Positions 1-64,000 of a DNA stretch of 64,000 nucleotides are shown here, piece by piece. Positions within the stretch are counted from its first letter, which is position 1. The number at the start of each line of letters is the position of its first letter. The stretch is from Escherichia coli. GTDB taxonomy: Bacteria; Pseudomonadota; Gammaproteobacteria; Enterobacterales; Enterobacteriaceae. The translations under genes and the position numbers were made by a program. Below the pieces are notes generated by a model. The model did no database searches and was not told where the DNA came from. It saw only the letters and a list, made by a program, of their open reading frames with translations. The stretch lies in the NCBI RefSeq assembly GCF_044324785.1, contig NZ_CP172127.1. The stretch is one strand, 5' to 3'.

Positions 1-749
1 GCAGCAACAGTATCAATATTTCTACCGCCAGTGCTTTTGTCGCCGCGGCCTGTGGGCTGAAAGTGGCGAAACACGGCAACCGTAGCGTCTCCAGTAAGTC
101 TGGCTCGTCGGATCTGCTGGCGGCATTCGGTATTAATCTTGATATGAACGCCGATAAATCGCGCCAGGCGCTGGATGAGTTAGGCGTCTGTTTCCTCTTT
201 GCGCCGAAATATCACACCGGATTCCGCCACGCGATGCCGGTTCGCCAGCAACTGAAAACCCGCACCCTGTTTAATGTGCTTGGGCCATTGATTAACCCGG
301 CGCATCCTCCGCTGGCGTTAATTGGTGTTTATAGTCCGGAACTGGTGCTACCGATTGCCGAAACCTTGCGCGTGCTGGGGTATCAACGCGCGGCAGTGGT
401 GCACAGCGGCGGGATGGATGAAGTTTCATTACACGCGCCGACAATCGTTGCCGAACTGCATGACGGCGAAATTAAGAGCTATCAATTGACCGCTGAAGAT
501 TTTGGCCTGACACCCTACCACCTGGAGCAACTGGCAGGCGGAACACCGGAAGAAAACCGTGACATTTTAACACGCTTGTTACAAGGTAAAGGCGACGCCG
601 CCCATGAAGCAGCCGTCGCGGCGAACGTCGCCATGTTAATGCGCCTGCATGGCCATGAAGATCTGCAAGCCAATGCGCAAACCGTTCTTGAGGTACTGCG
701 TAGTGGTTCCGCTTACGACAGAGTCACCGCACTGGCGGCACGAGGGTAA
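1..749 (+). CDS. trpD: Anthranilate phosphoribosyltransferase, C-terminal part (5' end lies outside the window)
   Basis: Frame is open from position 3; translation (…[26 protein letters not shown]…VTALAARG) matches TrpD C-terminus; directly followed by trpC. Confidence 0.9.
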
Positions 750-2111
750 ATGATGCAAACCGTTTTAGCGAAAATCGTCGCAGACAAGGCGATTTGGGTA
801 GAAGCCCGCAAACAGCAGCAACCGCTGGCCAGTTTTCAGAATGAGGTTCAGCCGAGCACGCGACATTTTTATGATGCGCTACAGGGTGCACGCACGGCGT
901 TTATTCTGGAGTGTAAAAAAGCGTCACCGTCAAAAGGCGTGATCCGCTATGATTTTGATCCGGCACACATTGCAACCGTCTACAGAAATTACGCTTCGGC
1001 AATTTCGGTGCTGACTGACGAGAAATATTTCCAGGGAAGCTTTGATTTCCTCCCCATCGTCAGCCAAATCGCCCCACAGCCGATTTTATGTAAAGACTTT
1101 ATTATCGACCCTTACCAGATCTATCTGGCGCGCTATTACCAGGCCGATGCCTGCTTATTAATGCTTTCAGTACTGGATGACGAACAATATCGCCAGCTTG
1201 CCGCCGTCGCTCACAGTCTGGAGATGGGCGTGCTGACCGAAGTCAGTAATGAAGAGGAACTGGAGCGCGCCATTGCATTGGGGGCAAAGGTCGTTGGCAT
1301 CAACAACCGCGATCTGCGTGATTTGTCGATTGATCTCAACCGTACCCGCGAGCTTGCGCCGAAACTGGGGCACAACGTGACGGTAATCAGCGAATCCGGC
1401 ATCAATACTTACGCTCAGGTGCGCGAGTTAAGCCACTTCGCTAACGGCTTTTTAATTGGCTCGGCGTTGATGGCCCATGACGATTTGAACGCCGCCGTGC
1501 GCCGGGTGTTGCTGGGTGAGAATAAAGTGTGTGGCCTGACGCGTGGGCAAGATGCTAAAGCAGCTTATGACGCGGGCGCGATTTACGGTGGGTTGATTTT
1601 TGTTACGACATCACCGCGTTGCGTCAGCGTTGAACAGGCGCAGGAAGTGATGGCTGCGGCACCGTTGCAGTATGTTGGCGTGTTCCGCAATCACGATATT
1701 GCCGATGTGGTGGGCAAAGCGAAGGTGTTATCGCTGGCGGCAGTGCAACTGCATGGTAATGAAGATCAGCAATATATCGACGAACTGCGTGGTGCGCTGC
1801 CTGAAAACGTTGCCATCTGGAAAGCATTAAGCGTCGGTGAAACCCTGCCCGCCCGCGAGCTTCAGCACGTTGATAAATATGTTTTAGACAACGGCCAGGG
1901 TGGAAGCGGTCAACGTTTCGACTGGTCACTGTTAAACGGTCAATCGCTTGGCAACGTTCTGCTGGCGGGGGGCTTAGGCGCAGATAACTGCGTGGAAGCG
2001 GCACAAACCGGCTGCGCCGGACTTGATTTTAATTCTGCTGTAGAGTCGCAACCGGGCATCAAAGACGCACGTCTTTTGGCCTCGGTTTTCCAGACGCTGC
2101 GCGCATATTAA
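750..2111 (+). CDS. trpC: Bifunctional indole-3-glycerol-phosphate synthase / phosphoribosylanthranilate isomerase
   Basis: 453-aa ORF starting [22 protein letters not shown], recognised as TrpC; position between trpD and trpB. Confidence 0.95.
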
Positions 2112-2122
2112 GGAAAGGAACA

Positions 2123-3316
2123 ATGACAACATTACTTAACCCGTATTTTGGTGAGTTTGGCGGCATGTACGTGCCACAAATCCTGATGCCTGCTCTGCGC
2201 CAGCTGGAAGAAGCTTTTGTCAGCGCGCAAAAAGATCCTGAATTTCAGGCTCAGTTCAACGACCTGCTGAAAAACTATGCCGGGCGTCCAACCGCACTAA
2301 CCAAATGCCAGAACATTACGGCTGGCACTAACACCACGCTGTATCTCAAGCGCGAAGATTTGCTGCACGGCGGCGCGCATAAAACCAACCAGGTGCTCGG
2401 CCAGGCTTTGCTGGCGAAGCGGATGGGTAAAACGGAAATCATCGCCGAAACCGGAGCCGGTCAGCATGGCGTGGCGTCGGCCCTTGCCAGCGCCCTGCTC
2501 GGCCTGAAATGTCGCATTTATATGGGTGCCAAAGACGTCGAGCGCCAGTCGCCTAACGTTTTTCGTATGCGTTTAATGGGTGCGGAAGTGATCCCGGTGC
2601 ATAGCGGTTCCGCGACGCTGAAAGATGCCTGTAATGAGGCGCTACGCGACTGGTCCGGCAGTTATGAAACCGCGCACTATATGCTGGGCACCGCAGCTGG
2701 CCCGCATCCTTACCCGACCATTGTGCGTGAGTTTCAGCGGATGATTGGCGAAGAAACGAAAGCGCAGATTCTGGAAAGAGAAGGTCGTCTGCCGGATGCC
2801 GTTATCGCCTGTGTTGGCGGCGGTTCGAATGCCATCGGTATGTTTGCAGATTTCATCAACGAAACCGACGTCGGCCTGATTGGTGTGGAGCCTGGTGGTC
2901 ACGGTATCGAAACTGGCGAGCACGGCGCACCGTTAAAACATGGTCGCGTGGGCATCTATTTCGGTATGAAAGCGCCGATGATGCAAACCGAAGACGGGCA
3001 GATTGAAGAATCTTACTCCATCTCCGCCGGACTGGATTTCCCGTCTGTCGGCCCACAACACGCGTATCTTAACAGCACTGGACGCGCTGATTACGTGTCA
3101 ATTACCGATGATGAAGCACTGGAAGCCTTCAAAACGCTGTGCCTGCACGAAGGGATTATCCCGGCGCTGGAATCCTCCCACGCCCTGGCCCATGCGCTGA
3201 AAATGATGCGCGAAAACCCGGAAAAAGAGCAGCTACTGGTGGTTAACCTTTCCGGTCGCGGCGATAAAGACATCTTCACCGTTCACGATATTTTGAAAGC
3301 ACGAGGGGAAATCTGA
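2123..3316 (+). CDS. trpB: Tryptophan synthase beta chain
   Basis: 397-aa ORF ([25 protein letters not shown]…) recognised as TrpB; AGGA RBS upstream. Confidence 0.97.
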
Positions 3317-4122
3317 TGGAACGCTACGAATCTCTGTTTGCCCAGTTGAAGGAGCGCAAAGAAGGCGCATTCGTTCCTTTCGTCACGCTCGGGGATCCAG
3401 GCATTGAGCTGTCATTGAAAATTATCGATACGCTAATTGAAGCCGGTGCTGACGCGCTGGAGTTAGGCATCCCCTTCTCCGACCCACTGGCAGATGGCCC
3501 GACGATTCAAAACGCCACACTGCGTGCCTTTGCGGCAGGTGTGACCCCGGCGCAGTGCTTTGAGATGCTGGCACTCATTCGCCAGAAGCACCCGACCATT
3601 CCGATCGGCCTTTTGATGTATGCCAACCTGGTGTTTAACAAAGGCATTGATGAGTTTTATGCCCAGTGCGAGAAAGTCGGCGTCGATTCGGTGCTGGTTG
3701 CCGATGTGCCAGTGGAAGAGTCCGCGCCCTTCCGCCAGGCCGCGTTGCGTCATAATGTCGCACCTATCTTTATTTGCCCGCCGAATGCCGACGATGATTT
3801 GCTGCGCCAGATAGCCTCCTACGGCCGTGGATACACCTATTTATTGTCACGTGCGGGCGTGACCGGTGCAGAAAACCGCGCCGCGTTACCCCTCAATCAT
3901 CTGGTCACGAAGCTGAAAGAATACAATGCTGCGCCTCCATTGCAGGGATTTGGGATTTCCTCCCCGGATCAGGTAAAAGCAGCGATTGATGCAGGAGCTG
4001 CGGGCGCGATTTCTGGTTCGGCCATCGTTAAAATCATCGAGCAACATATTAATGAGCCAGAGAAAATGCTGGCGGCACTGAAAGCTTTTGTACAACCGAT
4101 GAAAGCGGCGACGCGCAGTTAA
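3316..4122 (+). CDS. trpA: Tryptophan synthase alpha chain
   Basis: 268-aa ORF ([28 protein letters not shown]…) recognised as TrpA; start overlaps trpB stop by 1 nt (ATGA). Confidence 0.97.
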
Positions 4123-4128
4123 TCCCAC

Positions 4129-4156
4129 AGCCGCCAGTTCCGCTGGCGGCATTTTA
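4129..4156 (+). terminator. Rho-independent terminator of the trp operon (trp t)
   Basis: GC-rich hairpin GCCGCCAG-ttccg-CTGGCGGC followed by ATTTT, 7 nt after the trpA stop. Confidence 0.8.
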
Positions 4157-4502
4157 ACTTTCGTTAACGAAGCCGGAAAAATCCTAAATTCATTTATTAT
4201 TTATCTTTTTACCGTTTCGCTTACCCCTGTCGAACGTCAACTTACGTCATTTTTCCGCCCAACAGTAATATAATCAAACAAATTAATCCCGCAACATAAC
4301 ACCAGTAAGATCAATAATTTTCTCTAAGTCACTTATTCCTCAGGCAATTGCTAATACATCCAGAACGTTTCTCAAAATATATTTTTCCACTTTCTTCTCG
4401 TTACGCTTAATTTGACTAATTTTCATTAGTGACTAATTTTAATGAGTGTCGACACACAACACTCATATTAATGAAACAATGCAACGCAACGGGAGAAATA
4501 AC

Positions 4503-4682
4503 ATGGCCGAACATCGTGGTGGTTCAGGAAATTTCGCCGAAGACCGTGAAAAGGCATCCGACGCTGGCCGTAAAGGCGGTCAGCATAGCGGCGGTAATTT
4601 TAAAAATGATCCGCAACGCGCATCCGAAGCGGGTAAAAAAGGCGGTCAACAAAGCGGTGGTAATAAATCAGGAAAATCCTGA
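4503..4682 (+). CDS. yciG: Stress-induced KGG-repeat protein YciG (59 aa)
   Basis: Track ORF 4446..4682 over-extends; start placed at internal ATG 4503 to give MAEHRGGSGNFAEDREKASDAGRKGGQHSGGNFKNDPQRASEAGKKGGQQSGGNKSGKS, matching YciG. Confidence 0.8.
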   Translation: MAEHRGGSGNFAEDREKASDAGRKGGQHSGGNFKNDPQRASEAGKKGGQQSGGNKSGKS

Positions 4683-4767
4683 TTCACCGTTAATTATTAA
4701 TATCAGCTGATAAAGATAATTGCATCTGCGGGCCGTATGGCTCGCAGTGATTTCACTGGAGAAAAAT

Positions 4768-5268
4768 ATGAATATGAAGACCATTGAAGATGTATTTAAT
4801 CACCTGCTTTCAGATACCTACAGCGCAGAAAAACAATTAACCCGGGCACTGGCAAAACTCGCAAGAGCAACATCAAATGAAAAATTAAGTCAGGCTTTTC
4901 ATGCGCACCTCGAGGAAACTCATGGACAGATTGAACGTATTGATCAAGTTGTGGAATCCGAATCGAACCTGAAAATTAAGCGCATGAAATGTGTGGCAAT
5001 GGAAGGTCTCATTGAAGAAGCTAATGAGGTCATCGAAAGCACCGAGAAAAACGAAGTGCGTGATGCCGCACTGATTGCCGCTGCACAGAAAGTCGAGCAC
5101 TATGAGATCGCCAGTTACGGGACATTAGCGACGCTGGCTGAACAATTAGGTTACCGTAAAGCAGCGAAGCTTCTGAAAGAAACTCTTGAAGAAGAAAAGG
5201 CCACCGACATCAAACTGACTGATCTGGCCCTTAATAACGTAAATAAGAAAGCCGAAAATAAAGCCTGA
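4768..5268 (+). CDS. yciF: Ferritin-like (DUF892) stress protein YciF
   Basis: Start placed at MNMKTIEDVF (ATG 4768) inside the longer track ORF; 166 aa matches YciF. Confidence 0.85.
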   Translation: MNMKTIEDVFNHLLSDTYSAEKQLTRALAKLARATSNEKLSQAFHAHLEETHGQIERIDQVVESESNLKIKRMKCVAMEGLIEEANEVIESTEKNEVRDAALIAAAQKVEHYEIASYGTLATLAEQLGYRKAAKLLKETLEEEKATDIKLTDLALNNVNKKAENKA

Positions 5269-5313
5269 AATATGAACTTTAACTTTTAGTCATTTTATAA
5301 ATAGGACATTTTC

Positions 5314-5820
5314 ATGAATCGTATTGAACATTATCATGACTGGTTACGTGACGCCCACGCAATGGAAAAGCAAGCCGAATCTATGCTTGAATCCATGGCT
5401 AGTCGTATAGATAATTATCCTGAACTACGCGCTCGTATTGAACAACATCTTAGTGAAACCAAAAACCAGATTGTTCAACTGGAAACTATTCTTGATCGTA
5501 ATGACATTTCACGTTCAGTCATTAAAGATTCCATGAGTAAAATGGCTGCGCTTGGGCAGTCAATCGGTGGTATATTCCCTTCTGATGAAATAGTCAAAGG
5601 CTCTATTAGCGGATATGTCTTCGAGCAATTTGAAATCGCCTGTTACACCTCACTATTAGCAACAGCAAAAAATGCCGGTGATACAGCTTCAATTCCAACC
5701 ATCGAAGCGATTTTAAATGAGGAAAAAGAAATGGCCGACTGGCTGATTCAGCATATTCCGCAAACAACTGAGAAATTTTTAATTCGCTCTGAAACTGATG
5801 GCGTAGAAGCGAAGAAATAA
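5314..5820 (+). CDS. yciE: Ferritin-like (DUF892) stress protein YciE
   Basis: 168-aa ORF MNRIEHYHDWLRDAHAMEKQ…; paralog of and adjacent to yciF. Confidence 0.85.
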   Translation: MNRIEHYHDWLRDAHAMEKQAESMLESMASRIDNYPELRARIEQHLSETKNQIVQLETILDRNDISRSVIKDSMSKMAALGQSIGGIFPSDEIVKGSISGYVFEQFEIACYTSLLATAKNAGDTASIPTIEAILNEEKEMADWLIQHIPQTTEKFLIRSETDGVEAKK

Positions 5821-5844
5821 TACCCTTTATACCATGTCCTTATT

Positions 5845-5870
5845 GACCCCGTAATTACGGGGTCATTTTT
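5845..5870 (+). terminator. Rho-independent terminator after yciE
   Basis: Perfect palindrome GACCCCGTAA/TTACGGGGTC followed by ATTTTT. Confidence 0.7.
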
Positions 5871-5878
5871 GTGCGGAA

Positions 5879-6517
5879 TTAAAAACGATATCCTGCTGAG
5901 AACATAAACACCCACGGATCGAGGCGTACGCTATCGTGTTGCTGTGCACCGCCCAGCTTATAACTGGCGGTGGTATCGATATCCATGTACCAGACTGACA
6001 TGTTAACCAACCAGTCACGGTTAATCAGATAATCAACCCCCACCTGCCCGGCTGCTCCCCAGGAGTCTTTCAGACTGAGATCGGAAAGCCCCGCCTCTTT
6101 GCCATGATCGTTAAATCCATTATCAAAGAAGGTGGTGTAGTTAATACCTGCACCAACGTAAGGACGGAATTTGCTGCTGGCATCACCAAAATACCACTGC
6201 GCCATCAGTGTTGGCGGCAGATGATGAACGGTTGCAATATCGCCGGTCGCCCGGGTGCCGATTTTATGGCGGAACGGCGTCGCTGCCAGTAATTCCACAC
6301 CAATGTTGTCGGTCGCCATATAAGTAAACGTCAGGCCCAGTTGAGTGTTATTGGTCACGCTGAATCCACCCAGACTTCCTAACGTACCACCAGCACCTTC
6401 TGTTGGACGTACGGTTGCAGAACCTGCACGCATAAAAAATTCGCCTGCTTCATGCGCAAAGGCACTGCCAGAGAGAAGAGTTGTTACTGCCAAAGCCGCC
6501 ACTGTTAACTTTTTCAT
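5879..6517 (-). CDS. ompW: Outer membrane protein W
   Basis: 212-aa ORF with signal peptide MKKLTVAALAVTTLLSGSAFA and C-terminal …SAGYRF beta-barrel signature; recognised as OmpW. Confidence 0.95.
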   Translation of the reverse strand: MKKLTVAALAVTTLLSGSAFAHEAGEFFMRAGSATVRPTEGAGGTLGSLGGFSVTNNTQLGLTFTYMATDNIGVELLAATPFRHKIGTRATGDIATVHHLPPTLMAQWYFGDASSKFRPYVGAGINYTTFFDNGFNDHGKEAGLSDLSLKDSWGAAGQVGVDYLINRDWLVNMSVWYMDIDTTASYKLGGAQQHDSVRLDPWVFMFSAGYRF

Positions 6518-6665
6518 ATCCGCTCCGTCGTTATGGTTATAAAAACGTGACGAATATACCTACATTGGAGTAACAAATGATCCTACATAGATCACATTAC
6601 ATATGATAATTCACCCTTTATTGATCTGGATTAATTTAGAAGTTGCATTGAGAATCCTGGTTAAT

Positions 6666-6679
6666 GTGATTTAAATCAA
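6666..6679. promoter_or_regulatory. FNR-like box upstream of ompW
   Basis: GTGATttaaATCAA, 9/10 match to TTGAT-N4-ATCAA, in the ompW upstream region; a second weaker match at 6621..6634. Confidence 0.35.
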
Positions 6680-6873
6680 TTTTTAAATATTTTCGCTACG
6701 CAAATATTAACTCGCTCGCCACTAGCAGCGGTTTGCCCACGCCTGAAGGCCAGCAATTACCTCCGCTTTACAAAGATATGCTTTTCCATACAAGACCTGA
6801 TGCTGCCACCCGAGGCTTAACCAGGGTACAATTGCCCGCTAATTAACACCTGCATAAAACTCAAGGAGAGTGC

Positions 6874-7617
6874 ATGTCTATCACGGCGCAGTCCGTATAC
6901 CGTGACACCGGAAATTTCTTCCGTAATCAATTTATGACCATTCTGTTGGTATCGTTGCTATGTGCGTTTATCACAGTGGTGTTAGGGCATGTTTTCTCAC
7001 CCAGTGATGCACAGCTTGCGCAGCTCAATGACGGCGTGCCCGTTAGCGGCAGTAGTGGGTTGTTCGACCTGGTTCAGAATATGTCACCTGAACAGCAACA
7101 AATTTTGCTGCAGGCTTCAGCGGCGTCCACTTTTTCAGGATTAATCGGTAACGCCATTCTCGCCGGAGGCGTAATATTAATTATCCAGCTGGTGTCTGCG
7201 GGTCAGAGAGTCAGTGCGCTTCGAGCTATTGGTGCCAGTGCGCCGATATTGCCAAAGTTATTTATTCTCATTTTTCTGACTACCCTTTTAGTACAAATTG
7301 GCATCATGCTGGTCGTCGTTCCGGGAATTATCATGGCCATTTTACTGGCTCTGGCACCGGTGATGTTGGTACAGGACAAAATGGGCATTTTTGCCTCGAT
7401 GCGTAGCAGTATGCGGCTGACATGGGCGAATATGCGTCTGGTGGCACCCGCAGTACTGAGCTGGTTGCTGGCAAAAACACTGTTGCTGCTTTTTGCCTCT
7501 TCTTTTGCCGCATTGACCCCGGAAATTGGTGCCGTACTGGCGAACACTTTGAGCAACCTGATTTCAGCCGTACTGCTCATCTATCTGTTCCGCCTGTATA
7601 TGTTGATTCGCCAATAA
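6874..7617 (+). CDS. yciC: UPF0259 inner membrane protein YciC
   Basis: 247-aa multi-TM ORF; GGAG RBS upstream; recognised as YciC. Confidence 0.85.
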
Positions 7618-7646
7618 CCTTAAGCATTTGATTACGGAATCGTAAA

Positions 7647-8186
7647 ATGAAGCAGTTTCTTGATTTTTTACCGCTGGTTGTCTTTTTCGCGTTTTACAAG
7701 ATTTATGACATCTATGCGGCTACTGCGGCGCTGATCGTCGCCACGGCGATTGTGCTTATCTATAGCTGGGTTCGCTTTCGTAAGGTTGAGAAGATGGCCC
7801 TGATCACTTTTGTTCTGGTGGTCGTCTTCGGTGGCTTGACGCTGTTCTTCCACAATGATGAGTTTATAAAATGGAAGGTTACTGTCATTTATGCCCTGTT
7901 TGCGGGTGCCCTGTTAGTCAGCCAATGGGTGATGAAAAAGCCGCTAATTCAGCGGATGCTGGGTAAAGAACTCACGCTGCCGCAACCGGTATGGTCGAAG
8001 CTGAATCTGGCCTGGGCTGTTTTCTTTATCCTTTGCGGTCTGGCAAACATCTACATCGCATTCTGGCTGCCGCAAAATATTTGGGTCAACTTTAAAGTCT
8101 TTGGCCTGACCGCCCTTACCTTAATCTTCACATTGTTAAGCGGTATCTATATCTACCGCCACATGCCGCAGGAAGATAAATCCTAA
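7647..8186 (+). CDS. yciB: Intracellular septation protein A (YciB/IspZ)
   Basis: 179-aa membrane [26 protein letters not shown]…. Confidence 0.9.
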
Positions 8187-8290
8187 CCAGACTGCCAGTC
8201 CTTCGGGGCTGGCGCTGTATCTCCTCTGTTCTCCTCAGGAAAATCATAGTAGCATCGCGCCTGTGATTTTCCTTTTAAGTCGGTTTTACC

Positions 8291-8689
8291 ATGTCTACAA
8301 CACATAACGTCCCTCAGGGCGATCTTGTTTTACGTACTTTAGCCATGCCCGCCGATACCAATGCCAATGGTGACATCTTTGGTGGTTGGTTAATGTCACA
8401 AATGGATATTGGCGGCGCTATTCTGGCAAAAGAAATTGCCCACGGTCGCGTAGTGACTGTGCGGGTTGAAGGAATGACTTTCTTACGGCCGGTTGCGGTC
8501 GGCGATGTGGTGTGCTGCTATGCACGCTGTGTCCAGAAAGGGACGACATCGGTCAGCATTAATATTGAAGTGTGGGTGAAAAAAGTCGCGTCTGAACCCA
8601 TCGGGCAACGTTATAAAGCGACAGAAGCATTATTTAAGTATGTCGCGGTTGATCCTGAAGGAAAACCTCGCGCCTTACCTGTTGAGTAA
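8291..8689 (+). CDS. yciA: Acyl-CoA thioesterase YciA (hotdog fold)
   Basis: 132-aa ORF MSTTHNVPQGDLVLRTLAMPADTNANGDIFGG…. Confidence 0.9.
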   Translation: MSTTHNVPQGDLVLRTLAMPADTNANGDIFGGWLMSQMDIGGAILAKEIAHGRVVTVRVEGMTFLRPVAVGDVVCCYARCVQKGTTSVSINIEVWVKKVASEPIGQRYKATEALFKYVAVDPEGKPRALPVE

Positions 8690-8690
8690 T

Positions 8691-8725
8691 AGTCAAAAGC
8701 CTCCGGTCGGAGGCTTTTGACTTTC
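8691..8725. terminator. Bidirectional rho-independent terminator between convergent yciA and tonB
   Basis: Hairpin AAAAGCCTCCG-gt-CGGAGGCTTTT with A/T runs on both sides. Confidence 0.75.
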
Positions 8726-8728
8726 TGC

Positions 8729-9448
8729 TTACTGAATTTCGGTGGTGCCGTTAATTTTAAACAGGATATTCACCACAATCCCACTGCCTGGCTTACCCGG
8801 CTCATAACGCCATCTGCGCATCGCATTTTTCACCTCACGCTCAAACATGTTCGCAGGCTTGGCTGAGAGGATTTGCACGTTATCCACGCGACCATCCGGC
8901 GTGACATCAAATTTAACTTTAACCTGCCCTTCAATGCGCAATGCCTGTGCTCGTGCCGGATACTGCGGCTGATTGCGGCTTAATGCGCGTGGTCCTGAAG
9001 CCACACTTGTAACCGGCTTGCTGGTTGCAGCCGTCGCCGTACTTGATGTCGGGCGCGCGGGTGCCGTATTTTCAAACGGTGATGCCGGACGCGACTCTAC
9101 GGGTTTGACATCGCGTTTTGGCTGCTCCTGTACCTTTTTCACCGGCTTCGGTTTTGGCTTAGGTTTCGGCTTCGGCTTTTCAATGACCACCGGTGCTTCT
9201 TTTGGCGGTTCGGGGATCGGCTCAGGTTCCGGTTCTGGCTCTACCACCGGCTCCGGTGGCGGCTGAACGGCTTGTGGCGGTTCGAGATCCGCAGGCGCAA
9301 CCATCGTGACAGAAATTGGCTGCGCAGGCGCAGGTAGTTCAATAACCTGATGTACCGAGGTATAGAGCAGACCCGCCACAACAGCACCATGAATGCAGAC
9401 CGAAAGTAACGTCGGCCAGGGGAAGCGGCGAGGTAAATCAAGGGTCAT
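8729..9448 (-). CDS. tonB: TonB energy-transducing protein
   Basis: Track ORF extends to 9499; start placed at [17 protein letters not shown] (ATG at 9446..9448 on minus strand) to give the 239-aa TonB with its (EP)n/(KP)n proline-rich spacer. Confidence 0.95.
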
Positions 9449-9493
9449 TGAAGTCATAATCATTTCAGTAGAAAAACCAGGCCTTGATTTTAA

Positions 9494-9515
9494 ATGCAAA
9501 TAGCAATCATATTCA
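9494..9515. promoter_or_regulatory. Fur box in the tonB promoter
   Basis: Sense-strand sequence TTGAATATGATTGCTATTTGCA matches the tonB Fur operator as I recall it, about 50 bp upstream of the tonB start. Confidence 0.55.
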
Positions 9516-9671
9516 ATAAGGCAAGACGATCAGGATCAGTGAAAATGTCATTTTTGGCGTTATTGACCTTACTTTTTAAATGGTCTTAACAAAGACATCA
9601 TCTTTCCGTTGCAGATCTTCGCCCTTTCAAATAACGTACTTTACAACTTTCCCGAACAAGGAGTTGTGCCC

Positions 9672-9968
9672 GTGTTGTATGTTATTTACGCTCAAGACAA
9701 AGCTGATAGCCTCGAAAAACGCCTTTCCGTTCGTCCGGCACATTTAGCACGTTTACAGTTACTGCATGGTGAAGGTCGATTGTTGACCGCCGGTCCAATG
9801 CCAGCAGTAGACAGTAACGATCCAGGGGCTGCGGGATTTACTGGCTCAACCGTTATTGCTGAATTTGAATCGCTGGAAGCAGCTCAGGCCTGGGCCGATG
9901 CTGACCCGTACGTAGCGGCAGGGGTCTATGAACACGTTTCAGTGAAACCATTTAAGAAAGTGTTCTGA
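9672..9968 (+). CDS. yciI: YciI-like protein (98 aa)
   Basis: Start placed at GTG 9672 (AAGGAG RBS at 9657..9662) to give [18 protein letters not shown]…; track ORF over-extends upstream. Confidence 0.8.
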
Positions 9969-9990
9969 ATAGAGATTCAATATTTAAGGG

Positions 9991-10019
9991 CACGGTTTTT
10001 GCAACCGTGTTCTTGTTTG
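9991..10019 (+). terminator. Rho-independent terminator after yciI
   Basis: Hairpin CACGGTT-tttgc-AACCGTG followed by TTCTTGTTT. Confidence 0.7.
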
Positions 10020-10268
10020 GCCTTTCCTTATAGGTCGGTCAGTGCATTCACCCCCACAAGCAGATAATAACTTTATCTGTATTTCTTTATATGATGTGAG
10101 CATATTCAGGAAAAATGCCCTTTCCTGACGCAGAGTTGCTCACTCAAAACCTTTGATTACTGCGGATAAAGTCATCTACTATTGTTTAACACATTCACGC
10201 GCTGCATGTATGTTCAGAAAATGTGCACGCTAAGATAATTAAACAAAATTGTGGTTACAGAGGTATCA

Positions 10269-11522
10269 GTGAGTCACTGGGCTACATTCAAACAAACAGC
10301 AACTAATTTATGGGTGACCCTACGGCACGACATTCTCGCGCTGGCCGTCTTTTTAAATGGATTGCTTATTTTTAAAACAATCTATGGTATGTCGGTCAAT
10401 TTGCTAGATATTTTCCATATCAAAGCATTTTCAGAGTTGGATCTCTCCTTGCTGGCAAACGCCCCACTATTTATGCTCGGCGTCTTTCTTGTCCTGAACT
10501 CCATTGGCTTACTGTTCCGGGCAAAGCTCGCATGGGCAATCAGTATCATTTTGTTGTTGATAGCGCTAATTTACACCCTGCATTTTTATCCCTGGCTGAA
10601 ATTTAGTATTGGATTTTGCATTTTTACGCTGGTGTTTTTGCTGATACTGCGCAAAGACTTCTCCCACAGTAGCGCCGCAGCCGGGACAATTTTCGCATTT
10701 ATTAGTTTCACGACGTTACTGTTTTACTCCACCTACGGTGCGCTTTATTTAAGCGAAGGTTTTAATCCGCGAATAGAAAGTTTGATGACCGCGTTCTATT
10801 TTTCGATAGAAACCATGTCAACCGTCGGCTATGGCGATATTGTCCCTGTTTCTGAATCAGCACGATTGTTCACTATTTCGGTCATTATTTCCGGCATTAC
10901 CGTTTTTGCCACCTCTATGACCTCAATTTTTGGTCCGCTTATCCGCGGGGGATTCAACAAACTTGTAAAAGGAAACAATCATACAATGCATCGTAAAGAT
11001 CATTTTATTGTTTGCGGACATTCGATTCTCGCCATCAATACGATCCTGCAACTGAATCAACGCGGACAAAACGTAACGGTTATCAGCAACTTGCCTGAAG
11101 ATGATATCAAGCAACTTGAGCAACGCTTAGGCGATAACGCTGATGTTATCCCCGGTGACAGTAATGACAGTTCAGTATTAAAGAAAGCGGGAATCGATCG
11201 ATGCCGGGCCATTCTGGCGCTGAGTGATAACGATGCAGATAACGCGTTTGTTGTACTCTCGGCAAAAGATATGAGCAGTGATGTCAAAACAGTTCTCGCC
11301 GTCAGTGATAGCAAAAACCTGAATAAGATTAAGATGGTACATCCGGATATCATTCTCTCGCCGCAACTGTTTGGCAGCGAAATTCTGGCGCGAGTTTTAA
11401 ATGGTGAAGAGATTAATAATGATATGCTCGTTTCAATGTTGTTGAACTCCGGTCATGGCATTTTCAGCGATAACGATGAACAAGAAACGAAAGCTGACAG
11501 TAAAGAATCGGCGCAAAAATAG
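10269..11522 (+). CDS. kch: Voltage-gated K+ channel Kch (6TM pore with TVGYGD filter plus RCK/TrkA-N domain)
   Basis: Start placed at GTG 10269 (VSHWATFKQ…) to give 417 aa; selectivity filter TVGYGD and Rossmann motif IVCGHS visible. Confidence 0.9.
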   Translation: MSHWATFKQTATNLWVTLRHDILALAVFLNGLLIFKTIYGMSVNLLDIFHIKAFSELDLSLLANAPLFMLGVFLVLNSIGLLFRAKLAWAISIILLLIALIYTLHFYPWLKFSIGFCIFTLVFLLILRKDFSHSSAAAGTIFAFISFTTLLFYSTYGALYLSEGFNPRIESLMTAFYFSIETMSTVGYGDIVPVSESARLFTISVIISGITVFATSMTSIFGPLIRGGFNKLVKGNNHTMHRKDHFIVCGHSILAINTILQLNQRGQNVTVISNLPEDDIKQLEQRLGDNADVIPGDSNDSSVLKKAGIDRCRAILALSDNDADNAFVVLSAKDMSSDVKTVLAVSDSKNLNKIKMVHPDIILSPQLFGSEILARVLNGEEINNDMLVSMLLNSGHGIFSDNDEQETKADSKESAQK

Positions 11523-11576
11523 AGTTTAAAGACGGAAGAGTAAACTTATTGGGCACCGCAATGGTGCCCAGTACAT

Positions 11577-11750
11577 TTAGATATTGTAGATCGCAAACAA
11601 TAACGAGTTACGCTGTTTGTTTAGAATGCACTTCCTGATGCTGTGGATACGCATATTTCGGCGCGATTGCCCCTCAAGCCAACGCGATTTACGTCGGCTA
11701 GCCTGACGCTGCATGCGCCAGCGCCCCACTTCCGTTCTACTCCGCTTCAT
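11577..11750 (-). CDS. yciY: Small arginine-rich basic protein (57 aa), resembles YciY
   Basis: ATG at 11748..11750 (minus strand) gives MKRSRTEVGRWRMQRQASRRKSRWLEGQSRRNMRIHSIRKCILNKQRNSLLFAIYNI; the track ORF 11577..11861 over-extends. Gene name is from memory and uncertain. Confidence 0.5.
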   Translation of the reverse strand: MKRSRTEVGRWRMQRQASRRKSRWLEGQSRRNMRIHSIRKCILNKQRNSLLFAIYNI

Positions 11751-11892
11751 GTTAACTACTCTATGCAATAACAGAATGGTCATTATACCCCCGCCCCCGA
11801 CGCTGACCAGTGCTTTTCCCGCGTTTTTATTTGCCAGATGAATCCATATGCGTAAACTCATAACAATGCGCTTTCAAAAGGATTTCTAATCT

Positions 11893-13717
<1,825 letters not shown>

Positions 13718-13734
13718 ATAATCACTTTCGGCGT

Positions 13735-13771
13735 GAAAAAGGGCTGACAACTGTCAGCCCTTATTGTGTTT
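13735..13771. terminator. Bidirectional rho-independent terminator between convergent yciU and oppF
   Basis: GAAAAA-GGGCTGACAACTGTCAGCCC-TTATTGTGTTT; T-tracts on both strands. Confidence 0.75.
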
Positions 13772-14774
13772 AAAGCGGATCGACTTTCAGGCAAGAAACG
13801 GCGTGTCTGAAACTCCCCTCCAGCACAGGACGTGTTTTGGCACACTCCGGACCGGCAATCGGGCAACGGGTACGGAAAACACAACCGGAAGGCGGGTTGA
13901 TCGGCGACGGTAATTCCCCTTCCAGTAACTGGATGGTTTTGTTCTTCTCCAGATCCGGATCAGGTATGGGGACTGCCGACATCAATGCCCTGGTGTAAGG
14001 ATGTAGCGGATTGTGATAGACCTCATCATAGGTCCCCAGTTCTACCGCATGGCCGAGATACATCACTAACACACGATCGGAAATGTGTTTTACCACGGCC
14101 AGGTCGTGAGCGATAAAAATTAATGACAATCCCATCTCGCGTTGCAGCTGCTGGAGCAGGTTGACCACCTGCGCCTGAATTGACACGTCCAGCGCCGACA
14201 CCGGCTCATCACAGATAATCAGCTTCGGTTCAAGAATAAGAGCACGAGCAATCCCGATACGCTGGCACTGCCCACCGGAAAACTCATGCGGATAGCGGTT
14301 AATCAGGTTAGGCAATAACCCGACTTTCAGCATCATCGCCTTCACGCGCTCGCGAACTTCCTGGCGTGACATTTTCGGATGATAGGTACGCAGTGGTTCA
14401 GCGATGATCTCGCCGATGGTCATACGCGGGTTAAGCGATGCCAATGGATCCTGGAAAATCATCTGAATATCACTGCGAACGGCACGCCATTCATCGGGCT
14501 TCATGCCCAGCAACTCTTTACCTAACCAGGCAACATGACCGTCGGTCGCTTTAACCAGGCCAATGATGGCGCGAGCAAAGGTGGACTTACCGCATCCCGA
14601 CTCCCCTACCACACCTAATGTTTCCCCTTCATACAGGCGAAGAGTTACACCATCTACGGCTTTGAGCGTTTTCGGCGGTTGCCAGAACCACTGTTTGCCA
14701 TCTTTGATTTCAAAATGCACTTTCAGATCGGCGATTTCGAGGAGGACTTTTCTTCCTTCGGTTACAGCATTCAT
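13770..14774 (-). CDS. oppF: Oligopeptide ABC transporter ATP-binding protein OppF
   Basis: 334 aa; Walker A GESGCGKST and ABC signature LSGGQ; recognised as OppF. Confidence 0.95.
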   Translation of the reverse strand: MNAVTEGRKVLLEIADLKVHFEIKDGKQWFWQPPKTLKAVDGVTLRLYEGETLGVVGESGCGKSTFARAIIGLVKATDGHVAWLGKELLGMKPDEWRAVRSDIQMIFQDPLASLNPRMTIGEIIAEPLRTYHPKMSRQEVRERVKAMMLKVGLLPNLINRYPHEFSGGQCQRIGIARALILEPKLIICDEPVSALDVSIQAQVVNLLQQLQREMGLSLIFIAHDLAVVKHISDRVLVMYLGHAVELGTYDEVYHNPLHPYTRALMSAVPIPDPDLEKNKTIQLLEGELPSPINPPSGCVFRTRCPIAGPECAKTRPVLEGSFRHAVSCLKVDPL

Positions 14775-15784
14775 AACAGTTCCTCCACCGGTTTAAAGCA
14801 AGCACGCAGACGGCCAGGCGTAAACTCTTCCAGCGGCGGTGCGCTACTACAAATTTCCATCGCATGCGGACAACGTGGCTGGAACGGGCAACCTTTCGGT
14901 AATCGCAACAGGTTTGGCGGATTACCCGGGATGGTCAACATTGTTTCACCTTCCGCATCGAGACGCGGCACCGCGTTGAGTAAACCGATAGAATAAGGAT
15001 GAACGGGTTGATAAAAGACATCGCGCGCGTTGCCATATTCCATCGTGCGCCCGGCGTACATTACCAGCACTTTGTCGCAGATACCCGCCACCACGCCAAG
15101 ATCGTGGGTGATCATAATGATGGCGGTATTAAATTCCCGCTTCAGTTCATTTAATAGCGTCATGATCTGCGCCTGTACGGTGACGTCCAGCGCAGTAGTG
15201 GGTTCATCCGCAATCAGCAGCTTAGGTCGACATAGCAATGCCATCGCAATCATGACTCGCTGACGCATGCCACCAGAAAATTCGTGCGGGTACATTTTCA
15301 TGCGTTTACGCGCTTCCGGCATTTTTACCGCATCGAGCATCCGCACCGACTCTTCAAACGCCTCAGCTTTGCTCATGTTCTTATGTAGCATCAGCACTTC
15401 CATCAACTGCTCACCGACACGCATATAGGGATTCAACGAAGTCATTGGGTCCTGAAAAATCATTGAGATTTGTTCAGCGCGCAGTTTATTGAGTTCACGC
15501 TCTGGCAAATTGAGGATTTCACGCCCATTGAAGGTTGCCGATCCGCCAATACGTCCGTTGGCAGCCAACAGGCCCATCAACGCAAATGCAGTTTGCGATT
15601 TACCCGAACCAGACTCACCTACAATGCCCAGCGTTTCTCCGGCACGTAGGGAAAAATTTAAATCATTGACCGCCGTGACGTCGCCGTCCGGGGTACTAAA
15701 GGTGACACGCAAATCTTTCACGTTCAGCAGTGCGTCAGCCTGTTGTTGTGCGAGCGGCACAGTTGCAGTTTCAATTACGCTCAT
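14771..15784 (-). CDS. oppD: Oligopeptide ABC transporter ATP-binding protein OppD
   Basis: 337 aa; Walker A GESGSGKSQ and FSGGMRQR; 4-nt overlap with oppF. Confidence 0.95.
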   Translation of the reverse strand: MSVIETATVPLAQQQADALLNVKDLRVTFSTPDGDVTAVNDLNFSLRAGETLGIVGESGSGKSQTAFALMGLLAANGRIGGSATFNGREILNLPERELNKLRAEQISMIFQDPMTSLNPYMRVGEQLMEVLMLHKNMSKAEAFEESVRMLDAVKMPEARKRMKMYPHEFSGGMRQRVMIAMALLCRPKLLIADEPTTALDVTVQAQIMTLLNELKREFNTAIIMITHDLGVVAGICDKVLVMYAGRTMEYGNARDVFYQPVHPYSIGLLNAVPRLDAEGETMLTIPGNPPNLLRLPKGCPFQPRCPHAMEICSSAPPLEEFTPGRLRACFKPVEELL

Positions 15785-15795
15785 GGCTGCACTCC

Positions 15796-16704
15796 TTAAC
15801 GATCTTTCGGGTCGAGGGCATCACGCAAGCCATCGCCGATAAAGTTGAAACAAAACAGTGTCACCACGAGGAATCCCGCTGGGAACAACAATAACCATGG
15901 AGAGACTTCCATCGAGTTCGCGCCATCACTCAGCAATGCACCCCAGCTGCTTAACGGCTCTTGCGTACCCAACCCCAGGAAGCTAAGGAAAGATTCAAAG
16001 AGGATCATGCTGGGCACCAGAAGTGATGCGTAGACCACCACCACACCGAGTACATTCGGCACAATGTGGCGAATAACAATGCCCGACGTCGATACACCGC
16101 CAACTTGTGCCGCCTCAATAAACTCTTTGCGCTTCAGACTCAGGGTTTGCCCACGCACAATACGAGCCATATCCAGCCAGGAAACCATGCCAATCGCCAC
16201 GAAAATCAGCAGGATGTTTTGACCGAAAAAGGTCACCAGCAAAATGACGAAGAACATGAATGGGAAGGAGTTGAGGATTTCCAGCAGACGCATCATTACC
16301 GAATCCACTTTACCGCCCAGATAACCGGAAAGCGAACCATAAAGTGTCCCCACGACCACTGCCACCAGTGCCGCAGCAACACCGACCATGAGTGAGATAC
16401 GCCCGCCAATCGCAACACGCACAAGCAGGTCGCGACCGGATGAGTCAGTACCAAAGTAGTGACCGGACTCCATATCCGGGGCGCTGGACATCATCGCCCA
16501 GTCAGTATCGTCATAGGCAAACTGCGAAAGCATCGGTGCCAGGATTACAAATAACGCGATTAGCACCAGCACTATCAGACTGGCAACCGCCGCACGGTTA
16601 TGCATAAAACGTCGACGTGCGTCCTGCCACAAGCTGCGCCCTTCGACCTCCAGCTTTTCACTGAAATTTTCCAGCGTCTCGCTGTTTTTCTTACTTAACA
16701 TCAT
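15796..16704 (-). CDS. oppC: Oligopeptide ABC transporter permease OppC
   Basis: 302-aa membrane ORF recognised as OppC. Confidence 0.95.
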   Translation of the reverse strand: MMLSKKNSETLENFSEKLEVEGRSLWQDARRRFMHNRAAVASLIVLVLIALFVILAPMLSQFAYDDTDWAMMSSAPDMESGHYFGTDSSGRDLLVRVAIGGRISLMVGVAAALVAVVVGTLYGSLSGYLGGKVDSVMMRLLEILNSFPFMFFVILLVTFFGQNILLIFVAIGMVSWLDMARIVRGQTLSLKRKEFIEAAQVGGVSTSGIVIRHIVPNVLGVVVVYASLLVPSMILFESFLSFLGLGTQEPLSSWGALLSDGANSMEVSPWLLLFPAGFLVVTLFCFNFIGDGLRDALDPKDR

Positions 16705-16718
16705 CGCGAGCTCCAGTA

Positions 16719-17639
16719 TCAGTAACGGATTTTCGGGTCGATAACCGCATATAGCACATCGACAATGGCATTAAACAAAATGGTTAACGCACCAACCAGA
16801 ATGGTCAGACTTAACACTAAGGAATAGTCACGGTTCAATGCGCCATTAACGAACAATTGCCCAATCCCCGGTAAACCATAAATGGTTTCGATGACCATAG
16901 AACCGGTAATAATGCCGACAAATGCAGGGCCCATATAGGAGAGCACGGGTAACAGAGCAGGTTTTAATGCATGGCGTAAAATGATCCGCCGCATAGGTAA
17001 CCCTTTCGCCCGGGCAGTACGAATAAAGTTGGAGTGTAATACTTCAATCATAGAGCCACGGGTAATACGCGCAATACTGGCGATATAGGCGAGTGACAAC
17101 GCCACCATTGGCAGTATCATGAATTTAAGCGCACCACCATTCCAGCCACCTCCCGGCAGCCAATGCAAAATGATCGCAAATATCATGACTAATAATGGCG
17201 CAACCACAAAACTGGGAATAACAACCCCGGTCATTGCCAGCCCCATCACGGTATAGTCCCATTTGGTGTTTTGTTTTAATGCGGCAATAACGCCAGCACT
17301 AACACCCAGTATTACCGCAAGGAAAAATGCTGCGGCTCCCAGTTTGGCAGAAACGGGAAAACTGGATGCAACCAGGTCGTTGACCGAATAATCTTTATAT
17401 TTAAACGATGGACCGAAATCGCCATGCGCCAGTTGTTTCAGGTAGCTGAAATACTGTGTCATGATCGGATCATTAAGATGATATTTCGCTTCGATATTGG
17501 CCATCACTTCTGGCGGTAAAGTACGTTCGCCGGTAAAAGGGCTTCCCGGCGCGAGGCGCATCATGAAGAACGAAATAGTAATAAGAATAAATAGCGTCGG
17601 AATCGCTTCCAGACAGCGACGTAGAATAAATTTTAACAT
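16719..17639 (-). CDS. oppB: Oligopeptide ABC transporter permease OppB
   Basis: 306-aa membrane ORF recognised as OppB. Confidence 0.95.
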   Translation of the reverse strand: MLKFILRRCLEAIPTLFILITISFFMMRLAPGSPFTGERTLPPEVMANIEAKYHLNDPIMTQYFSYLKQLAHGDFGPSFKYKDYSVNDLVASSFPVSAKLGAAAFFLAVILGVSAGVIAALKQNTKWDYTVMGLAMTGVVIPSFVVAPLLVMIFAIILHWLPGGGWNGGALKFMILPMVALSLAYIASIARITRGSMIEVLHSNFIRTARAKGLPMRRIILRHALKPALLPVLSYMGPAFVGIITGSMVIETIYGLPGIGQLFVNGALNRDYSLVLSLTILVGALTILFNAIVDVLYAVIDPKIRY

Positions 17640-17724
17640 TGCCCTACCTTCTGGCCTGTGCCTTCTGTAATGCGATAAAAATCAGACACCGTGGAGCAGG
17701 ACACGCCTGCCCCACGTATTGCCA

Positions 17725-19356
17725 TTAGTGCTTCACAATGTACATATTCCGGGTGTAGGTATTATCCAGCGGATCTTTGCCGGTATAGCCACCAACCCAC
17801 GGTTTCACCAGACGCGCATTCACGTAGTAATAAACAGGAACAATGGCCGAATCCTTATCCAGCTGTTGTTCTGCTTTAGTGTACAGAGCTGTGCGCTGCG
17901 CCTCGTCAGTCACTTTCAGCGTTTCCGCCATAATGCTGTCAAAGGCCGGGCTCTTATAATGCGCGGTATTCATCGAGCTGTTCGACAGCATGGTGTTCAG
18001 GAAGGAAGTTGGTTCGTTGTAGTCTGCACACCAGCCTGCACGGGCCACATCAAAAGTGCCCTGGTGACGGGTGTCGAGGAACGTTTTCCACTCCTGGTTA
18101 ACCAGTTTGACGTTTACACCAATGTTTTTCTTCCACAATGAAGAGGCTGCAATCGCCAGCTTTTTATGCAGATCGGAGGTGTTATACAACAGGTTGATGG
18201 TTAACGGTTTGTCTGCGGTATAACCCGCTTCAGCCAGCAGTTTTTTCGCTTCTTCGTTACGTTTTTCCTGGCTCCAGCCAAACCATTCCGGCTGAGTCAA
18301 TTTTGCGCCATCAGTATACGGTGGAGTGTAACCATAGGCGGGCATGTCGCCCTGCGCTTTCACTTTATTAACAATGATATCGCGGTCCATACCCAGTTTC
18401 AGTGCGGTACGCACACGTACATCGTTAAATGGCGGTTTCTGGTTGTTAATTTCGTAATAATAAGTGCACAGGTATGGATCAACGTGAACTTCGTCCGGGA
18501 TCTCTTTTTTCAGCTTCTGGAACAATTCGATCGGCATGTTGTTATACGTCATGTCGATTTCACCACTACGGTAGCGGTTGACATCGGTAACTTCAGAAGC
18601 AATAGGCAAATAGGTTACCTGGTTAATAACGGTTTTCGCGTTGTTCCAGTAAGTCGGGCTGCGTTCAAGAACGATTCGCTCGTTTACGACCCAATCTTTT
18701 AAGGTATAGGCACCGTTGGTGACGATATTTCCAGGCTGGGTCCATTTTTCGCCGAATTTCTCGATAGCGGCTTTTGACACCGGTGAAGTTGATGGGTGAA
18801 CAAGTAATTTATAGAAGTACGGAACAGGTTCACTTAAGGTGACTTCTAATGTGTGATCATCAATAGCTTTCACGCCGAGATCGGTAATCGGTTTTTTCCC
18901 TTCAAGAATTTCATCAATACCGGCGATATGCCCATATTGCAGATAACTGGCATACGGAGAAGCGGTGTTCGGATCAACAGAACGTTGCCAGCTATACACA
19001 AAGTCTTGGGCTGTGACTGGCGTGCCATCAGACCATTTCGCATCTTTACGCAAATGGAAGGTCCAGACTTTCGCGTCTTTATTATCCCAGGATTCAGCGA
19101 CGCCAGGTGCTGGATGACCGTCAAGATCGCTGACCAGTAAGCCTTCAAACAGGTCTCGGCTGATATTAGACTCCGGAACACCTTCAATTTTGTGCGGATC
19201 TAATGACTGAACTTCTGAACCATTGTTACGTACCAGCGTTTGTTTTTCCGCCAGTGTGACGCCTGCGGGTACATCAGCTGCCAGCGCGACATTCCCTGCC
19301 ATTAGCGCAGCCAGAACGCCAGCTGCTACTAAACTTCTCTTGGTGATGTTGGTCAT
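17725..19356 (-). CDS. oppA: Periplasmic oligopeptide-binding protein OppA
   Basis: Start placed at MTNITKRSLVAAGVLAALMAGNVALA (signal peptide) to give 543 aa; track ORF over-extends to 19428. Confidence 0.95.
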   Translation of the reverse strand: MTNITKRSLVAAGVLAALMAGNVALAADVPAGVTLAEKQTLVRNNGSEVQSLDPHKIEGVPESNISRDLFEGLLVSDLDGHPAPGVAESWDNKDAKVWTFHLRKDAKWSDGTPVTAQDFVYSWQRSVDPNTASPYASYLQYGHIAGIDEILEGKKPITDLGVKAIDDHTLEVTLSEPVPYFYKLLVHPSTSPVSKAAIEKFGEKWTQPGNIVTNGAYTLKDWVVNERIVLERSPTYWNNAKTVINQVTYLPIASEVTDVNRYRSGEIDMTYNNMPIELFQKLKKEIPDEVHVDPYLCTYYYEINNQKPPFNDVRVRTALKLGMDRDIIVNKVKAQGDMPAYGYTPPYTDGAKLTQPEWFGWSQEKRNEEAKKLLAEAGYTADKPLTINLLYNTSDLHKKLAIAASSLWKKNIGVNVKLVNQEWKTFLDTRHQGTFDVARAGWCADYNEPTSFLNTMLSNSSMNTAHYKSPAFDSIMAETLKVTDEAQRTALYTKAEQQLDKDSAIVPVYYYVNARLVKPWVGGYTGKDPLDNTYTRNMYIVKH

Positions 19357-20093
19357 TGTTTTTTGGACTCCCTCATTATAATTACTGGTATTAACCAGCA
19401 TGTGTAATCCCGGATTGGGACCCTGCACAGGCTCGGAGACTTTCTGCTGTCAGGTTACTTTATCGTTACGGATTGCTATCACCGACTTTATTTATTCTGG
19501 TGATTCAGACGATCACCTTATGTCGATTCGTACTGTGTCTCCCCTGTCGAGACACATTATTCTTTCGCGACGCTCTTTAATTGTTAATTATTCTCATTAC
19601 CAATAAAGAATCGCCTGACGGTTGCCCGGAAAGTACCAAATGCGGTTCTTACTCGCCAATACATTTTGCAAAATTGTTAAGCAATTCTCTTTTATTGACC
19701 GTATCAGAATCTATAGCTTGTATCCATGACTTAACAAACATCTTTAAATTCAATCAAATAGAGATTGGTTAAGCATGTCTATCTTTTCTGATTACAGTTC
19801 CAGTAGTGAAATGCACAATAATTTAACAATTGATTATTATTTAGCACTTTCCTCTACCAAAGGCAGTGGAATTACTAATATCATTTCAATTATTCTTCAG
19901 CAAGCCCAGGATTATGATGTGGCGAAAATAACATGATGGTAAGGAGAAGCAGTTAAGGAAATCCTTATAACTACCTGTAATTTGAGAAGAATATTTTTAC
20001 CTATTCCTTTTGCTTTTGATAACTGCGCGGGAACAAAGTAAAAATAATGACGAAGTAAACGGAGCATGGCAGCTCCGTTTCATTTGAAAGGAA

Positions 20094-20741
20094 TTAATTA
20101 AGCAGGCCGGGGAAAATCCCCTTAATACCAGTAACGATAAATTCAATCCCCAATGCCATCAGCAATAGCCCCATAATACGCGTAATCACGTTGATGCCGG
20201 TCTGGCGTAAAACCCGTACCAGCCACGGTGCCATGCGGAACAATCCCCAGCAACATAAAGCGAACAAAGCAATAGCCACAAAGAAACCAAACAGATAGCT
20301 AATGCTGTGATAACGCGTACCCCAGACGATGGTAGAACTGATCGCCCCTGGCCCCGCCATCAACGGCAACGCCAACGGCACCACACCAATGCTTTCACGT
20401 ACCGCGGTTTCTGATTTTTCTTGCTTGTTCTGTTTATCCTCGCCAAGCTTGCCGCTGATCATCGACATCGCTATCGTCACCACCAGGATGCCCCCGGCGA
20501 TACGGAACGAATCAATTGATATACCAAAAAGTTGCAGAATCGTGTCGCCGAGAAAAAGCGAGATCCACAAGATAATGGCCACAGACAGGTTGGCTGTAAG
20601 GTTCGTTTTGTTTCGCGCTGCCGCTGTCTGATAACTGGTCATGCTGATAAAGACGGGAATAATCCCTACCGGGTTGACCAGCGCAAATAACCCGATGAAA
20701 AATTTGAAGTAAACGGGAAAATCAAAAAGGGTCTGAATCAC
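20094..20741 (-). CDS. ychE: MarC-family (UPF0056) inner membrane protein YchE
   Basis: 215-aa multi-TM ORF recognised as YchE. Confidence 0.85.
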   Translation of the reverse strand: MIQTLFDFPVYFKFFIGLFALVNPVGIIPVFISMTSYQTAAARNKTNLTANLSVAIILWISLFLGDTILQLFGISIDSFRIAGGILVVTIAMSMISGKLGEDKQNKQEKSETAVRESIGVVPLALPLMAGPGAISSTIVWGTRYHSISYLFGFFVAIALFALCCWGLFRMAPWLVRVLRQTGINVITRIMGLLLMALGIEFIVTGIKGIFPGLLN

Positions 20742-21217
20742 GGTTAGCTCCGAAGCAAAAGCCGGATAATGTTAGCCATAAATAAGGTTGAAAAGACGCG
20801 CTGACAATACGCCTTTTGACAGCATTTTTCACCTCCTAACTACTTAAAATTGCTATCATTCGTTATTGTTATCTGGTTGTGCAAAACATGCTAATGTAGC
20901 CACCAAATCATACTACAATTTATTAACTGTTAGCTATAATGGCGAAAAGCGATGCTGAAAGGTGTCAGCTTTGCAAAAATTTGATTTGGATCACGTAATC
21001 AGTACCCAGAAGTGAGTAATCTTGCTTACGCCACCTGGAAGTGACGCATTAGAGATAATAACTCTAATGTTTAAACTCTTTTAGTAAATCACAGTGAGTG
21101 TGAGCGCGAGTAAGCTTTTGATTTTCATCGGTTAAGCAAATCATCACCGCACTGACTATACTCTCGTATTCGAGCAGATGATTTACTAAAAAAGTTTAAC
21201 ATTATCAGGAGAGCATT

Positions 21218-23893
21218 ATGGCTGTTACTAATGTCGCTGAACTTAACGCACTCGTAGAGCGTGTAAAAAAAGCCCAGCGTGAATATGCCAGTTTCACTCA
21301 AGAGCAAGTAGACAAAATCTTCCGCGCCGCCGCTCTGGCTGCTGCAGATGCTCGAATCCCACTCGCGAAAATGGCCGTTGCCGAATCCGGCATGGGTATC
21401 GTCGAAGATAAAGTGATCAAAAACCACTTTGCTTCTGAATATATCTACAACGCCTATAAAGATGAAAAAACCTGTGGTGTTCTGTCTGAAGACGACACTT
21501 TTGGTACCATCACTATCGCTGAACCAATCGGTATTATTTGCGGTATCGTTCCGACCACTAACCCGACTTCAACTGCTATCTTCAAATCGCTGATCAGTCT
21601 GAAGACCCGTAACGCCATTATCTTCTCCCCGCACCCGCGTGCAAAAGATGCCACCAACAAAGCGGCTGATATCGTTCTGCAGGCTGCTATCGCTGCCGGT
21701 GCTCCGAAAGATCTGATCGGCTGGATCGATCAACCTTCTGTTGAACTGTCTAACGCACTGATGCACCACCCAGACATCAACCTGATCCTCGCGACTGGTG
21801 GTCCGGGCATGGTTAAAGCCGCATACAGCTCCGGTAAACCAGCTATCGGTGTAGGCGCGGGTAACACTCCAGTTGTTATTGATGAAACTGCTGATATCAA
21901 ACGTGCAGTTGCATCTGTACTGATGTCCAAAACCTTCGACAACGGCGTAATCTGTGCTTCTGAACAGTCTGTTGTTGTTGTTGACTCTGTTTATGACGCA
22001 GTACGTGAACGTTTCGCAACCCACGGCGGCTATCTGTTGCAGGGTAAAGAGCTGAAAGCTGTTCAGGACGTTATCCTGAAAAACGGTGCGCTGAACGCGG
22101 CTATCGTTGGTCAGCCAGCCTATAAAATTGCTGAACTGGCAGGCTTCTCTGTACCAGAAAACACCAAGATTCTGATCGGTGAAGTGACCGTTGTTGATGA
22201 AAGCGAACCGTTCGCACATGAAAAACTGTCCCCAACTCTGGCAATGTACCGCGCTAAAGATTTCGAAGACGCGGTAGAAAAAGCAGAGAAACTGGTAGCT
22301 ATGGGCGGTATCGGTCATACCTCTTGCCTGTACACTGACCAGGATAACCAACCGGCTCGCGTTTCTTACTTCGGTCAGAAAATGAAAACGGCTCGTATCC
22401 TGATTAACACCCCGGCTTCGCAGGGTGGTATCGGTGACCTGTATAACTTCAAACTCGCACCTTCCCTGACTCTGGGTTGTGGTTCCTGGGGTGGTAACTC
22501 CATCTCTGAAAACGTTGGTCCGAAACACCTGATCAACAAGAAAACCGTTGCTAAGCGAGCTGAAAACATGTTGTGGCACAAACTTCCGAAATCTATCTAC
22601 TTCCGCCGTGGCTCCCTGCCAATCGCGCTGGATGAAGTGATTACTGATGGCCACAAACGTGCGCTCATCGTGACTGACCGCTTCCTGTTCAACAATGGTT
22701 ATGCTGATCAGATCACTTCCGTACTGAAAGCAGCAGGCGTTGAAACTGAAGTCTTCTTCGAAGTAGAAGCTGACCCGACCCTGAGCATCGTTCGTAAAGG
22801 TGCAGAACTGGCAAACTCCTTCAAACCAGACGTGATTATCGCGCTGGGTGGTGGTTCCCCGATGGACGCCGCGAAGATCATGTGGGTCATGTACGAACAT
22901 CCGGAAACTCACTTCGAAGAACTGGCGCTGCGCTTTATGGATATCCGTAAACGTATCTACAAGTTCCCGAAAATGGGCGTGAAAGCGAAAATGATCGCTG
23001 TCACCACCACTTCTGGTACAGGTTCTGAAGTCACTCCGTTTGCGGTTGTAACTGACGACGCTACTGGTCAGAAATATCCGCTGGCAGACTATGCGCTGAC
23101 CCCGGATATGGCGATTGTCGATGCCAACCTGGTTATGGACATGCCGAAGTCCCTGTGTGCTTTCGGTGGTCTGGACGCAGTAACTCACGCCATGGAAGCT
23201 TATGTTTCTGTACTGGCATCTGAGTTCTCTGATGGTCAGGCTCTGCAGGCGCTGAAACTGCTGAAAGAATATCTGCCAGCGTCCTACCACGAAGGATCTA
23301 AAAATCCGGTAGCGCGTGAACGTGTTCACAGTGCAGCAACTATCGCGGGTATCGCGTTTGCGAACGCCTTCCTGGGTGTATGTCACTCAATGGCGCACAA
23401 ACTGGGTTCCCAGTTCCATATTCCGCACGGTCTGGCAAACGCCCTGCTGATTTGTAACGTTATTCGCTACAACGCGAACGACAACCCGACCAAGCAGACT
23501 GCATTCAGCCAGTATGACCGTCCGCAGGCTCGCCGTCGTTATGCTGAAATTGCCGACCACCTGGGTCTGAGCGCACCGGGCGACCGTACTGCTGCTAAGA
23601 TCGAGAAACTGCTGGCATGGCTGGAAACGCTGAAGGCTGAACTGGGTATTCCGAAATCTATCCGTGAAGCTGGCGTTCAGGAAGCAGACTTCCTGGCGAA
23701 TGTGGATAAACTGTCTGAAGATGCATTCGATGACCAGTGCACCGGCGCTAACCCGCGTTACCCACTGATCTCCGAGCTGAAACAGATTCTGCTGGATACC
23801 TACTACGGTCGTGATTATGTAGAAGGTGAAACTGCAGCGAAAAAAGAAGCCGCTCCGGCTAAAGCTGAGAAAAAAGCGAAGAAATCCGCTTAA
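21218..23893 (+). CDS. adhE: Bifunctional aldehyde/alcohol dehydrogenase AdhE
   Basis: 891-aa [38 protein letters not shown]…; long 5' leader; recognised as AdhE. Confidence 0.97.
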
Positions 23894-23917
23894 TCAGTAG
23901 CGCTGTCTGGCAACATA

Positions 23918-23948
23918 AACGGTCCCTTCTGGGGCCGTTTTTTTGTTT
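23918..23948 (+). terminator. Rho-independent terminator after adhE
   Basis: Hairpin AACGGTCCC-ttct-GGGGCCGTT (one G-U pair) followed by TTTTTTGTTTT. Confidence 0.7.
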
Positions 23949-24195
23949 TACCCAAAGCAACTTTCCCATAAACCGACAGCATTTGCCTTCATCATATTTA
24001 CGGCGATGTATAACGCCTACACACAGCGATATTGTACTTTACAGGTCACAAGTCAACGTCACTGTAAAAGCGCTCTGTGAGGGGTATAGCGGCGTTAAAG
24101 AACTGTCGAGAAGGGTATATACACCGGATGAAGTGAGTAAAACGAACTGACAGGATAAAAGTGCCCTGCTCACCCTGTCAGTAAAGAAATTCTTA

Positions 24196-24813
24196 TTAAT
24201 CGTGGCGATGCCTTTCCTGAATAGCCGTTAATGAGCCGACTTCTAACGCTTCTTTATAGTGTTTACGGCATACAGAAACGTAGCGTTCATTACCACCAAT
24301 AACCACCTGCTCACCTTCGTTATAAGGTCTGCCTGCTTGATCAAGACGCAGCACCATGCTTGCTTTGCGGCCACAAAAACAGATGGTTTTTAATTCAACC
24401 AGTTTGTCGGACCATGCCAGTAAGTATTGGCTGCCAATAAATAATTCACCTCGAAAATCGGTACGTAAACCATAACAAAGTACGGGTATATCGAGTTGAT
24501 CGACAACCTCCGATAATTCATATACTTGTTGTCTGGTTAAAAACTGGCATTCATCAACCAGTACGCAATGAATTGCCTGCTGTTCATGTTCCGCACGAAT
24601 CTCATCAAATAATGATGAATTTTGGTTAAATAATTTTGCAGGCGATGACAAACCTATACGCGAACTGACTTTCCCGGCACCAAAGCGATCATCAATTTCT
24701 GCCGTATATACGACAGTGCGCATGCCGCGTTCCTGGTAATTGTATGAAGATTGCAACAATGCTGTAGACTTACCCGCATTCATTGCGGAATAGTAGAAAT
24801 ATAGCTGTGCCAT
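24196..24813 (-). CDS. tdk: Thymidine kinase
   Basis: 205-aa [33 protein letters not shown]… with P-loop; recognised as Tdk. Confidence 0.95.
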
Positions 24814-25416
24814 CAGCCACAGGCCCTCAATGATATGAATTAAAGTTGGCTGGAGTTTATCATAATTCGTCAGTTTTTCAGCTCAACAGTATGCACAGAA
24901 GTGGTATATGCGTTCTCCCTTACGAAGCCTTGCATAATCCTTCTGAGCTATCATTACAACTGCCTCGCTTGTTATAAGCGGGTAAATGACTGCTGGTAAC
25001 TATTCACAATCTTTAACCTGTTGCGCAAGTAATAGCCCTCTGTTGACCTCCAGGAGATAGTGCAATACTAAGTCCCTGCTCTTATTGCGACTGTTCTACT
25101 TTTCATCATTCGCTTAATAGGGAATTCTCGTAAACACGACTAATACAGAAGACTGAAAGGTCGTCAGCCTACGATAATCTCCCCATAAAATGTGACATGA
25201 ATCAGGAAGTTTTAACCTCACGTGCTGCGAAATCATCGGCGCAAATAGGGCTATATGCCGCGTCTTTTCTGGCTAATTTTATGAAAAGATATTTATTGGC
25301 GGCACAAAATAAAGAACAATTTTGAATTCCTTACATTCCTGGCTATTGCACAACTGAATTTAAGGCTCTATTATTACCTCAACAAACCACCCCAATATAA
25401 GTTTGAGATTACTACA

Positions 25417-25830
25417 ATGAGCGAAGCACTTAAAATTCTGAACAACATCCGTACTCTTCGTGCGCAGGCAAGAGAATGTACACTTGAAACGCTGGAAGAA
25501 ATGCTGGAAAAATTAGAAGTTGTTGTTAACGAACGTCGCGAAGAAGAAAGCGCGGCTGCTGCTGAAGTTGAAGAGCGCACTCGTAAACTGCAGCAATATC
25601 GCGAAATGCTGATCGCTGACGGTATTGACCCGAACGAACTGCTGAATAGCCTTGCTGCCGTTAAATCTGGCACCAAAGCTAAACGTGCTCAGCGTCCGGC
25701 AAAATATAGCTACGTTGACGAAAACGGCGAAACTAAAACCTGGACTGGCCAGGGCCGTACTCCAGCTGTAATCAAAAAAGCAATGGATGAGCAAGGTAAA
25801 TCCCTCGACGATTTCCTGATCAAGCAATAA
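25417..25830 (+). CDS. hns: Nucleoid-associated protein H-NS
   Basis: 137-aa [44 protein letters not shown]…; recognised as H-NS. Confidence 0.97.
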
Positions 25831-25854
25831 TCTTCTGTGGATTGCACTTGCTTA

Positions 25855-25881
25855 AAATCCCGCCATCGGCGGGATTTTTTA
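25855..25881 (+). terminator. Rho-independent terminator after hns
   Basis: AAATCCCGCC-atcg-GCGGGATTTTTT. Confidence 0.8.
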
Positions 25882-25917
25882 TTGTCCGGTTTAAGACAAT
25901 TTAATAAGAATAAGCTA

Positions 25918-25950
25918 TAAAAAAACGGCGTCGATTACTCAACGCCGTTT
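25918..25950 (-). terminator. Rho-independent terminator after galU
   Basis: On the minus strand: hairpin AACGGCGTTGAG…TCGACGCCGTT followed by TTTTTTT. Confidence 0.7.
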
Positions 25951-25973
25951 CGTGGATAACACCGATACGGATG

Positions 25974-26882
25974 TTACTTCTTAATGCCCATCTCTTCTTC
26001 AAGCCAGGCTTTAAATTCCGTGCCAAGGGTGTTATGACGAATACCGTATTCAACGAAGGCCTGCATGTAACCTAATTTATTACCGCAGTCATGGCTCTTC
26101 CCTTTCATATGATAGGCTTCAACCGTTTCTTTTTCGATCAGCATATCAATTGCGTCGGTGAGCTGAATTTCATCACCAGCACCCGGAGGTGTTTTTGCCA
26201 GCAACGGCCAAATATCCGCGCTAAGTACGTAACGACCCACAATAGCGAGATTAGACGGCGCAACATCCGCTTTTGGTTTTTCAACCACGCCAACCATAGG
26301 TACGCTTTCACCCGGCGCTAATTCAACGCCTTTGCAATCCACAACGCCATATGCGGTAACATCAGCAACCGGTTCAACCATGATCTGGCTATGACCCGTT
26401 TCATCAAAGCGGCGGATCATCTCTGCCAGGTTATCCTGTGACAAATCGGATTCATATTCATCCAGAATAACGTCAGGCAAAATAACAGCCACAGGTTCAT
26501 CACCCACTACCGGGTGAGCACACAATACCGCGTGTCCCAGGCCTTTCGCCAGCCCCTGACGAACTTGCATAATAGTCACGTGCGGCGGACAAATAGACTG
26601 CACTTCATCAAGCAGTTGACGTTTTACACGTTTTTCCAGCATTGCTTCCAGTTCAAAACTGGTATCAAAGTGGTTTTCAATAGAGTTTTTAGATGAGTGA
26701 GTAACCAGCACAATTTCAGTAATGCCAGCCGCAATACATTCATTCACGACGTATTGAATTAATGGCTTATCGACAAGTGGCAGCATCTCTTTCGGGATGG
26801 CTTTCGTCGCCGGCAACATCCTGGTTCCTAATCCCGCAACGGGGATAACGGCTTTTTTGACTTTCGTATTAATGGCAGCCAT
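25974..26882 (-). CDS. galU: UTP--glucose-1-phosphate uridylyltransferase
   Basis: 302-aa [38 protein letters not shown]…; recognised as GalU. Confidence 0.95.
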
Positions 26883-27083
26883 TTAAATTCTCCTGGACTG
26901 TTCGTGTTTTGAACGTGTTCATATTTCTGTATCGCATCCCAGTATATCAGCACCCCGAAGGGGCTAAGTTCTGAAAAGGATGCGAGTTAGCATAATTAAG
27001 ACAATTACTTATACGAATGGCGACGATAGTACCACCAGCCGACATTAGCTGGTAATGCAAATTTAGCCCGCGTTATCGTTTGC

Positions 27084-28097
27084 TCATTCTGCAGACAACA
27101 TCAAGCGCAGCCGACCACCGGTTCCCCATATTTGGCATTGCCAGGCATCGCATCGCTGGCTCAATTGATTCAAATAAGCGTTACCTAAAGTGCCTAACGG
27201 AACACCATTACTGATTTGCACCTGGTGTTCGCCGGTATTTAACGTCGCATTCAGCCCCGCAGAAACCAGAATGAGATTTTTCAGTTCGCGATGATAATAG
27301 CCAACTAATAGCGGAAACTGCCCCGGCAGATTGGCCTGACGGAGTAAATGGTTTACCTGCTTCAATAACGCGCCCAACTCTGGCAACCGTTGATTTTGGT
27401 GTGCAAGCTGTTCCTGTAATAATCCGTTAAACAATGCGCGTAATAACAAGGCAGCAAGTACGCCATTATGTCCAGCTCGGGTGACATCAAGGCAATAAAA
27501 TGCCAGATCGTTTTCCGAAAGTGCGGCAATATCAAGCACCAGGCCGGGTTTGTCCGCGGCAACCAATTGACGATAATTAACCCGGCAATGGGAAATCACC
27601 TGCTGAACCGGCGGTTGCAATTCCTGTAATAATTTCGCCGCTGCGGCAGGGTTATCAACCATTGCATCCCAGTCGCGAAAAAGCCTCTCCTCTTCCTCAA
27701 CGCGGGAATTAAACATGCTGGGATAGAGACAGGCAAAAACCATCTCGCGCAAGCGATTCAGATCTTTAACTGGTTTCAGCAAAACATCTTCAACGCCCAG
27801 ACGTAACGCTTTGGCAATATCTGCCATATTTTCAGTGGCAGATATCACCAGAACCGGTGTCTGGTCACCTCTGTTACGTATATGCTCCAGCAATTTAAGC
27901 CCGTTCATTCGTGGCATCGCGATATCACATATCATCAGGTCTGGAGTGAAACCTCCCAGCAACTCAAGGGCATCCACCCCATCAGCCGCCAGTACCGTTG
28001 TCGCTCCCAATGAGGAAAACCACGAATCCAGAAGCGAGCGAAATACCTGCTCATCTTCAACAATGAGAATCTGTTTTCCGACCAATGGCTGCGTCAT
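27084..28097 (-). CDS. rssB: Response regulator RssB (RpoS proteolysis adaptor)
   Basis: 337 aa; receiver domain MTQPLVGKQILIVEDEQVFR… with phospho-acceptor Asp context; recognised as RssB/Hnr. Confidence 0.95.
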   Translation of the reverse strand: MTQPLVGKQILIVEDEQVFRSLLDSWFSSLGATTVLAADGVDALELLGGFTPDLMICDIAMPRMNGLKLLEHIRNRGDQTPVLVISATENMADIAKALRLGVEDVLLKPVKDLNRLREMVFACLYPSMFNSRVEEEERLFRDWDAMVDNPAAAAKLLQELQPPVQQVISHCRVNYRQLVAADKPGLVLDIAALSENDLAFYCLDVTRAGHNGVLAALLLRALFNGLLQEQLAHQNQRLPELGALLKQVNHLLRQANLPGQFPLLVGYYHRELKNLILVSAGLNATLNTGEHQVQISNGVPLGTLGNAYLNQLSQRCDAWQCQIWGTGGRLRLMLSAE

Positions 28098-28188
28098 GTT
28101 CTCTCCCCTGACTGGCTTTACTCAATAGTGGCATGCTATTGCCACCTGCGCCTGTCAGAATTAACTTAAGTGTAGATAAAAATTCTGG

Positions 28189-29094
28189 TCAAATGTTGGT
28201 GCGTACCAACGGCAAAAGTTCGTCCATTTTCTTTTCCACTGCCAGCTGCCCAGCCGCAATGGCAGCGTGCGCGCGATGGAAATCAAGCGTAGATATTTGC
28301 GGGCAAACAGGTTGAATCAGAATATCGGGCGGATCACCTGCCATGCGGTTCCTTTTAAGGCGGTTCTCCAGCACCTGGATAGAAGTGGTCATAATCTCTG
28401 TTGCCGTTGGCGCTGTCACCGCCCGACGTGTCGTTATGCTGCCCAACCTTTCTTTCAGACGCGCATGCCACGGCAGAGAATCACCATTCTCGCTATTTTC
28501 TTCACTGACATTAAAGGAGAGCAGATCTTGTTGCATCAAATGAGCATCGTGCTGCAGGTCGACCGCTATCACAATATCAGCACCCAATGCACGCGTGAGC
28601 GAAATAGGAATTGGGTTAACTACAGCGCCATCAACCAGCCAATAGCCGTTATGCGCAACGGGTGCCATTAGTCCTGGAATACTGCATGATGCACGAATAG
28701 CAAGATGGAGATCGCCTTCAGTAAACCATAATTCGCGCCCAGTACTTAAATTGGTGGCAACAGCCGCGAAGCGACGGGAACAATTTTCGATCTCTGTTTC
28801 CGGCATTATTTCGCGATATTGATTGAAGACACGCTCGCCGCGCAGTAACCCACCGCGCTGCCAGGAGAGATCCATCAGGCGTAAAACATCCCAATAACTG
28901 AAAGAGGTTACCCAATCTTCCAGCGCAGATAATCGATCGCATGCATAGGCAGCGCCCACCAGCGAACCAATTGAACATCCTGCAACGATATCAATTTCAA
29001 TACCCACTTTTTTTAGCGCATTAATAACGCCAATATGCGACCAACCTCTCGCCGCGCCAGATCCCAGCGCCAGCCCTATTTTTATCTTTCTCAT
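28189..29094 (-). CDS. rssA: Patatin-like phospholipase RssA
   Basis: 301 aa; GSGAARG oxyanion motif and GCSIGS lipase serine motif. Confidence 0.9.
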   Translation of the reverse strand: MRKIKIGLALGSGAARGWSHIGVINALKKVGIEIDIVAGCSIGSLVGAAYACDRLSALEDWVTSFSYWDVLRLMDLSWQRGGLLRGERVFNQYREIMPETEIENCSRRFAAVATNLSTGRELWFTEGDLHLAIRASCSIPGLMAPVAHNGYWLVDGAVVNPIPISLTRALGADIVIAVDLQHDAHLMQQDLLSFNVSEENSENGDSLPWHARLKERLGSITTRRAVTAPTATEIMTTSIQVLENRLKRNRMAGDPPDILIQPVCPQISTLDFHRAHAAIAAGQLAVEKKMDELLPLVRTNI

Positions 29095-29206
29095 TATTCC
29101 CGCAAGATTCCCCTGGAATGCAATCGTAGCAACATCGCTACTGCTCGGTTAACATAGTGCTACTCAGGCGGTTAATACGCCGTTATTGTTTCCAGGGAGA
29201 TTATTT

Positions 29207-29665
29207 GTGTCTCAGCTTTGTCCCTGTGGTAGTGCTGTCGAGTATAGCCTATGTTGCCACCCTTATGTGTCTGGTGAAAAGGTTGCACCTGATCCAGAAC
29301 ATCTCATGCGTTCGCGTTACTGCGCTTTTGTGATGCAAGACGCAGATTATTTAATAAAGACCTGGCATCCATCTTGTGGAGCGGCGGCGTTACGTGCCGA
29401 ATTGATTGCCGGATTTGCGCATACTGAATGGTTGGGATTGACCGTATTTGAACATTGTTGGCAGGACGGCGACAATATCGGTTTTGTCAGTTTTGTTGCG
29501 CGATTTACCGAAGGTGGCAAAACAGGTGCAATCATTGAACGTTCGCGATTTTTGAAAGAAAACGGTCAATGGTACTATATTGACGGTACACGTCCGCAGT
29601 TTGGCCGCAACGATCCCTGCCCTTGTGGTTCAGGTAAAAAATTTAAAAAGTGCTGCGGCCAATAA
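29207..29665 (+). CDS. ychJ: SEC-C-motif protein YchJ (UPF0225)
   Basis: Start placed at GTG 29207 ([13 protein letters not shown]…); CPCGS motifs at both termini; 152 aa. Confidence 0.85.
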
Positions 29666-29714
29666 TGGTTGACGGTACGGTTTAGCAAACACTCTCAACA
29701 AGGTTTTTCCAGCA

Positions 29715-30557
29715 ATGCAATCACTCCAACGTAAAGTTCTGCGTACTATTTGTCCGGACCAAAAAGGTCTGATCGCACGTATTACCAATATTTGCTACAA
29801 GCACGAGTTAAATATCGTACAGAACAATGAATTTGTTGATCACCGTACCGGGCGCTTTTTTATGCGCACGGAACTGGAAGGAATTTTTAATGATTCCACC
29901 CTGCTGGCGGATCTCGACAGCGCATTGCCAGAAGGCTCCGTACGTGAGCTGAATCCTGCTGGTCGTCGCCGGATAGTGATTCTGGTCACTAAAGAGGCGC
30001 ATTGCCTTGGCGATTTGTTGATGAAAGCCAATTACGGCGGCCTGGATGTCGAAATCGCGGCAGTTATTGGTAACCACGATACTTTACGTTCTCTGGTTGA
30101 GCGTTTTGATATTCCGTTTGAGCTGGTAAGTCATGAAGGATTAAGCCGCAACGAGCACGATCAAAAGATGGCGGATGCCATTGATGCTTATCAGCCTGAC
30201 TACGTGGTGCTGGCGAAGTATATGCGGGTATTAACGCCAGAATTTGTGGCACGCTTCCCGAATAAGATCATCAATATTCACCATTCATTCCTGCCAGCGT
30301 TTATCGGCGCACGTCCTTATCACCAGGCCTATGAACGTGGCGTGAAGATTATTGGCGCAACCGCTCACTATGTGAATGACAATCTGGACGAAGGTCCAAT
30401 CATCATGCAGGACGTTATTCATGTCGATCATACCTACACAGCTGAAGATATGATGCGCGCAGGTCGTGACGTCGAGAAAAACGTCTTAAGTCGCGCACTC
30501 TACAAAGTACTGGCGCAGCGCGTCTTTGTTTACGGTAATCGGACGATTATTCTTTAA
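29715..30557 (+). CDS. purU: Formyltetrahydrofolate deformylase
   Basis: 280-aa ORF with N-terminal ACT domain and formyltransferase core; recognised as PurU. Confidence 0.95.
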   Translation: MQSLQRKVLRTICPDQKGLIARITNICYKHELNIVQNNEFVDHRTGRFFMRTELEGIFNDSTLLADLDSALPEGSVRELNPAGRRRIVILVTKEAHCLGDLLMKANYGGLDVEIAAVIGNHDTLRSLVERFDIPFELVSHEGLSRNEHDQKMADAIDAYQPDYVVLAKYMRVLTPEFVARFPNKIINIHHSFLPAFIGARPYHQAYERGVKIIGATAHYVNDNLDEGPIIMQDVIHVDHTYTAEDMMRAGRDVEKNVLSRALYKVLAQRVFVYGNRTIIL

Positions 30558-30716
30558 TCGCCAGCAAAAATAACTGGTTACCTTTAATCCGTTACGGATG
30601 AAAATTACGCAACCAGTTCATTTTTCTCAACGTAACACTTTACAGCGGCGCGTCATTTGATATGATGCGCCCCGCTTCCCGATGAGGGAGCAGGCCAGTA
30701 AAAAGCATTACCCCGT

Positions 30717-30801
<85 letters not shown>

Positions 30802-30856
30802 TCACTTTCAAAAGTCCGTGAACTCTCAAACGAATCCGCGATTAAATATTCTGCCC

Positions 30857-30943
30857 ATGCGGGGAAGGATGGGAAGCTTCGACCAAGGTGCGACTCGAGC
30901 GCCAGCGAGAAAGCGTTGCCGCAGGCAACGACCCGAAGGGTGA
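30857..30943 (+). CDS. tpr: Protamine-like small basic protein Tpr (29 aa), inside the tyrT 3' repeat unit
   Basis: ATG 30857 to TGA 30941 gives [28 protein letters not shown]; matches the tpr ORF of the tyrT operon as recalled; whether it is translated is uncertain. Confidence 0.45.
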
Positions 30944-30960
30944 AGCGCGCAGCGCTGAGT

Positions 30961-30985
30961 AATCCTTCCCCCACCACCATCACTT
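30961..30985 (+). repeat. Direct repeat of the tRNA-Tyr 3' end (25 bp, period 178 bp)
   Basis: AATCCTTCCCCCACCACCATCACTT occurs at 30783..30807 and again at 30961..30985, exactly 178 bp apart. Confidence 0.8.
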
Positions 30986-31065
30986 CCTGTAAATACTCAA
31001 AACCAGTTACTCCGAGCTAATTCTGCCCAATGGCACCGCGTTTACCGGACCTACAATATCCATCC

Positions 31066-31098
31066 CTGTAGGTCGGATAAGCGAAGCGCATCCGACAA
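31066..31098. repeat. REP-like palindromic unit
   Basis: TGTAGGTCGGATAAGCGAAGCGCATCCGACAA with GTCGGAT/ATCCGAC arms, resembling REP consensus. Confidence 0.45.
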
Positions 31099-31117
31099 CT
31101 CACCCCGTACCGTGCCC

Positions 31118-31142
31118 ATAAAAAACCCCGCCGAAGCGGGGT
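31118..31142 (-). terminator. Rho-independent terminator after narI (end of narGHJI)
   Basis: On the minus strand: CCCCGCTTCGGCGGGG followed by TTTTTTA. Confidence 0.75.
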
Positions 31143-31162
31143 CTATGCAAACTAAAATTCGC

Positions 31163-31840
31163 TTAGTGACGAGCGCGCACCAGCTGATACTTACGTGTCA
31201 GATACTCCACCGGTACGCTCCAGATGTGCACCAGACGTGAGAACGGGAACAGCAAGAATAACGTCATCCCCAGCACCAGGTGCAGACGGAAGATAAACGC
31301 CACGCCATCAAGATGTTGAGAAGCGCCACCGTGGAAGGTCACCACCGACTGCGCCCAGCCAACCAGTTTCATCATCTCGCTACCGTCCATATGCTGGGCG
31401 GAGAACGGAATGGTCAGCAAGCCCAGAGCGCATTGGATAACCAGCAGAGACAGGATCAGGATATCCGCTCCGGTAGTCGTTGCACGCACGCGTGGGCTGA
31501 ACAGACGACGTTTCAGCAACAGCACGCCGCCAATCAGACACAGCACGCCGCTGGCACCACCAGCAAACATCGCCATTTTCTGTTTCACTTCAATCGGCAG
31601 CCAGGCTTCATACATCCAGTGCGGCGTCAGCATACCGAAGAAGTGACCGACAAAAATCCCCAGAATACCGATATGGAACAGGTTCGACGCCAGGTTCATC
31701 CCTTTGCGATCCAGCATCTGGCTGGACGCCGCGCGCCAGGTGTACTGCCCGTAGTCATAACGTAGCCAGCTACCAATCAGGAAGACCGCCCCGGCTATGT
31801 ACGGGTAGATATCAAAGAAGAACATATTCAGGAATTGCAT
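31163..31840 (-). CDS. narI: Respiratory nitrate reductase 1 gamma subunit
   Basis: 225-aa multi-TM haem-b subunit; recognised as NarI. Confidence 0.95.
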
Positions 31841-32550
31841 TAGTGCTGTCCTCCGGTGGTGATATTCAGATATTGCGGCGCGACGGCACCGGCAAAGCGA
31901 CGTTGATGGGCAGTGATGGCTGAATCACCGCAGCCTTTGTCAGCAAAGAATTTAACCTGCTCTTCTTCCCAGACGGCATCCAGCGCCTGCGGCGTATCGT
32001 CGCGCGCTTCGTCGGCAATTTTTTCCGCCACTTTGTCGCTGTCGATTGCGGTATTCGCCAGTTTCAGCAGCAGATCAAACAGCACGGCATAACGGCTTTC
32101 ACGCTGTTGCAGACGCGCGCAGAGCAATGCCAGAATCGGCGCGATATCTTTCAAACCTTCCACGGCTTCGCTTTGCGGCAGCTGCGCCAGATACTCCAGG
32201 TACAGCGGCAGATGGTCCGGCAATTCGCGGCTGTTTAACTGCAAACCGCGCTGCTCGTACTGTGCCAGCAGGTCCACCATCGCCTGACCGCGATCGCGGG
32301 ATTCCCCGTGAACGTGTTCAAACAGCAACAGCGACGTTGCGCGACCACGATCGAACAGTTCGCTGTACTGGGCCTGGGCATCGAGCGGATCCAGCGCCGT
32401 TAAATCGCGCAGGAAAATGCCCAGCGCATGGGCATCTTCTTTCGACAAATTTTCCGACGCGGCAATCGCCTCGAACATCTCCTGTTGATGCTGCCATAAG
32501 GCAGCATCCGGATATTCAAGGAGACGCGATACAATCACGAGTTCGATCAT
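31840..32550 (-). CDS. narJ: Nitrate reductase 1 assembly chaperone
   Basis: 236 aa; position between narH and narI; recognised as NarJ. Confidence 0.95.
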
Positions 32551-34085
32551 GGATGCGGCTCCGTTTTGCTGGTTACGTCGATGGCATCGATACGACGGCT
32601 GTTGAACAGATTGAATTTGGTATCTGAACCGTGGCAGCCATCACCAAAGGTAAAGCCGCAGCCATTTTTCTCCGGGAATGCTTCCCGCGCCAGTTCACGA
32701 TGACTGCTTGGTACCACAAAGCGATCTTCGTAGTTGGCAATCGCCAGATAACGATACATTTCCTGTGCCTGGGCTTCGGTCAGACCGACCTCTTCCAGCG
32801 CACGGGTATCCACTTTCCCGTCAACGGTTTCAGCACGTTTATAATGACGCATCGCCAGCATACGTTTCAGCGCGCGCAGTACCGGTTTGGTATCACCGGC
32901 GGTCAGCAGATTCGCCAGATACTGTACCGGAATACGCAGGCTTTCGACGTCTGGCAGAATGCCGTTGCTACCTAGCTCACCCGCGTCTGCTGCAGACTGA
33001 ATCGGAGACAGAGGCGGCACGTACCAGACCATCGGCAGTGTGCGATATTCTGGATGCAGCGGCAGCGCCAGTTTCCATTCCATTGCCATTTTATAAACCG
33101 GCGACTGCTGTGCGGCTTCAATAACACTCAGCGGAATACCGTCTTTAATCGCCTGCTCGATGACTTTCGGATCGTTCGGATCGAGGAACACCTCCAGCTG
33201 ACGCTGGTAGAGATCTTTCTCGTTCTCGGTGCTGGCTGCACGTTCAATGGCGTCCGCATCGTACAACAGCACGCCGAGATAACGGATACGACCGACACAG
33301 GTTTCAGAGCACACCGTCGGCTGACCCGCTTCAATACGCGGATAGCAGAAGATGCACTTCTCAGACTTACCGCTCTTCCAGTTGAAGTAGATTTTTTTGT
33401 ACGGGCATCCGGTGATGCACATACGCCAGCCACGGCATTTATCCTGGTCGATCAGGACGATGCCATCTTCTTCACGCTTGTAAATCGCACCGCTCGGGCA
33501 GGTCGCCACACATGCCGGGTTCAGGCAGTGTTCGCACAGGCGCGGCAAATACATCATGAAGGTGTTTTCGAACTGGCTATACATCGCCTTCTGGATGTTG
33601 TCGAAGTTCTTGTCTTTCGCCAGCTTGTCAAACTCACCGCCCAGGTCATCTTCCCAGTTAGGCCCTTTTTCGATTTTCGCCATCCGTTCCCCGGTAATCA
33701 GCGAACGCGGACGGGCAATCGGCTGCGATTTGCTGCCTTCCGGCGCGGTATGCAGGTTCTGATAATCAAAATCGAACGGCTCGTAATAATCGTCGATCCC
33801 CGGCAGATGCGGGTTAGCAAAGATTTTACCCAGCAGCATGGCTCGGTTACCCATGCGCGGTTGCAGTTTGCCATTGATTTTACGGATCCAGCCGCCTTTG
33901 TATTTTTCCTGGTTTTCCCAGTCAGTCGGGAAGCCCTGGCCCGGCTTGGTTTCCACGTTGTTGAACCACGCGTATTCCACGCCTTCACGGCTGGTCCAGA
34001 CGTTTTTACAGGTAACTGAACAGGTGTGGCAGCCGATGCACTTATCGAGATTCAGCACCATGCCGACTTGTGAACGAATTTTCAT
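32547..34085 (-). CDS. narH: Respiratory nitrate reductase 1 beta subunit (Fe-S)
   Basis: 512 aa with multiple Cys clusters (CIGCHTCSVTC, CEHCLNPACVATCPSG…); recognised as NarH. Confidence 0.95.
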   Translation of the reverse strand: MKIRSQVGMVLNLDKCIGCHTCSVTCKNVWTSREGVEYAWFNNVETKPGQGFPTDWENQEKYKGGWIRKINGKLQPRMGNRAMLLGKIFANPHLPGIDDYYEPFDFDYQNLHTAPEGSKSQPIARPRSLITGERMAKIEKGPNWEDDLGGEFDKLAKDKNFDNIQKAMYSQFENTFMMYLPRLCEHCLNPACVATCPSGAIYKREEDGIVLIDQDKCRGWRMCITGCPYKKIYFNWKSGKSEKCIFCYPRIEAGQPTVCSETCVGRIRYLGVLLYDADAIERAASTENEKDLYQRQLEVFLDPNDPKVIEQAIKDGIPLSVIEAAQQSPVYKMAMEWKLALPLHPEYRTLPMVWYVPPLSPIQSAADAGELGSNGILPDVESLRIPVQYLANLLTAGDTKPVLRALKRMLAMRHYKRAETVDGKVDTRALEEVGLTEAQAQEMYRYLAIANYEDRFVVPSSHRELAREAFPEKNGCGFTFGDGCHGSDTKFNLFNSRRIDAIDVTSKTEPHP

Positions 34086-37000
34086 TTTACGCTCTCCTGT
34101 ACCTGGTCATTGCCTTCGCCATCTAACCAGTCAATGTTCTTCATCTTACGCACTACAACAAACTCATCGCGGTTAGAACCTACGGTGCCGTAGTAGTTAA
34201 AGCCGTATGCCAGATGGGCATAGCCGCCGATCATATGCGTCGGTTTCGGCGTGATACGGGTGACCGAGTTATGGATACCACCACGCTGTTGGGTAATTTC
34301 CGAACCAGGCAGGTTAACGATACGTTCCTGCGCGTGGTACATCATGGTCATCCCTGCCGGAACACGCTGGCTGACAACCGCACGGGCAGTCAGAGCACCG
34401 TTGCTGTTGAATACTTCAATCCAGTCGTTATCGGCGATACCCAGATCTTTGGCATCGGCTTCACTCAACCAGACCACCGGACCACCGCGACCTAAAGTCA
34501 GCATCAGCAGGTTGTCGCTGTAGGTGGAGTGGATACCCCACTTCTGGTGCGGCGTCAGGAAGTTGAGCGCTTTTTCCGGGTTGCCGTTGGATTTCTGGCC
34601 TATCACTTCTTTCACCGAACGGGTGTCGATCGGCGGACGATAAACCAGCAGGCTTTCACCGAAATCACGCATCCACTGGTGATCCTGATACAGTTGCTGA
34701 CGACCAGAGAGCGTACGCCATGGGATCAGCTCGTGAACGTTGGTGTAACCGGCGTTGTAAGAAACGTGTTCATCTTCAAGGCCAGACCAGGTCGGGCTGG
34801 AGATGATTTTGCGCGGCTGTGCCTGAATATCGCGGAAGCGAATCTTCTCGTCTTCTTTATTCAGCGCCAGATGCGTATGGTCACGACCGGTAAACTCGCT
34901 CAGGGCAGCCCAGGCTTTCACGGCTACCTGACCGTTGGTTTCCGGTGCCAGCGTCAGGATCATCTCTGCCGCATCAATTGCGGTGTTCAGCATCGGCTGG
35001 CCTTTTGCCGGGCCTTCCGCTTTGGTGTAGTTGAGCTTACGCAGCAGATCCATCTCGCTCTGGGTGTTCCAGGCAATCCCTTTACCGCCATTACCGATTT
35101 TCTCCATCAGCGGGCCGATAGAGGTAAAGCGTTCGTAAGTCGCCGGATAATCGCGCTCTACGACCATAATGTGCGGTGCAGTTTTGCCAGGGATCAGGTC
35201 GCATTCGCCTTTTTTCCAGTCTTTCACATCCAGCGGCTGCGCCAGTTCAGCGGCAGAGTCGTGCTGGATAGGCAGCGTGACGATGTCGGTTTCTTTACCC
35301 AGATGGCCGACGCACACTTCGGAGAATTTCTTCGCGATGGCTTTGTAGATTTCCCAGTCGCTTTTCGCTTCCCAGGCCGGATCGACCGCCGCAGACAGCG
35401 GGTGAATAAACGGATGCATATCCGAAGTATTCATGTCGTCTTTTTCGTACCAGGTCGCCGTCGGCAAAATGATGTCGGAATAGAGACAGGTGCTCGACAG
35501 ACGGAAGTCCAGCGTAACCACCAGATCCAGCTTGCCTTCCAGACCATTGTCCTGCCAGTCCACTTCTTCCGGCTTCACGCCGCCCTGCTGCCCCAGATCT
35601 TTACCCTGGATACCGTGCTCCGTCCCCAGCAGGTACTTGAGCATAAACTCATGACCTTTACCGGAAGAACCGAGCAGGTTAGAACGCCAGATAAACAGGT
35701 TGCGCGGGTGGTTTTTACCGTTTTCTGGTTGTTCTGCCGCAAAACGGATGGAACCCTCTTTCAGGGATTTCACCGTATAGTCCACCGGATTCATCCCGGC
35801 TTTTTCCGCTTCGCCAGCGATAGTCAGCGGATTAGTGCCTAACTGCGGTGCAGACGGCAGCCAGCCCATGCGTTCGGCACGGACGTTAAAGTCGATCAGG
35901 TGTCCGGTATAACGGGATTTATCCGCCATCGGTGACAGCAACTCTTCCGCCGTGACGGTTTCATAACGCCACTGGCTGGAGTGGTTATAGAAATAAGAAG
36001 TGCTGTTCATGTGACGCGCCGGACGCTGCCAGTCAAGGGCAAACGCCAGCGGCTGCCAGCCGGTTTGCGGACGCAGTTTTTCCTGACCTACATAGTGCGC
36101 CCAGCCGCCCCCGCTCTGACCGACACAGCCGCAGAAAATCAGCATGTTGATCAGACCACGATAGTTCATATCGAGGTGATACCAGTGGTTCAGCCCCGCA
36201 CCGACGATAATCATCGAACGACCGTGCGTTTTATCAGCGTTATCGGCAAATTCACGGGCGATGCGAATAATCTGGCTGCGAGAAACGCCGGTAATCTGCT
36301 CGGCCCAGGCCGGGGTATAAGCTTTCACATCGTCATAGCTGGTTGCACAGTTAACGTCGTTCAGGCCACGTTCCAGACCGTAGTTTGCCAGCGTCAGATC
36401 ATAAACGGTGGTCACCAGGGCGGTGCTGCCATCAGCCAGTTGCAGGCGTTTCACCGGCAGTTTGTGCAGCAGCACGTTTTCCAGTTCCACTTTGTTGAAG
36501 TGTTCCGTGCCATCGCCACCAAAGTACGGGAAGCCCACCTCAGCGATCTCATCCTGGCTACCCAGCAGGCTTAGTTGCAGCTCGGTTTCTTCGCCAGTTT
36601 TGCCGTCGCGCTGCTCAAGATTCCATTTGCCCTTCTCGCCCCAGCGGAAGCCAATAGAACCGTTCGGCGCAACCATTTCGCCGTTGGTATTAAAGGCGAC
36701 AGTTTTCCATTCCGGATTGTTTTCCTGGCCCAGCGCATCCACCAGATCAGCAGCGCGCAGCATACGACCCGCAGCGTAGTAACCGTCGCGCTCTTCCAGC
36801 ATCACCAGCATCGGCATGTCGGTGTAGCGGCGCACATAGTCGGTGAAATACTGGCTTGGGTTGTCGAGGTGGAATTCACGCAGCATTACGTGGCCCATCG
36901 CCAGCGCCATTGCCGCATCGGTGCCCTGTTTCGGTGCCAGCCACAGATCGCACAGTTTGGCGATTTCAGCGTAGTCTGGCGTGACGGCAACAGTTTTGGT

Positions 37001-37825
37001 GCCTTTGTAACGCACTTCAGTAAAGAAGTGAGCATCCGGGGTACGCGTCTGCGGCACGTTTGAACCCCAGGCGATGATGTAGCTGGAGTTGTACCAGTCA
37101 GCAGATTCCGGTACGTCAGTCTGCTCGCCCCAGGTTTGCGGAGATGCAGGAGGCAGGTCGCAGTACCAGTCGTAGAAGCTTAAGCAAGTACCGCCAAGCA
37201 GCGAGAGATAGCGCGCGCCGGAAGCGTAAGAAACCATCGACATTGCCGGAATTGGCGAGAAGCCAGCGACGCGGTCCGGGCCGTAGTTTTTGATGGTGTA
37301 AACGTTAGATGCGGCGATCAGTTCGTTCACTTCCTGCCAGGAAGAACGAACAAAACCACCGCGTCCACGCGCCTGCTTAAAGCTTTTTGCTTTATCGGCG
37401 TCTTCAATGATAGAAGCCCATGCCTCAACCGGATCGCTATGCAGCGCCTTCGCTTCACGCCACATTTTCATCAGGCGTTTGCGCATCATCGGGTATTTCA
37501 GACGGTTGGCGCTGTAAAGATACCAAGAGTAGCTGGCACCACGCGGGCAGCCGCGAGGTTCATGGTTTGGCAGGTCCGGGCGAGTACGCGGATAGTCAGT
37601 CTGCTGGGTTTCCCAGGTCACCAGACCGTTTTTAACGTAGATTTTCCAGCTGCAGGAGCCGGTGCAGTTTACCCCGTGGGTAGAGCGGACGATTTTGTCA
37701 TGCTGCCAACGCTGGCGATATCCATCCTCCCAGTCACGGTTGGTATTGAGAAGCTGGCCATGCCCATCGGCAAAGGTTTCACCCTTCTGTTTGAAGTAGC
37801 GAAACCGGTCCAGGAATTTACTCAT
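34082..37825 (-). CDS. narG: Respiratory nitrate reductase 1 alpha subunit (molybdopterin)
   Basis: 1247-aa ORF MSKFLDRFRYFKQKGETFADGHGQLLNTNRDWEDGYRQRWQHDKIVRSTHGVNCTGSCSW…; recognised as NarG. Confidence 0.97.
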   Translation of the reverse strand: MSKFLDRFRYFKQKGETFADGHGQLLNTNRDWEDGYRQRWQHDKIVRSTHGVNCTGSCSWKIYVKNGLVTWETQQTDYPRTRPDLPNHEPRGCPRGASYSWYLYSANRLKYPMMRKRLMKMWREAKALHSDPVEAWASIIEDADKAKSFKQARGRGGFVRSSWQEVNELIAASNVYTIKNYGPDRVAGFSPIPAMSMVSYASGARYLSLLGGTCLSFYDWYCDLPPASPQTWGEQTDVPESADWYNSSYIIAWGSNVPQTRTPDAHFFTEVRYKGTKTVAVTPDYAEIAKLCDLWLAPKQGTDAAMALAMGHVMLREFHLDNPSQYFTDYVRRYTDMPMLVMLEERDGYYAAGRMLRAADLVDALGQENNPEWKTVAFNTNGEMVAPNGSIGFRWGEKGKWNLEQRDGKTGEETELQLSLLGSQDEIAEVGFPYFGGDGTEHFNKVELENVLLHKLPVKRLQLADGSTALVTTVYDLTLANYGLERGLNDVNCATSYDDVKAYTPAWAEQITGVSRSQIIRIAREFADNADKTHGRSMIIVGAGLNHWYHLDMNYRGLINMLIFCGCVGQSGGGWAHYVGQEKLRPQTGWQPLAFALDWQRPARHMNSTSYFYNHSSQWRYETVTAEELLSPMADKSRYTGHLIDFNVRAERMGWLPSAPQLGTNPLTIAGEAEKAGMNPVDYTVKSLKEGSIRFAAEQPENGKNHPRNLFIWRSNLLGSSGKGHEFMLKYLLGTEHGIQGKDLGQQGGVKPEEVDWQDNGLEGKLDLVVTLDFRLSSTCLYSDIILPTATWYEKDDMNTSDMHPFIHPLSAAVDPAWEAKSDWEIYKAIAKKFSEVCVGHLGKETDIVTLPIQHDSAAELAQPLDVKDWKKGECDLIPGKTAPHIMVVERDYPATYERFTSIGPLMEKIGNGGKGIAWNTQSEMDLLRKLNYTKAEGPAKGQPMLNTAIDAAEMILTLAPETNGQVAVKAWAALSEFTGRDHTHLALNKEDEKIRFRDIQAQPRKIISSPTWSGLEDEHVSYNAGYTNVHELIPWRTLSGRQQLYQDHQWMRDFGESLLVYRPPIDTRSVKEVIGQKSNGNPEKALNFLTPHQKWGIHSTYSDNLLMLTLGRGGPVVWLSEADAKDLGIADNDWIEVFNSNGALTARAVVSQRVPAGMTMMYHAQERIVNLPGSEITQQRGGIHNSVTRITPKPTHMIGGYAHLAYGFNYYGTVGSNRDEFVVVRKMKNIDWLDGEGNDQVQESVK

Positions 37826-37916
37826 CGGTTTTCTCCTGTGGGAGCCTGTCGGCCCTCTGATAAATCGACATTGCTAATGTTTAAGGGCAAGGTAACGCTC
37901 TGAAACAGCGTGGGAA

Positions 37917-37930
37917 TTGATAACGATCAA
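37917..37930. promoter_or_regulatory. FNR box of the narG promoter
   Basis: TTGATaacgATCAA, perfect TTGAT-N4-ATCAA, about 90 bp upstream of the narG start; a NarL-type heptamer TACCCCT lies at 37968..37974. Confidence 0.65.
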
Positions 37931-38168
37931 GAGTGATGGGGATGAAAAATAAAGTAAATTCCTAAGATACCCCTTTAGGATAATTAACAGCCACAACATA
38001 ACAGACTGTAAATTAAGACGTTTTATACCTGTAGTTATTTAAACTATTAAGATTTTTATGCAGATGGGTATTAAGGAGTATTCCCCATGGGTAACATATT
38101 AATGGCTCTTAATGAAATCCGGCGAAATAAGCCACTCACACATGAATATGTTGTAACTAAACGACAGA

Positions 38169-38196
38169 TAAAAAAAGCGCGACATCATGCCGCGCA
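38169..38196 (-). terminator. Rho-independent terminator after narK
   Basis: On the minus strand: GCGCGGCATGATGTCGCGC followed by TTTTTTT. Confidence 0.7.
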
Positions 38197-38218
38197 AAGG
38201 ATAATCAAATATTAAGAT

Positions 38219-39610
38219 TTATTTTTTAGAATGCCGACCATATACCGCCCAGGTAATCACTACGCAGGCGATATAGAAAATCAAAAATACTTTCATTGCG
38301 CCGACTGGCGAACCCGTTAATGCCAGCGAGCTACCGAACGCTTTCGGGATAAAGAAGCCACCAATCGCGCCAATCGCAGAGATGAAACCCAGCGCCGCCG
38401 CCGTGTCGGTTGCCGCTTCACGCATCGCACGTTCGTCAGACCCCCCTTCTGCTTTCACGCGATCCATTGTCAGTTTACGGAAGATCACGGAAATCATCTG
38501 GAAAGTGGAACCACTACCCAGCCCAGCTGTCAGGAACAGCGCCAGGAAGACTGCGAAGAACGCCATGAAGCTTCCGCCCTGTCCGTCAGTCGGTAAGGTC
38601 AGGAACAGCAGGCCGCTGAAAATCGCCATCAGGATAAAGTTCACCAGTGTGACACGAGTTCCGCCCAGACGGTCAGATAATGCACCACCTGCAGAACGCG
38701 CCAACGCACCAATAAACGGCCCGAAGAAAGCGTATTGCAGAATCTGAACATCCGGGAACTGCGTTTTTGACAGCATCGCAAAGCCCGCGGAGAAGCCGAT
38801 GAAGGAGCCGAAGGTTGCCAGATACAGCAGGCTCATAATCCACAGATGACCCCGTTTGAGTACCGGCAACTGCTCCTTGATGGAGGCTTTCGAGGTAGCA
38901 AGATCGTTCATGCCAAACCACGCCGCAATGGTGAAGATGGCAAGGAACGGCACCCATACCCAGGACGCATTCGCCAGATACAGCTCAGTCCCATCCGGCT
39001 GTTTGACACCCTGGCTACCAAATACTGCGAAAATCGACAGTGATACCACCAGCGGAGCAACCAACTGCATGACGCTGACGCCCATGTTGCCCAGACCACC
39101 ATTCAGACCCAGCGCGCCACCCTGCTTCTGTTTCGGAAAGAAGAAGCTGATGTTTGCCATACTGGATGCGAAGTTCGCGCCAGCAAAGCCGCACAGCAGA
39201 GAGATGATGATGAAGACGCTATAAGGCGTGGAGGTATCCTGCACGGCAAAACCCAGCCAGACACAAGGAATAATCAGAATACCGGTGCTGAACGCCGTCC
39301 AGCGACGACCACCGAAGATAGGAACCATAAAGGAGTATGGAACACGTAATAACGCGCCAGAAACCGAAGGCAGCGCAGTCAACATAAATAGCTGATCGGT
39401 CGTAAAATTAAAACCGACTTTCGGTAAGTTCACCGCAACAGCGCTGAACAACATCCATACGCAAAACGCCAGCAGCAGACAGGGAACGGAAATCCACAGG
39501 TTGCGGCTGGCAATACGTTGACCGCGTTGTTGCCAGAACGCAGGATCTTCCGGTCGCCAATCTGTAATGACAGCTCCAGTAGCCCTTTCGGGGGCGGATG
39601 AGTGACTCAT
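38219..39610 (-). CDS. narK: Nitrate/nitrite transporter NarK (MFS)
   Basis: Start placed at the second Met (MSHSSAPERATGAVITDW…), 463 aa; recognised as NarK. Confidence 0.95.
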   Translation of the reverse strand: MSHSSAPERATGAVITDWRPEDPAFWQQRGQRIASRNLWISVPCLLLAFCVWMLFSAVAVNLPKVGFNFTTDQLFMLTALPSVSGALLRVPYSFMVPIFGGRRWTAFSTGILIIPCVWLGFAVQDTSTPYSVFIIISLLCGFAGANFASSMANISFFFPKQKQGGALGLNGGLGNMGVSVMQLVAPLVVSLSIFAVFGSQGVKQPDGTELYLANASWVWVPFLAIFTIAAWFGMNDLATSKASIKEQLPVLKRGHLWIMSLLYLATFGSFIGFSAGFAMLSKTQFPDVQILQYAFFGPFIGALARSAGGALSDRLGGTRVTLVNFILMAIFSGLLFLTLPTDGQGGSFMAFFAVFLALFLTAGLGSGSTFQMISVIFRKLTMDRVKAEGGSDERAMREAATDTAAALGFISAIGAIGGFFIPKAFGSSLALTGSPVGAMKVFLIFYIACVVITWAVYGRHSKK

Positions 39611-39669
39611 AGACACCTCTGATACTCGTTTCGATGTCTGCCACCTTAGTGTCTGTAGCTAAAGGCAAT

Positions 39670-39683
39670 TTGATGTAAATCAA
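39670..39683. promoter_or_regulatory. FNR box in the narK promoter
   Basis: TTGATgtaaATCAA, perfect consensus; a second near-consensus box TTGATatttATCAT at 39708..39721. Confidence 0.6.
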
Positions 39684-39948
39684 ACGATAAGATAACTTTA
39701 TCTATCATTGATATTTATCATTACCCATAGTGAGTACAGTGATTTCATAAAAATTATGAGATTTTTCACGGTGCTGTAAAATCCCTACCCTTACCGATGT
39801 AAAGCGACTAACCACACGGCAAATAAGGAGTAACTCTTTCCGGGTATGGGTATACTTCAGCCAATAGCCGAGAATACTGCCATTCCAGAATGTATCGTCA
39901 CATTCATTAAGGTTATTGCTCATTTAAAGCCTGAAGGAAGAGGTTTAC

Positions 39949-41745
39949 ATGCTTAAACGTTGTCTCTCTCCGCTCACCCTGGTTAATCAGGTTGCGCTTA
40001 TTGTGTTGCTTTCTACTGCTATTGGACTGGCAGGGATGGCGGTTTCTGGCTGGCTGGTGCAAGGCGTTCAGGGCAGCGCCCATGCAATAAACAAAGCGGG
40101 ATCGCTGCGCATGCAAAGTTACCGTCTTTTGGCGGCAGTGCCATTAAGCGAGAAAGACAAGCCCTTAATTAAAGAGATGGAACAAACAGCATTTAGCGCC
40201 GAGTTAACTCGAGCAGCAGAACGAGACGGACAACTGGCGCAATTACAGGGTTTACAAGATTACTGGCGTAATGAACTGATCCCTGCGCTAATGCGTGCAC
40301 AAAACCGCGAAACGGTGTCAGCGGATGTCAGCCAGTTTGTTGCCGGGCTTGATCAACTGGTATCTGGTTTTGACCGCACCACGGAAATGCGCATTGAGAC
40401 AGTGGTGCTGGTCCATCGGGTAATGGCGGTATTTATGGCACTTTTACTGGTGTTCACTATTATCTGGTTGCGGGCGCGACTGCTACAACCGTGGCGGCAA
40501 TTGCTGGCAATGGCGAGTGCCGTCAGTCATCGCGATTTTACCCAACGCGCAAACATCAGCGGGCGCAACGAAATGGCGATGCTTGGAACTGCGTTGAACG
40601 ATATGTCTGCAGAACTGGCCGAAAGTTATGCCGTACTTGAGCAGCGGGTTCAGGAGAAAACCGCCGGGCTGGAGCATAAAAATCAGATCCTCTCTTTTTT
40701 ATGGCAGGCCAACCGCCGATTGCATTCCCGCGCCCCGCTGTGTGAACGCCTGTCCCCTGTACTCAACGGCTTACAGAATTTGACCCTGCTACGTGATATC
40801 GAACTGCGGGTGTATGACACTGATGATGAAGAGAATCATCAGGAGTTTACCTGCCAGCCAGATATGACTTGTGATGATAAAGGCTGCCAGCTCTGCCCGC
40901 GCGGCGTATTACCCGTTGGCGATCGCGGCACAACCCTGAAGTGGCGGCTGGCTGACTCTCATACGCAGTACGGCATTTTGCTGGCGACCCTACCGCAGGG
41001 GCGTCATCTTAGCCATGATCAACAACAACTGGTGGATACCCTGGTTGAACAACTCACCGCCACGCTGGCGCTGGATCGCCATCAGGAACGTCAGCAACAG
41101 TTGATTGTGATGGAAGAGCGTGCCACCATTGCGCGCGAACTGCATGATTCTATTGCCCAATCTCTCTCTTGCATGAAGATGCAGGTGAGTTGTTTACAGA
41201 TGCAGGGCGATGCGCTGCCAGAAAGCAGCCGCGAACTGTTAAGTCAGATCCGTAACGAACTGAATGCATCCTGGGCGCAGTTGCGTGAATTGCTCACCAC
41301 ATTCCGCTTGCAGCTCACCGAGCCTGGATTACGTCCGGCGCTGGAGGCGAGTTGCGAAGAGTACAGCGCCAAATTTGGCTTCCCGGTGAAGCTGGATTAT
41401 CAATTGCCGCCTCGTCTGGTGCCTTCGCATCAGGCAATCCACTTGTTGCAAATTGCCCGTGAGGCATTAAGTAACGCCCTCAAACATTCGCAAGCGAGTG
41501 AGGTCGTGGTGACGGTGGCGCAAAACGATAATCAGGTCAAACTGACCGTCCAGGATAACGGCTGCGGCGTGCCAGAAAATGCCATCCGCAGCAATCACTA
41601 CGGCATGATAATAATGCGCGACCGTGCGCAAAGTTTACGAGGCGATTGCCGCGTCCGCCGTCGTGAATCAGGTGGCACCGAAGTGGTGATCACCTTTATT
41701 CCCGAAAAAACTTTCACAGACGTCCAAGGAGATACCCATGAGTAA
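39949..41745 (+). CDS. narX: Nitrate/nitrite sensor histidine kinase NarX
   Basis: 598 aa; two TM segments flanking a periplasmic P-box, HAMP, and HisKA_3/HATPase ([11 protein letters not shown]…); recognised as NarX. Confidence 0.95.
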
Positions 41746-42388
41746 TCAGGAACCGGCTACTATCCTGCTGATCGACGATCACCCGATGTTGCGAACTGGC
41801 GTAAAACAGCTTATCAGTATGGCACCAGATATCAGCGTGGTTGGCGAAGCGAGTAATGGCGAACAGGGTATTGAACTGGCGGAATCTCTTGATCCCGATC
41901 TGATCCTGTTAGATCTCAATATGCCCGGCATGAATGGTCTGGAAACGCTGGATAAACTCCGCGAAAAGTCCCTCTCAGGGCGCATTGTGGTATTCAGCGT
42001 CTCTAACCATGAAGAAGATGTGGTCACCGCACTGAAACGCGGCGCGGATGGCTATCTGTTAAAAGATATGGAACCGGAAGATCTGCTGAAAGCATTGCAT
42101 CAGGCAGCTGCTGGCGAAATGGTATTAAGCGAAGCATTAACGCCTGTTCTGGCCGCCAGCTTGCGCGCTAACCGTGCCACTACTGAGCGCGATGTTAACC
42201 AGTTAACCCCACGCGAGCGCGATATTCTCAAGCTGATTGCCCAGGGTTTGCCGAACAAGATGATTGCCCGCCGCCTGGACATCACCGAAAGCACAGTAAA
42301 AGTGCACGTCAAGCACATGCTGAAGAAAATGAAGCTCAAGTCTCGCGTGGAAGCAGCGGTATGGGTGCATCAGGAGCGCATTTTCTGA
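41738..42388 (+). CDS. narL: Nitrate/nitrite response regulator NarL
   Basis: 216 aa; receiver domain plus LuxR-type HTH; 8-nt overlap with narX; recognised as NarL. Confidence 0.97.

Positions 42389-64000: not shown

Follow-up and report, generated by a model that had tools for sequence, protein, structure and literature searches.

The yciG-yciF-yciE operon is already well studied. Its dependence on RpoS has been reported for both E. coli and Salmonella, silencing of yciG by H-NS/StpA has been published, and McbR/YncC is said to bind the yciG promoter and to activate it. Crystal structures are available for YciF (2GS4 and 4ERU) and YciE (3OGH). Salmonella YciF oxidizes Fe(II) and forms higher oligomers, and its iron binding and ferroxidase activity, measured in a preprint, require Q54, E113 and E143. 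In Salmonella the operon is sigma-S dependent, YncC-activated and H-NS-silenced, and it contains a fourth gene, katN, which encodes a Mn catalase (Pfam E 2e-88). In the same genus, yciG has been listed among the abundant small sigma-S-dependent transcripts, and serovar-specific connections with motility and with the c-di-GMP phosphodiesterase YhjH have been reported.

We analyzed a stretch of E. coli DNA of 64,000 nucleotides, referred to here as the window, in which three open reading frames (4503-5820) are flanked by trpA and ompW:

4503-4682, plus strand: yciG, a 59-aa Gly-rich hydrophilic KGG-repeat protein with about 2.7 repeat units
4768-5268, plus strand: yciF, a 166-aa DUF892 protein of the ferritin-like four-helix-bundle type, ferroxidase by homology
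5314-5820, plus strand: yciE, the second DUF892 paralog, 168 aa

The gene order trpA-yciG-yciF-yciE-ompW is the same as in E. coli K-12 (b1259-b1257), with which the window also shares the promoter boxes, the leader and the terminators. DNA identity to K-12 is 97.8% overall, and the proteins are 100% (YciG), 99% (YciF) and 98% (YciE) identical. ompW is convergent to yciE, with a spacer of 58 nt between them. With this order, these flanks, proteins 98-100% identical to those of K-12 and a single promoter with a published start site upstream of yciG, the locus is very probably the chromosomal yciG-yciF-yciE operon of E. coli, a unit for stationary phase and for osmotic and oxidative stress. A first-pass annotation had described a stress operon with a KGG peptide and two ferritin-like paralogs, and the open reading frames, Pfam and synteny with K-12 bear this out. 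The observation is right but ordinary, and the RpoS-dependent stress regulation inferred along with it is already documented in the literature.

YciG (MAEHRGGSGNFAEDREKASDAGRKGGQHSGGNFKNDPQRASEAGKKGGQQSGGNKSGKS) is preceded by the Shine-Dalgarno sequence GGAG at 4492-4495. The protein contains 24% Gly, has a GRAVY of -1.67 and comprises three [R/K]GG-centred units. It matched the Pfam family KGG (PF10685) in two stretches with an E-value of 8e-18 and 64.8 bits (cutoff 20.4), and both peptides previously quoted as degenerate KGG repeats are present. Like YciG, the KGG-repeat/con-10/hydrophilin stress proteins (YmdF, STM14_1829) are short, Gly-rich, highly hydrophilic, carry KGG repeats and are under sigma-S control. 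YciG itself would be a disordered KGG-repeat protein of the hydrophilin type.

YciF and YciE both matched DUF892 (Pfam PF05974, gathering threshold 23.7 bits) over the full-length domain, with E 3e-51 and 174 bits for YciF and E 2e-50 and 172 bits for YciE. In a pairwise alignment the two are 23% identical (E 5e-7), in line with the earlier description of yciF and yciE as tandem DUF892 paralogs. A Rubrerythrin profile gave a weak match (E 0.006) in the Pfam search of the window proteins, and NCBIfam returned no match for YciG, YciF or YciE, though RefSeq annotations name all three. Against the PDB, YciF matched 2GS4 (E 3e-97) and Salmonella 4ERU (E 7e-86), and YciE matched 3OGH (E 2e-107). Structure and metal binding had been named as ways to check the locus: crystal structures of near-identical proteins exist for both, and the metal-site residues Q54, E113 and E143 are all retained in the YciF of the window. 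The YciE residues aligned to these three are Q, E and E, and in the pairwise alignment YciE lacks two YciF histidines (H52 is replaced by K, H111 by Q). Ferritin and rubrerythrin share with YciF and YciE the four-helix bundle with a carboxylate-bridged two-metal site, but DUF892 is a separate family and is not known to form a 24-mer cage. YciF and probably also YciE are likely di-metal ferritin-like proteins, which would oxidize and sequester iron and may thereby limit damage by reactive oxygen; for YciE, such an activity is a prediction. The earlier statement that the functions of all three proteins are poorly defined still holds for YciG, which remains mechanistically undefined, but it is partly outdated for YciF and YciE in view of the structures and the ferroxidase activity of Salmonella YciF.

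Transcription of the operon is very probably driven by one promoter, with 16 nt between its two boxes:

4412-4417, plus strand: -35 box TTGACT, within copy 1 (4413-4429) of a direct repeat
4433-4442, plus strand: sigma-S-type extended -10, C-TAATTT-TAA, with the C at -13, within copy 2 (4430-4446) of the repeat
4448, plus strand: transcription start site of yciGFE, transferred from K-12 by alignment, giving a leader of 55 nt

In Table S1 of Kim et al. 2012, the K-12 start site is placed at 1314114 on the minus strand, with a 5'UTR of 55 nt and an upstream sequence ending in ...AATTTTAATGAGTG. The -50 to +1 sequence of that table aligns to 4398-4448, and the window equals K-12 exactly from the -10 box to the ATG. 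No internal start sites for yciF or yciE are contained in the published list. Among 18 enterobacterial sequences, TTTGA is invariant in the -35 region and is followed by C in at least 90%, while the -10 region always has C, T and A at 4433-4435 and TT at 4439-4440. The pattern CTAnnnT-T[AT][ATG] was present in 19 of 21 sequences, and in all 19, which represent about a dozen genera, the distance between the boxes is constant at 16 nt. E. coli alleles show no variation in the two boxes or from +1 to +31, while the spacer is variable.

The sigma-S -10 consensus (KCTAYRCTTAA-like; Weber et al. 2005, Typas/Hengge) carries a C at -13 and continues beyond the hexamer with a TAA/T-rich extension. The yciG -10 element, C4433-TAATTT-TAA, has both features, the C at -13 and the TAA that trails the hexamer, by which RpoS (sigma-S)-selective promoters are typically recognized. 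This register would predict a start 2 nt upstream of the mapped site, 4448. A simple sigma-70 promoter scan of the spacer flagged nothing; it missed the -10 because the hexamer matches TATAAT at just 3 of 6 positions, and the scan is uninformative here. The yciGFE locus is unmentioned in the sigma-S ChIP-seq paper.

Short direct repeats had been noted twice around 4410 to 4440. Indeed, exact copies of TGACTAATTTT lie at 4413-4423 and 4430-4440, embedded in two tandem 17-nt units (4413-4429 and 4430-4446) that agree at 15 of 17 positions. Of 2000 dinucleotide-shuffled versions of the spacer, only 12 had a perfect direct repeat of 11 nt inside 40 nt, so the 11-mer repeat exceeds chance in the spacer of the window. 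The tandem could then be a true regulatory repeat, providing two adjacent sites for one factor, for example McbR/YncC or a direct-repeat-binding response regulator. Its 17-nt period could set two such sites about 1.6 helical turns apart, and binding of McbR at the yciG promoter has been reported; a factor lying across both boxes would repress, however, whereas McbR is described as an activator. Moreover, the repeat is imperfect elsewhere. K-12 has TGACTAATTCT / CGACTAATTTT in its place, with 13 of 17 positions identical in the tandem pair, and other E. coli alleles differ again. It is two spacer SNPs relative to K-12, T4423 and T4430, that make the 11-mer exact in the window. The segment 4380-4480 was found at 99% identity or more in only 23 of 4718 genomes, which is also the upper limit for the exact repeat; the exact 11-mer is a rare allele. 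Across genera, conservation is confined to the two promoter boxes and the repeat itself is not kept: only TTTGACT remains of copy 1 and only the CTAnnnTTAA part of copy 2, which are the RNA polymerase contacts and share no motif for a common factor. We consider a regulatory repeat very improbable. The direct repeat is the -35 and -10 boxes of the promoter, which look like a repeat because they happen to share GACTAAT. The repeat itself was correctly seen, but its regulatory sense did not hold up, and it is not worth pursuing as a regulatory element.

The region between trpA and the promoter contains further elements:

4130-4150, plus strand: trp t, a hairpin acting as intrinsic terminator for the trp operon, with ATTTT behind it (9 pairs including 7 GC in the terminator scan)
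4156-4410, plus strand: C-rich, G-poor, AT-rich spacer of 255 nt (63 C vs 24 G)
4374-4385, no strand assigned: perfect 12-bp AT palindrome AAAATATATTTT, 63-74 nt upstream of the start site

The trp t hairpin (-18.1 kcal/mol, z -5.2) lies 8 nt past the stop codon of trpA. When 4050-5950 was searched permissively against Rfam, no family reached its gathering score, and the sole signal was a sub-threshold sroD match over this hairpin (21.9 vs 50 bits). The spacer at 4160-4502 comprises 343 nt with 33.8% GC (34-36% across the figures obtained for the spacer), compared to 54.5% for trpBA and 49.7% for the whole window. The upstream region of roughly 340 bp is thus AT-rich, as first described, but not all of it is promoter, since trp t and the C-rich tract occupy its first part. 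The C/G ratio of 4156-4410 is 2.6 and reaches 4.0 in the best 78-nt segment, at 4247, a value beyond the 99.9th percentile for the window; the GC skew at 4200-4399 is -0.51.

According to a passage citing Mott, Galloway and Platt (1985), trp t' lies in the untranslated stretch that follows the trp operon and is a Rho-dependent terminator. The window has the same tandem arrangement, a strong hairpin after trpA and then an untranslated C-rich, G-poor tract with the composition of a rut region. The tract at 4156-4410 fits the known trp t' region, whose coordinates we infer here from base composition and the literature. Transcription of the trp operon would be stopped first at the trp t hairpin and then in the Rho-dependent C-rich region at about 4156-4410, which would insulate yciGFE from trp read-through. 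The same AT-rich region would also be the substrate for silencing by H-NS; the high-affinity H-NS motif TCGWTWAATT had no match in 4160-4500 and was not enriched in the window. An ATATAT motif is reportedly part of the sites found for McbR by ChIP-seq in K-12. The palindrome AAAATATATTTT is identical in four of five E. coli alleles, the allele of M00057 carrying one substitution at 4375, and it is a candidate site for McbR/YncC or another regulator.

Downstream of yciG, two structures were identified:

4726-4747, plus strand: GC-rich stem-loop between yciG and yciF (CTGCGGGCC-GTAT-GGCTCGCAG), found by folding, covariation and conservation
5844-5865, plus strand: intrinsic terminator at the operon end (terminator scan: 9 pairs, then TTTTTGTG)

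The intercistronic stem-loop has a folding energy of -18.6 kcal/mol (z -3.4). RNAalifold predicted 10 pairs from 14 sequences of about 10 genera, and 97% of the alignment cells were paired, compared to 30-39% when the partners were slid. The covariation score was 0.43 vs 0.23 in shuffles, none of 500 being as high. A T-rich tail follows the stem-loop in most genera and is weak in E. coli; the tail in the window is TGATTTCAC, and the terminator scan did not call the stem-loop a terminator. The stem-loop is presumably a leaky terminator or 3'-stabilizer bounding a short yciG transcript. It probably ends or stabilizes a share of the transcripts, which would leave more yciG than yciFE mRNA. This role is our inference, and termination at 4726-4747 is uncertain in E. 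coli because the hairpin lacks a good U-tract. Transcription of the operon would end at 5844-5865 (-16.4 kcal/mol, z -4.4), which lies within the 58-nt spacer shared with ompW.

The locus was found in 4735 of 5426 complete E. coli genomes, among which strain N3 is the only one with at least 99% identity to the locus of the window. Its base composition and its distribution could suggest a recently acquired foreign island that owes its AT-richness to the donor genome. The GC content of yciF and yciE is 40-44%, compared to about 50% for the window, and the locus is silenced by H-NS. It is missing in about 690 of the 5426 genomes, in about 271 of which trpA directly adjoins ompW with a different terminator. 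Several of these absences, however, are plainly secondary and represent IS1-mediated deletions. The position between trpA and ompW is limited to Escherichia and Salmonella, and other genera carry the operon elsewhere; yet the order yciG-yciF-yciE and the same promoter architecture were found in about a dozen enterobacterial genera, with protein identities of 68-87%, roughly as vertical descent predicts. Since Salmonella has the operon at the same site, yciGFE predates the split of Escherichia and Salmonella. Recent foreign origin is therefore unlikely.

The Salmonella operon shares with the window the -35 box, the 16-nt spacer, the CTAATTTTAA -10, GTGTCGACAC at the start site and the intercistronic hairpin. 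It differs by the presence of katN, which the window lacks and which was lost in Escherichia. Upstream of the -35 box, the two operons differ entirely and have unrelated sequences; reportedly, such upstream differences underlie the differing regulation in E. coli and Salmonella.

One further element straddles the start site:

4442-4466, no strand assigned: inverted repeat ATGAGTGT-N9-ACACTCAT, containing the 10-bp palindrome GTGTCGACAC at 4445-4454

The GT-N2-AC core of GTGTCGACAC has a form typical of GntR-family sites. The inverted repeat is invariant in five E. coli alleles; in Salmonella, GTGTCGACAC is retained and the flanks have diverged. Read as RNA, the repeat could be a 5'-terminal hairpin stabilizing the yciGFE mRNA, the Escherichia counterpart of the leader hairpins of other Enterobacteriaceae, whose structure is conserved and whose sequence is variable. 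With a start at or before 4442, it would fold with -8.9 kcal/mol (z -1.6), and 12 of 12 leaders of other genera carry a 6-12 bp stem between about +9 and +38, with differing sequences and z-scores of -0.6 to -3.2. These leader folds are out of register between genera and were judged singly against shuffles, being individually weak, and RNAalifold on a MAFFT alignment of the leaders found no common structure. Because the start site is at 4448, the 5' arm is mostly untranscribed and transcripts retain just 2 nt of it; the resulting leader is unstructured (-1.0 kcal/mol, z +1.1). In addition, relative to the hairpins of the other genera, the E. coli repeat is shifted by about 15 nt towards the -10 box. 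An RNA hairpin at this position is thus highly unlikely. The inverted repeat may possibly be an operator at the DNA level. That GTGTCGACAC specifically serves a repressor at +1 as a so far undescribed operator, having replaced the leader RNA hairpin of other Enterobacteriaceae in the Escherichia/Salmonella lineage, is an unlikely proposal.

As the operon, its regulation by RpoS, H-NS and McbR, the structures and the YciF ferroxidase activity are all in print, the value of the locus as a discovery is small. The present analysis adds the conserved yciG-yciF stem-loop, the loss of katN in Escherichia and the presence/absence polymorphism of the locus. Its useful product is the annotation of the 380-nt trpA-yciG spacer, with trp t, a trp t'-like rut tract, a sigma-S promoter and the start site. 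If GTGTCGACAC did prove to be an operator, the same operon would have swapped a post-transcriptional leader element for DNA-level control in Escherichia and Salmonella.

The three open reading frames between trpA and ompW had been assigned in the first-pass annotation to yciGFE, encoding a KGG-repeat peptide and two DUF892 paralogs, and the open reading frames, Pfam matches and identity to K-12 all agree with this assignment. The features of the locus are as follows:

3316-4122: trpA, upstream flank of the three-ORF block
4130-4150: trp t terminator directly after trpA, a strong hairpin with a T-run behind it (-18.1 kcal/mol, z -5.2)
4411-4417: -35 box, block TTTGAC(T), from enterobacterial conservation
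4433-4442: -10 box, C-TA-NNN-T-TAA, exactly 16 nt after the TTGACT hexamer
4503-4682, plus strand: yciG, 59 aa, Pfam KGG (E 8e-18) in two stretches
4768-5268, plus strand: yciF, 166 aa, DUF892 (E 3e-51)
5314-5820, plus strand: yciE, 168 aa, DUF892 (E 2e-50)
5844-5865: operon-end terminator, closing yciGFE
5879-6517, minus strand: ompW, convergent downstream flank

YciF and YciE share 23% identity in a protein alignment (E 5e-7), and crystal structures are matched by YciF (2GS4, 4ERU) and by YciE (3OGH). YciG contains three [R/K]GG-centred units, with 24% glycine and a GRAVY of -1.67, and both previously quoted peptides were found within its 59 aa. All three proteins are 98-100% identical to those of K-12. 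Using Megablast, we found the order trpA, yciG, yciF, yciE, ompW in 4735 of 5426 complete E. coli genomes; K-12 derivatives match the window locus at 97.8% identity, and among the 5426 genomes strain N3 alone is at least 99% identical. The block is the known yciGFE operon, an ordinary locus.

A direct repeat in the upstream region had been taken as regulatory. Indeed, TGACTAATTTT is present in two exact copies, at 4413 and 4430, within a 17-nt tandem pair, and when the spacer was dinucleotide-shuffled 2000 times, an exact 11-nt repeat within 40 nt arose 12 times. We retrieved 80 loci that encode relatives of YciF and, for 20 enterobacterial loci, compared the 130 nt 5' of yciG. Two conserved blocks were observed, and these are the -35 and -10 boxes of the yciG promoter; in the latter, C, T, A, T and T are the same in all 18 aligned sequences. 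RpoS-selective promoters are typified by a C at -13 and a TAA extension, and the mapped yciG promoter is of the sigma-S type. A simple sigma-70 scan did not pick it up, because TAATTT matches TATAAT at three positions only. In K-12, yciG starts at 1314114 (minus strand), its leader is 55 nt long and the sequence before the start is listed as ...TTTGACTAATTCTCATTAGCGACTAATTTTAATGAGTG (Kim et al. 2012, Table S1); the same table contains no start for yciF or yciE. The K-12 start corresponds to window 4448, 2 nt downstream of the position predicted from the -10 register.

Since the repeat copies coincide with the conserved boxes, which lie upstream of the mapped start, the repeat is the two boxes of the promoter; both happen to contain GACTAAT. 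The K-12 counterpart reads TGACTAATTCT / CGACTAATTTT and is therefore not the exact pair, and other E. coli alleles differ at precisely the non-box positions. Only 23 of 4718 genomes are at least 99% identical over 4380-4480, and this segment varies more than the operon's coding part (90-95% identity in 3559 of 4718 genomes vs 97-98% across the locus as a whole). In the five E. coli alleles compared, both boxes and +1 to +31 are invariant, and in other genera the boxes alone are retained, not the repeat. The repeat as such is not conserved, and we rejected it as a regulatory element, although its exact copies are real.

The upstream region had also been described as a promoter region of roughly 340 bp. 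Its AT-richness was borne out, as the spacer (4160-4502) has 33.8% GC vs 49.7% for the window, but we infer that most of it is the tail of the trp operon, with its terminators, rather than promoter. The 255 nt from 4156 to 4410 are strikingly C-rich and G-poor (63 C, 24 G; GC skew -0.51), and the best 78-nt segment reaches a C/G ratio of 4.0, exceeding the window's 99.9th percentile. Rho-utilisation regions have this composition. The trp t' terminator lies about 250 nt beyond trp t. It has been described in the literature as a Rho-dependent terminator in the untranslated stretch that follows the trp operon. Such a C-rich tail would insulate yciGFE against trp read-through.

According to the literature, yciGFE depends on RpoS, is silenced by H-NS and StpA, is induced by osmotic, acid and bile stress, and is activated by McbR/YncC, which binds the yciG promoter. 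As the tract 4156-4410 is AT-rich, it is likely the substrate of H-NS/StpA silencing; a motif search found no H-NS high-affinity motif in it. A 2026 Reg-Seq preprint names yciGFE a candidate target of an unidentified osmotic-shock activator, with TCCTAAAAT as the right half of its motif. At 4181-4189, roughly 260 nt before the start site, TCCTAAATT matches this half at 8 of 9 positions.

Folded from the mapped start, the E. coli yciG leader shows no structure (-1.0 kcal/mol, z +1.1). At 4442-4466 lies an inverted repeat, ATGAGTGT-N9-ACACTCAT, which includes the palindrome GTGTCGACAC; because the repeat straddles the start site, it cannot form an RNA hairpin. It is invariant in the five E. coli alleles, and the palindrome is kept in Salmonella despite differing flanks. 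Klebsiella, Enterobacter, Citrobacter, Kosakonia and other genera have a 6-12-bp leader hairpin at about +9 to +38, with stems such as GATACG/CGTATC, GATGCG/TGCATC, GACGACAT/ATGTCGT and GAACATGA/TCATGTTC. All 12 leaders tested from such genera had negative z-scores, each modest individually. The constant position of this stem-loop outside Escherichia and Salmonella (comparison loci L006-L023, e.g. L006 3659-3724), together with a stem sequence that varies by clade, suggests selection on the RNA structure. No Rfam family covers it. Elsewhere in the window, Rfam gathering-score matches were a tRNA followed by an RtT element (30717-30979, plus strand) and the antitoxin RNA rdlD (47111-47176, minus strand).

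Between yciG and yciF lies a GC-rich stem-loop at 4726-4747 (-18.6 kcal/mol, z -3.4), conserved across about 10 genera (14 sequences). Pairing holds in 97% of the alignment cells vs 30-39% with partners slid; compensatory changes occur at three pairs, and none of 500 shuffles reached the observed covariation score. The tail behind it is T-rich in most genera and weak in E. coli. We interpret the hairpin as a leaky terminator or 3' stabiliser, which could yield a short yciG transcript beside the full operon mRNA. This would fit the listing of yciG among abundant small sigma-S-dependent transcripts in Salmonella (literature).

The operon varies in content and placement. A Mn-catalase gene, katN (Pfam E 2e-88), follows yciE in Salmonella, Klebsiella, Enterobacter, Lelliottia, Leclercia, Phytobacter and Kosakonia, whereas the window contains neither katN nor a remnant, and its yciE-ompW spacer is 58 nt; Escherichia has lost the catalase. 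In 34 of the 80 loci (L004 5104-5982 and 33 others), yciF has a Mn-catalase gene no more than 4 kb away; as these loci range from Enterobacteriaceae to Burkholderia, Pseudomonas and Xanthomonas, the pairing of DUF892 and catalase genes is widespread. Among the loci compared, placement between trpA and ompW is limited to Escherichia and Salmonella. A second KGG-repeat gene, whose product shares 92% identity with the window YciG over 51 aa, lies about 1.2 kb upstream of yciG in Phytobacter diazotrophicus and Kosakonia sp. S29 (L019 2447-2599, L021 2397-2549).

The locus is absent from about 690 of 5426 E. coli genomes. In about 271 complete genomes trpA adjoins ompW at 50 nt, with a different bidirectional terminator, AAACCGCCAGAAAACATCTGGCGGTTT (L084 1180-1300, O99:H6 CU42ET-1), a longer ompW (654 nt) and flanks only about 92% identical to the window; in others IS1 takes the place of yciGFE. 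In strain D8 (CP010151; L086 1-158 vs window 4350-4830), an internal deletion removes yciG and the yciF start, fusing the leader, from just after AATGAAAC (about +31), to yciF at about codon 11; the annotation there has yciF as a truncated gene of 483 nt immediately after the promoter. Beraud et al. (2010) reportedly already noted rearrangements at yciGFE, and possible horizontal transfer.

Salmonella YciF needs Q54, E113 and E143 to form oligomers, to bind iron and to show ferroxidase activity (literature). The window YciF has all three, and the corresponding YciE residues are Q, E and E. YciG has been classed as a hydrophilin and linked to motility, and in S. Paratyphi A it interacts with the c-di-GMP phosphodiesterase YhjH in a two-hybrid assay (literature). 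The earlier remark that the functions of these proteins are poorly defined is thus only partly true: it holds for YciG and in part for YciE, but for YciF it is out of date.

The conserved yciG-yciF stem-loop, the leader hairpins of other genera vs the start-site palindrome of Escherichia and Salmonella, and the rarity of the window's promoter allele are new but minor, and they leave the overall picture unchanged: the supposed regulatory repeat in a long promoter resolves to sigma-S-type -35 and -10 boxes preceded by the trp terminators.

Follow-up and report, generated by a model that had tools for sequence, protein, structure and literature searches.

Dipeptide repeat number in the proline-rich spacer of Escherichia coli TonB: a census of largely stable tracts and their rare in-frame variants

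Introduction

The Glu-Pro and Lys-Pro stretches of TonB have been described as two fairly static rods with a polyproline-II conformation (PMC10771500), and polyproline-II rods in this protein are also described in PMC9022066 and PMC10907165. The extended left-handed helix itself is credited, in PMC12204202, PMC10771500 and PMC9022066, to Evans 1986, Brewer 1990 and Kohler 2010. The rigid link directly follows the D-box that binds ExbD, residues 43-54 (PMC10907165), and its length suffices for the C-terminal domain to extend as far as the outer-membrane transporters (PMC9022066). When domain II is deleted, function is said to be diminished through a shorter reach across the periplasm (PMC10666116), and the proline-rich motif has been reported as non-essential for the transduction of energy (Larsen et al., as cited in PMC9022066). 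The arrangement of two oppositely charged segments is limited to Enterobacterales, Pasteurellales and Bordetella pertussis (PMC12204202). Molecular dynamics, as cited in PMC10771500, suggested that the two tracts can fold into a hairpin instead of making up one straight rod.

Several described systems offer a comparison for variation in such repeats. In the laboratory deletion of the proline-rich motif, residues 66-100 were removed, according to PMC5413942. In the scheme used for multilocus sequence typing in Klebsiella pneumoniae, tonB is the locus that bears indels, found in 28 of 176 alleles (PMC3299796). This parallels the length polymorphism of the E. coli gene, but it concerns another species, and a placement of those indels in the X-Pro repeats would be our own reading, PMC3299796 giving no positions. 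Contingency loci, or phase-variable simple-sequence repeats, resemble the TonB tracts in being short tandem coding repeats that gain or lose copies, slippage being the most likely cause.

This study examined tonB in a 64,000-nucleotide stretch of E. coli DNA (contig NZ_CP172127.1; hereafter the window), where a first-pass annotation had described the spacer-coding DNA as slippage-prone and variable between strains. The repeat number was compared with that of other E. coli tonB alleles, as that annotation had proposed, and was found to differ in about 2.3% of records for the Lys-Pro tract and in 2 of 5,423 for the Glu-Pro tract.

Identification of the tonB gene

The minus-strand open reading frame at positions 8729..9448 is an uninterrupted series of 239 codons followed by a stop codon. 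Its product scored 539.5 bits against the NCBIfam equivalog NF008083 (cut-off 448), with coverage of residues 1-239 of 239, and Pfam profiles placed TonB_N ('TonB polyproline region') at residues 33-157 (E = 1.3e-37) and TonB_C at residues 160-230 (E = 5.8e-20). In its DNA the gene shares 99.7% identity with the tonB annotated in E. coli N3 and 98.2% with that of K-12. The flanking genes in the window are yciB, yciA, yciI and kch, in the order that RefSeq annotates around E. coli tonB. The yciI-tonB-yciA neighbourhood is conserved in the RefSeq loci fetched, and in the 13 fetched RefSeq genomes tonB is annotated at the same place. Judged by its translation, its family profiles and its likeness to annotated copies, the gene is tonB, coding for the E. 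coli iron-uptake protein TonB.

The expected architecture of the protein can be read from the translation. The membrane anchor contains the SHLS motif (Ser16, His20, Leu27 and Ser31, in ...LLS16VCIH20GAVVAGL27LYTS31), which has been described for the N-terminal anchor of TonB (PMC12204202; His20 in PMC10666116), and it is followed by the proline-rich domain II and the C-terminal TonB_C domain. The full-length TonB chain 9ddo_F of the PDB matches the window protein over residues 1-239, and chains of the C-terminal domain match residues 103-239 and 150-239. The window protein shares with K-12 TonB its length of 239 residues, the positions of the Glu-Pro and Lys-Pro tracts and the yciI-tonB-yciA neighbourhood, and differs from it at two residues, T51A and L133P. 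The former is the one substitution relative to K-12 inside the D-box, the ExbD-binding strand (residues 43-54, 9287..9322, minus strand). Alanine stands at position 51 in the window and in most of the alleles fetched, and threonine in K-12, so that the peptide of the published D-box structures carries the K-12 variant.

Some other features of the region were recorded. Between the convergent yciA and tonB genes lies a GC-rich hairpin with a 14-bp stem (AGTCAAAAGCCTCCGGTCGGAGGCTTTTGACT, 8691..8722), which is bordered by a run of T on the plus strand and one of A on the opposite side and looks like a putative terminator common to both genes. A bidirectional terminator was described at this site in the 1980s. 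The sole sigma-70-like promoter match of the region (TTGAAT, 18 nt, TAAAAT; 9487..9516, minus strand) is located about 40 nt upstream of the tonB start, and a count of one such match is at chance level in shuffled sequences. An AT-rich sequence overlapping it, ATGATTGCTATTTGCATT, resembles a Fur-binding site.

Among the genomes compared, 13 tonB matches lie on records called plasmids. In strain KE48, for example, kch-yciI-tonB-yciA-yciB is found on a 385-kb record labelled 'plasmid unnamed1' (NZ_CP141085.1, 113843-116931). Such records may represent pieces of the chromosome under a wrong label, or else secondary replicons of very large size. In the laboratory strain XL1-Blue (NZ_CP132550.1) the best tonB match covers bases 1-664 only (92%) and the record has two places of match, which suggests that the gene is interrupted near its 3' end.

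Structure of the proline-rich tracts

The acidic X-Pro tract comprises residues 70-81 (9206..9241, minus strand; GAG CCA GAA CCG GAA CCT GAG CCG ATC CCC GAA CCG), and the basic tract, (KP)6, residues 91-102 (9143..9178, minus strand; AAG CCG AAG CCG AAA CCT AAG CCA AAA CCG AAG CCG). They are joined by the non-repetitive connector PKEAPVVIE at residues 82-90 (9179..9205, minus strand). Both peptide strings quoted in the first-pass annotation agree exactly with the translation of residues 70-81 and 91-102 and fall inside the 9100..9300 interval assigned to them. The acidic (Glu-Pro)4-Ile-Pro-Glu-Pro and the basic (Lys-Pro)6, with the conserved connector between them, make up the spacer, domain II, of TonB. 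According to published work, their extended polyproline-II segments link the inner-membrane anchor and the D-box to the C-terminal domain that binds outer-membrane transporters.

The X-Pro dipeptide runs exceed chance: when the protein was shuffled 100,000 times with its composition preserved, six identical X-Pro dipeptides in a row were never obtained (0/100,000) and a run of at least four was obtained 10 times. The protein also contains a Pro-Pro-Pro triplet in the motif QPPPEP (residues 63-65, 9254..9262, minus strand), just upstream of the Glu-Pro tract. Triplets of this kind stall ribosomes and depend on elongation factor P, and alternating X-Pro repeats are weaker stall sites.

The tracts had been described as consecutive GAACCx and AAACCx units; these are indeed repeats coding for dipeptides, but not unbroken runs of GAA or AAA, as GAA accounts for three of the five Glu codons and AAA for two of the six Lys codons, and the true pattern is an imperfect GAR-CCN and AAR-CCN. 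Tandem Repeats Finder reported the Lys-Pro tract alone (period 6, 6.0 copies, 76% matches, score 44), and the Glu-Pro tract was not detected by this program even at a minimum score of 30. With synonymous codons interspersed, no more than about two units remain perfect in the period-6 stretches. The longest perfect hexamer repeat of the Lys-Pro tract is AAGCCGAAGCCGAA, 14 nt (9165..9178, minus strand), and that of the Glu-Pro tract is GAACCGGAACC, 11 nt (9225..9235, minus strand).

Repeat number in complete genomes

The census sample consisted of 5,426 complete E. coli genomes, in 5,422 of which tonB was found. Allele counts are approximate, being derived from BLAST identity bands combined with the top-ranked rows and the fetched loci. 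With an 89-nt query that covered the Lys-Pro tract, 5,302 records matched at 95% identity or more and 120 at 90-95%, the band expected for a 6-nt indel; seven records aligned over less than 80% of the query, and an allele class was assigned to all but one. For the synthetic (KP)10 query and the long-flank (KP)2 query, BLAST joined pieces across the gap and ranked (KP)6 records nearly equally, and only exact one-piece matches to these two queries were used.

The six-unit form (KP)6 was present in about 5,295 records, or approximately 97.7% of the complete genomes. The most frequent variant was (KP)7, with one extra AAGCCG, in about 118 records (2.2%), of which the (KP)7 query recovered 112 at 99% identity or more. 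The remaining classes were rare: (KP)8, with a 12-nt duplication of AAGCCA AAACCG, in three records; (KP)5, with one AAGCCG lost, in two records by exact match; and (KP)2, in which units 3-6 are lost between CCGAAGCCG direct repeats, in at least three. A Lys-Pro number other than six, that is two, five, seven or eight units, was found in about 127 of 5,422 records (2.3%).

The Glu-Pro tract was nearly fixed. Its length was unchanged in 5,421 of 5,423 records and one unit longer in the other two, and no shortened Glu-Pro tract was found in these 5,423 E. coli records. The two gains are independent events, since different hexamers were duplicated, GAACCG in KE48 and CCTGAG in GF3-3.

These counts qualify the description of the tracts as slippage-prone and strain-variable. 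Whole-unit changes at direct repeats do occur, and on several haplotypes, but the variability is weak, at about 2.3% for Lys-Pro and 0.04% for Glu-Pro. The term slippage-prone overstates the rate: (KP)6 is retained in about 97.7% of the genomes, and the Glu-Pro tract is unaltered in 99.96%.

Mechanism of length change

In the alleles for which DNA was available, all length changes are in-frame multiples of 6 nt and take place at local perfect direct repeats. At the 14-nt repeat AAGCCGAAGCCGAA one AAGCCG has been gained in (KP)7 and one lost in (KP)5, and the 11-nt repeat of the Glu-Pro tract is the site of the GAACCG duplication in KE48. The variable tract is the one with the longer perfect repeat, the 14 nt of Lys-Pro against the 11 nt of the near-fixed Glu-Pro tract. 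Synonymous codons interleave in the 6-nt repeats and leave short perfect direct repeats, at which replication slippage, or deletion between short direct repeats, would occasionally add or remove whole dipeptides with the frame always kept.

The 14 alleles compared over their full length show that the same repeat number is found on different backgrounds. The (KP)7 form is carried by three SNP haplotypes, one of them window-like (TUM1223) and two others with different backgrounds lacking Gln107 (S87 and E2348/69). The (KP)8 form is present on two haplotypes, K-12-like and another, and (KP)2 is also present on two. In the (KP)7 allele of S87 a haplotype-specific AAACCA directly follows the duplicated AAGCCG, and GCT is found 21 nt upstream of the tract; the corresponding sequences in TUM1223 are AAACCT and GCA.

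Two observations touch on these haplotypes. One SNP haplotype with Ile114 has three Lys-Pro lengths of two, five and eight units (7_33_46A, CAU16175 and RMDEC332), which suggests a common lineage or unusually frequent changes. The loss of Gln107 is a common 3-nt polymorphism located outside the dipeptide tracts, just downstream of the Lys-Pro tract (loss of ACA, GTA CAG GAG to GTG GAG; 9128..9131, minus strand); it is not repeat-mediated and explains the 717-nt tonB genes. The haplotype with this loss in the fetched alleles is matched by about 1,200 records, among them ST131-type strains and E2348/69.

The length variants would be explained most simply by recurrent replication slippage, or by deletion between short direct repeats. 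The alternative that the variants were spread by homologous recombination, through allele transfer or intragenic crossover, rather than arising by independent slippage is unlikely. E. coli recombines, the full-length comparison took in only 14 alleles, and the occurrence of (KP)2, (KP)5 and (KP)8 on one SNP haplotype could reflect a single variable lineage rather than recurrence throughout the species. However, import of the S87 (KP)7 tract by recombination would call for crossovers no more than about 20 nt away on either side, because a haplotype-specific SNP adjoins the duplicated hexamer and the flanks of S87 and TUM1223 differ, and the two Glu-Pro gains, duplicating different hexamers, had independent origins. 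It is more improbable still, to the point of being hardly credible, that the variants are sequencing or assembly artefacts of a repetitive GC-rich tract. Repeats are error-prone in assembly, and many of the larger deletions are singletons in draft assemblies; yet every variant is a clean in-frame change by a multiple of 6 nt that affects defined units, the 36-nt tract fits well inside single reads, and (KP)7 is present in about 118 complete genomes, including four independent E2348/69 or O127:H6 records. The (KP)2 protein, the (KP)5 protein and a 218-residue deletion allele recur on 180, 60 and 37 contigs, respectively.

Taken as a whole, the explanation by a TonB domain II spacer coded by imperfect 6-nt repeats, with occasional slippage of whole dipeptides or deletion at direct repeats, is very probably correct. 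Classification as a phase-variable contingency locus was rejected, since all 13 fetched alleles and all protein variants are in frame and the changes are multiples of 3 nt. The TonB tracts differ from contingency loci in that the repeats are imperfect and the 6-nt unit keeps the frame, so that no on/off switching takes place, and in the rarity of the variants, which means that the rate is low or purifying selection strong, or both.

Spacer variants in protein collections

Exact look-up of nine alleles in a collection of 15 billion proteins gives no frequencies for the common alleles; it matched only (KP)2, on 180 contigs, and (KP)5, on 60. Even K-12 TonB was reported absent by this look-up, and the cluster representative begins with MIMTSM. 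Differing calls of the start codon are one possible reason for such misses. Proteins from draft genomes add a (KP)4 form, found in Shigella boydii, S. flexneri and E. coli.

A homologue search also returned rare E. coli and Shigella TonB proteins of 199-229 residues (protein records P0019-P0063) that have lost 12-40 residues of the spacer in frame, among which the 218-residue allele was found on 37 contigs. The 203-residue P0057, present on seven contigs, lacks residues 67-101, and its protein record points to an 8-nt direct repeat, AGCCGGTG, flanking the deletion. Enumeration of microhomology for deletions known from protein only is approximate, and reliance was placed on alleles with DNA and on unambiguous junctions. 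P0057 is a natural likeness of the laboratory TonB without the proline-rich motif made by Larsen, Wood and Postle (as cited in PMC9022066, PMC10666116 and PMC5413942). The window allele differs from that construct in being the full-length common form, and the natural deletion alleles are known from protein records alone.

Most of the listed full-length homologues from Enterobacteriaceae keep the order of acidic tract, connector and basic tract, and in most of them the connector motif, ending in E or H, is near-invariant. The repeat numbers on either side of the connector drift by one or two units among these homologues.

Antisense open reading frame

On the plus strand, a frame of 97 codons with a TTG start (8973..9266) runs opposite the tracts. 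Its product is rich in Gly, Ser and Phe (G 27%, S 12%, T 10%, F 10%), with Phe besides Gly where the frame faces the Lys-Pro tract, and Ser where it faces the Glu-Pro tract. The first-pass annotation had called this Gly/Phe-rich frame spurious, and the comparison bears this out. No Pfam or NCBIfam match was obtained for its translation, PGAP left it unannotated in 13 of the 13 fetched RefSeq genomes, no Shine-Dalgarno-like sequence lies upstream of it, and in 11 of the 14 alleles, including K-12, TTA stands in place of the TTG start.

The one point in favour of a real Gly-rich small protein is that the frame stays open across 14 of 14 alleles. However, an open antisense frame is expected here, because Pro, Glu and Lys codons cannot give stops on the opposite strand, and the length of the frame follows the repeat number of tonB, as befits a mirror of these codons. 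With the family match, the annotation and the ribosome-binding sequence lacking and the start mostly lost, the chance that it encodes a protein is close to nil. The candidate was rejected as a gene and can be safely dismissed; it is a shadow ORF.

Discussion

The published picture of TonB as an anchor and a receptor-binding domain held apart by rigid rods implies that a change in repeat number would change the span of the rod. A polyproline-II helix rises about 0.31 nm per residue. By this arithmetic one dipeptide would correspond to about 0.6 nm of extended length, and the range from (KP)2 to (KP)8 to about -2.5 to +1.2 nm relative to the common form. A change of a single dipeptide may have no measurable effect. 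The dominance of six units would reflect purifying selection on the length of the spacer or on its charge balance.

A different basis for this selection is conceivable, in which the oppositely charged tracts pair as a hairpin that masks the ExbD-binding motif until tension is applied, and the matching of six units against six, rather than reach, is what is selected. Both tracts of the window have exactly six X-Pro units, the state that dominates in E. coli, and the restricted taxonomic distribution of the two charged segments (PMC12204202) fits such a pairing. The two tracts of related species nevertheless differ in number, as where four or five Glu-Pro units stand beside five or six of Lys-Pro, natural (KP)2 and (KP)8 alleles persist in multiple genomes, and published domain swaps and deletions stay active (PMC10666116, PMC9022066), which leaves the matched hairpin doubtful, albeit the least improbable of the alternatives considered. 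There is a smaller chance, slight in our estimation, that the Lys-Pro number is a naturally tuned trait rather than neutral slippage noise, with alleles of two to eight units and spacer-poor alleles kept in some lineages. If that were true, the reach or charge of TonB would be adjusted to the geometry of the envelope, or to sensitivity to TonB-dependent phages and colicins.

The finding of a TonB proline-rich spacer at this locus is correct, ordinary and already known. Descriptions of the X-Pro repeats of TonB go back to the 1980s, and what the census adds to them is quantitative and modest. Its use is as a calibration, showing that apparent simple-sequence DNA is largely stable through interleaved synonymous codons, that six Lys-Pro units dominate the species, and that variation concentrates at the surviving perfect hexamer repeat. 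The natural short, long and spacer-poor alleles are material for tests of spacer length against force transduction by TonB.

What the first reader, a model, noticed from the sequence alone, without database searches (positions are those of the whole stretch)
10269..11522. Kch has an in-frame internal Met at the start of its RCK domain
The channel gene has an in-frame Met (…KGNNHTMHRKDHFIVCGHS…) just before the Rossmann-fold RCK domain. Internal initiation there would give a soluble RCK domain co-assembling with the full-length channel, as described for this family. The start of the full-length protein is GTG, not the upstream ATG in the track.
Basis: partly seen in the sequence, partly recalled or inferred. 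Interest (0 to 1): 0.2.

Follow-up and report, generated by a model that had tools for sequence, protein, structure and literature searches.

The report
Known internal start in E. coli kch
The E. coli potassium-channel gene kch has a second, in-frame start codon just before its cytoplasmic regulatory domain, which can yield that domain as a separate soluble protein; this is real and conserved in relatives, but it was already described about twenty years ago.

Summary
Window 10269..11522 (+) is E. coli kch (417 aa). It starts at a GTG with a good Shine-Dalgarno (SD) sequence. Codon 240 is an in-frame ATG (10986-10988), six codons before the Pfam TrkA_N/RCK domain and one residue before the first residue of PDB 1ID1. 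It is the only internal in-frame start-like codon in the gene with a recognisable SD-like sequence (AAAGGAAA, about 11-12 nt upstream).

In 74 homologous loci (35-98% identity), 70 keep an ATG or GTG within five codons of the invariant Arg242. Where Val replaces Met and no ATG is adjacent, the codon is always GTG. SD-like strength upstream is in the top 4% of in-gene positions (median), and exceeds what synonymous-codon resampling predicts. The site therefore looks like a selected internal translation start that yields a 178-aa soluble RCK protein.

This is already in the literature, for MthK M107 and for E. coli Kch (Jiang 2001; Kuo 2003; Roosild 2009; Kuang 2015). What is not established for Kch is whether the soluble RCK co-assembles with the channel or is needed. 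Published work says that removing the internal start did not change channel function, and electron crystallography suggested no gating ring. Interest is low.

The parts
10269..11522 (+). kch coding sequence (417 aa + stop), a 6TM + RCK potassium channel
   Evidence: ORF. RefSeq annotation of a 99.8%-identical chromosome maps to exactly these coordinates. Pfam Ion_trans_2 and TrkA_N.
10260..10271 (+). Primary initiation site: SD GAGGT (10260-10264), spacer, GTG start (10269-10271)
   Evidence: Strongest SD-like pairing of any in-frame start-like codon in the gene (-7.1 kcal/mol). cagaggtatcaGTG is identical in E. albertii and in the 83%-identical homolog L082.
10206..10238 (+). Upstream in-frame ATGs (10206, 10221), closed by TAA 10236-10238; not part of Kch
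   Evidence: Read directly from the sequence. The ORF lister opens the frame only at 10251.
10821..10838 (+). K+ selectivity filter TVGYGD (aa 185-190)
   Evidence: Translation. V186, G187, G189 and D190 are invariant in alignment A1. Ion_trans_2 hit.
10968..10975 (+). SD-like AAAGGAAA (core AAGGA 10969-10973), formed by codons Lys234-Gly235; 12 nt between AGGA and the ATG
   Evidence: -5.6 kcal/mol against the 16S 3' end, second best in-frame site in the gene and in the top 2.6% of in-gene positions. Spacing is at the long end of the usable range.
10986..10988 (+). Internal in-frame start codon ATG (Met240)
   Evidence: Sequence. The column is conserved in 99 full-length homologs. 70 of 74 loci have ATG/GTG within 5 codons of Arg242. 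An 80-nt stretch around it is >=99% identical in 5351 of 5422 E. coli records.
10986..11522 (+). Nested ORF for the soluble RCK protein (178 aa + stop)
   Evidence: Its translation hits TrkA_N at aa 7-126, E 8e-21. PDB 1ID1 starts at the residue after Met240.
11004..11363 (+). TrkA_N / RCK Rossmann-fold domain (aa 246-365)
   Evidence: Pfam PF02254, E 6.5e-20. PDB 1ID1 is 100% identical over aa 241-393.

Best explanation
kch carries a nested, in-frame internal translation initiation site at Met240, in the linker between the inner pore helix and the RCK domain. Ribosomes that bind the weak SD-like AAGGA (10969-10973) in a locally A/T-rich, weakly structured stretch start at ATG 10986. They make a 178-aa soluble RCK protein with the same sequence as the C-terminal domain of the full-length channel. 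One gene therefore gives two products: the membrane channel from GTG 10269 and free RCK from ATG 10986.

Shown here: the start codon, the SD-like sequence, their conservation and the synonymous-site bias across the family. Taken from the literature: a short second product exists and depends on this ATG. Inferred by analogy with MthK: the free RCK pairs with tethered RCK domains, as hinge dimers or an octameric ring, and so tunes gating. That last step is unproven for Kch and may be dispensable under laboratory conditions.
For: In E. coli kch, Met240 is the only internal in-frame ATG/GTG/TTG with an SD-like match. It scores -5.6 kcal/mol, against -3.9 or weaker for all the others and -7.1 for the true start. 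The opening energy of the -20..+12 region is 7.3 kcal/mol against a gene mean of 11.2 (12th percentile), and the stretch is 71% A+T against 57% for the gene.

Across 99 full-length homologs the Met column is kept while its neighbours vary. In 74 genomic loci, 70 have ATG/GTG within 5 codons upstream of the invariant Arg242, and the start codon moves between columns (-1, -2, -3, -5) in different clades. When Val replaces Met without an adjacent ATG, the codon is GTG in all 4 independent clades. The single GTC is followed directly by ATG.

Over 42 clusters (70% identity), SD-like strength upstream of the candidate start has a median rank in the top 3.7% of in-gene positions. The conserved control Met183 ranks at 67% and other internal ATGs at 49%. 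The observed mean is -7.12 kcal/mol, against -5.16 expected from synonymous resampling (Wilcoxon 7e-7, Fisher 2e-4). Median SD-to-start spacing is 8 nt.

PDB 1ID1 begins at residue 241. [quoted passage not shown] PMC2920069 notes that Kch homologs invariably have a Met in this linker. From my own memory, not verified here, the abstract of Kuo, Saimi & Kung 2003 (EMBO J 22:4049) says that changing the internal ATG removes kch's short second product.
Against: For E. coli alone the SD-like sequence is weak and lies 11-12 nt from the ATG. It is explained by the conserved Lys-Gly dipeptide (synonymous-resampling p = 0.25), so the single-gene evidence is not significant. I could retrieve no native-level evidence of initiation: kch is absent from the text of the Ribo-RET preprint and from the held supplements of the TetRP and TRAINSPOTTER studies, probably because kch is poorly expressed. 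The 42 clusters are still phylogenetically related, so the p-values are optimistic. On function, removing the internal start reportedly did not change Kch expression or function, and electron crystallography suggested a free RCK arrangement rather than a ring.
Confidence: 0.8

Rival explanations
1. Met240 is conserved for a structural reason, as a hydrophobic residue capping the first strand of the RCK fold. The SD-like sequence would be a by-product of the conserved basic, Gly-rich linker (Lys-Gly, Arg-Arg-Lys), and there would be no meaningful internal initiation in vivo.
For: Lys234-Gly235 is conserved at the protein level and by itself encodes AARGGN. Synonymous resampling already gives an expected -5.16 kcal/mol, stronger than typical coding sequence. 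For E. coli alone the resampling p is 0.25. No genome-wide initiation dataset that I could query lists kch.
Against: The start codon is not fixed to one column; it shifts by 1-5 codons between clades. Val substitutions use GTG in every clade that lacks an adjacent ATG. Observed SD strength exceeds the synonymous expectation across clusters (Wilcoxon 7e-7). The equally conserved Met183 shows no SD enrichment (median rank 67%). The literature reports expression of a soluble RCK from the internal Met.
Confidence: 0.1
2. Internal initiation happens, but the soluble RCK is a functionally neutral or merely tolerated by-product in E. coli. The Kch channel would gate with its four tethered RCK domains alone, with no MthK-like octameric ring.
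For: [quoted passage not shown] PMC4565861 says that electron crystallography of Kch suggested RCK domains exposed to solvent and not interacting as in octameric rings. MthK's M107 aligns with Kch V233, not M240, so the two starts are not positionally homologous.
Against: The family-wide maintenance of start codon plus SD-like sequence, including synonymous bias, argues for purifying selection on the second product. The published tests used over-expressed gain-of-function mutants and detergent-solubilised 2D crystals, not native regulation. The wording of the Kuo 2003 result is second-hand here.
Confidence: 0.35
3. The short product comes from a separate internal transcript or from proteolysis in the linker, not from ribosomes starting inside the full-length mRNA.
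For: The linker is exposed and basic, so it is a plausible protease site. Nothing here measures transcripts.
Against: There is no sigma-70-like promoter on the + strand inside kch upstream of 10986; the only + strand hit in that stretch is upstream of the gene at 10186-10214. Conserved ATG/GTG plus SD-like sequence is what initiation predicts and what proteolysis does not. From memory of Kuo 2003, mutating the ATG removes the product.
Confidence: 0.05

Closest known systems
E. coli Kch (UniProt P31069; RCK structure PDB 1ID1) and its described internal start at Met240
   Same: It is this gene. The sequence is 99.8% identical to E. coli chromosomes at the DNA level. The protein is 100% identical to cluster P0001, which has 4870 members, and to 1ID1 over aa 241-393. 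The internal start is discussed in PMC2920069 and PMC4565861.
   Different: Nothing at the sequence level. The quantitative cross-family analysis done here (SD synonymous bias, GTG-for-Val) adds detail to what Roosild 2009 Fig. 1A showed only as conserved Met residues.
MthK (Methanothermobacter Ca2+-gated K+ channel), internal start Met107
   Same: The pore domain is followed by a linker and then an RCK domain. An in-frame Met in the linker gives a soluble RCK that co-purifies with the channel. Crystallographers use M107I to suppress it, and the PDB sequences show both MKLMGL and MKLIGL. Identity to Kch over pore plus RCK gives E about 1e-17.
   Different: MthK has 2 TM helices, Kch has 6. M107 aligns with Kch V233, 7 residues upstream of M240, so the starts are analogous but not in the same column. 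The MthK RCK has an extra C-terminal subdomain and binds Ca2+, whereas the Kch ligand is unknown. The octameric ring is shown for MthK, not for Kch.
Other bacterial genes-within-genes with in-frame internal starts (infB IF2 isoforms, arcB ArcB-C, rpn antitoxins)
   Same: A 3'-proximal in-frame internal start releases a C-terminal domain as a separate soluble protein from the gene of a larger, often membrane-bound, protein (Ribo-RET preprint; PMC10400941 listed).
   Different: Those were detected by initiation-complex profiling at native expression. kch was not found in the datasets I could query.
KefC / Kef K+ efflux systems with C-terminal KTN domain
   Same: A membrane K+ transport domain is covalently linked to a KTN/RCK domain.
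   Different: According to PMC2920069, Kef linkers lack a suitably placed internal start codon. This absence is the contrast that makes the presence of a start in Kch informative.

Membership tests
Kch-type K+ channel (pore + C-terminal RCK/KTN) | K+ selectivity filter T-V-G-Y-G-D within a pore domain | tested here: met
   TVGYGD at aa 185-190. Pfam Ion_trans_2, E 6e-16.
Kch-type K+ channel (pore + C-terminal RCK/KTN) | C-terminal RCK/KTN Rossmann-fold domain | tested here: met
   Pfam TrkA_N, E 6.5e-20, aa 246-365. 100% identity to PDB 1ID1.
Kch-type K+ channel (pore + C-terminal RCK/KTN) | Orthology with E. coli kch (same locus: yciI-kch-yciY-cls) | tested here: met
   Present in 5420 of 5426 E. 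coli genomes, annotated kch, with the same neighbours.
Dual-product RCK channel genes (MthK-type internal initiation) | In-frame start codon in the linker between the inner helix and the RCK domain | tested here: met
   ATG 10986-10988 = Met240, 6 codons before TrkA_N. 70 of 74 homologous loci have ATG/GTG within 5 codons of Arg242.
Dual-product RCK channel genes (MthK-type internal initiation) | Ribosome-binding context (SD-like sequence, accessible mRNA) at the internal start | tested here: met
   AAGGA, -5.6 kcal/mol, top 2.6% in the gene, but 11-12 nt spacing. Opening energy at the 12th percentile. Family-wide enrichment and synonymous bias.
Dual-product RCK channel genes (MthK-type internal initiation) | A short protein is actually made from the internal start | not testable with these tools
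   Literature only. PMC4565861 cites Jiang 2001 and Lundback 2009 for Kch. The primary paper, Kuo 2003, was not readable. There is no kch entry in the initiation-profiling or N-terminomics data I could query.
Dual-product RCK channel genes (MthK-type internal initiation) | Soluble RCK co-assembles with tethered RCK into an octameric gating ring required for gating | not testable with these tools
   The literature for Kch points the other way or is unresolved: removal of the start had no effect, and electron crystallography suggested a free RCK arrangement. No full-length Kch structure is in the PDB copy.

The most novel reading that the evidence does not exclude
The internal start, together with its SD-like sequence, is under purifying selection across the whole proteobacterial 6TM-RCK Kch family. 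The evidence is synonymous-site bias towards SD, GTG used whenever Val replaces Met, and a start codon that hops between linker columns. If so, the free RCK subunit is physiologically needed in nature, perhaps to set a regulated tethered:free RCK ratio, even though E. coli laboratory assays found it dispensable.
Probability: 0.5. Interest if true: 0.3.

Novelty: already known. Interest (0 to 1): 0.12.

Why it matters
It matters little as a discovery, because the internal Met of Kch and of its paradigm MthK has been in the channel literature since 2001-2003. It has practical relevance. Annotation pipelines list only one product for kch, so proteomics and structural work need to remember the second one; crystallographers mutate the equivalent Met in MthK. 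The open question is whether the free RCK has a role in Kch gating. That question is relevant to recent work linking Kch to membrane-potential signalling in E. coli biofilms (PMC11928028), which does not mention the RCK domain at all. The family-wide conservation measured here is a modest argument that the second product is not an accident.

Tried and rejected
(1) I could not read the primary paper, Kuo et al. 2003; neither the PMC id nor the DOI is held. What I say about its abstract is marked as memory, and the second-hand statement in PMC2920069 is what I cite.

(2) Literature searches for 'Kch' with 'M240', and for 'M240L', 'Met240' and similar, returned only unrelated papers.

(3) The Ribo-RET preprint has no held supplement and does not mention kch in its text. 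The held supplements of TetRP and TRAINSPOTTER have no kch or b1250 entry. So there is no native-level evidence either way.

(4) An internal promoter for a separate RCK transcript was rejected. The consensus scan found no + strand hit inside kch, and the total number of hits is no higher than in shuffled sequence.

(5) An alternative full-length start was rejected. GTG 10251 has no SD (-1.2 kcal/mol) and is GCG in E. albertii. ATG 10206 and ATG 10221 are closed by TAA 10236.

(6) The out-of-frame TTG-TAA 'start-stop' at 10963-10968 has the strongest SD-like match in the gene. I considered it as a possible ribosome standby element and rejected it as probably chance, because it is absent from the 83%-identical homolog.

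(7) Positional homology between Kch M240 and MthK M107 was rejected. The phmmer alignment puts M107 opposite V233.

Full report
WHAT IS THERE

Window 10269..11522 on the + strand is the E. coli potassium-channel gene kch. The 1.8-kb region is 99.8% identical to E. coli chromosomes and is present in 5420 of 5426 complete genomes. RefSeq annotates kch ('voltage-gated potassium channel protein') at exactly these coordinates, between yciI and yciY/cls.

The 417-aa product has a pore domain (Pfam Ion_trans_2, aa 149-221; filter TVGYGD at aa 185-190) and a C-terminal TrkA_N/RCK domain (aa 246-365, E 6.5e-20). [quoted passage not shown] No full-length Kch structure is in the PDB copy.

THE TWO START CODONS

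The full-length start is GTG at 10269-10271 (M-S-H-W-A-T-F). It is preceded by GAGGT at 10260-10264. Of all in-frame ATG/GTG/TTG codons in and just upstream of the gene, it has the strongest pairing to the 16S 3' end (-7.1 kcal/mol). The motif cagaggtatcaGTG is identical in E. albertii and in an 83%-identical homolog from a different genomic neighbourhood.

The frame is open from GTG 10251, but that codon has no SD (-1.2 kcal/mol) and is GCG in E. albertii. The two in-frame ATGs further upstream (10206, 10221) are closed by TAA at 10236-10238. The 'upstream ATG' is not a real alternative.

The internal Met in ...KGNNHT-M-HRKDHFIVCG... is codon 240, ATG 10986-10988, in frame. It is six codons before the Pfam RCK boundary and one residue before the first residue of 1ID1.

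IS THE INTERNAL ATG A PLAUSIBLE INITIATION SITE IN E. COLI?

It is the only internal in-frame start-like codon in kch with a recognisable SD-like element. That element is AAAGGAAA at 10968-10975, scoring -5.6 kcal/mol; every other internal in-frame candidate scores -3.9 or weaker. This puts it in the top 2.6% of all in-frame positions in the gene.

The spacing is long, with 12 nt between AGGA and the ATG (11 nt by the duplex calculation). The site should therefore be weak.

The surrounding mRNA is A/T-rich (71% against 57% for the gene). It is also cheaper to open than most of the gene: 7.3 kcal/mol against a mean of 11.2, which is the 12th percentile.

A consensus scan found no sigma-70-like promoter on the + strand inside kch. 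A separate transcript is therefore not indicated.

Taken alone, the E. coli SD-like sequence is not significant. It is formed by the conserved Lys234-Gly235 codons, and resampling synonymous codons gives an equal or stronger match 25% of the time.

COMPARATIVE EVIDENCE

A protein search returned homologs from 100% down to about 37% identity. In 99 full-length sequences the Met240 column is kept while the four preceding residues vary freely.

I then fetched 80 genomic loci, of which 74 were analysable, and examined the DNA.

- Start codon presence. 70 of 74 loci have an in-frame ATG or GTG within five codons upstream of the invariant Arg242. The position varies by clade: -2 in 51 loci, -1 in 10, -3 in 1 and -5 in 8. 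A residue conserved for structural reasons would not move like this. A start codon can.
- Val substitutions. Where Val occupies the Met column and no ATG is adjacent, the codon is GTG in all four independent clades (Pandoraea, Paraburkholderia, and two MAG lineages). GTG makes up only 32-71% of the other Val codons in those genes. The single GTC (L018) is followed directly by ATG.
- SD-like strength. After collapsing the loci to 42 clusters at 70% identity, SD-like strength in the -20..-4 window has a median rank in the top 3.7% of in-gene positions, and 57% of clusters fall within the top 5%. The equally conserved Met183 ranks at a median of 67%. The 591 other internal ATGs rank at 49%.
- Synonymous bias. 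Holding the amino-acid sequence fixed and resampling synonymous codons from each gene's own usage gives an expected -5.16 kcal/mol, against -7.12 observed (Wilcoxon 7e-7; Fisher combined 2e-4). Examples include AGG/AGA Arg codons spelling AGGAGG or GGAGA in GC-rich genomes.
- Spacing. The median SD-to-start spacing is 8 nt.

There are caveats. The clusters are still related, so the p-values are optimistic. Part of the SD-likeness is a by-product of a basic, Gly-rich linker.

WHAT IT MOST LIKELY DOES

The best-supported reading is a nested internal translation start. It yields a 178-aa soluble RCK protein (10986..11522) in addition to the full-length channel.

- Shown here: the signals and their conservation.
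- From the literature: soluble RCK is expressed from the internal Met (PMC4565861, citing Jiang 2001, Lundback 2009 and others). Kch-type linkers 'invariably contain methionine residues' whereas Kef linkers do not (PMC2920069, Fig. 1A legend).
- From my own memory, unverified because the paper is not held: the abstract of Kuo, Saimi & Kung 2003 states that changing the internal ATG removes kch's short second product but does not erase the gain-of-function toxicity.
- Inferred only by analogy with MthK, where Met107 gives a soluble RCK that co-purifies and forms an octameric ring: the free RCK pairs with the tethered RCK domains.

For Kch this last step is doubtful. [quoted passage not shown] In addition, the phmmer alignment places MthK M107 opposite Kch V233, not M240. 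The two internal starts lie in the same linker but are not positionally homologous.

NATIVE-LEVEL EVIDENCE

I found none that I could use. The Ribo-RET preprint does not mention kch and its tables are not held. The held supplements of the TetRP and TRAINSPOTTER studies contain no kch or b1250 entry, for either start. That fits the poor expression of kch in laboratory culture and says nothing for or against the site.

VERDICT

It is not established for Kch that the soluble RCK co-assembles with the channel or is required.

Novelty: already known. The only increment here is a quantitative, family-wide demonstration that start codon and SD-like sequence are co-maintained. That argues mildly that the second product is selected for, not accidental.

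Interest is low (0.12).

Noticed in passing
window 10948-10968: There is an out-of-frame minimal 'start-stop' (TTG 10963-10965, then TAA 10966-10968). It is preceded by GGGGGA (10948-10953), which gives the strongest SD-like pairing anywhere in kch (-8.6 kcal/mol), and it sits 23 nt upstream of the internal ATG. It is not conserved in the 83%-identical homolog L082 (CTAGTGAAA), so it is probably chance.
   Followed up: partly
protein cluster P0009 (kch allele); corresponds to window ~11170 onward: A frameshifted kch allele of 319 aa is identical to Kch up to GDSNDS (aa 301) and then diverges, truncating the RCK domain. Its cluster has 593 member sequences, against 4870 for the intact protein. 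This suggests kch is a pseudogene in some E. coli/Shigella lineages.
   Followed up: no
window 11577-11750 (- strand): yciY, a 57-aa small protein gene, lies antisense-oriented between kch and cls. The mechanical ORF list extends it to 94 aa. One genome (H8, NZ_AP043969.1) has an IS1 transposase among the features under the match, so the IS1 insertion lies somewhere within the kch-yciY stretch.
   Followed up: no
L082 / L083 (homolog P0006, 83% identity): This close kch homolog sits in a completely different neighbourhood (xanthine/uracil permease, a SnoaL_2 protein, and hcr/hcp-like genes) from the E. coli yciI-kch-yciY-cls locus. In addition, 13-14 kch matches in E. coli assemblies lie on plasmids. 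Both fit the published view (PMC2234077) that kch has moved laterally.
   Followed up: no
window ~8729-9448 (- strand), tonB: The neighbouring tonB gene is listed in the Ribo-RET preprint among genes with an out-of-frame internal initiation site showing synonymous-site conservation (Figure S4 legend). I did not examine it here.
   Followed up: no
L016, L020, L064, L073 (Acidithiobacillus and MAG homologs): A few homologs have no ATG/GTG within 5 codons of the Arg242 equivalent; the nearest is 8-12 codons upstream, with weak SD-like scores. These may be lineages that lost the internal start, or that use a start my rule missed (CTG/TTG).
   Followed up: no

Follow-up and report, generated by a model that had tools for sequence, protein, structure and literature searches.

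Positions 11523-11892 of the window, which here means the whole 64,000-nucleotide stretch of Escherichia coli DNA that was analysed, make up the entire intergenic region between kch and clsA; the stop codon of kch occupies 11520-11522 and the ATG of clsA lies at 11893. On the minus strand, this region holds a 94-aa open reading frame (ORF; 11577-11861), the translation of which contains HRVVN-MKRSRTEVGRWRMQRQASRRKSRWLEGQSRRNMRIHSIRKCILNKQRNSLLFAIYNI. Translation from an internal ATG at 11750 gives a 57-aa protein, MKRSRTEVGRWRMQRQASRRKSRWLEGQSRRNMRIHSIRKCILNKQRNSLLFAIYNI. The corresponding CDS (11577-11750, minus strand) consists of 57 codons plus TAA, with the ATG at 11750-11748 and the stop at 11579-11577. 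A preliminary description of this DNA had placed a 57-aa ORF inside the 94-aa one, and the two ORFs are as it described them. It had also described the ORF as convergent with kch and divergent from clsA, an orientation that is seen both in the ORF map and in the RefSeq annotation.

RefSeq labels exactly these coordinates, between kch and cls, as 'yciY: YciY family protein'. The identity with YciY had been proposed in the preliminary description, and it is borne out by the RefSeq coordinates, by the NCBIfam model NF033701, which matches the protein with 109.8 bits (cut-off, 30 bits) and aligns residues 1-55 with profile positions 1-55 of 56, and by the yciY protein of K-12 (PMC4909307), with which the protein of the window is identical. 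Homologues of YciY bear the precomputed Pfam label PF26518:YciY; the search of YciY against the local Pfam copy gave no match, probably since this copy does not contain the PF26518 model. We conclude, with near certainty, that the 57-codon ORF is yciY, a monocistronic and already annotated E. coli gene. It is known from the K-12 and RefSeq annotations, both NCBIfam and Pfam have a model dedicated to it, and experiments have shown that it is translated.

The gene is found in essentially every E. coli genome. A 601-bp query over the region had matches in 5,420 of 5,426 complete E. coli genomes, and RefSeq annotates yciY in about 5,420 of the 5,426. With the yciY CDS alone as query, 5,421 E. coli genomes had a match of at least 95% identity, and the annotation was the same throughout. 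Plasmid-labelled records carry 13 of the ~5,430 E. coli matches to this chromosomal region, and in NZ_CP196347.1 the yciY CDS is broken up over two places, possibly because of an insertion.

Translation of yciY is demonstrated by experiment, namely by mapping of its start site and by a Venus fusion. Nakahigashi et al. (2016) list the exact 57-aa sequence as K-12 yciY, and their supplementary table tags it as 'New protein (2014)' (PMC4909307). Ribosome profiling with tetracycline as the inhibitor (TetRP) gave a start-site signal of 192.4 at exactly this ATG, which is comparable to the signals of yneM and yncL, and a chromosomal YciY-Venus fusion (IVP3) was the positive control when expression of small ORFs was assayed in LB and in glucose minimal medium (PMC4909307). 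Ribosome profiling or tagging was one of the checks that the preliminary description had called for, and the published peak at the ATG and the Venus fusion are evidence of these two kinds. The same supplement gives yciY a value of -3.02, less negative than most adjacent rows (PMC4909307); this value is unlabelled, and we take it to be a Shine-Dalgarno (SD) score. The small-protein verification study of 2008 covered proteins of 16-50 aa, according to EcoGene 3.0. With 57 aa, YciY lies just beyond the 50-aa limit of most small-protein surveys, and this may be why it was passed over.

Selection on the frame was analysed in relatives of E. coli. When one genome was scanned for each species, relatives turned up in 319 species; 80 loci were kept. 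Selection statistics were calculated over the first 53 codons in these 80 other enterobacterial genomes, with the window sequence as the reference for pairwise dN/dS. Pairwise dN/dS was 0.04-0.12, with mean pN 0.088 and mean pS 0.640. The minor-allele fractions at the three codon positions were 0.106, 0.058 and 0.321, so that third positions are 3-5 times more variable. The two alternative frames showed the reverse, with pN of about 0.23 and pS of about 0.1. The start methionine M1 is invariant, and the protein is 57 aa long in 73 and 59 aa long in 8 of the 81 genomes. Residues 1-31 (MKRSRxEVxRWRMxRQ..RR..RWLExQSRR) form an uninterrupted block of strongest conservation, in which W11 and W24 do not vary. 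The C-terminal third remains hydrophobic although it evolves faster, and it is also under purifying selection (pN 0.185, pS 0.732). Thus, the yciY frame is under strong purifying selection, beyond what is expected of a chance ORF. The preliminary description had named lack of frame conservation in related genomes as the sign of a false gene, whereas dN/dS in the enterobacterial genomes is only about 0.04-0.12. Purifying selection in frame and the evidence of translation together indicate that yciY is a real protein-coding gene.

The longer frame is different. Its 37-codon in-frame upstream extension (11751-11861, minus strand) is non-coding and corresponds to the 5' UTR and promoter of yciY and to the promoter region of clsA. 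Codon-position variability in the extension is flat (0.246/0.225/0.225), its length differs from that in E. coli by a number that is not a multiple of three in 72% of genomes, in-frame stops occur upstream of yciY at many different distances across genomes, and an upstream start codon is lacking altogether in 33 of 81 genomes. Amino-acid conservation is absent before M38 of the long form and starts abruptly there, and the NF033701 match to the 94-aa form also begins at residue 38. The 94-aa ORF was therefore rejected as a true product, because it shows no codon periodicity, frame-shifting indels and variable stops, and has the yciY promoter candidate within it. It is a spurious ORF, an artefact of choosing the longest ORF. 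This is what the preliminary description had held, and the start of match and conservation at M38, the variable stops, the flat codon periodicity, the 72% frame-shifting and the internal promoter candidate all speak for it. The same artefact affects two neighbouring calls. The longest ORF of kch (10251-11522) has 423 aa and starts with GTG at 10251, while RefSeq gives 417 aa from 10269; that of yciU (13310-13717) has 135 aa and starts with GTG at 13310, while RefSeq gives 109 aa from 13388.

Upstream of yciY, a consensus scan found a sigma-70-type promoter candidate (11782-11809, minus strand; score 10/12) with the -35 element TGGTCA at 11809-11804 and the -10 element TATAAT at 11787-11782. 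The spacer of 16 nt is G-rich, and an 11-nt G-run, GGGGGCGGGGG, at 11788-11798 fills it immediately upstream of the -10 element. TATAAT is invariant in at least 98% of the 81 genomes, and the -35 element is also conserved in the 81-genome alignment. On the opposite strand lies a promoter candidate for clsA (11831-11858, plus strand; score 9/12), with -35 TTGCCA at 11831-11836 and -10 TAAACT at 11853-11858; both of its blocks are highly conserved in the 81 genomes. The two candidates stand back to back, with the -35 hexamers only ~21 bp apart. It appears that yciY is transcribed from its own conserved, putative sigma-70-type promoter. Because this promoter candidate sits within the extension, a transcript that starts from it would be unable to encode the extension. 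A weak SD-like sequence, AGAGUAG (11756-11762, minus strand), was read from the sequence; its AGAG, which ends 8 nt before the ATG, is conserved across the 81 aligned genomes. Neither the yciY nor the clsA 5' UTR folds better than its shuffles.

Downstream, a GC-rich hairpin lies between the convergent stops of kch and yciY (11547-11573, with no strand assigned; 8-bp core stem 11550-11557/11563-11570, loop 11558-11562). It begins 3 nt past the yciY stop and 24 nt past the kch stop, and has 11 pairs when the plus strand is folded. The folding energies are -17.7 kcal/mol (minus strand) and -20.9 kcal/mol (plus strand), with z of about -4, and none of 200 shuffles was as good. The terminator scan did not call this hairpin because its T-runs are weak. 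It is nevertheless plausibly, and likely, a bidirectional terminator, and in Escherichia the yciY transcript would end at this hairpin, which would be common to the convergent kch. The yciY locus showed neither a conserved RNA structure nor an Rfam family. An Rfam scan of 11000-12400 returned nothing real; its only hit was CRISPR-DR35 inside kch (11430-11465, plus strand; 21.8 bits, where the gathering score is 35; E=0.23), which was rejected as a chance match since there is no repeat array.

Every one of the 80 Enterobacteriaceae loci has clsA divergently upstream of yciY, with an ATG-to-ATG distance of 136-146 nt, and the most divergent members (Morganella, Brenneria/Pectobacteriaceae and another lineage) have the same arrangement at 190-254 nt. 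Inserted genes, such as kch and a methyl-accepting chemotaxis protein (MCP) gene, are found downstream of yciY and never between yciY and clsA. kch itself stands downstream of yciY and ahead of yciI only in Escherichia (loci L002-L006 and L079, compared with all other loci), so it looks like a lineage-specific insertion at this spot. In other genera, the downstream neighbour is yciI or tonB, a chemoreceptor (MCP) gene, or an unrelated gene. Since the downstream neighbour differs between genera, yciY has no conserved operon partner. The locus L043 (Kluyvera genomosp. 3, CP022114.1) has an intact YciY, and its ClsA is only 67.6% identical to that of E. coli; in other Kluyvera the identity is about 93%. 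Indels in the assembly could account for this divergence, or clsA may be degraded.

These observations bear on the idea that yciY is a leader or arrest peptide or another cis-regulatory ORF, in which the act of translation or the nascent peptide would matter and not the finished protein. YciY is polybasic, and its contiguous conservation over the first ~31 residues covers about the length of the exit tunnel, as might be expected of such a peptide. But there is no conserved downstream gene to be regulated, as the neighbour may be kch, yciI/tonB, an MCP gene or others, and a terminator-like hairpin follows 3 nt past the stop. In addition, a full-length C-terminal Venus fusion is expressed, and the C-terminal third of the protein is itself under purifying selection, as the pN and pS values above show. 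This makes a leader peptide extremely improbable.

In distribution, YciY is confined to one bacterial order. An HMM search of 1.84 billion representative proteins gave 38 clusters. All inspected clusters were YciY or fragments of it, and one 819-aa match consisted of a 13-residue stretch only. The named clusters are all from Enterobacterales (Enterobacteriaceae, Morganella, Providencia, Brenneria, Pectobacterium, Erwinia and Rouxiella), and no homologue outside Enterobacterales was found among the 1.84 billion representatives. Two records are labelled under unrelated phyla. One (L074; CACSKA010000003.1, labelled Chryseobacterium sp. 18061) has a typical enterobacterial yciY-clsA arrangement with a ClsA 93% identical to that of E. 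coli, and the other (P0043; a 252-bp contig labelled Listeria monocytogenes) has a typical enterobacterial sequence of this locus. These labels most likely reflect contamination or mislabelling.

YciY is a strongly basic protein. It contains 13 Arg and 4 Lys, that is 17 basic residues and not the 15 that the preliminary description had counted, against two acidic residues (both Glu), which gives a net charge of about +15, a pI of about 12 and a GRAVY of -1.14. Gln, Asn and Ser make up 25% of the residues, and Arg exceeds Lys by 13 to 4. Rare codons (AGA, AGG, CGA twice and CGG) encode five of the 13 Arg. The conserved part carries within it a pseudo-repeat of the form RW-x(3-5)-Q-x(0-1)-SRR, whose two copies, RWRMQRQASRR (residues 10-20) and RWLEGQSRR (residues 23-31), lie 13 residues apart. 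AlphaFold2, with a 32-sequence alignment, predicted one helix over residues 5-56 with a mean pLDDT of 90; such a high pLDDT for an isolated helix would reflect helix propensity and is not proof of a fold.

What kind of helix this might be was judged from its hydrophobicity and periodicity. An amphipathic helix at the membrane surface was rejected, because the maximal 18-residue hydrophobic moment (0.35) is smaller than the shuffle mean (0.43) and 81% of shuffles reach the observed value or more. A 100-degree (3.6-residue) periodicity of hydrophobicity is absent, and conservation is likewise aperiodic at 3.6 or 3.5 residues. A coiled coil or bZIP-like dimer was also rejected, as power at 95-107 degrees is not above that of shuffles (fraction at or above the observed value, 0.63 overall and 0.95 for residues 31-57), and YciY has neither a heptad pattern nor the N-x7-R signature of bZIP proteins. 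Without amphipathicity and without helical or heptad periodicity, both a membrane-surface helix and a coiled coil are disfavoured. No transmembrane segment is present in YciY, and with no hydrophobic segment a type I toxin or membrane small protein was rejected too. 'SRRKSRW' was considered as a twin-arginine signal peptide and discarded, as no hydrophobic region comes after it.

These properties have to be set against a role connected with cardiolipin. According to this explanation, the Arg/Trp-rich helix would bind an anionic phospholipid (cardiolipin or phosphatidylglycerol) or ClsA and would modulate or report cardiolipin synthesis, and yciY would be co-regulated with clsA by way of the divergent promoter region that they share. 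In its favour are the strict linkage of yciY with clsA, seen in 80 of 80 loci and kept at the longer distance in Morganella, Brenneria and the other lineage, and the fact that insertions near yciY fall downstream and never on the clsA side. YciY has an invariant W11 and W24 and a hydrophobic C-terminal LLFA patch, and Arg/Trp-rich peptides are able to bind anionic lipids too. In lpxM or lpxL backgrounds, clsA is an essential gene (PMC8745692). On the other hand, the helix lacks an amphipathic face, its moment being below the shuffle mean, mean hydrophobicity is near zero or negative over residues 1-35, and there is no hydrophobic periodicity and, in keeping with the low GRAVY, no transmembrane segment. 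Moreover, the neighbourhood oppF-yciU-clsA-yciY-yciI-tonB is syntenic as a whole, and the 140-bp divergent promoter region is hard to split. For these two reasons, the adjacency of yciY and clsA may be historical and not functional. We therefore regard a cardiolipin link as unlikely.

A second neighbour, yciU, offers another explanation, in which YciY would be the polycationic partner or target of the double-stranded DNA (dsDNA) mimic YciU; the mimic would either sequester it or vie with nucleic acid for its binding. YciU is encoded directly after clsA (13388-13717, plus strand) and has a net charge of -23 and a pI of 4.05, compared with about +15 for YciY. yciU stands beside clsA in 80 of 80 loci, and also, as DUF440, in Morganella, Brenneria and another lineage (L082, L084, L085). 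The Haemophilus influenzae homologue of YciU, HI1450, mimics dsDNA and binds HU-alpha (Kd about 3 uM; PMC3643605). This explanation draws on charge complementarity and proximity only, and the proximity is weak evidence because the entire neighbourhood is syntenic. When a YciU-linker-YciY fusion was modelled by AlphaFold2 with a paired 28-row alignment, pLDDT was 43 and pTM 0.25, with YciU itself unfolded in the model, so that the model speaks neither for nor against the pairing. The HI1450 family is distributed more widely than Enterobacterales, to which YciY is confined, and this counts against the pairing, as YciU would then have no need of YciY. YciY as a partner of YciU thus seems very unlikely. 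An equally doubtful extension would make yciY-clsA-yciU a conserved functional trio, in which YciY would act as a ligand or antagonist of YciU, or as a nucleic-acid- or lipid-binding regulator that couples the state of the nucleoid or RNA to cardiolipin synthesis through the shared divergent promoter; synteny and charge complementarity are its only basis.

Homology searches gave no relative of YciY with known function, by sequence or by fold. In a profile search of the PDB, the best match was the N-terminal helix of mitochondrial uS14 at E=0.18, and no bacterial chain was matched, E. coli ribosome entries included. A direct hhalign comparison of YciY with E. coli uS14 gave a probability of 0.2%. 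Foldseek of YciY against the PDB returned zero matches, as is expected for a lone helix. No families were found in PHROGs and PADLOC at E<=1, and a small protein of a phage or a defence system was rejected on this result. In the literature searched, no function is assigned to YciY, and there is no mention of b4595.

A ribosome-associated protein is another candidate to be weighed, either a hibernation or assembly factor or an accessory protein of the small subunit like RMF or Sra. RMF has 55 aa and Sra 45 aa, and YciY is like both in size and charge; the weak profile match to the mitochondrial uS14 helix (E=0.18) also points this way. This match is not significant, however, and is gone against E. 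coli uS14, where hhalign gives 0.2%. Furthermore, no PDB chain, E. coli ribosome entries included, matches YciY, the protein is limited to one bacterial order, and yciY is not mentioned in a stationary-phase ribosome proteome supplement. The rare Arg codons and the weak SD point to low abundance, which also does not fit this role and suggests that YciY is regulatory rather than structural. Absence from every solved structure, many E. coli ribosomes included, makes a stoichiometric or constitutive role as a ribosomal protein unlikely. Taken together, we consider a ribosome-associated factor quite unlikely.

In the reading that we prefer, YciY would be a polycationic helix of low abundance whose ligand is nucleic acid, more probably RNA than DNA. 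We give this reading a probability of about 0.4-0.45, inferred from composition and predicted helix geometry. The preliminary description had suggested, from the composition, a peptide that binds either nucleic acid or the ribosome; composition and helix geometry would favour the first of these. A dominance of Arg over Lys, a quarter of Gln, Asn and Ser, and two invariant Trp would best fit nucleic-acid binding of the arginine-rich-motif (ARM) type. As the helix is non-amphipathic and aperiodic, every face of the N-terminal two-thirds appears to be constrained, as in a groove or pocket, and this suggests that all faces of this part touch a partner. The preferred mechanism would be as follows. 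Free YciY is probably disordered and would form a single long alpha-helix on binding to a polyanion. The partner would most likely be nucleic acid, with RNA ahead of DNA, and YciY would bind it as arginine-rich-motif peptides do. Binding would take place through the invariant N-terminal 31 residues, and the more hydrophobic and faster-evolving C-terminal third may provide a secondary contact.

Since yciY is already known, it counts for little as a discovery; its value is that it illustrates clearly how calling the longest ORF (94 aa) can mask the true small gene (57 aa). Strong purifying selection acts on its protein, which occurs throughout Enterobacterales and in essentially every E. coli genome. 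Its absolute linkage to clsA and to the acidic DNA mimic YciU is a lead to its function.

Among known systems, the closest is the YciY family itself (NF033701, PF26518). The protein of the window is the same as its K-12 member in sequence, and agrees with the family in length, neighbours and distribution at the level of the order; it is the type member. NCBIfam classes this model as 'hypoth_equivalog'. Small membrane-protein regulators resemble yciY in genetic setting. CydX, AcrZ and MgtS are single-pass hydrophobic helices encoded beside the membrane enzymes or transporters that they modulate, and yciY is likewise a long-overlooked small ORF tightly linked to the gene of a membrane enzyme, clsA. 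YciY differs from them in that it is strongly hydrophilic (GRAVY -1.14) and has no transmembrane segment. The small ribosome-related proteins RMF, Sra/bS22, bS21 and bL34 are like YciY in size (45-71 aa) and in their very high pI, whereas YciY shows no detectable sequence similarity to them, is absent from solved ribosomes and has a far narrower phylogenetic range. The RNA-binding ARM helices of lambda N, HIV-1 Rev and Tat are similar in another way, as they are Arg-dominated helices with Gln, Asn, Ser and Trp and with basic residues on all faces. The mark of this class is an Arg-rich helical segment, and YciY has one, with 13 Arg in 57 residues and a helix predicted at pLDDT 90, although it is three times longer than a typical ARM. 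In an hhalign comparison with the HIV-1 Rev ARM plus 'IHSI', 19 columns aligned with 53% identity at a probability of 4%, which is chance level, so the resemblance to Rev is compositional and not homology. ARM helices form a functional class and not a family, and the comparison is meant in the sense that YciY may work like them.

Follow-up and report, generated by a model that had tools for sequence, protein, structure and literature searches.

The stretch of DNA analysed here, referred to as the window throughout, comprises 64,000 nucleotides of Escherichia coli (contig NZ_CP172127.1). Within it, adhE and tdk face each other across a short intergenic spacer, and the features of this region, in window coordinates, are as follows.

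21218–23893, plus strand: adhE coding sequence, 891 aa (open reading frame list; aligned to MG1655 adhE, b1241; RefSeq annotation of matching genomes)
23894–24195: adhE–tdk convergent intergenic spacer, 302 bp, with no insertion sequence (read from the sequence)
23917–23947, plus strand: predicted intrinsic terminator of adhE, AAACGGTCCC-TTCT-GGGGCCGTTT followed by a T-run, with the hairpin at 23917–23940
23923–23934: unoccupied IS4-family target core, 12 bp, TCCCTTCTGGGG, the inner 10 bp of which (23924–23933) are CCCTTCTGGG (defined by the junctions in MG1655, NRG 857C, N41 and CS6L)
24139–24182, minus strand: predicted intrinsic terminator of tdk, CUGACAGGGUGAGCAGGGCACUUUUAUCCUGUCAG followed by UUCGUUU, with the hairpin at 24146–24182
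24196–24813, minus strand: tdk coding sequence, 205 aa (open reading frame list; aligned to MG1655 tdk, b1238; tblastn match in outgroup species)

The names adhE and tdk are given by RefSeq annotation in 5423 of the 5426 complete E. coli genomes that match the stretch. Between the two terminators of the spacer lie about 190 bp that carry no annotation. A preliminary description of the window had reported a spacer of only 302 bp containing the adhE terminator; its coordinates proved exact, and the hairpin was recovered both by the terminator scan and by RNA folding. This hairpin begins 24 nt past the adhE stop codon and has ten base pairs, six of them G-C, a 4-nt loop and the tail TTTTGTTTTA, with a folding energy of -20.6 kcal/mol (z = -3.7). 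A GC-rich stem-loop, a U-run directly after it and a position downstream of the stop codon are the attributes of a rho-independent terminator, and the hairpin is predicted to terminate adhE transcription. It can also be read as a near-perfect palindrome lying between an A-run and a T-run, AAACGG-TCCC-TTCT-GGGG-CCGTTTTTTT. The tdk terminator folds with -20.8 kcal/mol (z = -3.9), and part of it is detected by the terminator scan. No RNA family was found in the spacer by Rfam at the gathering threshold, and a search for a small RNA or small gene between the two terminators gave a single promoter-like match, which falls within the tdk terminator. Compared with rho-independent terminators at other convergent gene ends, the adhE and tdk pair is of the usual type, with nothing unusual about it.

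Occupied and empty forms of the adhE terminator

In MG1655, the tdk–adhE gap carries an annotated 'insertion sequence:ISZ' (1294426..1295405) and the pseudogene insZ (b4573), in agreement with the preliminary description, which mentions an IS-derived pseudogene between the two genes of that strain. Alignment gave an MG1655 spacer of 1301 bp, made up of 302 bp, 989 bp of element and 10 bp of duplication, and not the same 302-bp spacer, so that statement holds. Read in the orientation of the window, MG1655 runs …AAACGGC-CCCTTCTGGG / CAATGCCGATCAGTTAAG… (ISZ) …CTTAAGTGAACGGCATTG / CCCTTCTGGG-GCCGTATTTTTT…, the slashes marking the ends of the element. ISZ is 989 bp long and has imperfect 18-bp terminal inverted repeats, CAATGCCG(A/T)TCA(G/C)TTAAG, within a 10-bp direct repeat of CCCTTCTGGG. 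The same 10 bp occur twice in MG1655 and once in the window, where they form the top of the hairpin in the adhE terminator. At the site, the alignment with MG1655 overlaps by exactly 10 bp and that with strain N3 by 12 bp; the flanks are collinear with the occupied alleles up to the duplication, and zero element-derived bases remain in the window. Since CCCTTCTGGG is single in the window and paired around ISZ, the window presents a textbook empty site. It shares the chromosomal position of ISZ/insZ and holds the 10-bp flank of the element once, but is devoid of ISZ sequence, and thus represents an empty target rather than a member of the element family.

The reading frame of insZ is broken; its conceptual product matches the Pfam families Nterm_IS4 (1.6e-10) and DDE_Tnp_1 (4.9e-8). 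Judged from the duplication, the ISZ feature annotated in MG1655 is 9 bp too short, the right inverted-repeat end ACGGCATTG (1294417–1294425) having been omitted; these bases complete the right inverted repeat and adjoin the 10-bp target duplication. The adhE terminator of MG1655 is split by ISZ, its 3′ half with the T-run now lying about 1 kb downstream. A terminator-like hairpin is located within ISZ, about 93 nt past the adhE stop codon, and this ISZ-internal hairpin may take over the predicted termination of adhE in K-12.

ISZ is not the only element located at this position. In the B2 strains NRG 857C and N41, the site holds an element of 1145 bp whose ends are those of IS4 (TAATGCC…), and the duplicated 12 bp are CCCCTTCTGGGG. 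The element corresponds to IS4 minus positions ~174–443 (about 270 internal bases) and is 96.8–98.3% identical to IS4. Strain CS6L carries an IS4 of 1428 bp that is inserted the other way round, with the duplication TCCCTTCTGGGG; the 12-bp version of the target is present twice in NRG 857C, N41 and CS6L alike. The similarity between ISZ and IS4 is limited to about 35 terminal bases. All three insertions share one dyad, between 23928 and 23929. They differ from one another in element type, in orientation and in duplication length, and therefore represent at least three independent insertions on one hairpin axis.

Junction-specific searches of the 5426 complete E. coli genomes gave about 2196 with the empty allele as in the window, about 1933 with the ISZ allele, about 1138 with the B2-type junction of the internally deleted IS4 and about 190 with the CS6L-type junction of full-length IS4 in the opposite orientation; these counts total 5457, a few genomes being counted twice or carrying ISZ elsewhere. 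The empty form is the commonest single allele, at about 40% of complete genomes, and about 60% are occupied. Among the best 30 of the 190 CS6L-type junctions, all are 100% identical.

Over window positions 20000–44000, identity to the window stays below 99% in every complete RefSeq E. coli genome, and this points to an under-sampled E. coli lineage as the source of the window. None of the compared loci from other Escherichia genomes is the source, and a Shigella origin is unlikely, since the usual density of IS in Shigella would make 64 kb free of them improbable. The closest complete genome is that of strain N3, with identities of 99.2%, 99.86%, 98.2% and 99.4% across four consecutive segments, a variation that indicates a mosaic relationship. 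In N3, the adhE terminator is occupied by an IS4 whose transposase gene is intact; the strain further has a pair of tRNA-Tyr genes separated by 34 bp, a single RtT unit and two ldr units. Escherichia sp. MOD1-EC7003 is 96.2% identical to the window.

The polarity of the alleles was assessed by scanning species-representative genomes for the conserved 3′ end of adhE. Matches came from E. albertii, E. whittamii, Escherichia sp. MOD1-EC7003 and three Escherichia genomes about 90–92% identical to the window, together with Citrobacter, Salmonella (arizonae, diarizonae), Klebsiella and Pseudocitrobacter. Absent from this set, although matches would be expected there, were the E. coli species representative, E. 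fergusonii and S. enterica subsp. enterica. In all of the returned outgroups, the six non-coli Escherichia as well as the other genera, an uninterrupted terminator hairpin lies directly 3′ of adhE. A convergent tdk was confirmed in five of the six non-coli Escherichia and in the other genera, the E. whittamii locus extending only 56 nt past adhE, and the spacer measures about 300–326 bp in Escherichia and about 185–240 bp in the other genera. With E. whittamii and MOD1-EC7003 the window shares its stem variant, ACGGTCCC (the T variant); in the ISZ and B2 alleles the stem reads ACGGCCCC (the C variant). The uninterrupted outgroups and the shared stem variant argue that the empty site is the ancestral state and that MG1655 is derived.

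Target preference of IS4

The occupation of a terminator hairpin agrees with the sites chosen by IS4 elsewhere. From 120 metagenome contigs with one IS4 end, 62 site clusters were obtained, the adhE site being excluded; the resulting target model describes flanks of one IS4 end only, in contigs of metagenomic origin. In the 62 flanks, positions -22 to -17 from the insertion point form an A-run, positions -14 to -9 are rich in C, and a G stands at both -4 and -1. When this half-site model is mirrored over a 12-bp duplication, an AAA…TTT palindrome is obtained. It agrees with the classical IS4 consensus AAA-N20-TTT, which is attributed to Klaer et al. in 1981 and Mayaux et al. in 1984. The commonest flank in the metagenome set, …GAAACGAAATAGGCATCTTGGTTCTG directly followed by IS4, was seen 20 times (contig L161 and 19 others), and its palindrome is weaker than that of other targets.

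With this model, built without adhE sites, the adhE terminator scores 4.7 SD above the mean and takes third place among the ~64,000 window positions. The two higher-scoring sites, 25861–25873 (hns/galU) and 31128–31139 (downstream of RtT, next to narI), are terminators between convergent genes. Seven IS4 copies with both flanks available reconstruct to A-run/hairpin/T-run targets, with duplications of 11–12 bp and one of 14 bp. The adhE terminator resembles these IS4 (insG) targets in that it is likewise an A-run/palindrome/T-run sequence occupied by genuine or deleted IS4 with 12-bp duplications, but its A-run lies one base closer (AAA-N18-TTT) than the strongest positions of the IS4 model. 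The ISZ duplication, at 10 bp, is also shorter than the 11–13 bp typical for IS4.

A literature search found neither the AAA-N20-TTT consensus nor anything relevant on IS4 and attenuators; it returned nothing relevant on IS4 at adhE–tdk, and mention of insZ was confined to the IS census given as a table in the paper on the E. coli W genome. For elements of the IS4 subgroup, De Palmenaer et al. (2008; PMC2266710) have described a 'spectacular apparent insertion specificity' in their target arms.

Other differences between the window and MG1655

In reverse-complement orientation, the window corresponds to MG1655 1252592..1320537, with which it is about 97.8% identical and fully collinear. MG1655 is longer at five sites, which hold IS5U, ISZ, tyrV with RtT units, an ERIC-like element and two ldr/rdl units. 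DNA specific to the window amounts to only 4 bp at 38214–38217 and about 74 bp ending at 60129. Three of these sites, besides adhE–tdk, are marked in the window by the following features.

19841–19844: empty IS5 site, TTAG, between ychE and oppA (4-bp alignment overlap; MG1655 junctions)
30717–30801, plus strand: single tRNA-Tyr gene (ARAGORN, Rfam)
30848–30979, plus strand: single RtT unit (ARAGORN, Rfam)
47111–47176, minus strand: rdl (Rfam rdlD, 91.8 bits), one half of a single type I toxin-antitoxin unit
47224–47331, plus strand: 35-aa ldr open reading frame, MTLAQFAVIFWHDLAAPILAGIITAAIVGWWRNRK, the other half of that unit

In MG1655, IS5U (1195 bp) lies upstream of oppA with TTAG on either side. 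A 127-bp element follows directly after the narK stop codon of MG1655 (1279350–1279476), inside the annotated small RNA narS (1279337–1279520), and is absent at window 38214–38217. Its core reads …CACCCCAGTCACTTACTTTAGTAAGCTCCTGGGATTCA…, and we take it to be a putative ERIC/IRU-like repeat. In the window, where the 127-bp element is absent, the narK 3′ region runs almost straight into the terminator. IS5U and this post-narK element are two longer sites of MG1655 that do not figure in the preliminary description. In the interval between ychF and ycgV, about 74 bp (60056–60129) are present in the window and missing from MG1655. A short CTG-containing microhomology at the ends of this segment suggests a deletion in the K-12 line.

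When ISZ, IS4, IS5 and the ERIC-like element were compared with the window by BLAST, only chance matches of 15–24 nt were obtained (E<=1), and no CRISPR repeat family was found in the window by Rfam. The long open reading frames of the window all match the MG1655 housekeeping genes of the region, and the mobile elements of MG1655 in this 68-kb stretch are ISZ and IS5U only, both derived insertions. Judging from the collinearity with MG1655, the window holds no IS4-family element or remnant, prophage, integrase or CRISPR array, and the earlier claim that the 64 kb are free of transposase, integrase, phage gene and CRISPR array is borne out by this collinearity and by the lack of a BLAST match to ISZ, IS4 or IS5.

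The claim of single-copy ldr and tRNA-Tyr was likewise confirmed by the open reading frames, Rfam and ARAGORN, which give one of each, compared with tyrT and tyrV and with ldrABC in MG1655. Loci and unit sequences are the same as those of the tandem tyrT–tyrV/RtT and ldr/rdl arrays of MG1655, but the window holds the minimum, one each. At the tRNA locus, MG1655 has tyrT, tyrV and more RtT units, and is 650 bp longer in all. A comparison with strains N3, NY1601, MEI4B-1023 and ECCNB20-2 revealed that the locus is highly variable in E. coli, with one or two tRNA-Tyr genes (spacers of 34 bp or about 209 bp) and one to five RtT units; the other Escherichia species compared have two tRNA-Tyr copies. 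Among 60 complete E. coli genomes sampled evenly, MEI4B-1023 was the only clear case of one tRNA-Tyr with one RtT, a frequency given by this 60-genome sample only, as the single-copy allele has no unique junction that could be counted. The single tRNA-Tyr state is rare and, on these comparisons, derived. The copy number of tyrT/tyrV shifts by unequal recombination. The window gene has the 5′ context of N3 copy 1 and the 3′ context of N3 copy 2, and would fit unequal recombination between two 85-bp genes and an assembler collapse of a 119-bp unit equally well. The ldrABC/rdlABC locus of MG1655 consists of three tandem units with 535-bp repeats, giving a three-fold match to the window unit; a single ldr at kdsA–chaA was found in about 15 of the 60 sampled genomes and is a common polymorphism.

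Origin of the short spacer and its meaning

Taken together, the 302-bp spacer is very probably the ancestral, never-occupied form of the adhE–tdk convergent intergenic region. In the sequence of events that we propose, IS4-type transposases would select A-run/palindrome/T-run sequences such as that at the adhE terminator. By a symmetric capture of the target, as we infer, staggered cuts 10–12 bp apart about the hairpin axis would produce the 10–12-bp duplication. ISZ inserted in K-12-type lineages, where it is now a decayed relic of 989 bp; IS4 inserted in B2-type strains, with a later internal loss of about 270 bp; and full-length IS4 entered in the opposite orientation in others, including N3. 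The lineage of the window would never have been hit and so would retain a single target copy, with its terminator intact. IS5U and the ERIC-like element are K-12-lineage insertions unrelated to the spacer event, and the ldr and tRNA-Tyr/RtT differences are changes in tandem-repeat copy number, of the kind produced by unequal recombination.

Precise excision of an IS and a never-occupied site give identical sequences. It is therefore conceivable that the lineage once held ISZ or IS4 and regained the 302 bp when the element was precisely excised or when the duplications recombined. Each element is indeed surrounded by direct repeats of 10–12 bp, recombination between which would regenerate the window sequence exactly, and the closest complete genome, N3, has IS4 at the site. 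The empty state is nevertheless found in all outgroup species and in about 40% of E. coli genomes, and the window hairpin has the T variant of E. whittamii and MOD1-EC7003 instead of the C variant found beside ISZ and the B2 element. The intact transposase of the N3 IS4 and the identical junctions among the best 30 of 190 fit a recent gain in the N3 line, and excision across repeats of 10–12 bp is a rare event, all of which makes a lost insertion very improbable. An account by general genome streamlining or by an efficient defence against mobile DNA may appeal to the five sites at which the window lacks the IS, the ERIC-like element and the extra repeat units of MG1655. It strikes us as extremely unlikely, given that MG1655 itself has only two IS in the 68-kb stretch, both derived, that the window is longer than MG1655 by 74 bp at one site, and that the region holds only housekeeping genes in the annotated MG1655 and N3 genomes; a single 64-kb window is in any case uninformative on a whole genome.

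The compactness might instead be an artefact of assembly, through collapsed repeats or an IS skipped by the assembler. The tRNA-Tyr locus lends itself to such an explanation, as the single gene joins a copy-1 5′ context to a copy-2 3′ context, which is exactly what collapse of the 119-bp unit gives, and as the single state was clear in so few of the sampled genomes; the ldr units are 535-bp tandem repeats as well. On the other hand, a complete genome, MEI4B-1023, has a single tRNA-Tyr and a single RtT, unequal recombination yields the same product as collapse, and a single ldr occurs in about one quarter of the sampled complete genomes. The adhE–tdk, IS5U and ERIC sites are clean single-copy targets matching many complete genomes, and an assembler is unable to drop an IS along with one of its target duplications. 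Assembly collapse cannot yield a clean empty IS site, and the adhE–tdk spacer is no sign of collapse. An artefact is improbable as an account of the compactness, and assembly collapse is possible only at the tRNA-Tyr and ldr tandem repeats.

The never-occupied reading also alters how the differences from MG1655 are to be described. The preliminary description held that the window is more compact than MG1655 at three repeat-prone sites. That the window is shorter is correct, but the number is not, as there are five shorter sites and one that is longer by 74 bp. Compaction is the wrong frame for adhE–tdk, which is an ancestral empty target, as in about 40% of genomes and all outgroups, and not a collapse-prone repeat. 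Nor do the sites share one history: they comprise two IS insertions in the K-12 lineage, one insertion of a small repeat element, an ldr polymorphism and a rare tRNA-Tyr state. The single tRNA-Tyr is the only feature deserving a check of assembly quality.

The window itself is an ordinary housekeeping stretch of chromosome and of low significance, and all elements of the finding are of kinds already known: a K-12 IS remnant, IS4 selectivity, intrinsic terminators and tandem-repeat variation. What it does bring out is that MG1655, with derived IS insertions at adhE–tdk and oppA, is not a neutral yardstick, and that the polarity of elements 'missing' by comparison with K-12 should be established from outgroups before compaction is called. 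The four alleles of the adhE terminator are usable as a presence/absence marker in population studies of E. coli. The terminator is also a clear natural example of IS4-type target selectivity and a potential defined target for transposition assays, and its recurrent use by three IS4-type insertions across the species is a mildly interesting by-product of the comparison. It is a tentative and rather doubtful extension that the adhE terminator could be a population-wide hot spot for IS4-type elements, whose transposases would generally select A-run/hairpin/T-run terminators between convergent genes. If this were true, the terminator-reading rule and the effect on adhE 3′ ends might be undescribed at such resolution, and insertion into such a 'safe haven' would spare coding sequence and yet replace the terminator of the host.

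What the first reader, a model, noticed from the sequence alone, without database searches (positions are those of the whole stretch)
29207..29665. YchJ carries near-identical Cys-Pro-Cys-Gly motifs at both termini
The protein begins [20 protein letters not shown] and ends [17 protein letters not shown]. These are two SEC-C-like zinc-knuckle motifs bracketing a central domain, an arrangement suggesting metal-dependent binding of a partner (SecA-type SEC-C motifs bind SecB or ribosomes). Function is unknown, as far as I know.
Basis: seen in the sequence. Interest (0 to 1): 0.25.

Follow-up and report, generated by a model that had tools for sequence, protein, structure and literature searches.

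The report
Known E. coli YchJ, two zinc knuckles
This is the ordinary, well-annotated E. coli gene ychJ. Its two cysteine metal-binding motifs are real and strongly conserved, but they were described in 2020, and a 2026 Salmonella study assigned the protein a function as a peroxide-sensing repressor of the neighbouring rssB gene.

Summary
Window 29207-29665 (+) is E. coli ychJ: GTG start, 152 aa, same coordinates as the RefSeq CDS.

- **Motifs.** It carries [13 protein letters not shown] (C5, C7, C16, C17) and [13 protein letters not shown] (C138, C140, C149, C150) around an NTF2-like domain.
- **Family hits.** Pfam gives SEC-C twice plus YchJ_M-like. An AlphaFold model superposes on the solved Salmonella YchJ at 0.7 Å.
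- **Conservation.** The eight motif cysteines are 99-100% conserved in 134 diverse homologues (the last is Cys or His). The three other cysteines are 1-14% conserved.
- **Chance.** Excluded: 3 of 2,000,000 shuffles give two motifs.

None of this is new. Cranford-Smith et al. (2020) described both metal-binding domains and their Zn/Fe content. Wang et al. (2026) solved the structure and reported a ROS-sensing repressor of rssB acting through C149/C150.

Three things were added here:
- The motifs are not equivalent. The N-terminal one is in all 80 sampled loci; the SecA-type C-terminal one is in only 18.
- rssB synteny is confined to Enterobacterales.
- The rssAB P1 promoter lies inside ychJ codons 9-14.

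The SecB/ribosome idea remains untested. Interest is low.

The parts
29207..29665 (+). ychJ coding sequence (GTG start, 152 codons plus stop)
   Evidence: ORF and translation. Identical CDS in RefSeq. NCBIfam NF002449 equivalog scores 293 bits against a cut-off of 141.
29194..29199 (+). Shine-Dalgarno AGGGAG, 7 nt before the GTG
   Evidence: Read from the sequence. The start position agrees with the aligned N-termini of homologues.
29219..29257 (+). N-terminal knuckle [13 protein letters not shown] (C5, C7, C16, C17)
   Evidence: All four Cys are 100% conserved in 134 homologues. The motif is present in 80 of 80 loci seeded on the central domain, with a spacer of about 7 to 30 residues. It coordinates Zn in the Salmonella crystal structure.
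29291..29587 (+). Central NTF2-like domain (residues 29-127, Pfam YchJ_M-like)
   Evidence: PF17775 scores 108 bits. AF2 model has pLDDT 96.5. Foldseek matches 9VXG at rmsd 0.7 Å, then 2I9W and 2JQ5, then limonene epoxide hydrolase and ketosteroid isomerase folds.
29606..29659 (+). C-terminal SecA-type metal-binding domain (residues 134-151; ligands C138, C140, C149, C150)
   Evidence: Best Pfam SEC-C stretch is 134-151. It is 16/19 identical to the E. coli SecA MBD in 1TM6/1SX0. C138, C140 and C149 are 99-100% conserved; C150 is Cys 78% and His 21%; K145 and K147 are 100%.
29241..29249 (-). Sigma-S-type -10 element GGCTATACT of the rssAB P1 promoter, antisense to ychJ codons 12-15; P1 TSS at about 29233
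   Evidence: The published P1 TSS is 139 nt upstream of the rssA ATG, and the rssA and ychJ TSSs are 71 nt apart. Mapped onto the sequence. GAGTATAGC[C/T]TATGTTG is invariant in 10 Enterobacteriaceae, with excess synonymous conservation.
28189..29094 (-). rssA (patatin-like phospholipase), divergent neighbour and first gene of the rssAB operon
27084..28097 (-). rssB (RpoS adaptor), the reported regulatory target of YchJ
   Evidence: The target claim comes from PMC13377102.
28161..28218 (-). rssB P2 promoter region: TSS about 28161, -10 TCTACACTTAA at 28176-28166, and an imperfect palindrome GTTGGTACGCACCAAC at 28210-28195 (-49 to -34)
   Evidence: P2 is 64 bp upstream of the rssB ATG. Sequence. 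The region is 90% identical to Salmonella. The palindrome is only a candidate for the published operator, whose sequence I could not obtain.

Best explanation
This is the known gene ychJ (UPF0225 / YchJ family). The 152-aa protein has three parts.

1. An N-terminal Cys4 knuckle (C5, C7, C16, C17). It is a structural zinc site packed onto the core and is universal in the family.
2. An NTF2-like alpha+beta cone (residues 29-127).
3. A C-terminal SecA-type metal-binding domain (C138, C140, C149, C150, plus K144, K145, K147, K148). It binds Zn or Fe and is a lineage-restricted add-on.

Most likely mode of action in E. coli is inferred by orthology to Salmonella (77% identity over the 130 solved residues, same synteny). 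Peroxide oxidises the C-terminal cysteines. This probably releases the bound metal, although the published model treats these cysteines as free thiols. A C149/C150 disulfide-linked dimer forms, and its lysine cluster together with R112 and R114 binds the promoter of the adjacent rssB gene. RssB falls and RpoS is stabilised.

Shown here: identity, domain make-up, motif conservation and fold. Shown in the literature: metal content (E. coli); Zn in the N-terminal site, DNA binding and phenotypes (Salmonella). Inferred: transfer of the function to E. coli, and metal release as the redox step.
For: - Identity: RefSeq CDS and synteny galU-rssB-rssA/ychJ-purU; Pfam and NCBIfam hits above their cut-offs.
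- Fold: AF2 model at pLDDT 96.5, including 90-95 for the C-terminal tail. It superposes on Salmonella YchJ 9VXG at 0.7 Å and TM 0.97.
- Conservation: eight motif Cys at 99-100% against 1-14% for the other three Cys.
- SecA similarity: the C-terminal tail is 16/19 identical to the SecA MBD.
- Metal: 1.30 Zn per YchJ plus iron; the protein is yellow and aggregates on EDTA dialysis.
- Function in Salmonella: in the ychJ deletion strain, RssB rises about 10-fold and RpoS, KatE and SodC fall under H2O2; deleting rssB suppresses this. H2O2 enhances EMSA binding; ChIP-qPCR and a plasmid reporter agree. The C149S/C150S and Lys/Arg mutants lose function.
- E. coli compatibility: every residue implicated (R112, R114, R134, K144, K145, K147, K148, C149, C150) is present in the E. 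coli protein. The rssB-proximal promoter region is 90% identical between the two species.
Against: - Nothing has been tested in E. coli. No oxidative-stress phenotype was found in the E. coli papers read; the phenotypes seen there are biofilm and secretion.
- The reported DNA affinities are weak (KD 8-64 µM by EMSA). The DNA contacts are a lysine-rich tail that could bind DNA non-specifically.
- The dimer and the DNA complex are models (AF2, docking, MD), not structures.
- The paper treats the C-terminal cysteines as free thiols in a flexible loop. Against that, the tail is a canonical SecA MBD, the protein carries more than 1 Zn, and position 150 is His in 21% of homologues. His fits a metal ligand, not a disulfide.
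- R112 and R114 are only about 50% conserved, while the neighbouring E111 and S113 are 98-100%.
- 58 of 80 sampled homologues lack the C-terminal tail entirely. rssB adjacency exists only in Enterobacterales, so this cannot be the ancestral function of the family.
- The rssAB P1 promoter lies inside ychJ codons. A whole-ORF deletion may therefore change rssB expression in cis.
Confidence: 0.6

Rival explanations
1. Sec-pathway accessory. The C-terminal SecA-type domain docks YchJ onto SecB and/or the ribosome, where it competes with or assists SecA. The N-terminal knuckle and NTF2 domain carry an unknown activity.
For: - The tail is 16/19 identical to the SecA MBD, which binds SecB in 1OZB.
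- K145 and K147 are invariant.
- Cranford-Smith et al. note that the SecB-contact residues are conserved in the C-terminal MBD.
- The MBD of the paralogous protein YecA/AscA is reported to bind SecB and ribosomes, in a preprint.
- Deleting ychJ raised secreted hEGF by 28%.
Against: - No binding experiment exists for YchJ.
- The 2026 Salmonella paper never mentions SecB or ribosomes (0 occurrences), so the idea is untested rather than disproved.
- Cyanobacterial homologues keep the tail (L017, L072), although cyanobacteria are generally held to lack SecB (my background knowledge).
- Betaproteobacteria, which have SecB, mostly lack the tail.
- The secretion effect is small and could be an indirect RpoS effect.
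Confidence: 0.2
2. The conserved core function lies in the NTF2-like pocket together with the N-terminal zinc knuckle, as small-molecule binding or catalysis. The C-terminal tail, and any rssB regulation, is a late Enterobacterales-specific add-on.
For: - The N-terminal motif is in 80 of 80 loci and the C-terminal tail in only 18.
- The short form is a solved stand-alone protein (2JQ5, 128 aa) and has its own NCBIfam models of 129 and 150 aa.
- Invariant or near-invariant core residues are L33, M34, R35, S36, R37, E111, S113, F115, W122 and Y124.
- The nearest non-family folds are enzymes and ligand binders: limonene epoxide hydrolase and ketosteroid isomerase.
- The family occurs in Deinococcus, Streptomyces, cyanobacteria and Chloroflexi, which lack RpoS and RssB (background knowledge).
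Against: - No ligand or activity is known.
- No conserved gene neighbour was found outside Enterobacterales to suggest a pathway.
- I could not inspect model coordinates to confirm that the invariant residues line a cavity.
- NTF2-like domains can also be pure scaffolds.
Confidence: 0.2
3. Chance or annotation artefact: a cysteine-rich ORF that happens to show the pattern twice.
For: The loose pattern C.C.{8}C[CH] also occurs twice elsewhere in the window's six-frame translation.
Against: - Those two matches are out of frame with any real ORF and lack the CPCGS core.
- Only 3 of 2,000,000 composition-preserving shuffles give two motifs.
- The cysteines are invariant across the family.
- Structures are solved.
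Confidence: 0.01

Closest known systems
YchJ / UPF0225 family (Pfam PF17775 + PF02810; NCBIfam NF002449; Salmonella YchJ PDB 9VXG/9L6B)
   Same: Same gene. It is 77% identical to the solved Salmonella protein over 130 residues. It has the same three-part architecture, the same eight cysteines, and the same rssB-rssA/ychJ-purU synteny.
   Different: Nothing structural differs. The E. coli orthologue itself has no published functional test beyond metal content.
SecA C-terminal metal-binding domain (PDB 1SX0, 1TM6, 1OZB)
   Same: The C-terminal 19 residues are 16/19 identical. They share the C-x-C-x8-C-[C/H] ligands, the conserved Ser and aromatic residue, and the lysines.
   Different: Here the domain is fused to an NTF2-like protein, not to an ATPase. 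The last ligand is Cys instead of His. Binding to SecB or the ribosome has not been shown for YchJ.
YecA/AscA (UPF0149), the other E. coli protein carrying a SecA-like MBD
   Same: It carries an almost identical C-terminal MBD (77% identity over 22 residues) and co-purifies with Zn and iron.
   Different: It has a different N-terminal domain and a single MBD. It is reported as a chaperone that binds SecB and ribosomes.
Short-form family members (R. palustris RPA3114, PDB 2JQ5; NCBIfam PRK04233)
   Same: They have the N-terminal knuckle plus the NTF2-like domain.
   Different: They have no C-terminal MBD. This form made up 62 of the 80 sampled loci (58 with a detectable spacer of 14 or fewer residues, 4 with long inserts).
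Thiol- and zinc-thiolate-based peroxide sensors (OxyR; Hsp33 and RsrA as zinc-release switches)
   Same: Oxidation of cysteines produces a disulfide-dependent change of activity (claimed for YchJ).
   Different: The fold is unrelated. Metal release from YchJ on oxidation is my inference and has not been shown. YchJ is reported to act independently of OxyR.

Membership tests
YchJ / UPF0225 family | Central YchJ_M-like (NTF2-like) domain above Pfam's gathering score | tested here: met
   PF17775 scores 108.2 bits against a cut-off of 22.7, covering residues 29-127 and profile positions 1-99 of 99.
YchJ / UPF0225 family | NCBIfam equivalog model above its cut-off | tested here: met
   NF002449 scores 293.3 against 141. 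NF002486 'YchJ family protein' scores 123.6 against 120.
YchJ / UPF0225 family | N-terminal C-x-C...C-C knuckle directly before the LMRSRY helix | tested here: met
   C5, C7, C16 and C17 are 100% conserved in 134 homologues and present in 80 of 80 loci.
YchJ / UPF0225 family | Fold matches solved family members | tested here: met
   AF2 model against 9VXG_A: rmsd 0.7 Å, TM 0.97. It also matches 2JQ5 and 2I9W.
SEC-C motif / SecA-like metal-binding domain (PF02810) | Pfam SEC-C hit above the gathering score | tested here: met
   63.1 bits against 20.4, in two stretches; the best is residues 134-151.
SEC-C motif / SecA-like metal-binding domain (PF02810) | Ligand spacing C-x-C-x8-C-[C/H] with conserved Ser and aromatic residue | tested here: met
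   Both motifs fit, with S9/Y13 and S142/F146. Cranford-Smith et al. noted the same.
SEC-C motif / SecA-like metal-binding domain (PF02810) | Basic residues that contact SecB | tested here: inconclusive
   The C-terminal motif has K144, K145, K147 and K148 (K145 and K147 are 100% conserved). The N-terminal motif has none (AVEYSL). The literature says the N-terminal MBD lacks the SecB-binding residues.
SEC-C motif / SecA-like metal-binding domain (PF02810) | Binds Zn or Fe | not testable with these tools
   From the literature: 1.30 Zn per protein plus iron, and Zn in the N-terminal site of the crystal structure.
SEC-C motif / SecA-like metal-binding domain (PF02810) | Binds SecB or the ribosome | not testable with these tools
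   No experiment on YchJ turned up in the papers searched.
Redox-sensing rssB repressor (Salmonella YchJ, PMC13377102) | Residues required in Salmonella: C149/C150, K144/K145/K147/K148, R112/R114 | tested here: met
   All are present in the E. coli protein. Family-wide, C149 is 100%, C150 is Cys 78% and His 21%, and R112 and R114 are about 50%.
Redox-sensing rssB repressor (Salmonella YchJ, PMC13377102) | Adjacent rssB target gene | tested here: met
   rssB-rssA lies divergent from ychJ in the window. The same holds in 16 Enterobacterales loci and in none of the others.
Redox-sensing rssB repressor (Salmonella YchJ, PMC13377102) | 24-bp palindromic operator at -35 to -57 of the rssB promoter | tested here: inconclusive
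   The operator sequence is not in the text I could read. No 24-mer with at least 16 self-complementary positions lies in either promoter region. A 16-bp palindrome sits at -49 to -34 of P2 and is degenerate in Salmonella.
Redox-sensing rssB repressor (Salmonella YchJ, PMC13377102) | H2O2-dependent dimerisation, DNA binding and rssB repression | not testable with these tools
   Experimental. Reported for Salmonella only.

The most novel reading that the evidence does not exclude
The two knuckles have different origins and roles. The N-terminal one is the ancestral structural zinc site of a widespread NTF2-like family whose core function is still unknown. The SecA-type C-terminal one is a later add-on. 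In Enterobacterales it works as a metal-thiolate redox switch, losing Zn or Fe on oxidation, rather than as free thiols. Separately, ychJ and rssAB are coupled in cis, because the sigma-S-dependent rssAB P1 promoter is embedded in the codons of the N-terminal knuckle. Part of the reported 'repression of rssB by YchJ' could therefore reflect promoter overlap or the deletion design.
Probability: 0.3. Interest if true: 0.35.

Novelty: already known. Interest (0 to 1): 0.1.

Why it matters
As a discovery it does not matter. The motifs, the metal binding, the structure and a function are already published.

The residual value is as a check on the 2026 model. Family-wide data point to metal ligation at the C-terminal site. 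That site is absent from most family members. The ychJ coding region overlaps the rssAB P1 promoter. All three points bear on how RpoS stability is linked to oxidative stress in enteric bacteria, and on how ychJ mutants should be built.

Tried and rejected
- **Alternative TTG start at 29186.** Rejected on the homologue N-termini and the RBS.
- **The published 24-bp operator.** Its sequence is not in the main text or methods, and no supplements are held. Inverted-repeat and 24-mer self-complementarity scans of rssB-to-ychJ in E. coli and Salmonella found nothing convincing in the promoter regions. The best Salmonella hit lies inside rssA and is not conserved.
- **Conserved neighbours outside Enterobacterales.** All-against-all clustering of flanking ORFs gave only clade-specific neighbours in Comamonadaceae, plus spurious high-GC ORFs.
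- **The top 150 representative hits as an architecture census.** Rejected as biased, because full-length scoring favours two-motif proteins. I replaced it with a scan seeded on the central domain.
- **Two other pattern matches in the window (40106+, 7479-).** Both are out of frame and are chance matches.
- **AF2 model coordinates.** I could not inspect them, so ligand geometry and pocket lining were not checked.

Full report
**Observation**

The window is an E. coli chromosome segment ordered galU-rssB-rssA / ychJ-purU-tyrTV-narIJH. The ORF at 29207-29665 (+) starts with GTG, 7 nt after an AGGGAG Shine-Dalgarno. RefSeq annotates the same coordinates as 'ychJ: YchJ family protein' in a 99.9% identical genome. 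The region is present in 5423 of 5426 complete E. coli genomes.

Both motifs are there: [13 protein letters not shown] at residues 5-17 and [13 protein letters not shown] at residues 138-150. Shuffling YchJ's own residues gave two such motifs in 3 of 2,000,000 trials. The only other pattern matches in the window are out of frame. 'Near-identical' applies only to the CPCGS...aromatic...CC skeleton, which is 7 of 13 positions.

**What it is**

- Pfam gives SEC-C (63 bits, two stretches) plus YchJ_M-like, an NTF2-like domain (108 bits).
- NCBIfam gives the equivalog NF002449 at 293 bits against a cut-off of 141.
- PDB sequence search finds Salmonella YchJ (9VXG, 9L6B), the structural-genomics entries 2JQ5 and 2I9W, and the SecA metal-binding-domain peptides.
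- An AlphaFold2 model built on 111 homologues has pLDDT 96.5, with 90-95 over the C-terminal tail. It superposes on 9VXG at 0.7 Å. Beyond the family, the nearest folds are NTF2-like enzymes.
- The C-terminal 19 residues are 16/19 identical to E. coli SecA's metal-binding domain (E 2.8e-8). The N-terminal motif resembles it only weakly (E 0.22).

I aligned 134 full-length representatives at 39-70% identity, drawn from a 1.84-billion-protein library. C5, C7, C16, C17, C138 and C149 are 100% conserved and C140 is 99%. Position 150 is Cys in 78% and His in 21%. YchJ's three other cysteines (C39, C57, C84) are 14%, 4% and 1% conserved. The motif cysteines are therefore under strong selection. The Cys/His alternation at position 150 is what a metal ligand would show.

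**The two motifs are not equivalent**

The top-scoring hits are biased towards two-motif proteins. I therefore seeded a scan of about 100,000 species genomes with the central domain only.

- All 80 loci returned have the N-terminal C-x-C...C-C motif. Its spacer ranges from about 7 to about 30 residues.
- Only 18 have the C-terminal domain. These are Enterobacterales, two cyanobacteria, a Shewanella and a Nitrosomonas.
- The rest stop right after the NTF2-like domain. These include most Betaproteobacteria, Xanthomonadales, Deinococcus, Streptomyces and an Anaerolineales genome. 2JQ5 and the short NCBIfam models of 129 and 150 aa have the same form.
- rssB-(rssA)-ychJ-purU synteny is found only in the 16 Enterobacterales loci. 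No conserved neighbour appears elsewhere.

**What is already published**

- Cranford-Smith et al. (bioRxiv 613315; JBC 2020) explicitly describe both motifs in E. coli YchJ. They cover the conserved Ser and aromatic residue and the lack of SecB-contact residues in the N-terminal copy. They report 1.30 Zn per protein plus iron, and they speculate that the protein binds SecB or ribosomes. Later papers repeat that speculation.
- Wang et al. (Nat Commun 2026, PMC13377102) solved the Salmonella structure, with Zn in the N-terminal C4 site. They report that YchJ is a ROS-sensing repressor of rssB.
  - Deleting ychJ raises RssB about 10-fold and lowers RpoS, KatE and SodC under H2O2, and deleting rssB suppresses this.
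  - H2O2 induces a reversible disulfide dimer that needs C149/C150.
  - DNA binding needs K144-K148 and R112/R114.

'Function unknown' is therefore out of date, and the finding is not novel.

**Most likely mechanism and its weak points**

By orthology, the E. coli protein most likely acts as in Salmonella. It is 77% identical over the 130 solved residues. Every implicated residue is present. The synteny is the same, and the rssB-proximal promoter is 90% identical.

The caveats are these:
- Nothing has been tested in E. coli.
- The EMSA KD values are 8-64 µM, and binding runs through a lysine tail.
- The dimer-DNA complex is a computational model.
- The paper treats the C-terminal cysteines as free thiols. 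Yet the tail is a canonical SecA metal-binding domain, the protein carries more than 1 Zn, and position 150 is often His. I infer that the redox step, if real, is oxidation of a metal-thiolate site with metal release.
- R112 and R114 are only about 50% conserved, while E111 and S113 are 98-100%.
- Most family members lack the tail, and most lack rssB as a neighbour. The ancestral function must therefore lie in the knuckle plus the NTF2 core.

**A cis complication noticed on the way**

The published rssAB P1 start site is 139 nt upstream of the rssA ATG. It is also 71 nt from the ychJ start site. This maps to window position about 29233 on the minus strand, 27 nt inside ychJ.

The sequence GGCTATACT at 29249-29241 (minus strand) is a sigma-S-type -10 element. 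It is antisense to ychJ codons 12-15, inside the N-terminal knuckle.

GAGTATAGC[C/T]TATGTTG is invariant in 10 Enterobacteriaceae. Synonymous-codon identity is 0.84 for codons 5-21 against 0.57 for codons 29-152. For four-fold sites the figures are 0.85 against 0.46. The p-value from that call is inflated by shared ancestry.

A whole-ORF ychJ deletion therefore removes or alters P1. The plasmid reporter and the complementation in the 2026 paper argue for a trans effect, but this caveat deserves a control.

**The operator**

I could not obtain the sequence of the 24-bp palindrome. Scans found no strong palindrome in either promoter region. A 16-bp imperfect palindrome, GTTGGTACGCACCAAC, lies at -49 to -34 of P2 in E. 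coli. It is degenerate in Salmonella, and a match of this size is expected by chance.

**Verdict**

This is a real, strongly conserved feature of a known gene, and it is already described in the literature. The interpretation as two SEC-C-type metal knuckles is right. The SecB/ribosome partner idea is untested. The only published function is redox-dependent repression of the neighbouring rssB. Novelty: already known. Interest: low.

Noticed in passing
window 29233-29249 (-), inside ychJ codons 9-15: The sigma-S-dependent rssAB P1 promoter lies inside the ychJ coding sequence, antisense to the N-terminal knuckle codons. Its -10 element is GGCTATACT and its TSS is at about 29233. The ychJ TSS maps to about 29162, so the divergent transcripts overlap by about 71 nt. 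Synonymous sites in codons 5-21 are unusually conserved (0.84 against 0.57).
   Followed up: yes
window 29207; loci L002-L013, L019, L022, L030, L049, L083: The ychJ start codon is GTG or TTG, not ATG, in 15 of 16 other Enterobacterales loci examined as well as in this window. This suggests deliberately weak translation, or constraint from the overlapping rssA 5' UTR.
   Followed up: partly
window 29167-29184 (+): A small GC-rich hairpin, GGCGGTTAATACGCC, was flagged as terminator-like. It lies in the 45-nt ychJ 5' UTR just before the RBS, and on the other strand inside the rssA P1 5' UTR. The GGCG/CGCC stem is kept in Salmonella with a different loop.
   Followed up: no
window 28166-28176 (-) and 28195-28210: The rssB P2 promoter has a textbook sigma-S extended -10, TCTACACTTAA. 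A 16-bp palindrome, GTTGGTACGCACCAAC, sits at -49 to -34 and overlaps the last codons of rssA.
   Followed up: partly
L011 (Yersinia aldovae), about 5001-5350: The YchJ orthologue ends prematurely inside the C-terminal motif (…CPCGSAKK*). It loses the last two ligands, while its neighbours rssB, rssA and purU are intact. This is either natural decay of the C-terminal domain or a sequencing error.
   Followed up: no
Homologous-protein hits P0045, P0046, P0048, P0074, P0087: A few E. coli assemblies carry frameshifted ychJ variants. These have either an N-terminus read in another frame ([13 protein letters not shown]…) or an altered C-terminus (…[15 protein letters not shown]).
   Followed up: no
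loci L014, L015, L038, L059 (Comamonadaceae, Nitrosospira): In these loci the N-terminal knuckle carries a 20-30 residue low-complexity insert, rich in Ala, Gly, Lys and Pro, between the CPCG half and the CC half of the motif.
   Followed up: partly

Follow-up and report, generated by a model that had tools for sequence, protein, structure and literature searches.

Sharing of nucleotides between a stop and a start codon is the commonest, already catalogued mode of gene packing in bacterial operons. In Escherichia coli, -4 is the most frequent distance between genes, followed by -1 and -8, and 24% of unidirectional pairs lie between -8 and +6 (PMC10666635), while across 1,695 species the peaks at -4 and -1 are far ahead of all other distances. 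The pairs trpE/trpD and trpB/trpA, both with a TGATG junction (-1) and an embedded Shine-Dalgarno (SD) sequence, are given as classical coupled pairs in PMC5318159, which cites Oppenheim & Yanofsky 1980 and Aksoy et al. 1984, the latter for the experimental demonstration of coupling at trpB/trpA. Huber et al. 2019 (PMC6728339) found strict and usually SD-dependent coupling in four of five native E. coli -4 pairs, whereas bioBF is initiated de novo in spite of its -4 overlap. The rate of re-initiation peaks at d = -4 (PMC4538824), and coupling collapses at a spacer of about 20 nt.

The narGHJI operon of E. coli K-12 (b1224-b1227; Huber et al. 2023, Suppl. Table S2) has the same genes, order and distances (-4, -4, -1) as the operon described here. 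Its K-12 paralogue narZYWV has the same four-gene architecture and three overlaps, but with distances of -4, -1, and -4, and NarW shares about 56% protein identity with NarJ. The pairs hyfHI, astDB and ydbH/ynbE as well as menDH, studied by Huber et al. 2019, resemble our -4 junctions in combining ATGA with an SD that lies within the gene and modulates re-initiation, but they are different genes, and the tested set included no pair of ours. We searched the literature for direct coupling experiments on the E. coli narGHJI junctions and found none; coupling is experimental for trp, whereas for nar we infer it.

Results

Overlapping junctions and the narGHJI operon. From trpD to dhaR, the stretch of 64,000 nt that we analyzed (the window) is collinear with the E. 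coli chromosome, with an identity of 98 to 99%. Nine of its 36 co-directional adjacent gene pairs overlap (Table 1), and the genes at these junctions are all intact with ATG starts. The preliminary description had listed the same nine overlaps and proposed an inspection of the junction coordinates; the inspection returned the nine distances exactly, the list proved complete, and the open reading frame (ORF) listing, the direct reading of the junctions and the RefSeq annotation transferred from E. coli KE55 agree on all coordinates. Eight junctions belong to the codon-sharing class, in which 4 or 1 nt are common to stop and start on the same strand, and narX/narL belongs to the related -8 class. 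The junctions outside narGHJI are spread over five other operons of the window. The names sirB2/prmC and prmC/prfA used previously follow the order on the plus strand; the order of transcription is prfA, prmC, sirB2. The distances in K-12 are identical for the eight pairs that were looked up, i.e., all except trpB/trpA (Huber et al. 2023).

Table 1. Overlapping gene junctions in the window and genes of the narGHJI region
Feature	Position	Strand	Junction, distance (nt)	Anti-SD pairing of downstream gene (kcal/mol)	Remarks
narG/narH	34082-34085	-	ATGA, -4	-7.4	GGAGAG SD within narG, 8-13 nt before narH ATG
narH/narJ	32547-32550	-	ATGA, -4	-5.8	moderate SD ACGGAG (in narH)
narJ/narI	31840	-	TAATG, -1	-9.5	strong SD GGAGGA (in narJ)
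trpB/trpA	3316	+	TGATG, -1	-8.0	
oppD/oppF	14771-14774	-	ATGA, -4	-9.3	
narX/narL	41738-41745	+	ATGAGTAA, -8	-8.5	SD AAGGAG
prfA/prmC	50404	-	TAATG, -1	-4.9	weak SD
prmC/sirB2 (ychQ)	49571-49574	-	ATGA, -4	-1.7	no recognizable SD
lolB/ispE	53621	+	TAATG, -1	-3.1	weak SD
narG	34082-37825	-			alpha subunit of nitrate reductase A, 1247 aa; intact ORF, first cistron
narH	32547-34085	-			beta subunit, 512 aa; residues 1-512 match PDB 1q16_B (full length)
narJ	31840-32550	-			Mo-cofactor assembly chaperone, 236 aa; residues 1-184 match PDB 8jzd_A
narI	31163-31840	-			gamma subunit, 225 aa; residues 1-225 match PDB 1q16_C, E = 1.7e-150
narK	38219-39610	-			flanks narG
narXL	39949-42388	+			flanks narG

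The narGHJI operon, which encodes respiratory nitrate reductase A, occupies positions 31163-37825 on the minus strand of an E. coli-type chromosome. The genes for the alpha subunit, beta subunit, delta chaperone and gamma subunit follow one another in this order and in the same direction, with intact frames and the annotation transferred from KE55. NarH and NarI have chains in PDB entry 1q16, NarJ matched only separate NarJ entries, and NarG was checked by DNA identity (98.5% to annotated E. coli narG) and annotation only. DNA identity to E. coli nar operons is about 98%, and at this divergence of about 2% the form of the junctions is unchanged. The neighboring narK and narXL set the operon apart from narZYWV, whose neighbor is narU. 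An Rfam scan of positions 30500-38300 gave no match within narGHJI, the only matches being tRNA-Tyr and RtT downstream of narI.

Between the overlapping genes there is no room for a terminator and a promoter, and the overlaps do back the operon assignments made previously, although promoters internal to the upstream ORFs may be compatible with them. In the proteome table of PMC6544118, operon identifiers are shared by narX and narL, by narG, narH and narJ, by the listed opp genes, by the listed trp genes and by lolB and ispE, and hemA, prfA and kdsA have one identifier in common. The genes oppD, prmC and sirB2 are missing from this table, and the operon membership of their pairs was taken from flanking genes.

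Spacing compared with expectation. Eight of the 11 pairs spaced between -10 and +10 fall on -4 or -1 (binomial p of about 7e-6, with 16 geometrically possible distances as the background). Of 50 control stop codons, 4 had an overlapping ATG by chance, and the ORF listing contains no ORF of at least 100 aa starting at any of these four. The share of pairs between -8 and +6 was 31% in the window (11/36) versus 24% genome-wide in E. coli K-12 (707/2987; p = 0.33). The overlap pattern in the window is non-random but typical; it is ordinary and already known.

Shine-Dalgarno sites and local structure. At six of the nine junctions (those preceding narH, narJ, narI, trpA, oppF, and narL) the SD of the downstream gene lies inside the upstream ORF, being moderate for narJ and strong for the other five, whereas the SDs of prmC and ispE are weak and sirB2 has no usable one. 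SD strength was expressed as the predicted pairing to the 3' end of 16S rRNA (anti-SD; Table 1), and when random coding 20-mers were taken from the window, just 1.7% paired as strongly as the narH site. As a group, the nine SDs far exceeded the coding background (Mann-Whitney p = 1e-4) but did not differ from the ribosome-binding sites of other genes (p = 0.46). Occlusion of the starts was checked by local RNA folding from -80 to +40 around each start. The mean unpaired probability for the nine overlaps was 0.46, compared with 0.48 in other genes and 0.41 in the coding background, with no significant difference, so that structure blocking independent initiation is neither supported nor refuted by this comparison.

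Junctions in other nar operons. For conservation we used a tblastn sample of plasmids together with a published table of 1,695 species. In 11 other nar operons or lineages, most junctions lie within about 26 nt, and a GGAG-type motif precedes most downstream starts. The Pantoea operon has the distances of narZYWV (-4, -1, -4), Ralstonia has -4, +17, and +7, and there is no overlap in Pseudomonas (+11, +5, +2) or Edwardsiella (+26, +3, +10), indicating that the overlap itself is dispensable. The median distance in the 1,695 species is -1 for NarG>H, NarH>J, NarJ>I, LolB>IspE, and NarQ/X>NarL-family pairs, -3.2 for TrpB>A and -0.1 for PrfA>HemK; for the three nar pairs the first quartile is -4 throughout, and the third is +12 (G>H), +2 (H>J) and +11 (J>I). 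The nar junctions thus stay tight across taxa, while their class alternates between -4, -1 and small spacers and the GGAG motif is usually kept.

Discussion

Coupling by termination and re-initiation is plausible at the nar junctions. A ribosome ending at the upstream stop codon would already cover the downstream start and could re-initiate there, aided by the embedded SD, and its passage would also unfold the local mRNA and permit fresh initiation. Translation of the downstream gene would then scale with, and depend on, that of the upstream gene, with a gain that is specific to each junction and arises from SD strength and mRNA structure. With such a gain, an overlap would bring co-ordination and a compact operon but not an automatic 1:1 output, and equal output would be expected only for subunits of one complex (NarG/NarH, TrpB/TrpA, OppD/OppF). 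For the codon-sharing junctions of narGHJI, we consider termination-reinitiation with junction-specific gain very probably the best overall explanation. The co-translation proposed in the preliminary description remains plausible in this form, given trpBA and the other E. coli -4 pairs, whereas the word "stoichiometric" does not stand as a general statement. Given the strong SDs, initiation de novo could nevertheless be the dominant route, as it is at bioBF.

Overlaps might also be a neutral by-product of codon turnover and compaction, each cistron being initiated from its own SD and coupling playing a minor part. The class of junction is indeed labile among narGHJI, narZYWV and the operons of Pantoea, Pseudomonas, Edwardsiella and Ralstonia, a GGAG-type SD is kept before most starts with or without overlap, and bioBF is a case of de novo initiation at a -4 junction. 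Genome-wide, moreover, overlapping ORF pairs vary in their translation-efficiency ratios about as much as non-overlapping pairs (PMC5318159). This explanation is nonetheless unlikely in view of the dominance of the -4 and -1 peaks across species, the tight quartiles of the three nar pairs, the strict coupling of four of the five tested E. coli -4 pairs and the 4.5-fold enrichment of complex subunits among short-distance pairs. In addition, the translation of prmC, ispE and sirB2, which have no usable SD, is hard to explain without re-initiation.

Under a stricter reading of coupling, with which the preliminary description had called the overlaps consistent, every overlap would enforce approximately 1:1 co-translation of both products. 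We consider this improbable. Tryptophan synthase is an alpha2beta2 enzyme, and trpB/trpA is therefore counted as a complex pair; along with narG/narH and oppD/oppF, it encodes partners of a 1:1 complex, and for these pairs stoichiometric co-translation fits. The enrichment of complex subunits among short-distance pairs and the amounts of TrpA and TrpB, which are within 1.5-fold of each other (label-free proteomics, PMC6544118), point the same way. However, among the eight pairs that were looked up, Huber et al. 2023 class only narG/narH and oppD/oppF as heteromeric-complex pairs and the other six as not. Complex pairs make up 3/9 in the window, matching 30.4% genome-wide, and matched synthesis of obligate complex subunits holds in three pairs and not across the nine. 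NarJ is an accessory chaperone absent from the final enzyme (PMC10609526).

Protein abundances also argue against 1:1 output. They come from the label-free mass spectrometry proteome of PMC6544118, in which several values derive from one peptide and nar expression is poor. NarL exceeded NarX, a membrane protein, about 100-fold in raw intensity, and PhoP exceeded PhoQ, likewise a membrane protein and encoded by a pair that also has a 1-nt overlap, by 12.6-fold. LolB was about 6- to 8-fold more abundant than IspE, PrfA (RF1) was detected while PrmC was not, and NarG and NarH, from genes poorly expressed in that data set, gave values of 269 and 39.5. Of six gene names looked for in the eLife 2017 supplement, only prfA had an entry. 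The slope measured for re-initiation is small (at most 0.022 reporter units; PMC4538824), and ratios would therefore still be set by basal ribosome-binding-site strength.

Conversely, junction class and embedded SD strength might together serve as a gain control that can evolve and that makes ratios unequal by design, a proposal to which we give little credence. The nine junctions would fit it: SDs are strong ahead of complex partners and of the response regulator, and weak ahead of the low-abundance enzymes. With nine junctions, and with effects of the SD on re-initiation already published, gain control would at most refine known ideas. Examples to which it could apply are the chaperone NarJ versus NarG and NarL versus NarX. 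If it were true, the permuted classes of narGHJI and narZYWV and the weak or absent SDs of prmC, ispE and sirB2 would represent adaptive tuning rather than drift.

That the overlaps are annotation artefacts, with the true downstream starts at later in-frame start codons, is exceedingly improbable. In its favor, the ORF listing gives the longest ORF by construction, and Pantoea narI is annotated at a doubtful start, a CTG directly before an ATG, but we rejected mis-annotation on the evidence that all nine starts are ATG, six of them with a well-placed SD, that the KE55 RefSeq annotation gives identical starts, that NarH, NarI and NarJ align with PDB chains from residue 1, and that NarH begins with Met-Lys in 11 of 11 lineages sampled, followed by Ile-Arg in nine.

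The overlaps confirm where genes start and support the operon structure in the window; they have little importance beyond annotation quality and show operon packing in textbook form. An overlap of stop and start codons points to co-transcription and to a probable dependence in translation, but it is not evidence of 1:1 protein output, and two-component systems and enzyme-substrate pairs have the same junctions with widely different abundances.

Overlapping gene junctions in the window

Window genes were annotated by carrying over the RefSeq annotation of E. coli strain KE55. The gene order of the 64-kb window matches the E. coli chromosome gene for gene from trpD to dhaR, and all genes wholly inside it are intact ORFs with the KE55 start and stop kept at 95.5 to 100% nucleotide identity. 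Megablast of 31000-38000 against 5,426 complete E. coli genomes found narGHJI in 5,424, with 95 to 99% identity; the top identities across the nar region are only 98.1 to 98.4%. Since the nearest of the 5,426 genomes to the whole window is E. coli N3 (99.2%) and all others reach at most 98.9%, the source lineage is of the Escherichia coli type, slightly apart from most sequenced strains and somewhat outside the commonly sequenced lineages.

Co-directional pairs make up 36 of the 59 adjacent gene pairs, and stop/start overlaps occur only at nine junctions. The overlap lengths given for these in the preliminary description were all borne out by ORFs, junction sequence, and annotation, and because the other 27 co-directional pairs do not overlap, it missed none. 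The nine distances are the same in KE55, and the ends of 31163-37825 (minus strand) coincide with the stop of narI and the start of narG. The tight junctions without overlap were absent from the earlier list; the trpC/trpB and oppC/oppD spacings belong to the E. coli distance peak at +9 to +12 (PMC10666635).

Gene junctions named in order of transcription, from the ORF listing, direct junction reading, and mapped annotation. Negative distances (nt) are overlaps; SD (Shine-Dalgarno) strength is the predicted pairing of the 20 nt upstream of the start with the 16S rRNA 3' end (anti-SD), in kcal/mol.
Junction	Position	Strand	Sequence	Distance	SD
narG/narH	34082-34085	-	ATGA	-4	-7.4
narH/narJ	32547-32550	-	ATGA	-4	-5.8
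narJ/narI	31840	-	TAATG	-1	-9.5
trpB/trpA	3316	+	TGATG	-1	-8.0
oppD/oppF	14771-14774	-	ATGA	-4	-9.3
narX/narL	41738-41745	+	ATGAGTAA	-8	-8.5
prfA/prmC	50404	-	TAATG	-1	-4.9
prmC/sirB2	49571-49574	-	ATGA	-4	-1.7
lolB/ispE	53621	+	TAATG	-1	-3.1
trpD/trpC	749-750		TAAATG	0
sirB2/sirB1	49178-49182			+3
trpC/trpB	2111-2123			+11
oppC/oppD	15784-15796			+11
oppB/oppC	16704-16719			+14

The purU-narI spacer (30558-31162) contains a single tRNA-Tyr gene (30717-30801) and a single RtT repeat unit (30848-30979); compared with the two tRNA-Tyr genes and four RtT units found there in KE55, the tyrTV-rtT tandem array is contracted in the window. narL (plus strand, stop TGA 42386-42388) and ychO (minus strand, stop 42389-42391) converge with a 0-nt gap, as they do in KE55, and therefore any terminators must sit within opposing coding sequence. 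The chaA-kdsA interval has a single Ldr-family type I toxin gene (47224-47331), to which both KE55 copies map. Antisense ORFs of putative coding status lie on the plus strand opposite narG (34529-35842, 437 aa) and narH (33054-34019, 321 aa).

Start codons and chance

All nine overlapped genes start with ATG, and a well-placed SD motif lies within the upstream ORF at six of them (narH, narJ, narI, trpA, oppF, and narL), the coding-sequence background for anti-SD pairing having a median of -2.5. The SD is weak or missing at prmC, ispE, and sirB2. Over their full length, NarI (residues 1-225) matches PDB 1q16 chain C and NarH (residues 1-512) matches chain B, and the alignment of NarJ to PDB 8jzd starts at residue 1. 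NarH begins with Met-Lys in all 11 lineages sampled, followed by Ile-Arg in 9. The ATG starts, embedded SDs, PDB alignments, and conserved NarH N terminus lead us to reject the reading of the overlaps as start-annotation artefacts.

A distance of -4 or -1 was found in 8 of the 11 window pairs spaced -10 to +10 (binomial p ~7e-6; null, the 16 geometrically possible distances). Among 50 control stop codons, four (oppA, rssB, ychJ, and ychN) are overlapped by a chance ATG, and none of these ATGs starts an ORF of at least 100 aa in the ORF listing. Distances of -8 to +6 account for 11/36 window pairs (31%); across the E. coli K-12 genome, the share is 24% (707/2987; PMC10666635; p = 0.33). The overlap pattern exceeds chance, yet it is not peculiar to the window, which is typical.

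nar junctions in other lineages

Other nar operons were sampled by tblastn of NarJ against plasmid and megaplasmid records and inspection of the annotated loci. The distances agree with a published survey of 1,695 species (Huber et al. 2023, PMC10666635, Table S4).

Distances (nt) at sampled nar junctions.
Operon	G/H	H/J	J/I
Klebsiella pneumoniae	-4	-4	-1
E. coli K-12 narZYWV	-4	-1	-4
E. fergusonii narZYWV-like plasmid copy		-1	-4
Pantoea piersonii	-4	-1	-4 (as annotated)
Edwardsiella tarda	+26	+3	+10
Pseudomonas aeruginosa	+11	+5	+2
Moraxella osloensis	+298	+1	-4
Burkholderia multivorans	-4	-4	+25
Caballeronia sp.	-4	+26	+54
Ralstonia solanacearum	-4	+17	+7
Thioclava sp.		-1	-1
Limosilactobacillus fermentum		-8

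Distances (nt) in the 1,695-species survey (PMC10666635).
Pair	Median	q1	q3	n
NarG>NarH	-1	-4	+12	366
NarH>NarJ	-1	-4	+2	353
NarJ>NarI	-1	-4	+11	351
TrpB>TrpA	-3.2	-4	+7.2	1163
PrfA>HemK	-0.1	-4	+15	979
LolB>IspE	-1	-4	+13.5	328
NarQ/X>NarL-family	-1	-4	+21	223

The plasmid narI of Pantoea piersonii (locus L005, 3187-3192) has an annotated CTG start with ATG directly after it (CTGATG), so its 4-nt overlap is probably a start miscall and the real junction the usual 1-nt TGATG. A GGAG-type SD lies 7 to 10 nt 5' of most sampled downstream nar starts, overlapping or not. Conserved at nar junctions are tightness and a usually kept SD; the exact overlap class turns over.

Coupling and stoichiometry

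Junction geometry and embedded SDs are directly seen in the window. A ribosome terminating at a nar junction would re-initiate on the overlapping ATG, assisted by the SD, and may also open mRNA structure for fresh initiation. We infer this from published experiments with other pairs; our literature search found no direct coupling test on the E. coli nar junctions, and folding of initiation regions did not distinguish overlapping starts from other genes. Coupling was strict in four of five native E. coli -4 pairs and mostly SD dependent, the exception being bioBF, with de novo initiation (Huber et al. 2019, PMC6728339). Spacers of ~20 nt nearly abolish coupling (PMC10666635). The re-initiation rate is maximal at -4, but its slope is small, so that expression ratios still depend on the basal strength of the ribosome-binding site (PMC4538824). 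A classical coupled pair is trpB/trpA (Aksoy et al. 1984, as cited in PMC5318159).

The support drawn from the overlaps for operon assignments is sound: operon ids are shared by narX/narL, narG/H/J, the listed opp and trp genes, and lolB/ispE, and hemA, prfA, and kdsA fall under one id (oppD, prmC, and sirB2 are absent from that table; PMC6544118).

The proposal of stoichiometric co-translation is partly right: it fits only the complex pairs (narG/H, oppD/F, and trpB/A) and is not supported as a general rule. We take trpB/A to be a complex pair from the established alpha2beta2 enzyme, outside the published classification. There, narG/H and oppD/F are complex pairs and narH/J, narJ/I, narX/L, prfA/prmC, prmC/ychQ, and lolB/ispE are not; 3/9 in the window matches 30.4% genome-wide (Huber et al., PMC10666635). 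NarJ is an accessory chaperone outside the final enzyme (PMC10609526). In label-free proteomics (PMC6544118 Table S3), which includes some membrane proteins and some one-peptide values, TrpA (1128) and TrpB (739) are close, but amounts are unequal for NarL (733) and NarX (~100-fold lower intensity, single peptide), LolB (642) and IspE (~6- to 8-fold lower, one peptide), PrfA (102) and PrmC (undetected), and the poorly expressed NarG (269) and NarH (39.5). PhoP (1047) and PhoQ (83), whose genes lie outside the window and overlap by 1 nt, are unequal too. Genome-wide, translation-efficiency ratios of overlapping ORF pairs are essentially as variable as those of non-overlapping pairs (K-S p = 0.06; PMC5318159).

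Overlaps have been known since 1980-84 (as cited in PMC5318159) and quantified across thousands of genomes, and the window operon shares the already tabulated junctions of E. coli K-12 narGHJI (Huber et al. 2023). The nar and other window junctions are ordinary in sequence, position, frequency, and conservation: the overlaps are confirmed as an already known feature whose stoichiometric interpretation is partly supported. Strong SDs precede the complex partners and the response regulator, and weak ones precede SirB2 and the low-abundance enzymes PrmC and IspE; with nine junctions, this suggestive pattern is consistent with junction-specific gain, not 1:1 output.

Follow-up and report, generated by a model that had tools for sequence, protein, structure and literature searches.

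The 338-base spacer between narK and narX raises the question of which of its FNR boxes act, and on which of the two divergent genes. We addressed this question in a stretch of 64,000 nucleotides from Escherichia coli, here called the window, to whose numbering all positions refer. The spacer (39611–39948) exactly fills the gap between narK, the nitrate/nitrite antiporter gene (38219–39610, minus strand; ATG at 39610, protein start MSHSSAP), and narX, the nitrate sensor kinase gene (39949–41745, plus strand). The response regulator gene narL (41738–42388, plus strand) lies 3′ of narX, and the narGHJI operon for respiratory nitrate reductase A (31163–37825, minus strand) lies beyond narK. An earlier note on this DNA had placed FNR boxes at 39670 (TTGATGTAAATCAA) and 39708 (TTGATATTTATCAT) in the spacer, and an FNR box at 37917 (TTGATAACGATCAA) and a NarL heptamer, TACCCCT, at 37968 upstream of narG. 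All four motifs were found, at 39670–39683, 39708–39721, 37917–37930 and 37968–37974, respectively; we refer to the two spacer boxes as box 1 and box 2. The assignment of the genes as narL–narX, narK and narGHJI, and their wiring through FNR and NarL as the note described it, match published data for K-12.

The spacer is identical to that of K-12 MG1655 (b1222/b1223 region) at 337 of its 338 bases. The sole difference, A/G at 39743 (≈ −108 relative to the narK start), falls in a non-conserved stretch between sites. One base, at ≈ −113, also differs in the narG promoter between −243 and the ATG, and neither difference touches any recognisable site. FNR sequence, its distance to the ATG, heptamers and −10 hexamer are all identical between the K-12 narK promoter and the window. 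The K-12 narGHJI promoter shares with the window an FNR box at −41.5 and heptamers at −89, −185, −195 and −208, and we detected no difference of regulatory consequence between the two. An 801-bp query spanning the spacer matched 5,415 of 5,426 complete E. coli genomes at 95–99.5% identity, and the features hit were annotated narX and narK. Judged by its sequence, this is the very DNA that controls narK and narG in K-12 and not a mere look-alike. The nar control region is already known, and there is nothing new in it; the functional statements made below are those of published K-12 work, carried over by the near-identity of the sequences. Over a larger region (28000–46000), the best of the 5,426 complete E. 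coli genomes was only 98.7% identical over 18 kb; this region is clearly nearer to E. coli than to an Escherichia sp. MOD1 isolate (95.3%) or to E. albertii (89.8%).

Box 1, the promoter-proximal FNR site of narK, lies on the minus strand and reads TTGATTTACATCAA in the narK direction. The narG site, also on the minus strand, reads TTGATCGTTATCAA in the narG direction. Both are perfect matches to the consensus, centred 66.5 bp 5′ of the narK ATG and 98.5 bp 5′ of the narG ATG. The exact repeat TTGAT-N4-ATCAA occurs twice in the 64-kb window, compared with 0.09 occurrences expected from shuffled sequence, and both occurrences are these nar sites. The two intergenic regions are AT-rich (38% G+C), and many consensus-grade FNR matches in K-12 are unbound in vivo according to the available rows of Table S6 of Myers 2013 (PMC3688515). 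Both facts favor regarding the boxes as chance matches in AT-rich intergenic DNA that have no regulatory role. We shuffled each nar spacer separately (20,000 dinucleotide-preserving shuffles each), a procedure that allows for the local base composition. The probability that a perfect box arises by chance in a nar intergenic region was ≈ 0.001, and that of a box with at most one mismatch was ≈ 0.03. At a chance probability of ≈ 0.001 per spacer, box 1 and the narG box are far beyond chance.

The published K-12 data on the same two boxes point in the same direction. FNR ChIP-seq peaks were reported at narK and at narGHJI, and each has its top site at −41.5 relative to the known start (Myers 2013, PMC3688515, Table 1). 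In the rows of Table S6 of that paper considered here, TTGATTTACATCAA (narX/narK) is given at K-12 position 1277107 with a PatSer score of 17.06, joint second highest among the rows listed, and TTGATCGTTATCAA (narG) at 1278982 with a score of 14.78; each carries a ChIP-seq peak. Expressed in current K-12 coordinates, the box starts from these rows place the centres 66.5 bp before the ATG of narK and 98.5 bp before that of narG, exactly as in the window. FNR also bound a narX/narK target in a ChIP-chip study of K-12 (PMC1802558), and fnr-dependent expression is listed for both narK (ratio 0.068) and narG (ratio 0.020) (Myers 2013, PMC3688515). In Salmonella, FNR and NarL are both required for narK and its small RNA NarS (PMC7038943).

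To obtain independent information on the boxes, we compared orthologous loci. A scan of reference genomes for NarK returned 80 loci, 46 of which have narX divergently upstream and are thereby true narK orthologues rather than narU loci. Box 1 was perfect in 46 of the 46 narX/narK loci, 42 of which belong to Enterobacteriaceae. Its centre lies 64.5–71.5 bp from the narK ATG in Enterobacteriaceae and 88.5–90.5 bp in Rahnella and Limnobaculum. The narG box was perfect in all 38 Enterobacteriaceae orthologues examined. From Escherichia to Cedecea, the −41.5 box and the −10 hexamer of each promoter have been kept, as have the heptamer blocks. Calculated column by column, conservation stands out at the FNR boxes and −10 hexamers, at an A/T block (−137 to −113) and in the heptamer blocks near −90, −195 and −215. 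Perfect conservation, in vivo binding and dependence on FNR all stand against a chance origin of box 1 and the narG box, and the published ChIP data refute it for these two sites. As an account of the boxes as a whole it is extremely improbable; it survives for box 2 only.

With one mismatch to the FNR consensus allowed, the window contained nine matches compared with 3.15 expected. Two of these, at 6621–6634 and 6666–6679 and 45 bp apart, are the two ompW sites (TTAATCCAGATCAA and TTGATTTAAATCAC), and one at 20981–20994 is the adhE/ychE site (GTGATCCAAATCAA). All three appear with ChIP peaks in the rows of Table S6 available from Myers 2013 (PMC3688515) and are thus bound in K-12. The three nar boxes together with the two ompW boxes and the adhE/ychE box account for the excess. 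A further one-mismatch match, TTGATGCTTATCAG, lies inside purU at 30181–30194. Its K-12 counterpart is the perfect consensus TTGATAAGCATCAA, which the listed part of the same table gives as not bound by FNR in vivo (PMC3688515). A perfect box alone is therefore no proof of function.

The −41.5 position of the K-12 boxes sets the transcription starts in the window. For narK the inferred start is the A at 39635 (minus strand), which is preceded by C and leaves a 25-nt leader; for narG it is the A at 37882 (minus strand), with a leader of 57 nt. The corresponding −10 hexamers are TAAGGT for narK (39643–39648, minus strand; −13 to −8), conserved across genera, and TACCTT for narG (37889–37894, minus strand; −12 to −7), likewise conserved. 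A scan of 37700–40050 for the sigma-70 consensus returned no promoter for narK, narG or narX, and no −35 consensus at narK. The lack of a −35 element or a full sigma-70 match at narK and narG is what one expects where transcription requires an activator bound at −41.5. Both promoters thus combine a perfect repeat centred at −41.5 with a −10 hexamer ≈ 23 bp downstream and no good −35, the arrangement of class II FNR-dependent promoters, the start position in each case being carried over from K-12. The earlier note had suggested that spacing be compared with the mapped promoters; on this comparison box 1 and the narG box both lie at a functional distance from the K-12 starts (PMC3688515).

Two other elements were seen in the narK half of the spacer. 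A sigma-70-like sequence, TTTACA-16-CATAAT (39780–39753), was the sole minus-strand hit of the sigma-70 scan. It matches 10 of 12 consensus positions and points to narK, and it falls within the presumed IHF region, ≈ 110 bp before the main start. We rejected it as a promoter: other genera do not conserve its −10, and the scan as a whole performed at chance level. A perfect 6-2-6 palindrome, AGATAA-CT-TTATCT (39690–39703), is found between the two narK FNR boxes with its centre at ≈ −61.5; it shows no conservation outside Escherichia, and we know of no factor assigned to it.

Sites for NarL are far more frequent than expected. The two nar spacers (731 bp) contain seven exact TACYYMT heptamers, compared with ≈ 0.35 expected at the window-wide shuffle rate. 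Upstream of narG, the conserved heptamer TACCCCT (37968–37974, plus strand) covers −86 to −92 and is inverted relative to narG. Farther upstream, at 38064–38093 on the minus strand, are TACCCAT at −185, TACTCCT at −195 and TACCCAT at −208, of which the −195/−185 pair is strongly conserved. NarL-phosphate protects the −89 and −195 regions of narG, the −89 site having been identified as TACCCCT (PMC4549865); the TACCCCT singled out in the earlier note is this published site. The narG start had been set from the FNR site alone, and with it the heptamers fall at −89, −185, −195 and −208, of which −89 and −195 match the published footprints (PMC4549865).

The narK promoter has the same layout. In a conserved block at 39722–39736 (−101 to −87), an inverted pair of NarL-type heptamers reads TACTCAC-T-ATGGGTA in the narK direction; it consists of an exact TACCCAT (39722–39728, plus strand; −87 to −93) and a degenerate TACTCAC (−101 to −95). 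The inverted heptamer has the position and the orientation of the narG −89 heptamer. Two more heptamers, on the minus strand and thus forward for narK, lie within 39826–39852: TACTCCT at 39826–39832 (−191 to −197) and TACCCAT at 39846–39852 (−211 to −217). Both are in strongly conserved blocks, where the substitutions seen in other genera preserve TACYYMT. Common to narK and narG, then, are an inverted heptamer near −90 and forward heptamers near −185 to −215. Between these positions in the narK spacer, a conserved A/T-tract block (39748–39772; −137 to −113) is a candidate IHF-binding or bend region. IHF ChIP-chip enrichment is flagged at the narX/narK site in the available portion of Table S6 (Myers 2013, PMC3688515). 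A search of the window for the IHF consensus WATCARNNNNTTR with at most one mismatch gave 125 matches, barely more than the 101 expected by chance, and none in the segments expected for narK or narG.

We are highly confident that the interval is the well-studied E. coli narK promoter region, that the narG sites are those of the equally well-studied narG promoter, and that the two work as follows. When oxygen is absent, FNR dimers would occupy the perfect repeat at −41.5 of each promoter and touch RNA polymerase directly, standing in for the missing −35 element as in class II activation, and transcription would start from 39635 (narK) and 37882 (narG). These steps have been shown in K-12 and should hold here by identity of the DNA. 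With nitrate present, NarX would sense it and phosphorylate NarL, and NarL-phosphate would bind the TACYYMT heptamers near −90 and at −185 to −215; both steps are known for narG in K-12, and the matching layout and its conservation suggest the same for narK. An A/T-rich segment at ≈ −125, bent by IHF, would draw the far NarL sites to the polymerase, as at K-12 narG and presumably at narK. Transcription of narX would proceed in the opposite direction from a weak promoter of its own, ≈ 250 bp from the narK start and within a conserved block in which NarL heptamers are also found, and the FNR boxes would not be positioned to activate it. The nirB promoter of E. coli offers a comparison. It shares its 14-bp FNR site with narK (TTGATTTACATCAA, score 17.06), again centred at −41.5, and is also co-regulated by NarL; according to an account cited in Myers 2013 (PMC3688515), however, NarL acts there by displacing IHF and Fis near −70 and not from far-upstream heptamers.

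The earlier note placed two FNR boxes upstream of narK. The two differ in standing: box 1 is the K-12 site and is present in every orthologous locus, and box 2 is below the matrix threshold and confined to Escherichia. Box 2 (39708–39721; TTGATATTTATCAT/ATGATAAATATCAA) is a putative, distal FNR-like box centred at −79.5, which is listed in curated databases as an FNR site. If it is functional, narK would have tandem FNR sites at −41.5 and −79.5, and FNR bound at both would boost or dampen transcription, as at the two-site yfiD promoter. The match itself is good: nine of the ten specified positions agree, and a box of this quality arose in only ≈ 3% of the shuffled spacers, which, as far as sequence goes, is only mildly beyond chance. 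The position-weight matrix derived from ChIP data is less favorable. Box 2 is missing from the listed rows of Table S6, whose threshold is ln(p) ≤ −10.75, and is thus below the published cut-off, whereas those rows do include similar one-mismatch sites, as well as both yfiD sites and both ompW sites (PMC3688515). Table 1 of the same paper counts narK with one FNR site. The ChIP-seq peak centre in K-12 (1277080–82) falls 32 bp from box 1 but only ≈ 5 bp from the middle of box 2, which would be compatible with occupancy of both boxes. We rejected this as evidence for box 2, given that the tables show peaks lying 8 to 53 bp away from their sites at other promoters. Spacing argues against joint action as well: the two box centres are 38 bp or ≈ 3.6 helical turns apart, which by calculation puts the two dimers on different faces of the helix.

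Conservation of box 2 was limited. Apart from the window, only two of the orthologous loci have it: that of E. albertii, at ≈ 90% DNA identity, and that of a divergent E. coli, at 93%. The 39 loci from other Enterobacteriaceae genera lack it, their right half-site being unrecognisable; those of Rahnella and Limnobaculum lack it too, and in Escherichia sp. MOD1-EC7003 the box has been lost. Retention in E. albertii might be read as a sign of selection, but we estimate that at 10% divergence neutral drift alone would leave the box intact in ≈ 30% of cases, and we rejected this reading. Within E. coli, the 76-bp segment carrying both narK boxes is identical in 4,237 of 5,417 records. Four variant genomes that we sampled have changes at 39724, in the adjacent heptamer, or at 39675, in the unspecified spacer of box 1, and the specified positions of the boxes are unchanged. 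With so little divergence within E. coli, this invariance says little. At the yfiD promoter, an upstream second FNR box accompanies a site near −41, and the two boxes, 53 bp apart, both pass the matrix threshold. Unlike these, box 2 of narK fails the threshold, lies 38 bp from its partner and is not conserved; as a tandem FNR site it falls short in both matrix score and conservation among orthologues. A literature search returned nothing relevant on two FNR sites at narK, the primary papers on narK mapping being outside its reach. We consider tandem action of the two boxes possible but doubtful and give a measurable role of box 2 of any kind the same tentative standing; it probably contributes little or nothing. 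Supported neither by conservation across genera nor by the ChIP-derived matrix, box 2 should not be put on a par with the −41.5 site. It is unlikely that box 2 is a second FNR site acquired in Escherichia only, which would give E. coli and E. albertii a species-specific tuning of narK, and hence of NarS, or would mediate FNR repression of narXL. If either were true, these species would have a rewired control region compared with Citrobacter, Klebsiella and Enterobacter, which lack box 2.

The description of the spacer as a divergent control region is accurate in that it separates divergent genes; the FNR boxes are placed for narK, and for narX the description was overstated. The most conserved block of the spacer (39840–39881; GTATTCTCGG...AAGTATACCCATACCC) lies 68–109 bp 5′ of the narX ATG and includes NarL heptamers. 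We infer that it is a candidate narX promoter and NarL autoregulation region. A candidate −10 hexamer for narX, GAGAAT, was read by eye at 39871–39876. Truly bidirectional FNR boxes, which would regulate narXL as well, for example by repression of narX, have some backing in the literature. A comparative-genomics paper describes narXL as repressed by Fnr and activated by NarL and NarP, with reference to array and reporter studies (PMC1805755), and a sigma-70 ChIP peak that was assigned to narK is centred in the middle of the spacer (Myers 2013, PMC3688515), which would fit two divergent promoters. The geometry argues otherwise. The FNR box centres are ≈ 234 and ≈ 272 bp from the narX ATG and ≈ 125 to 205 bp from the conserved block, the best candidate for a narX promoter. 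Moreover, narXL is not among the FNR-dependent operons tabulated in Myers 2013, which lists narK and narGHJI as activated (PMC3688515). We therefore regard bidirectional control by these boxes as very unlikely. The FNR boxes are placed for narK, and nothing in our analysis points to a service to narX.

Some differences from K-12 were seen downstream of narK and narG. The intrinsic terminator of narK (38177–38195, minus strand) corresponds to the 3′ end of the NarS small-RNA region in the K-12 narS annotation. Directly after the narK stop codon, within the annotated narS region, K-12 has a 122-bp insertion that the window lacks (junction 38196–38218). We take this insertion to be an ERIC/IRU repeat, as its core appears to match the standard ERIC primer sequences. 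The insertion is polymorphic: of 60 E. coli records sampled evenly, 27 carry it, and matches at ≥ 99% were found in 2,457 records. NarS is processed from the narK 3′ UTR, and an E. coli insertion at this spot was noted in the paper that describes it (PMC7038943). The length of the NarS precursor would accordingly vary between strains. An Rfam scan of 29000–43000 scored only tRNA-Tyr and RtT and no NarS family. Between purU and narI, at 30717–30979, the window carries a single tRNA-Tyr gene followed by one RtT element. K-12 has a tandem tyrT–tyrV pair at this place, and the copy number of the repeat unit thus appears to differ.

The significance of these results beyond annotation is small: the nitrate-respiration switch of this genome is intact and of the K-12 type, and coordinates for its transcription starts, FNR sites, NarL heptamers and −10 hexamers can be carried over confidently.
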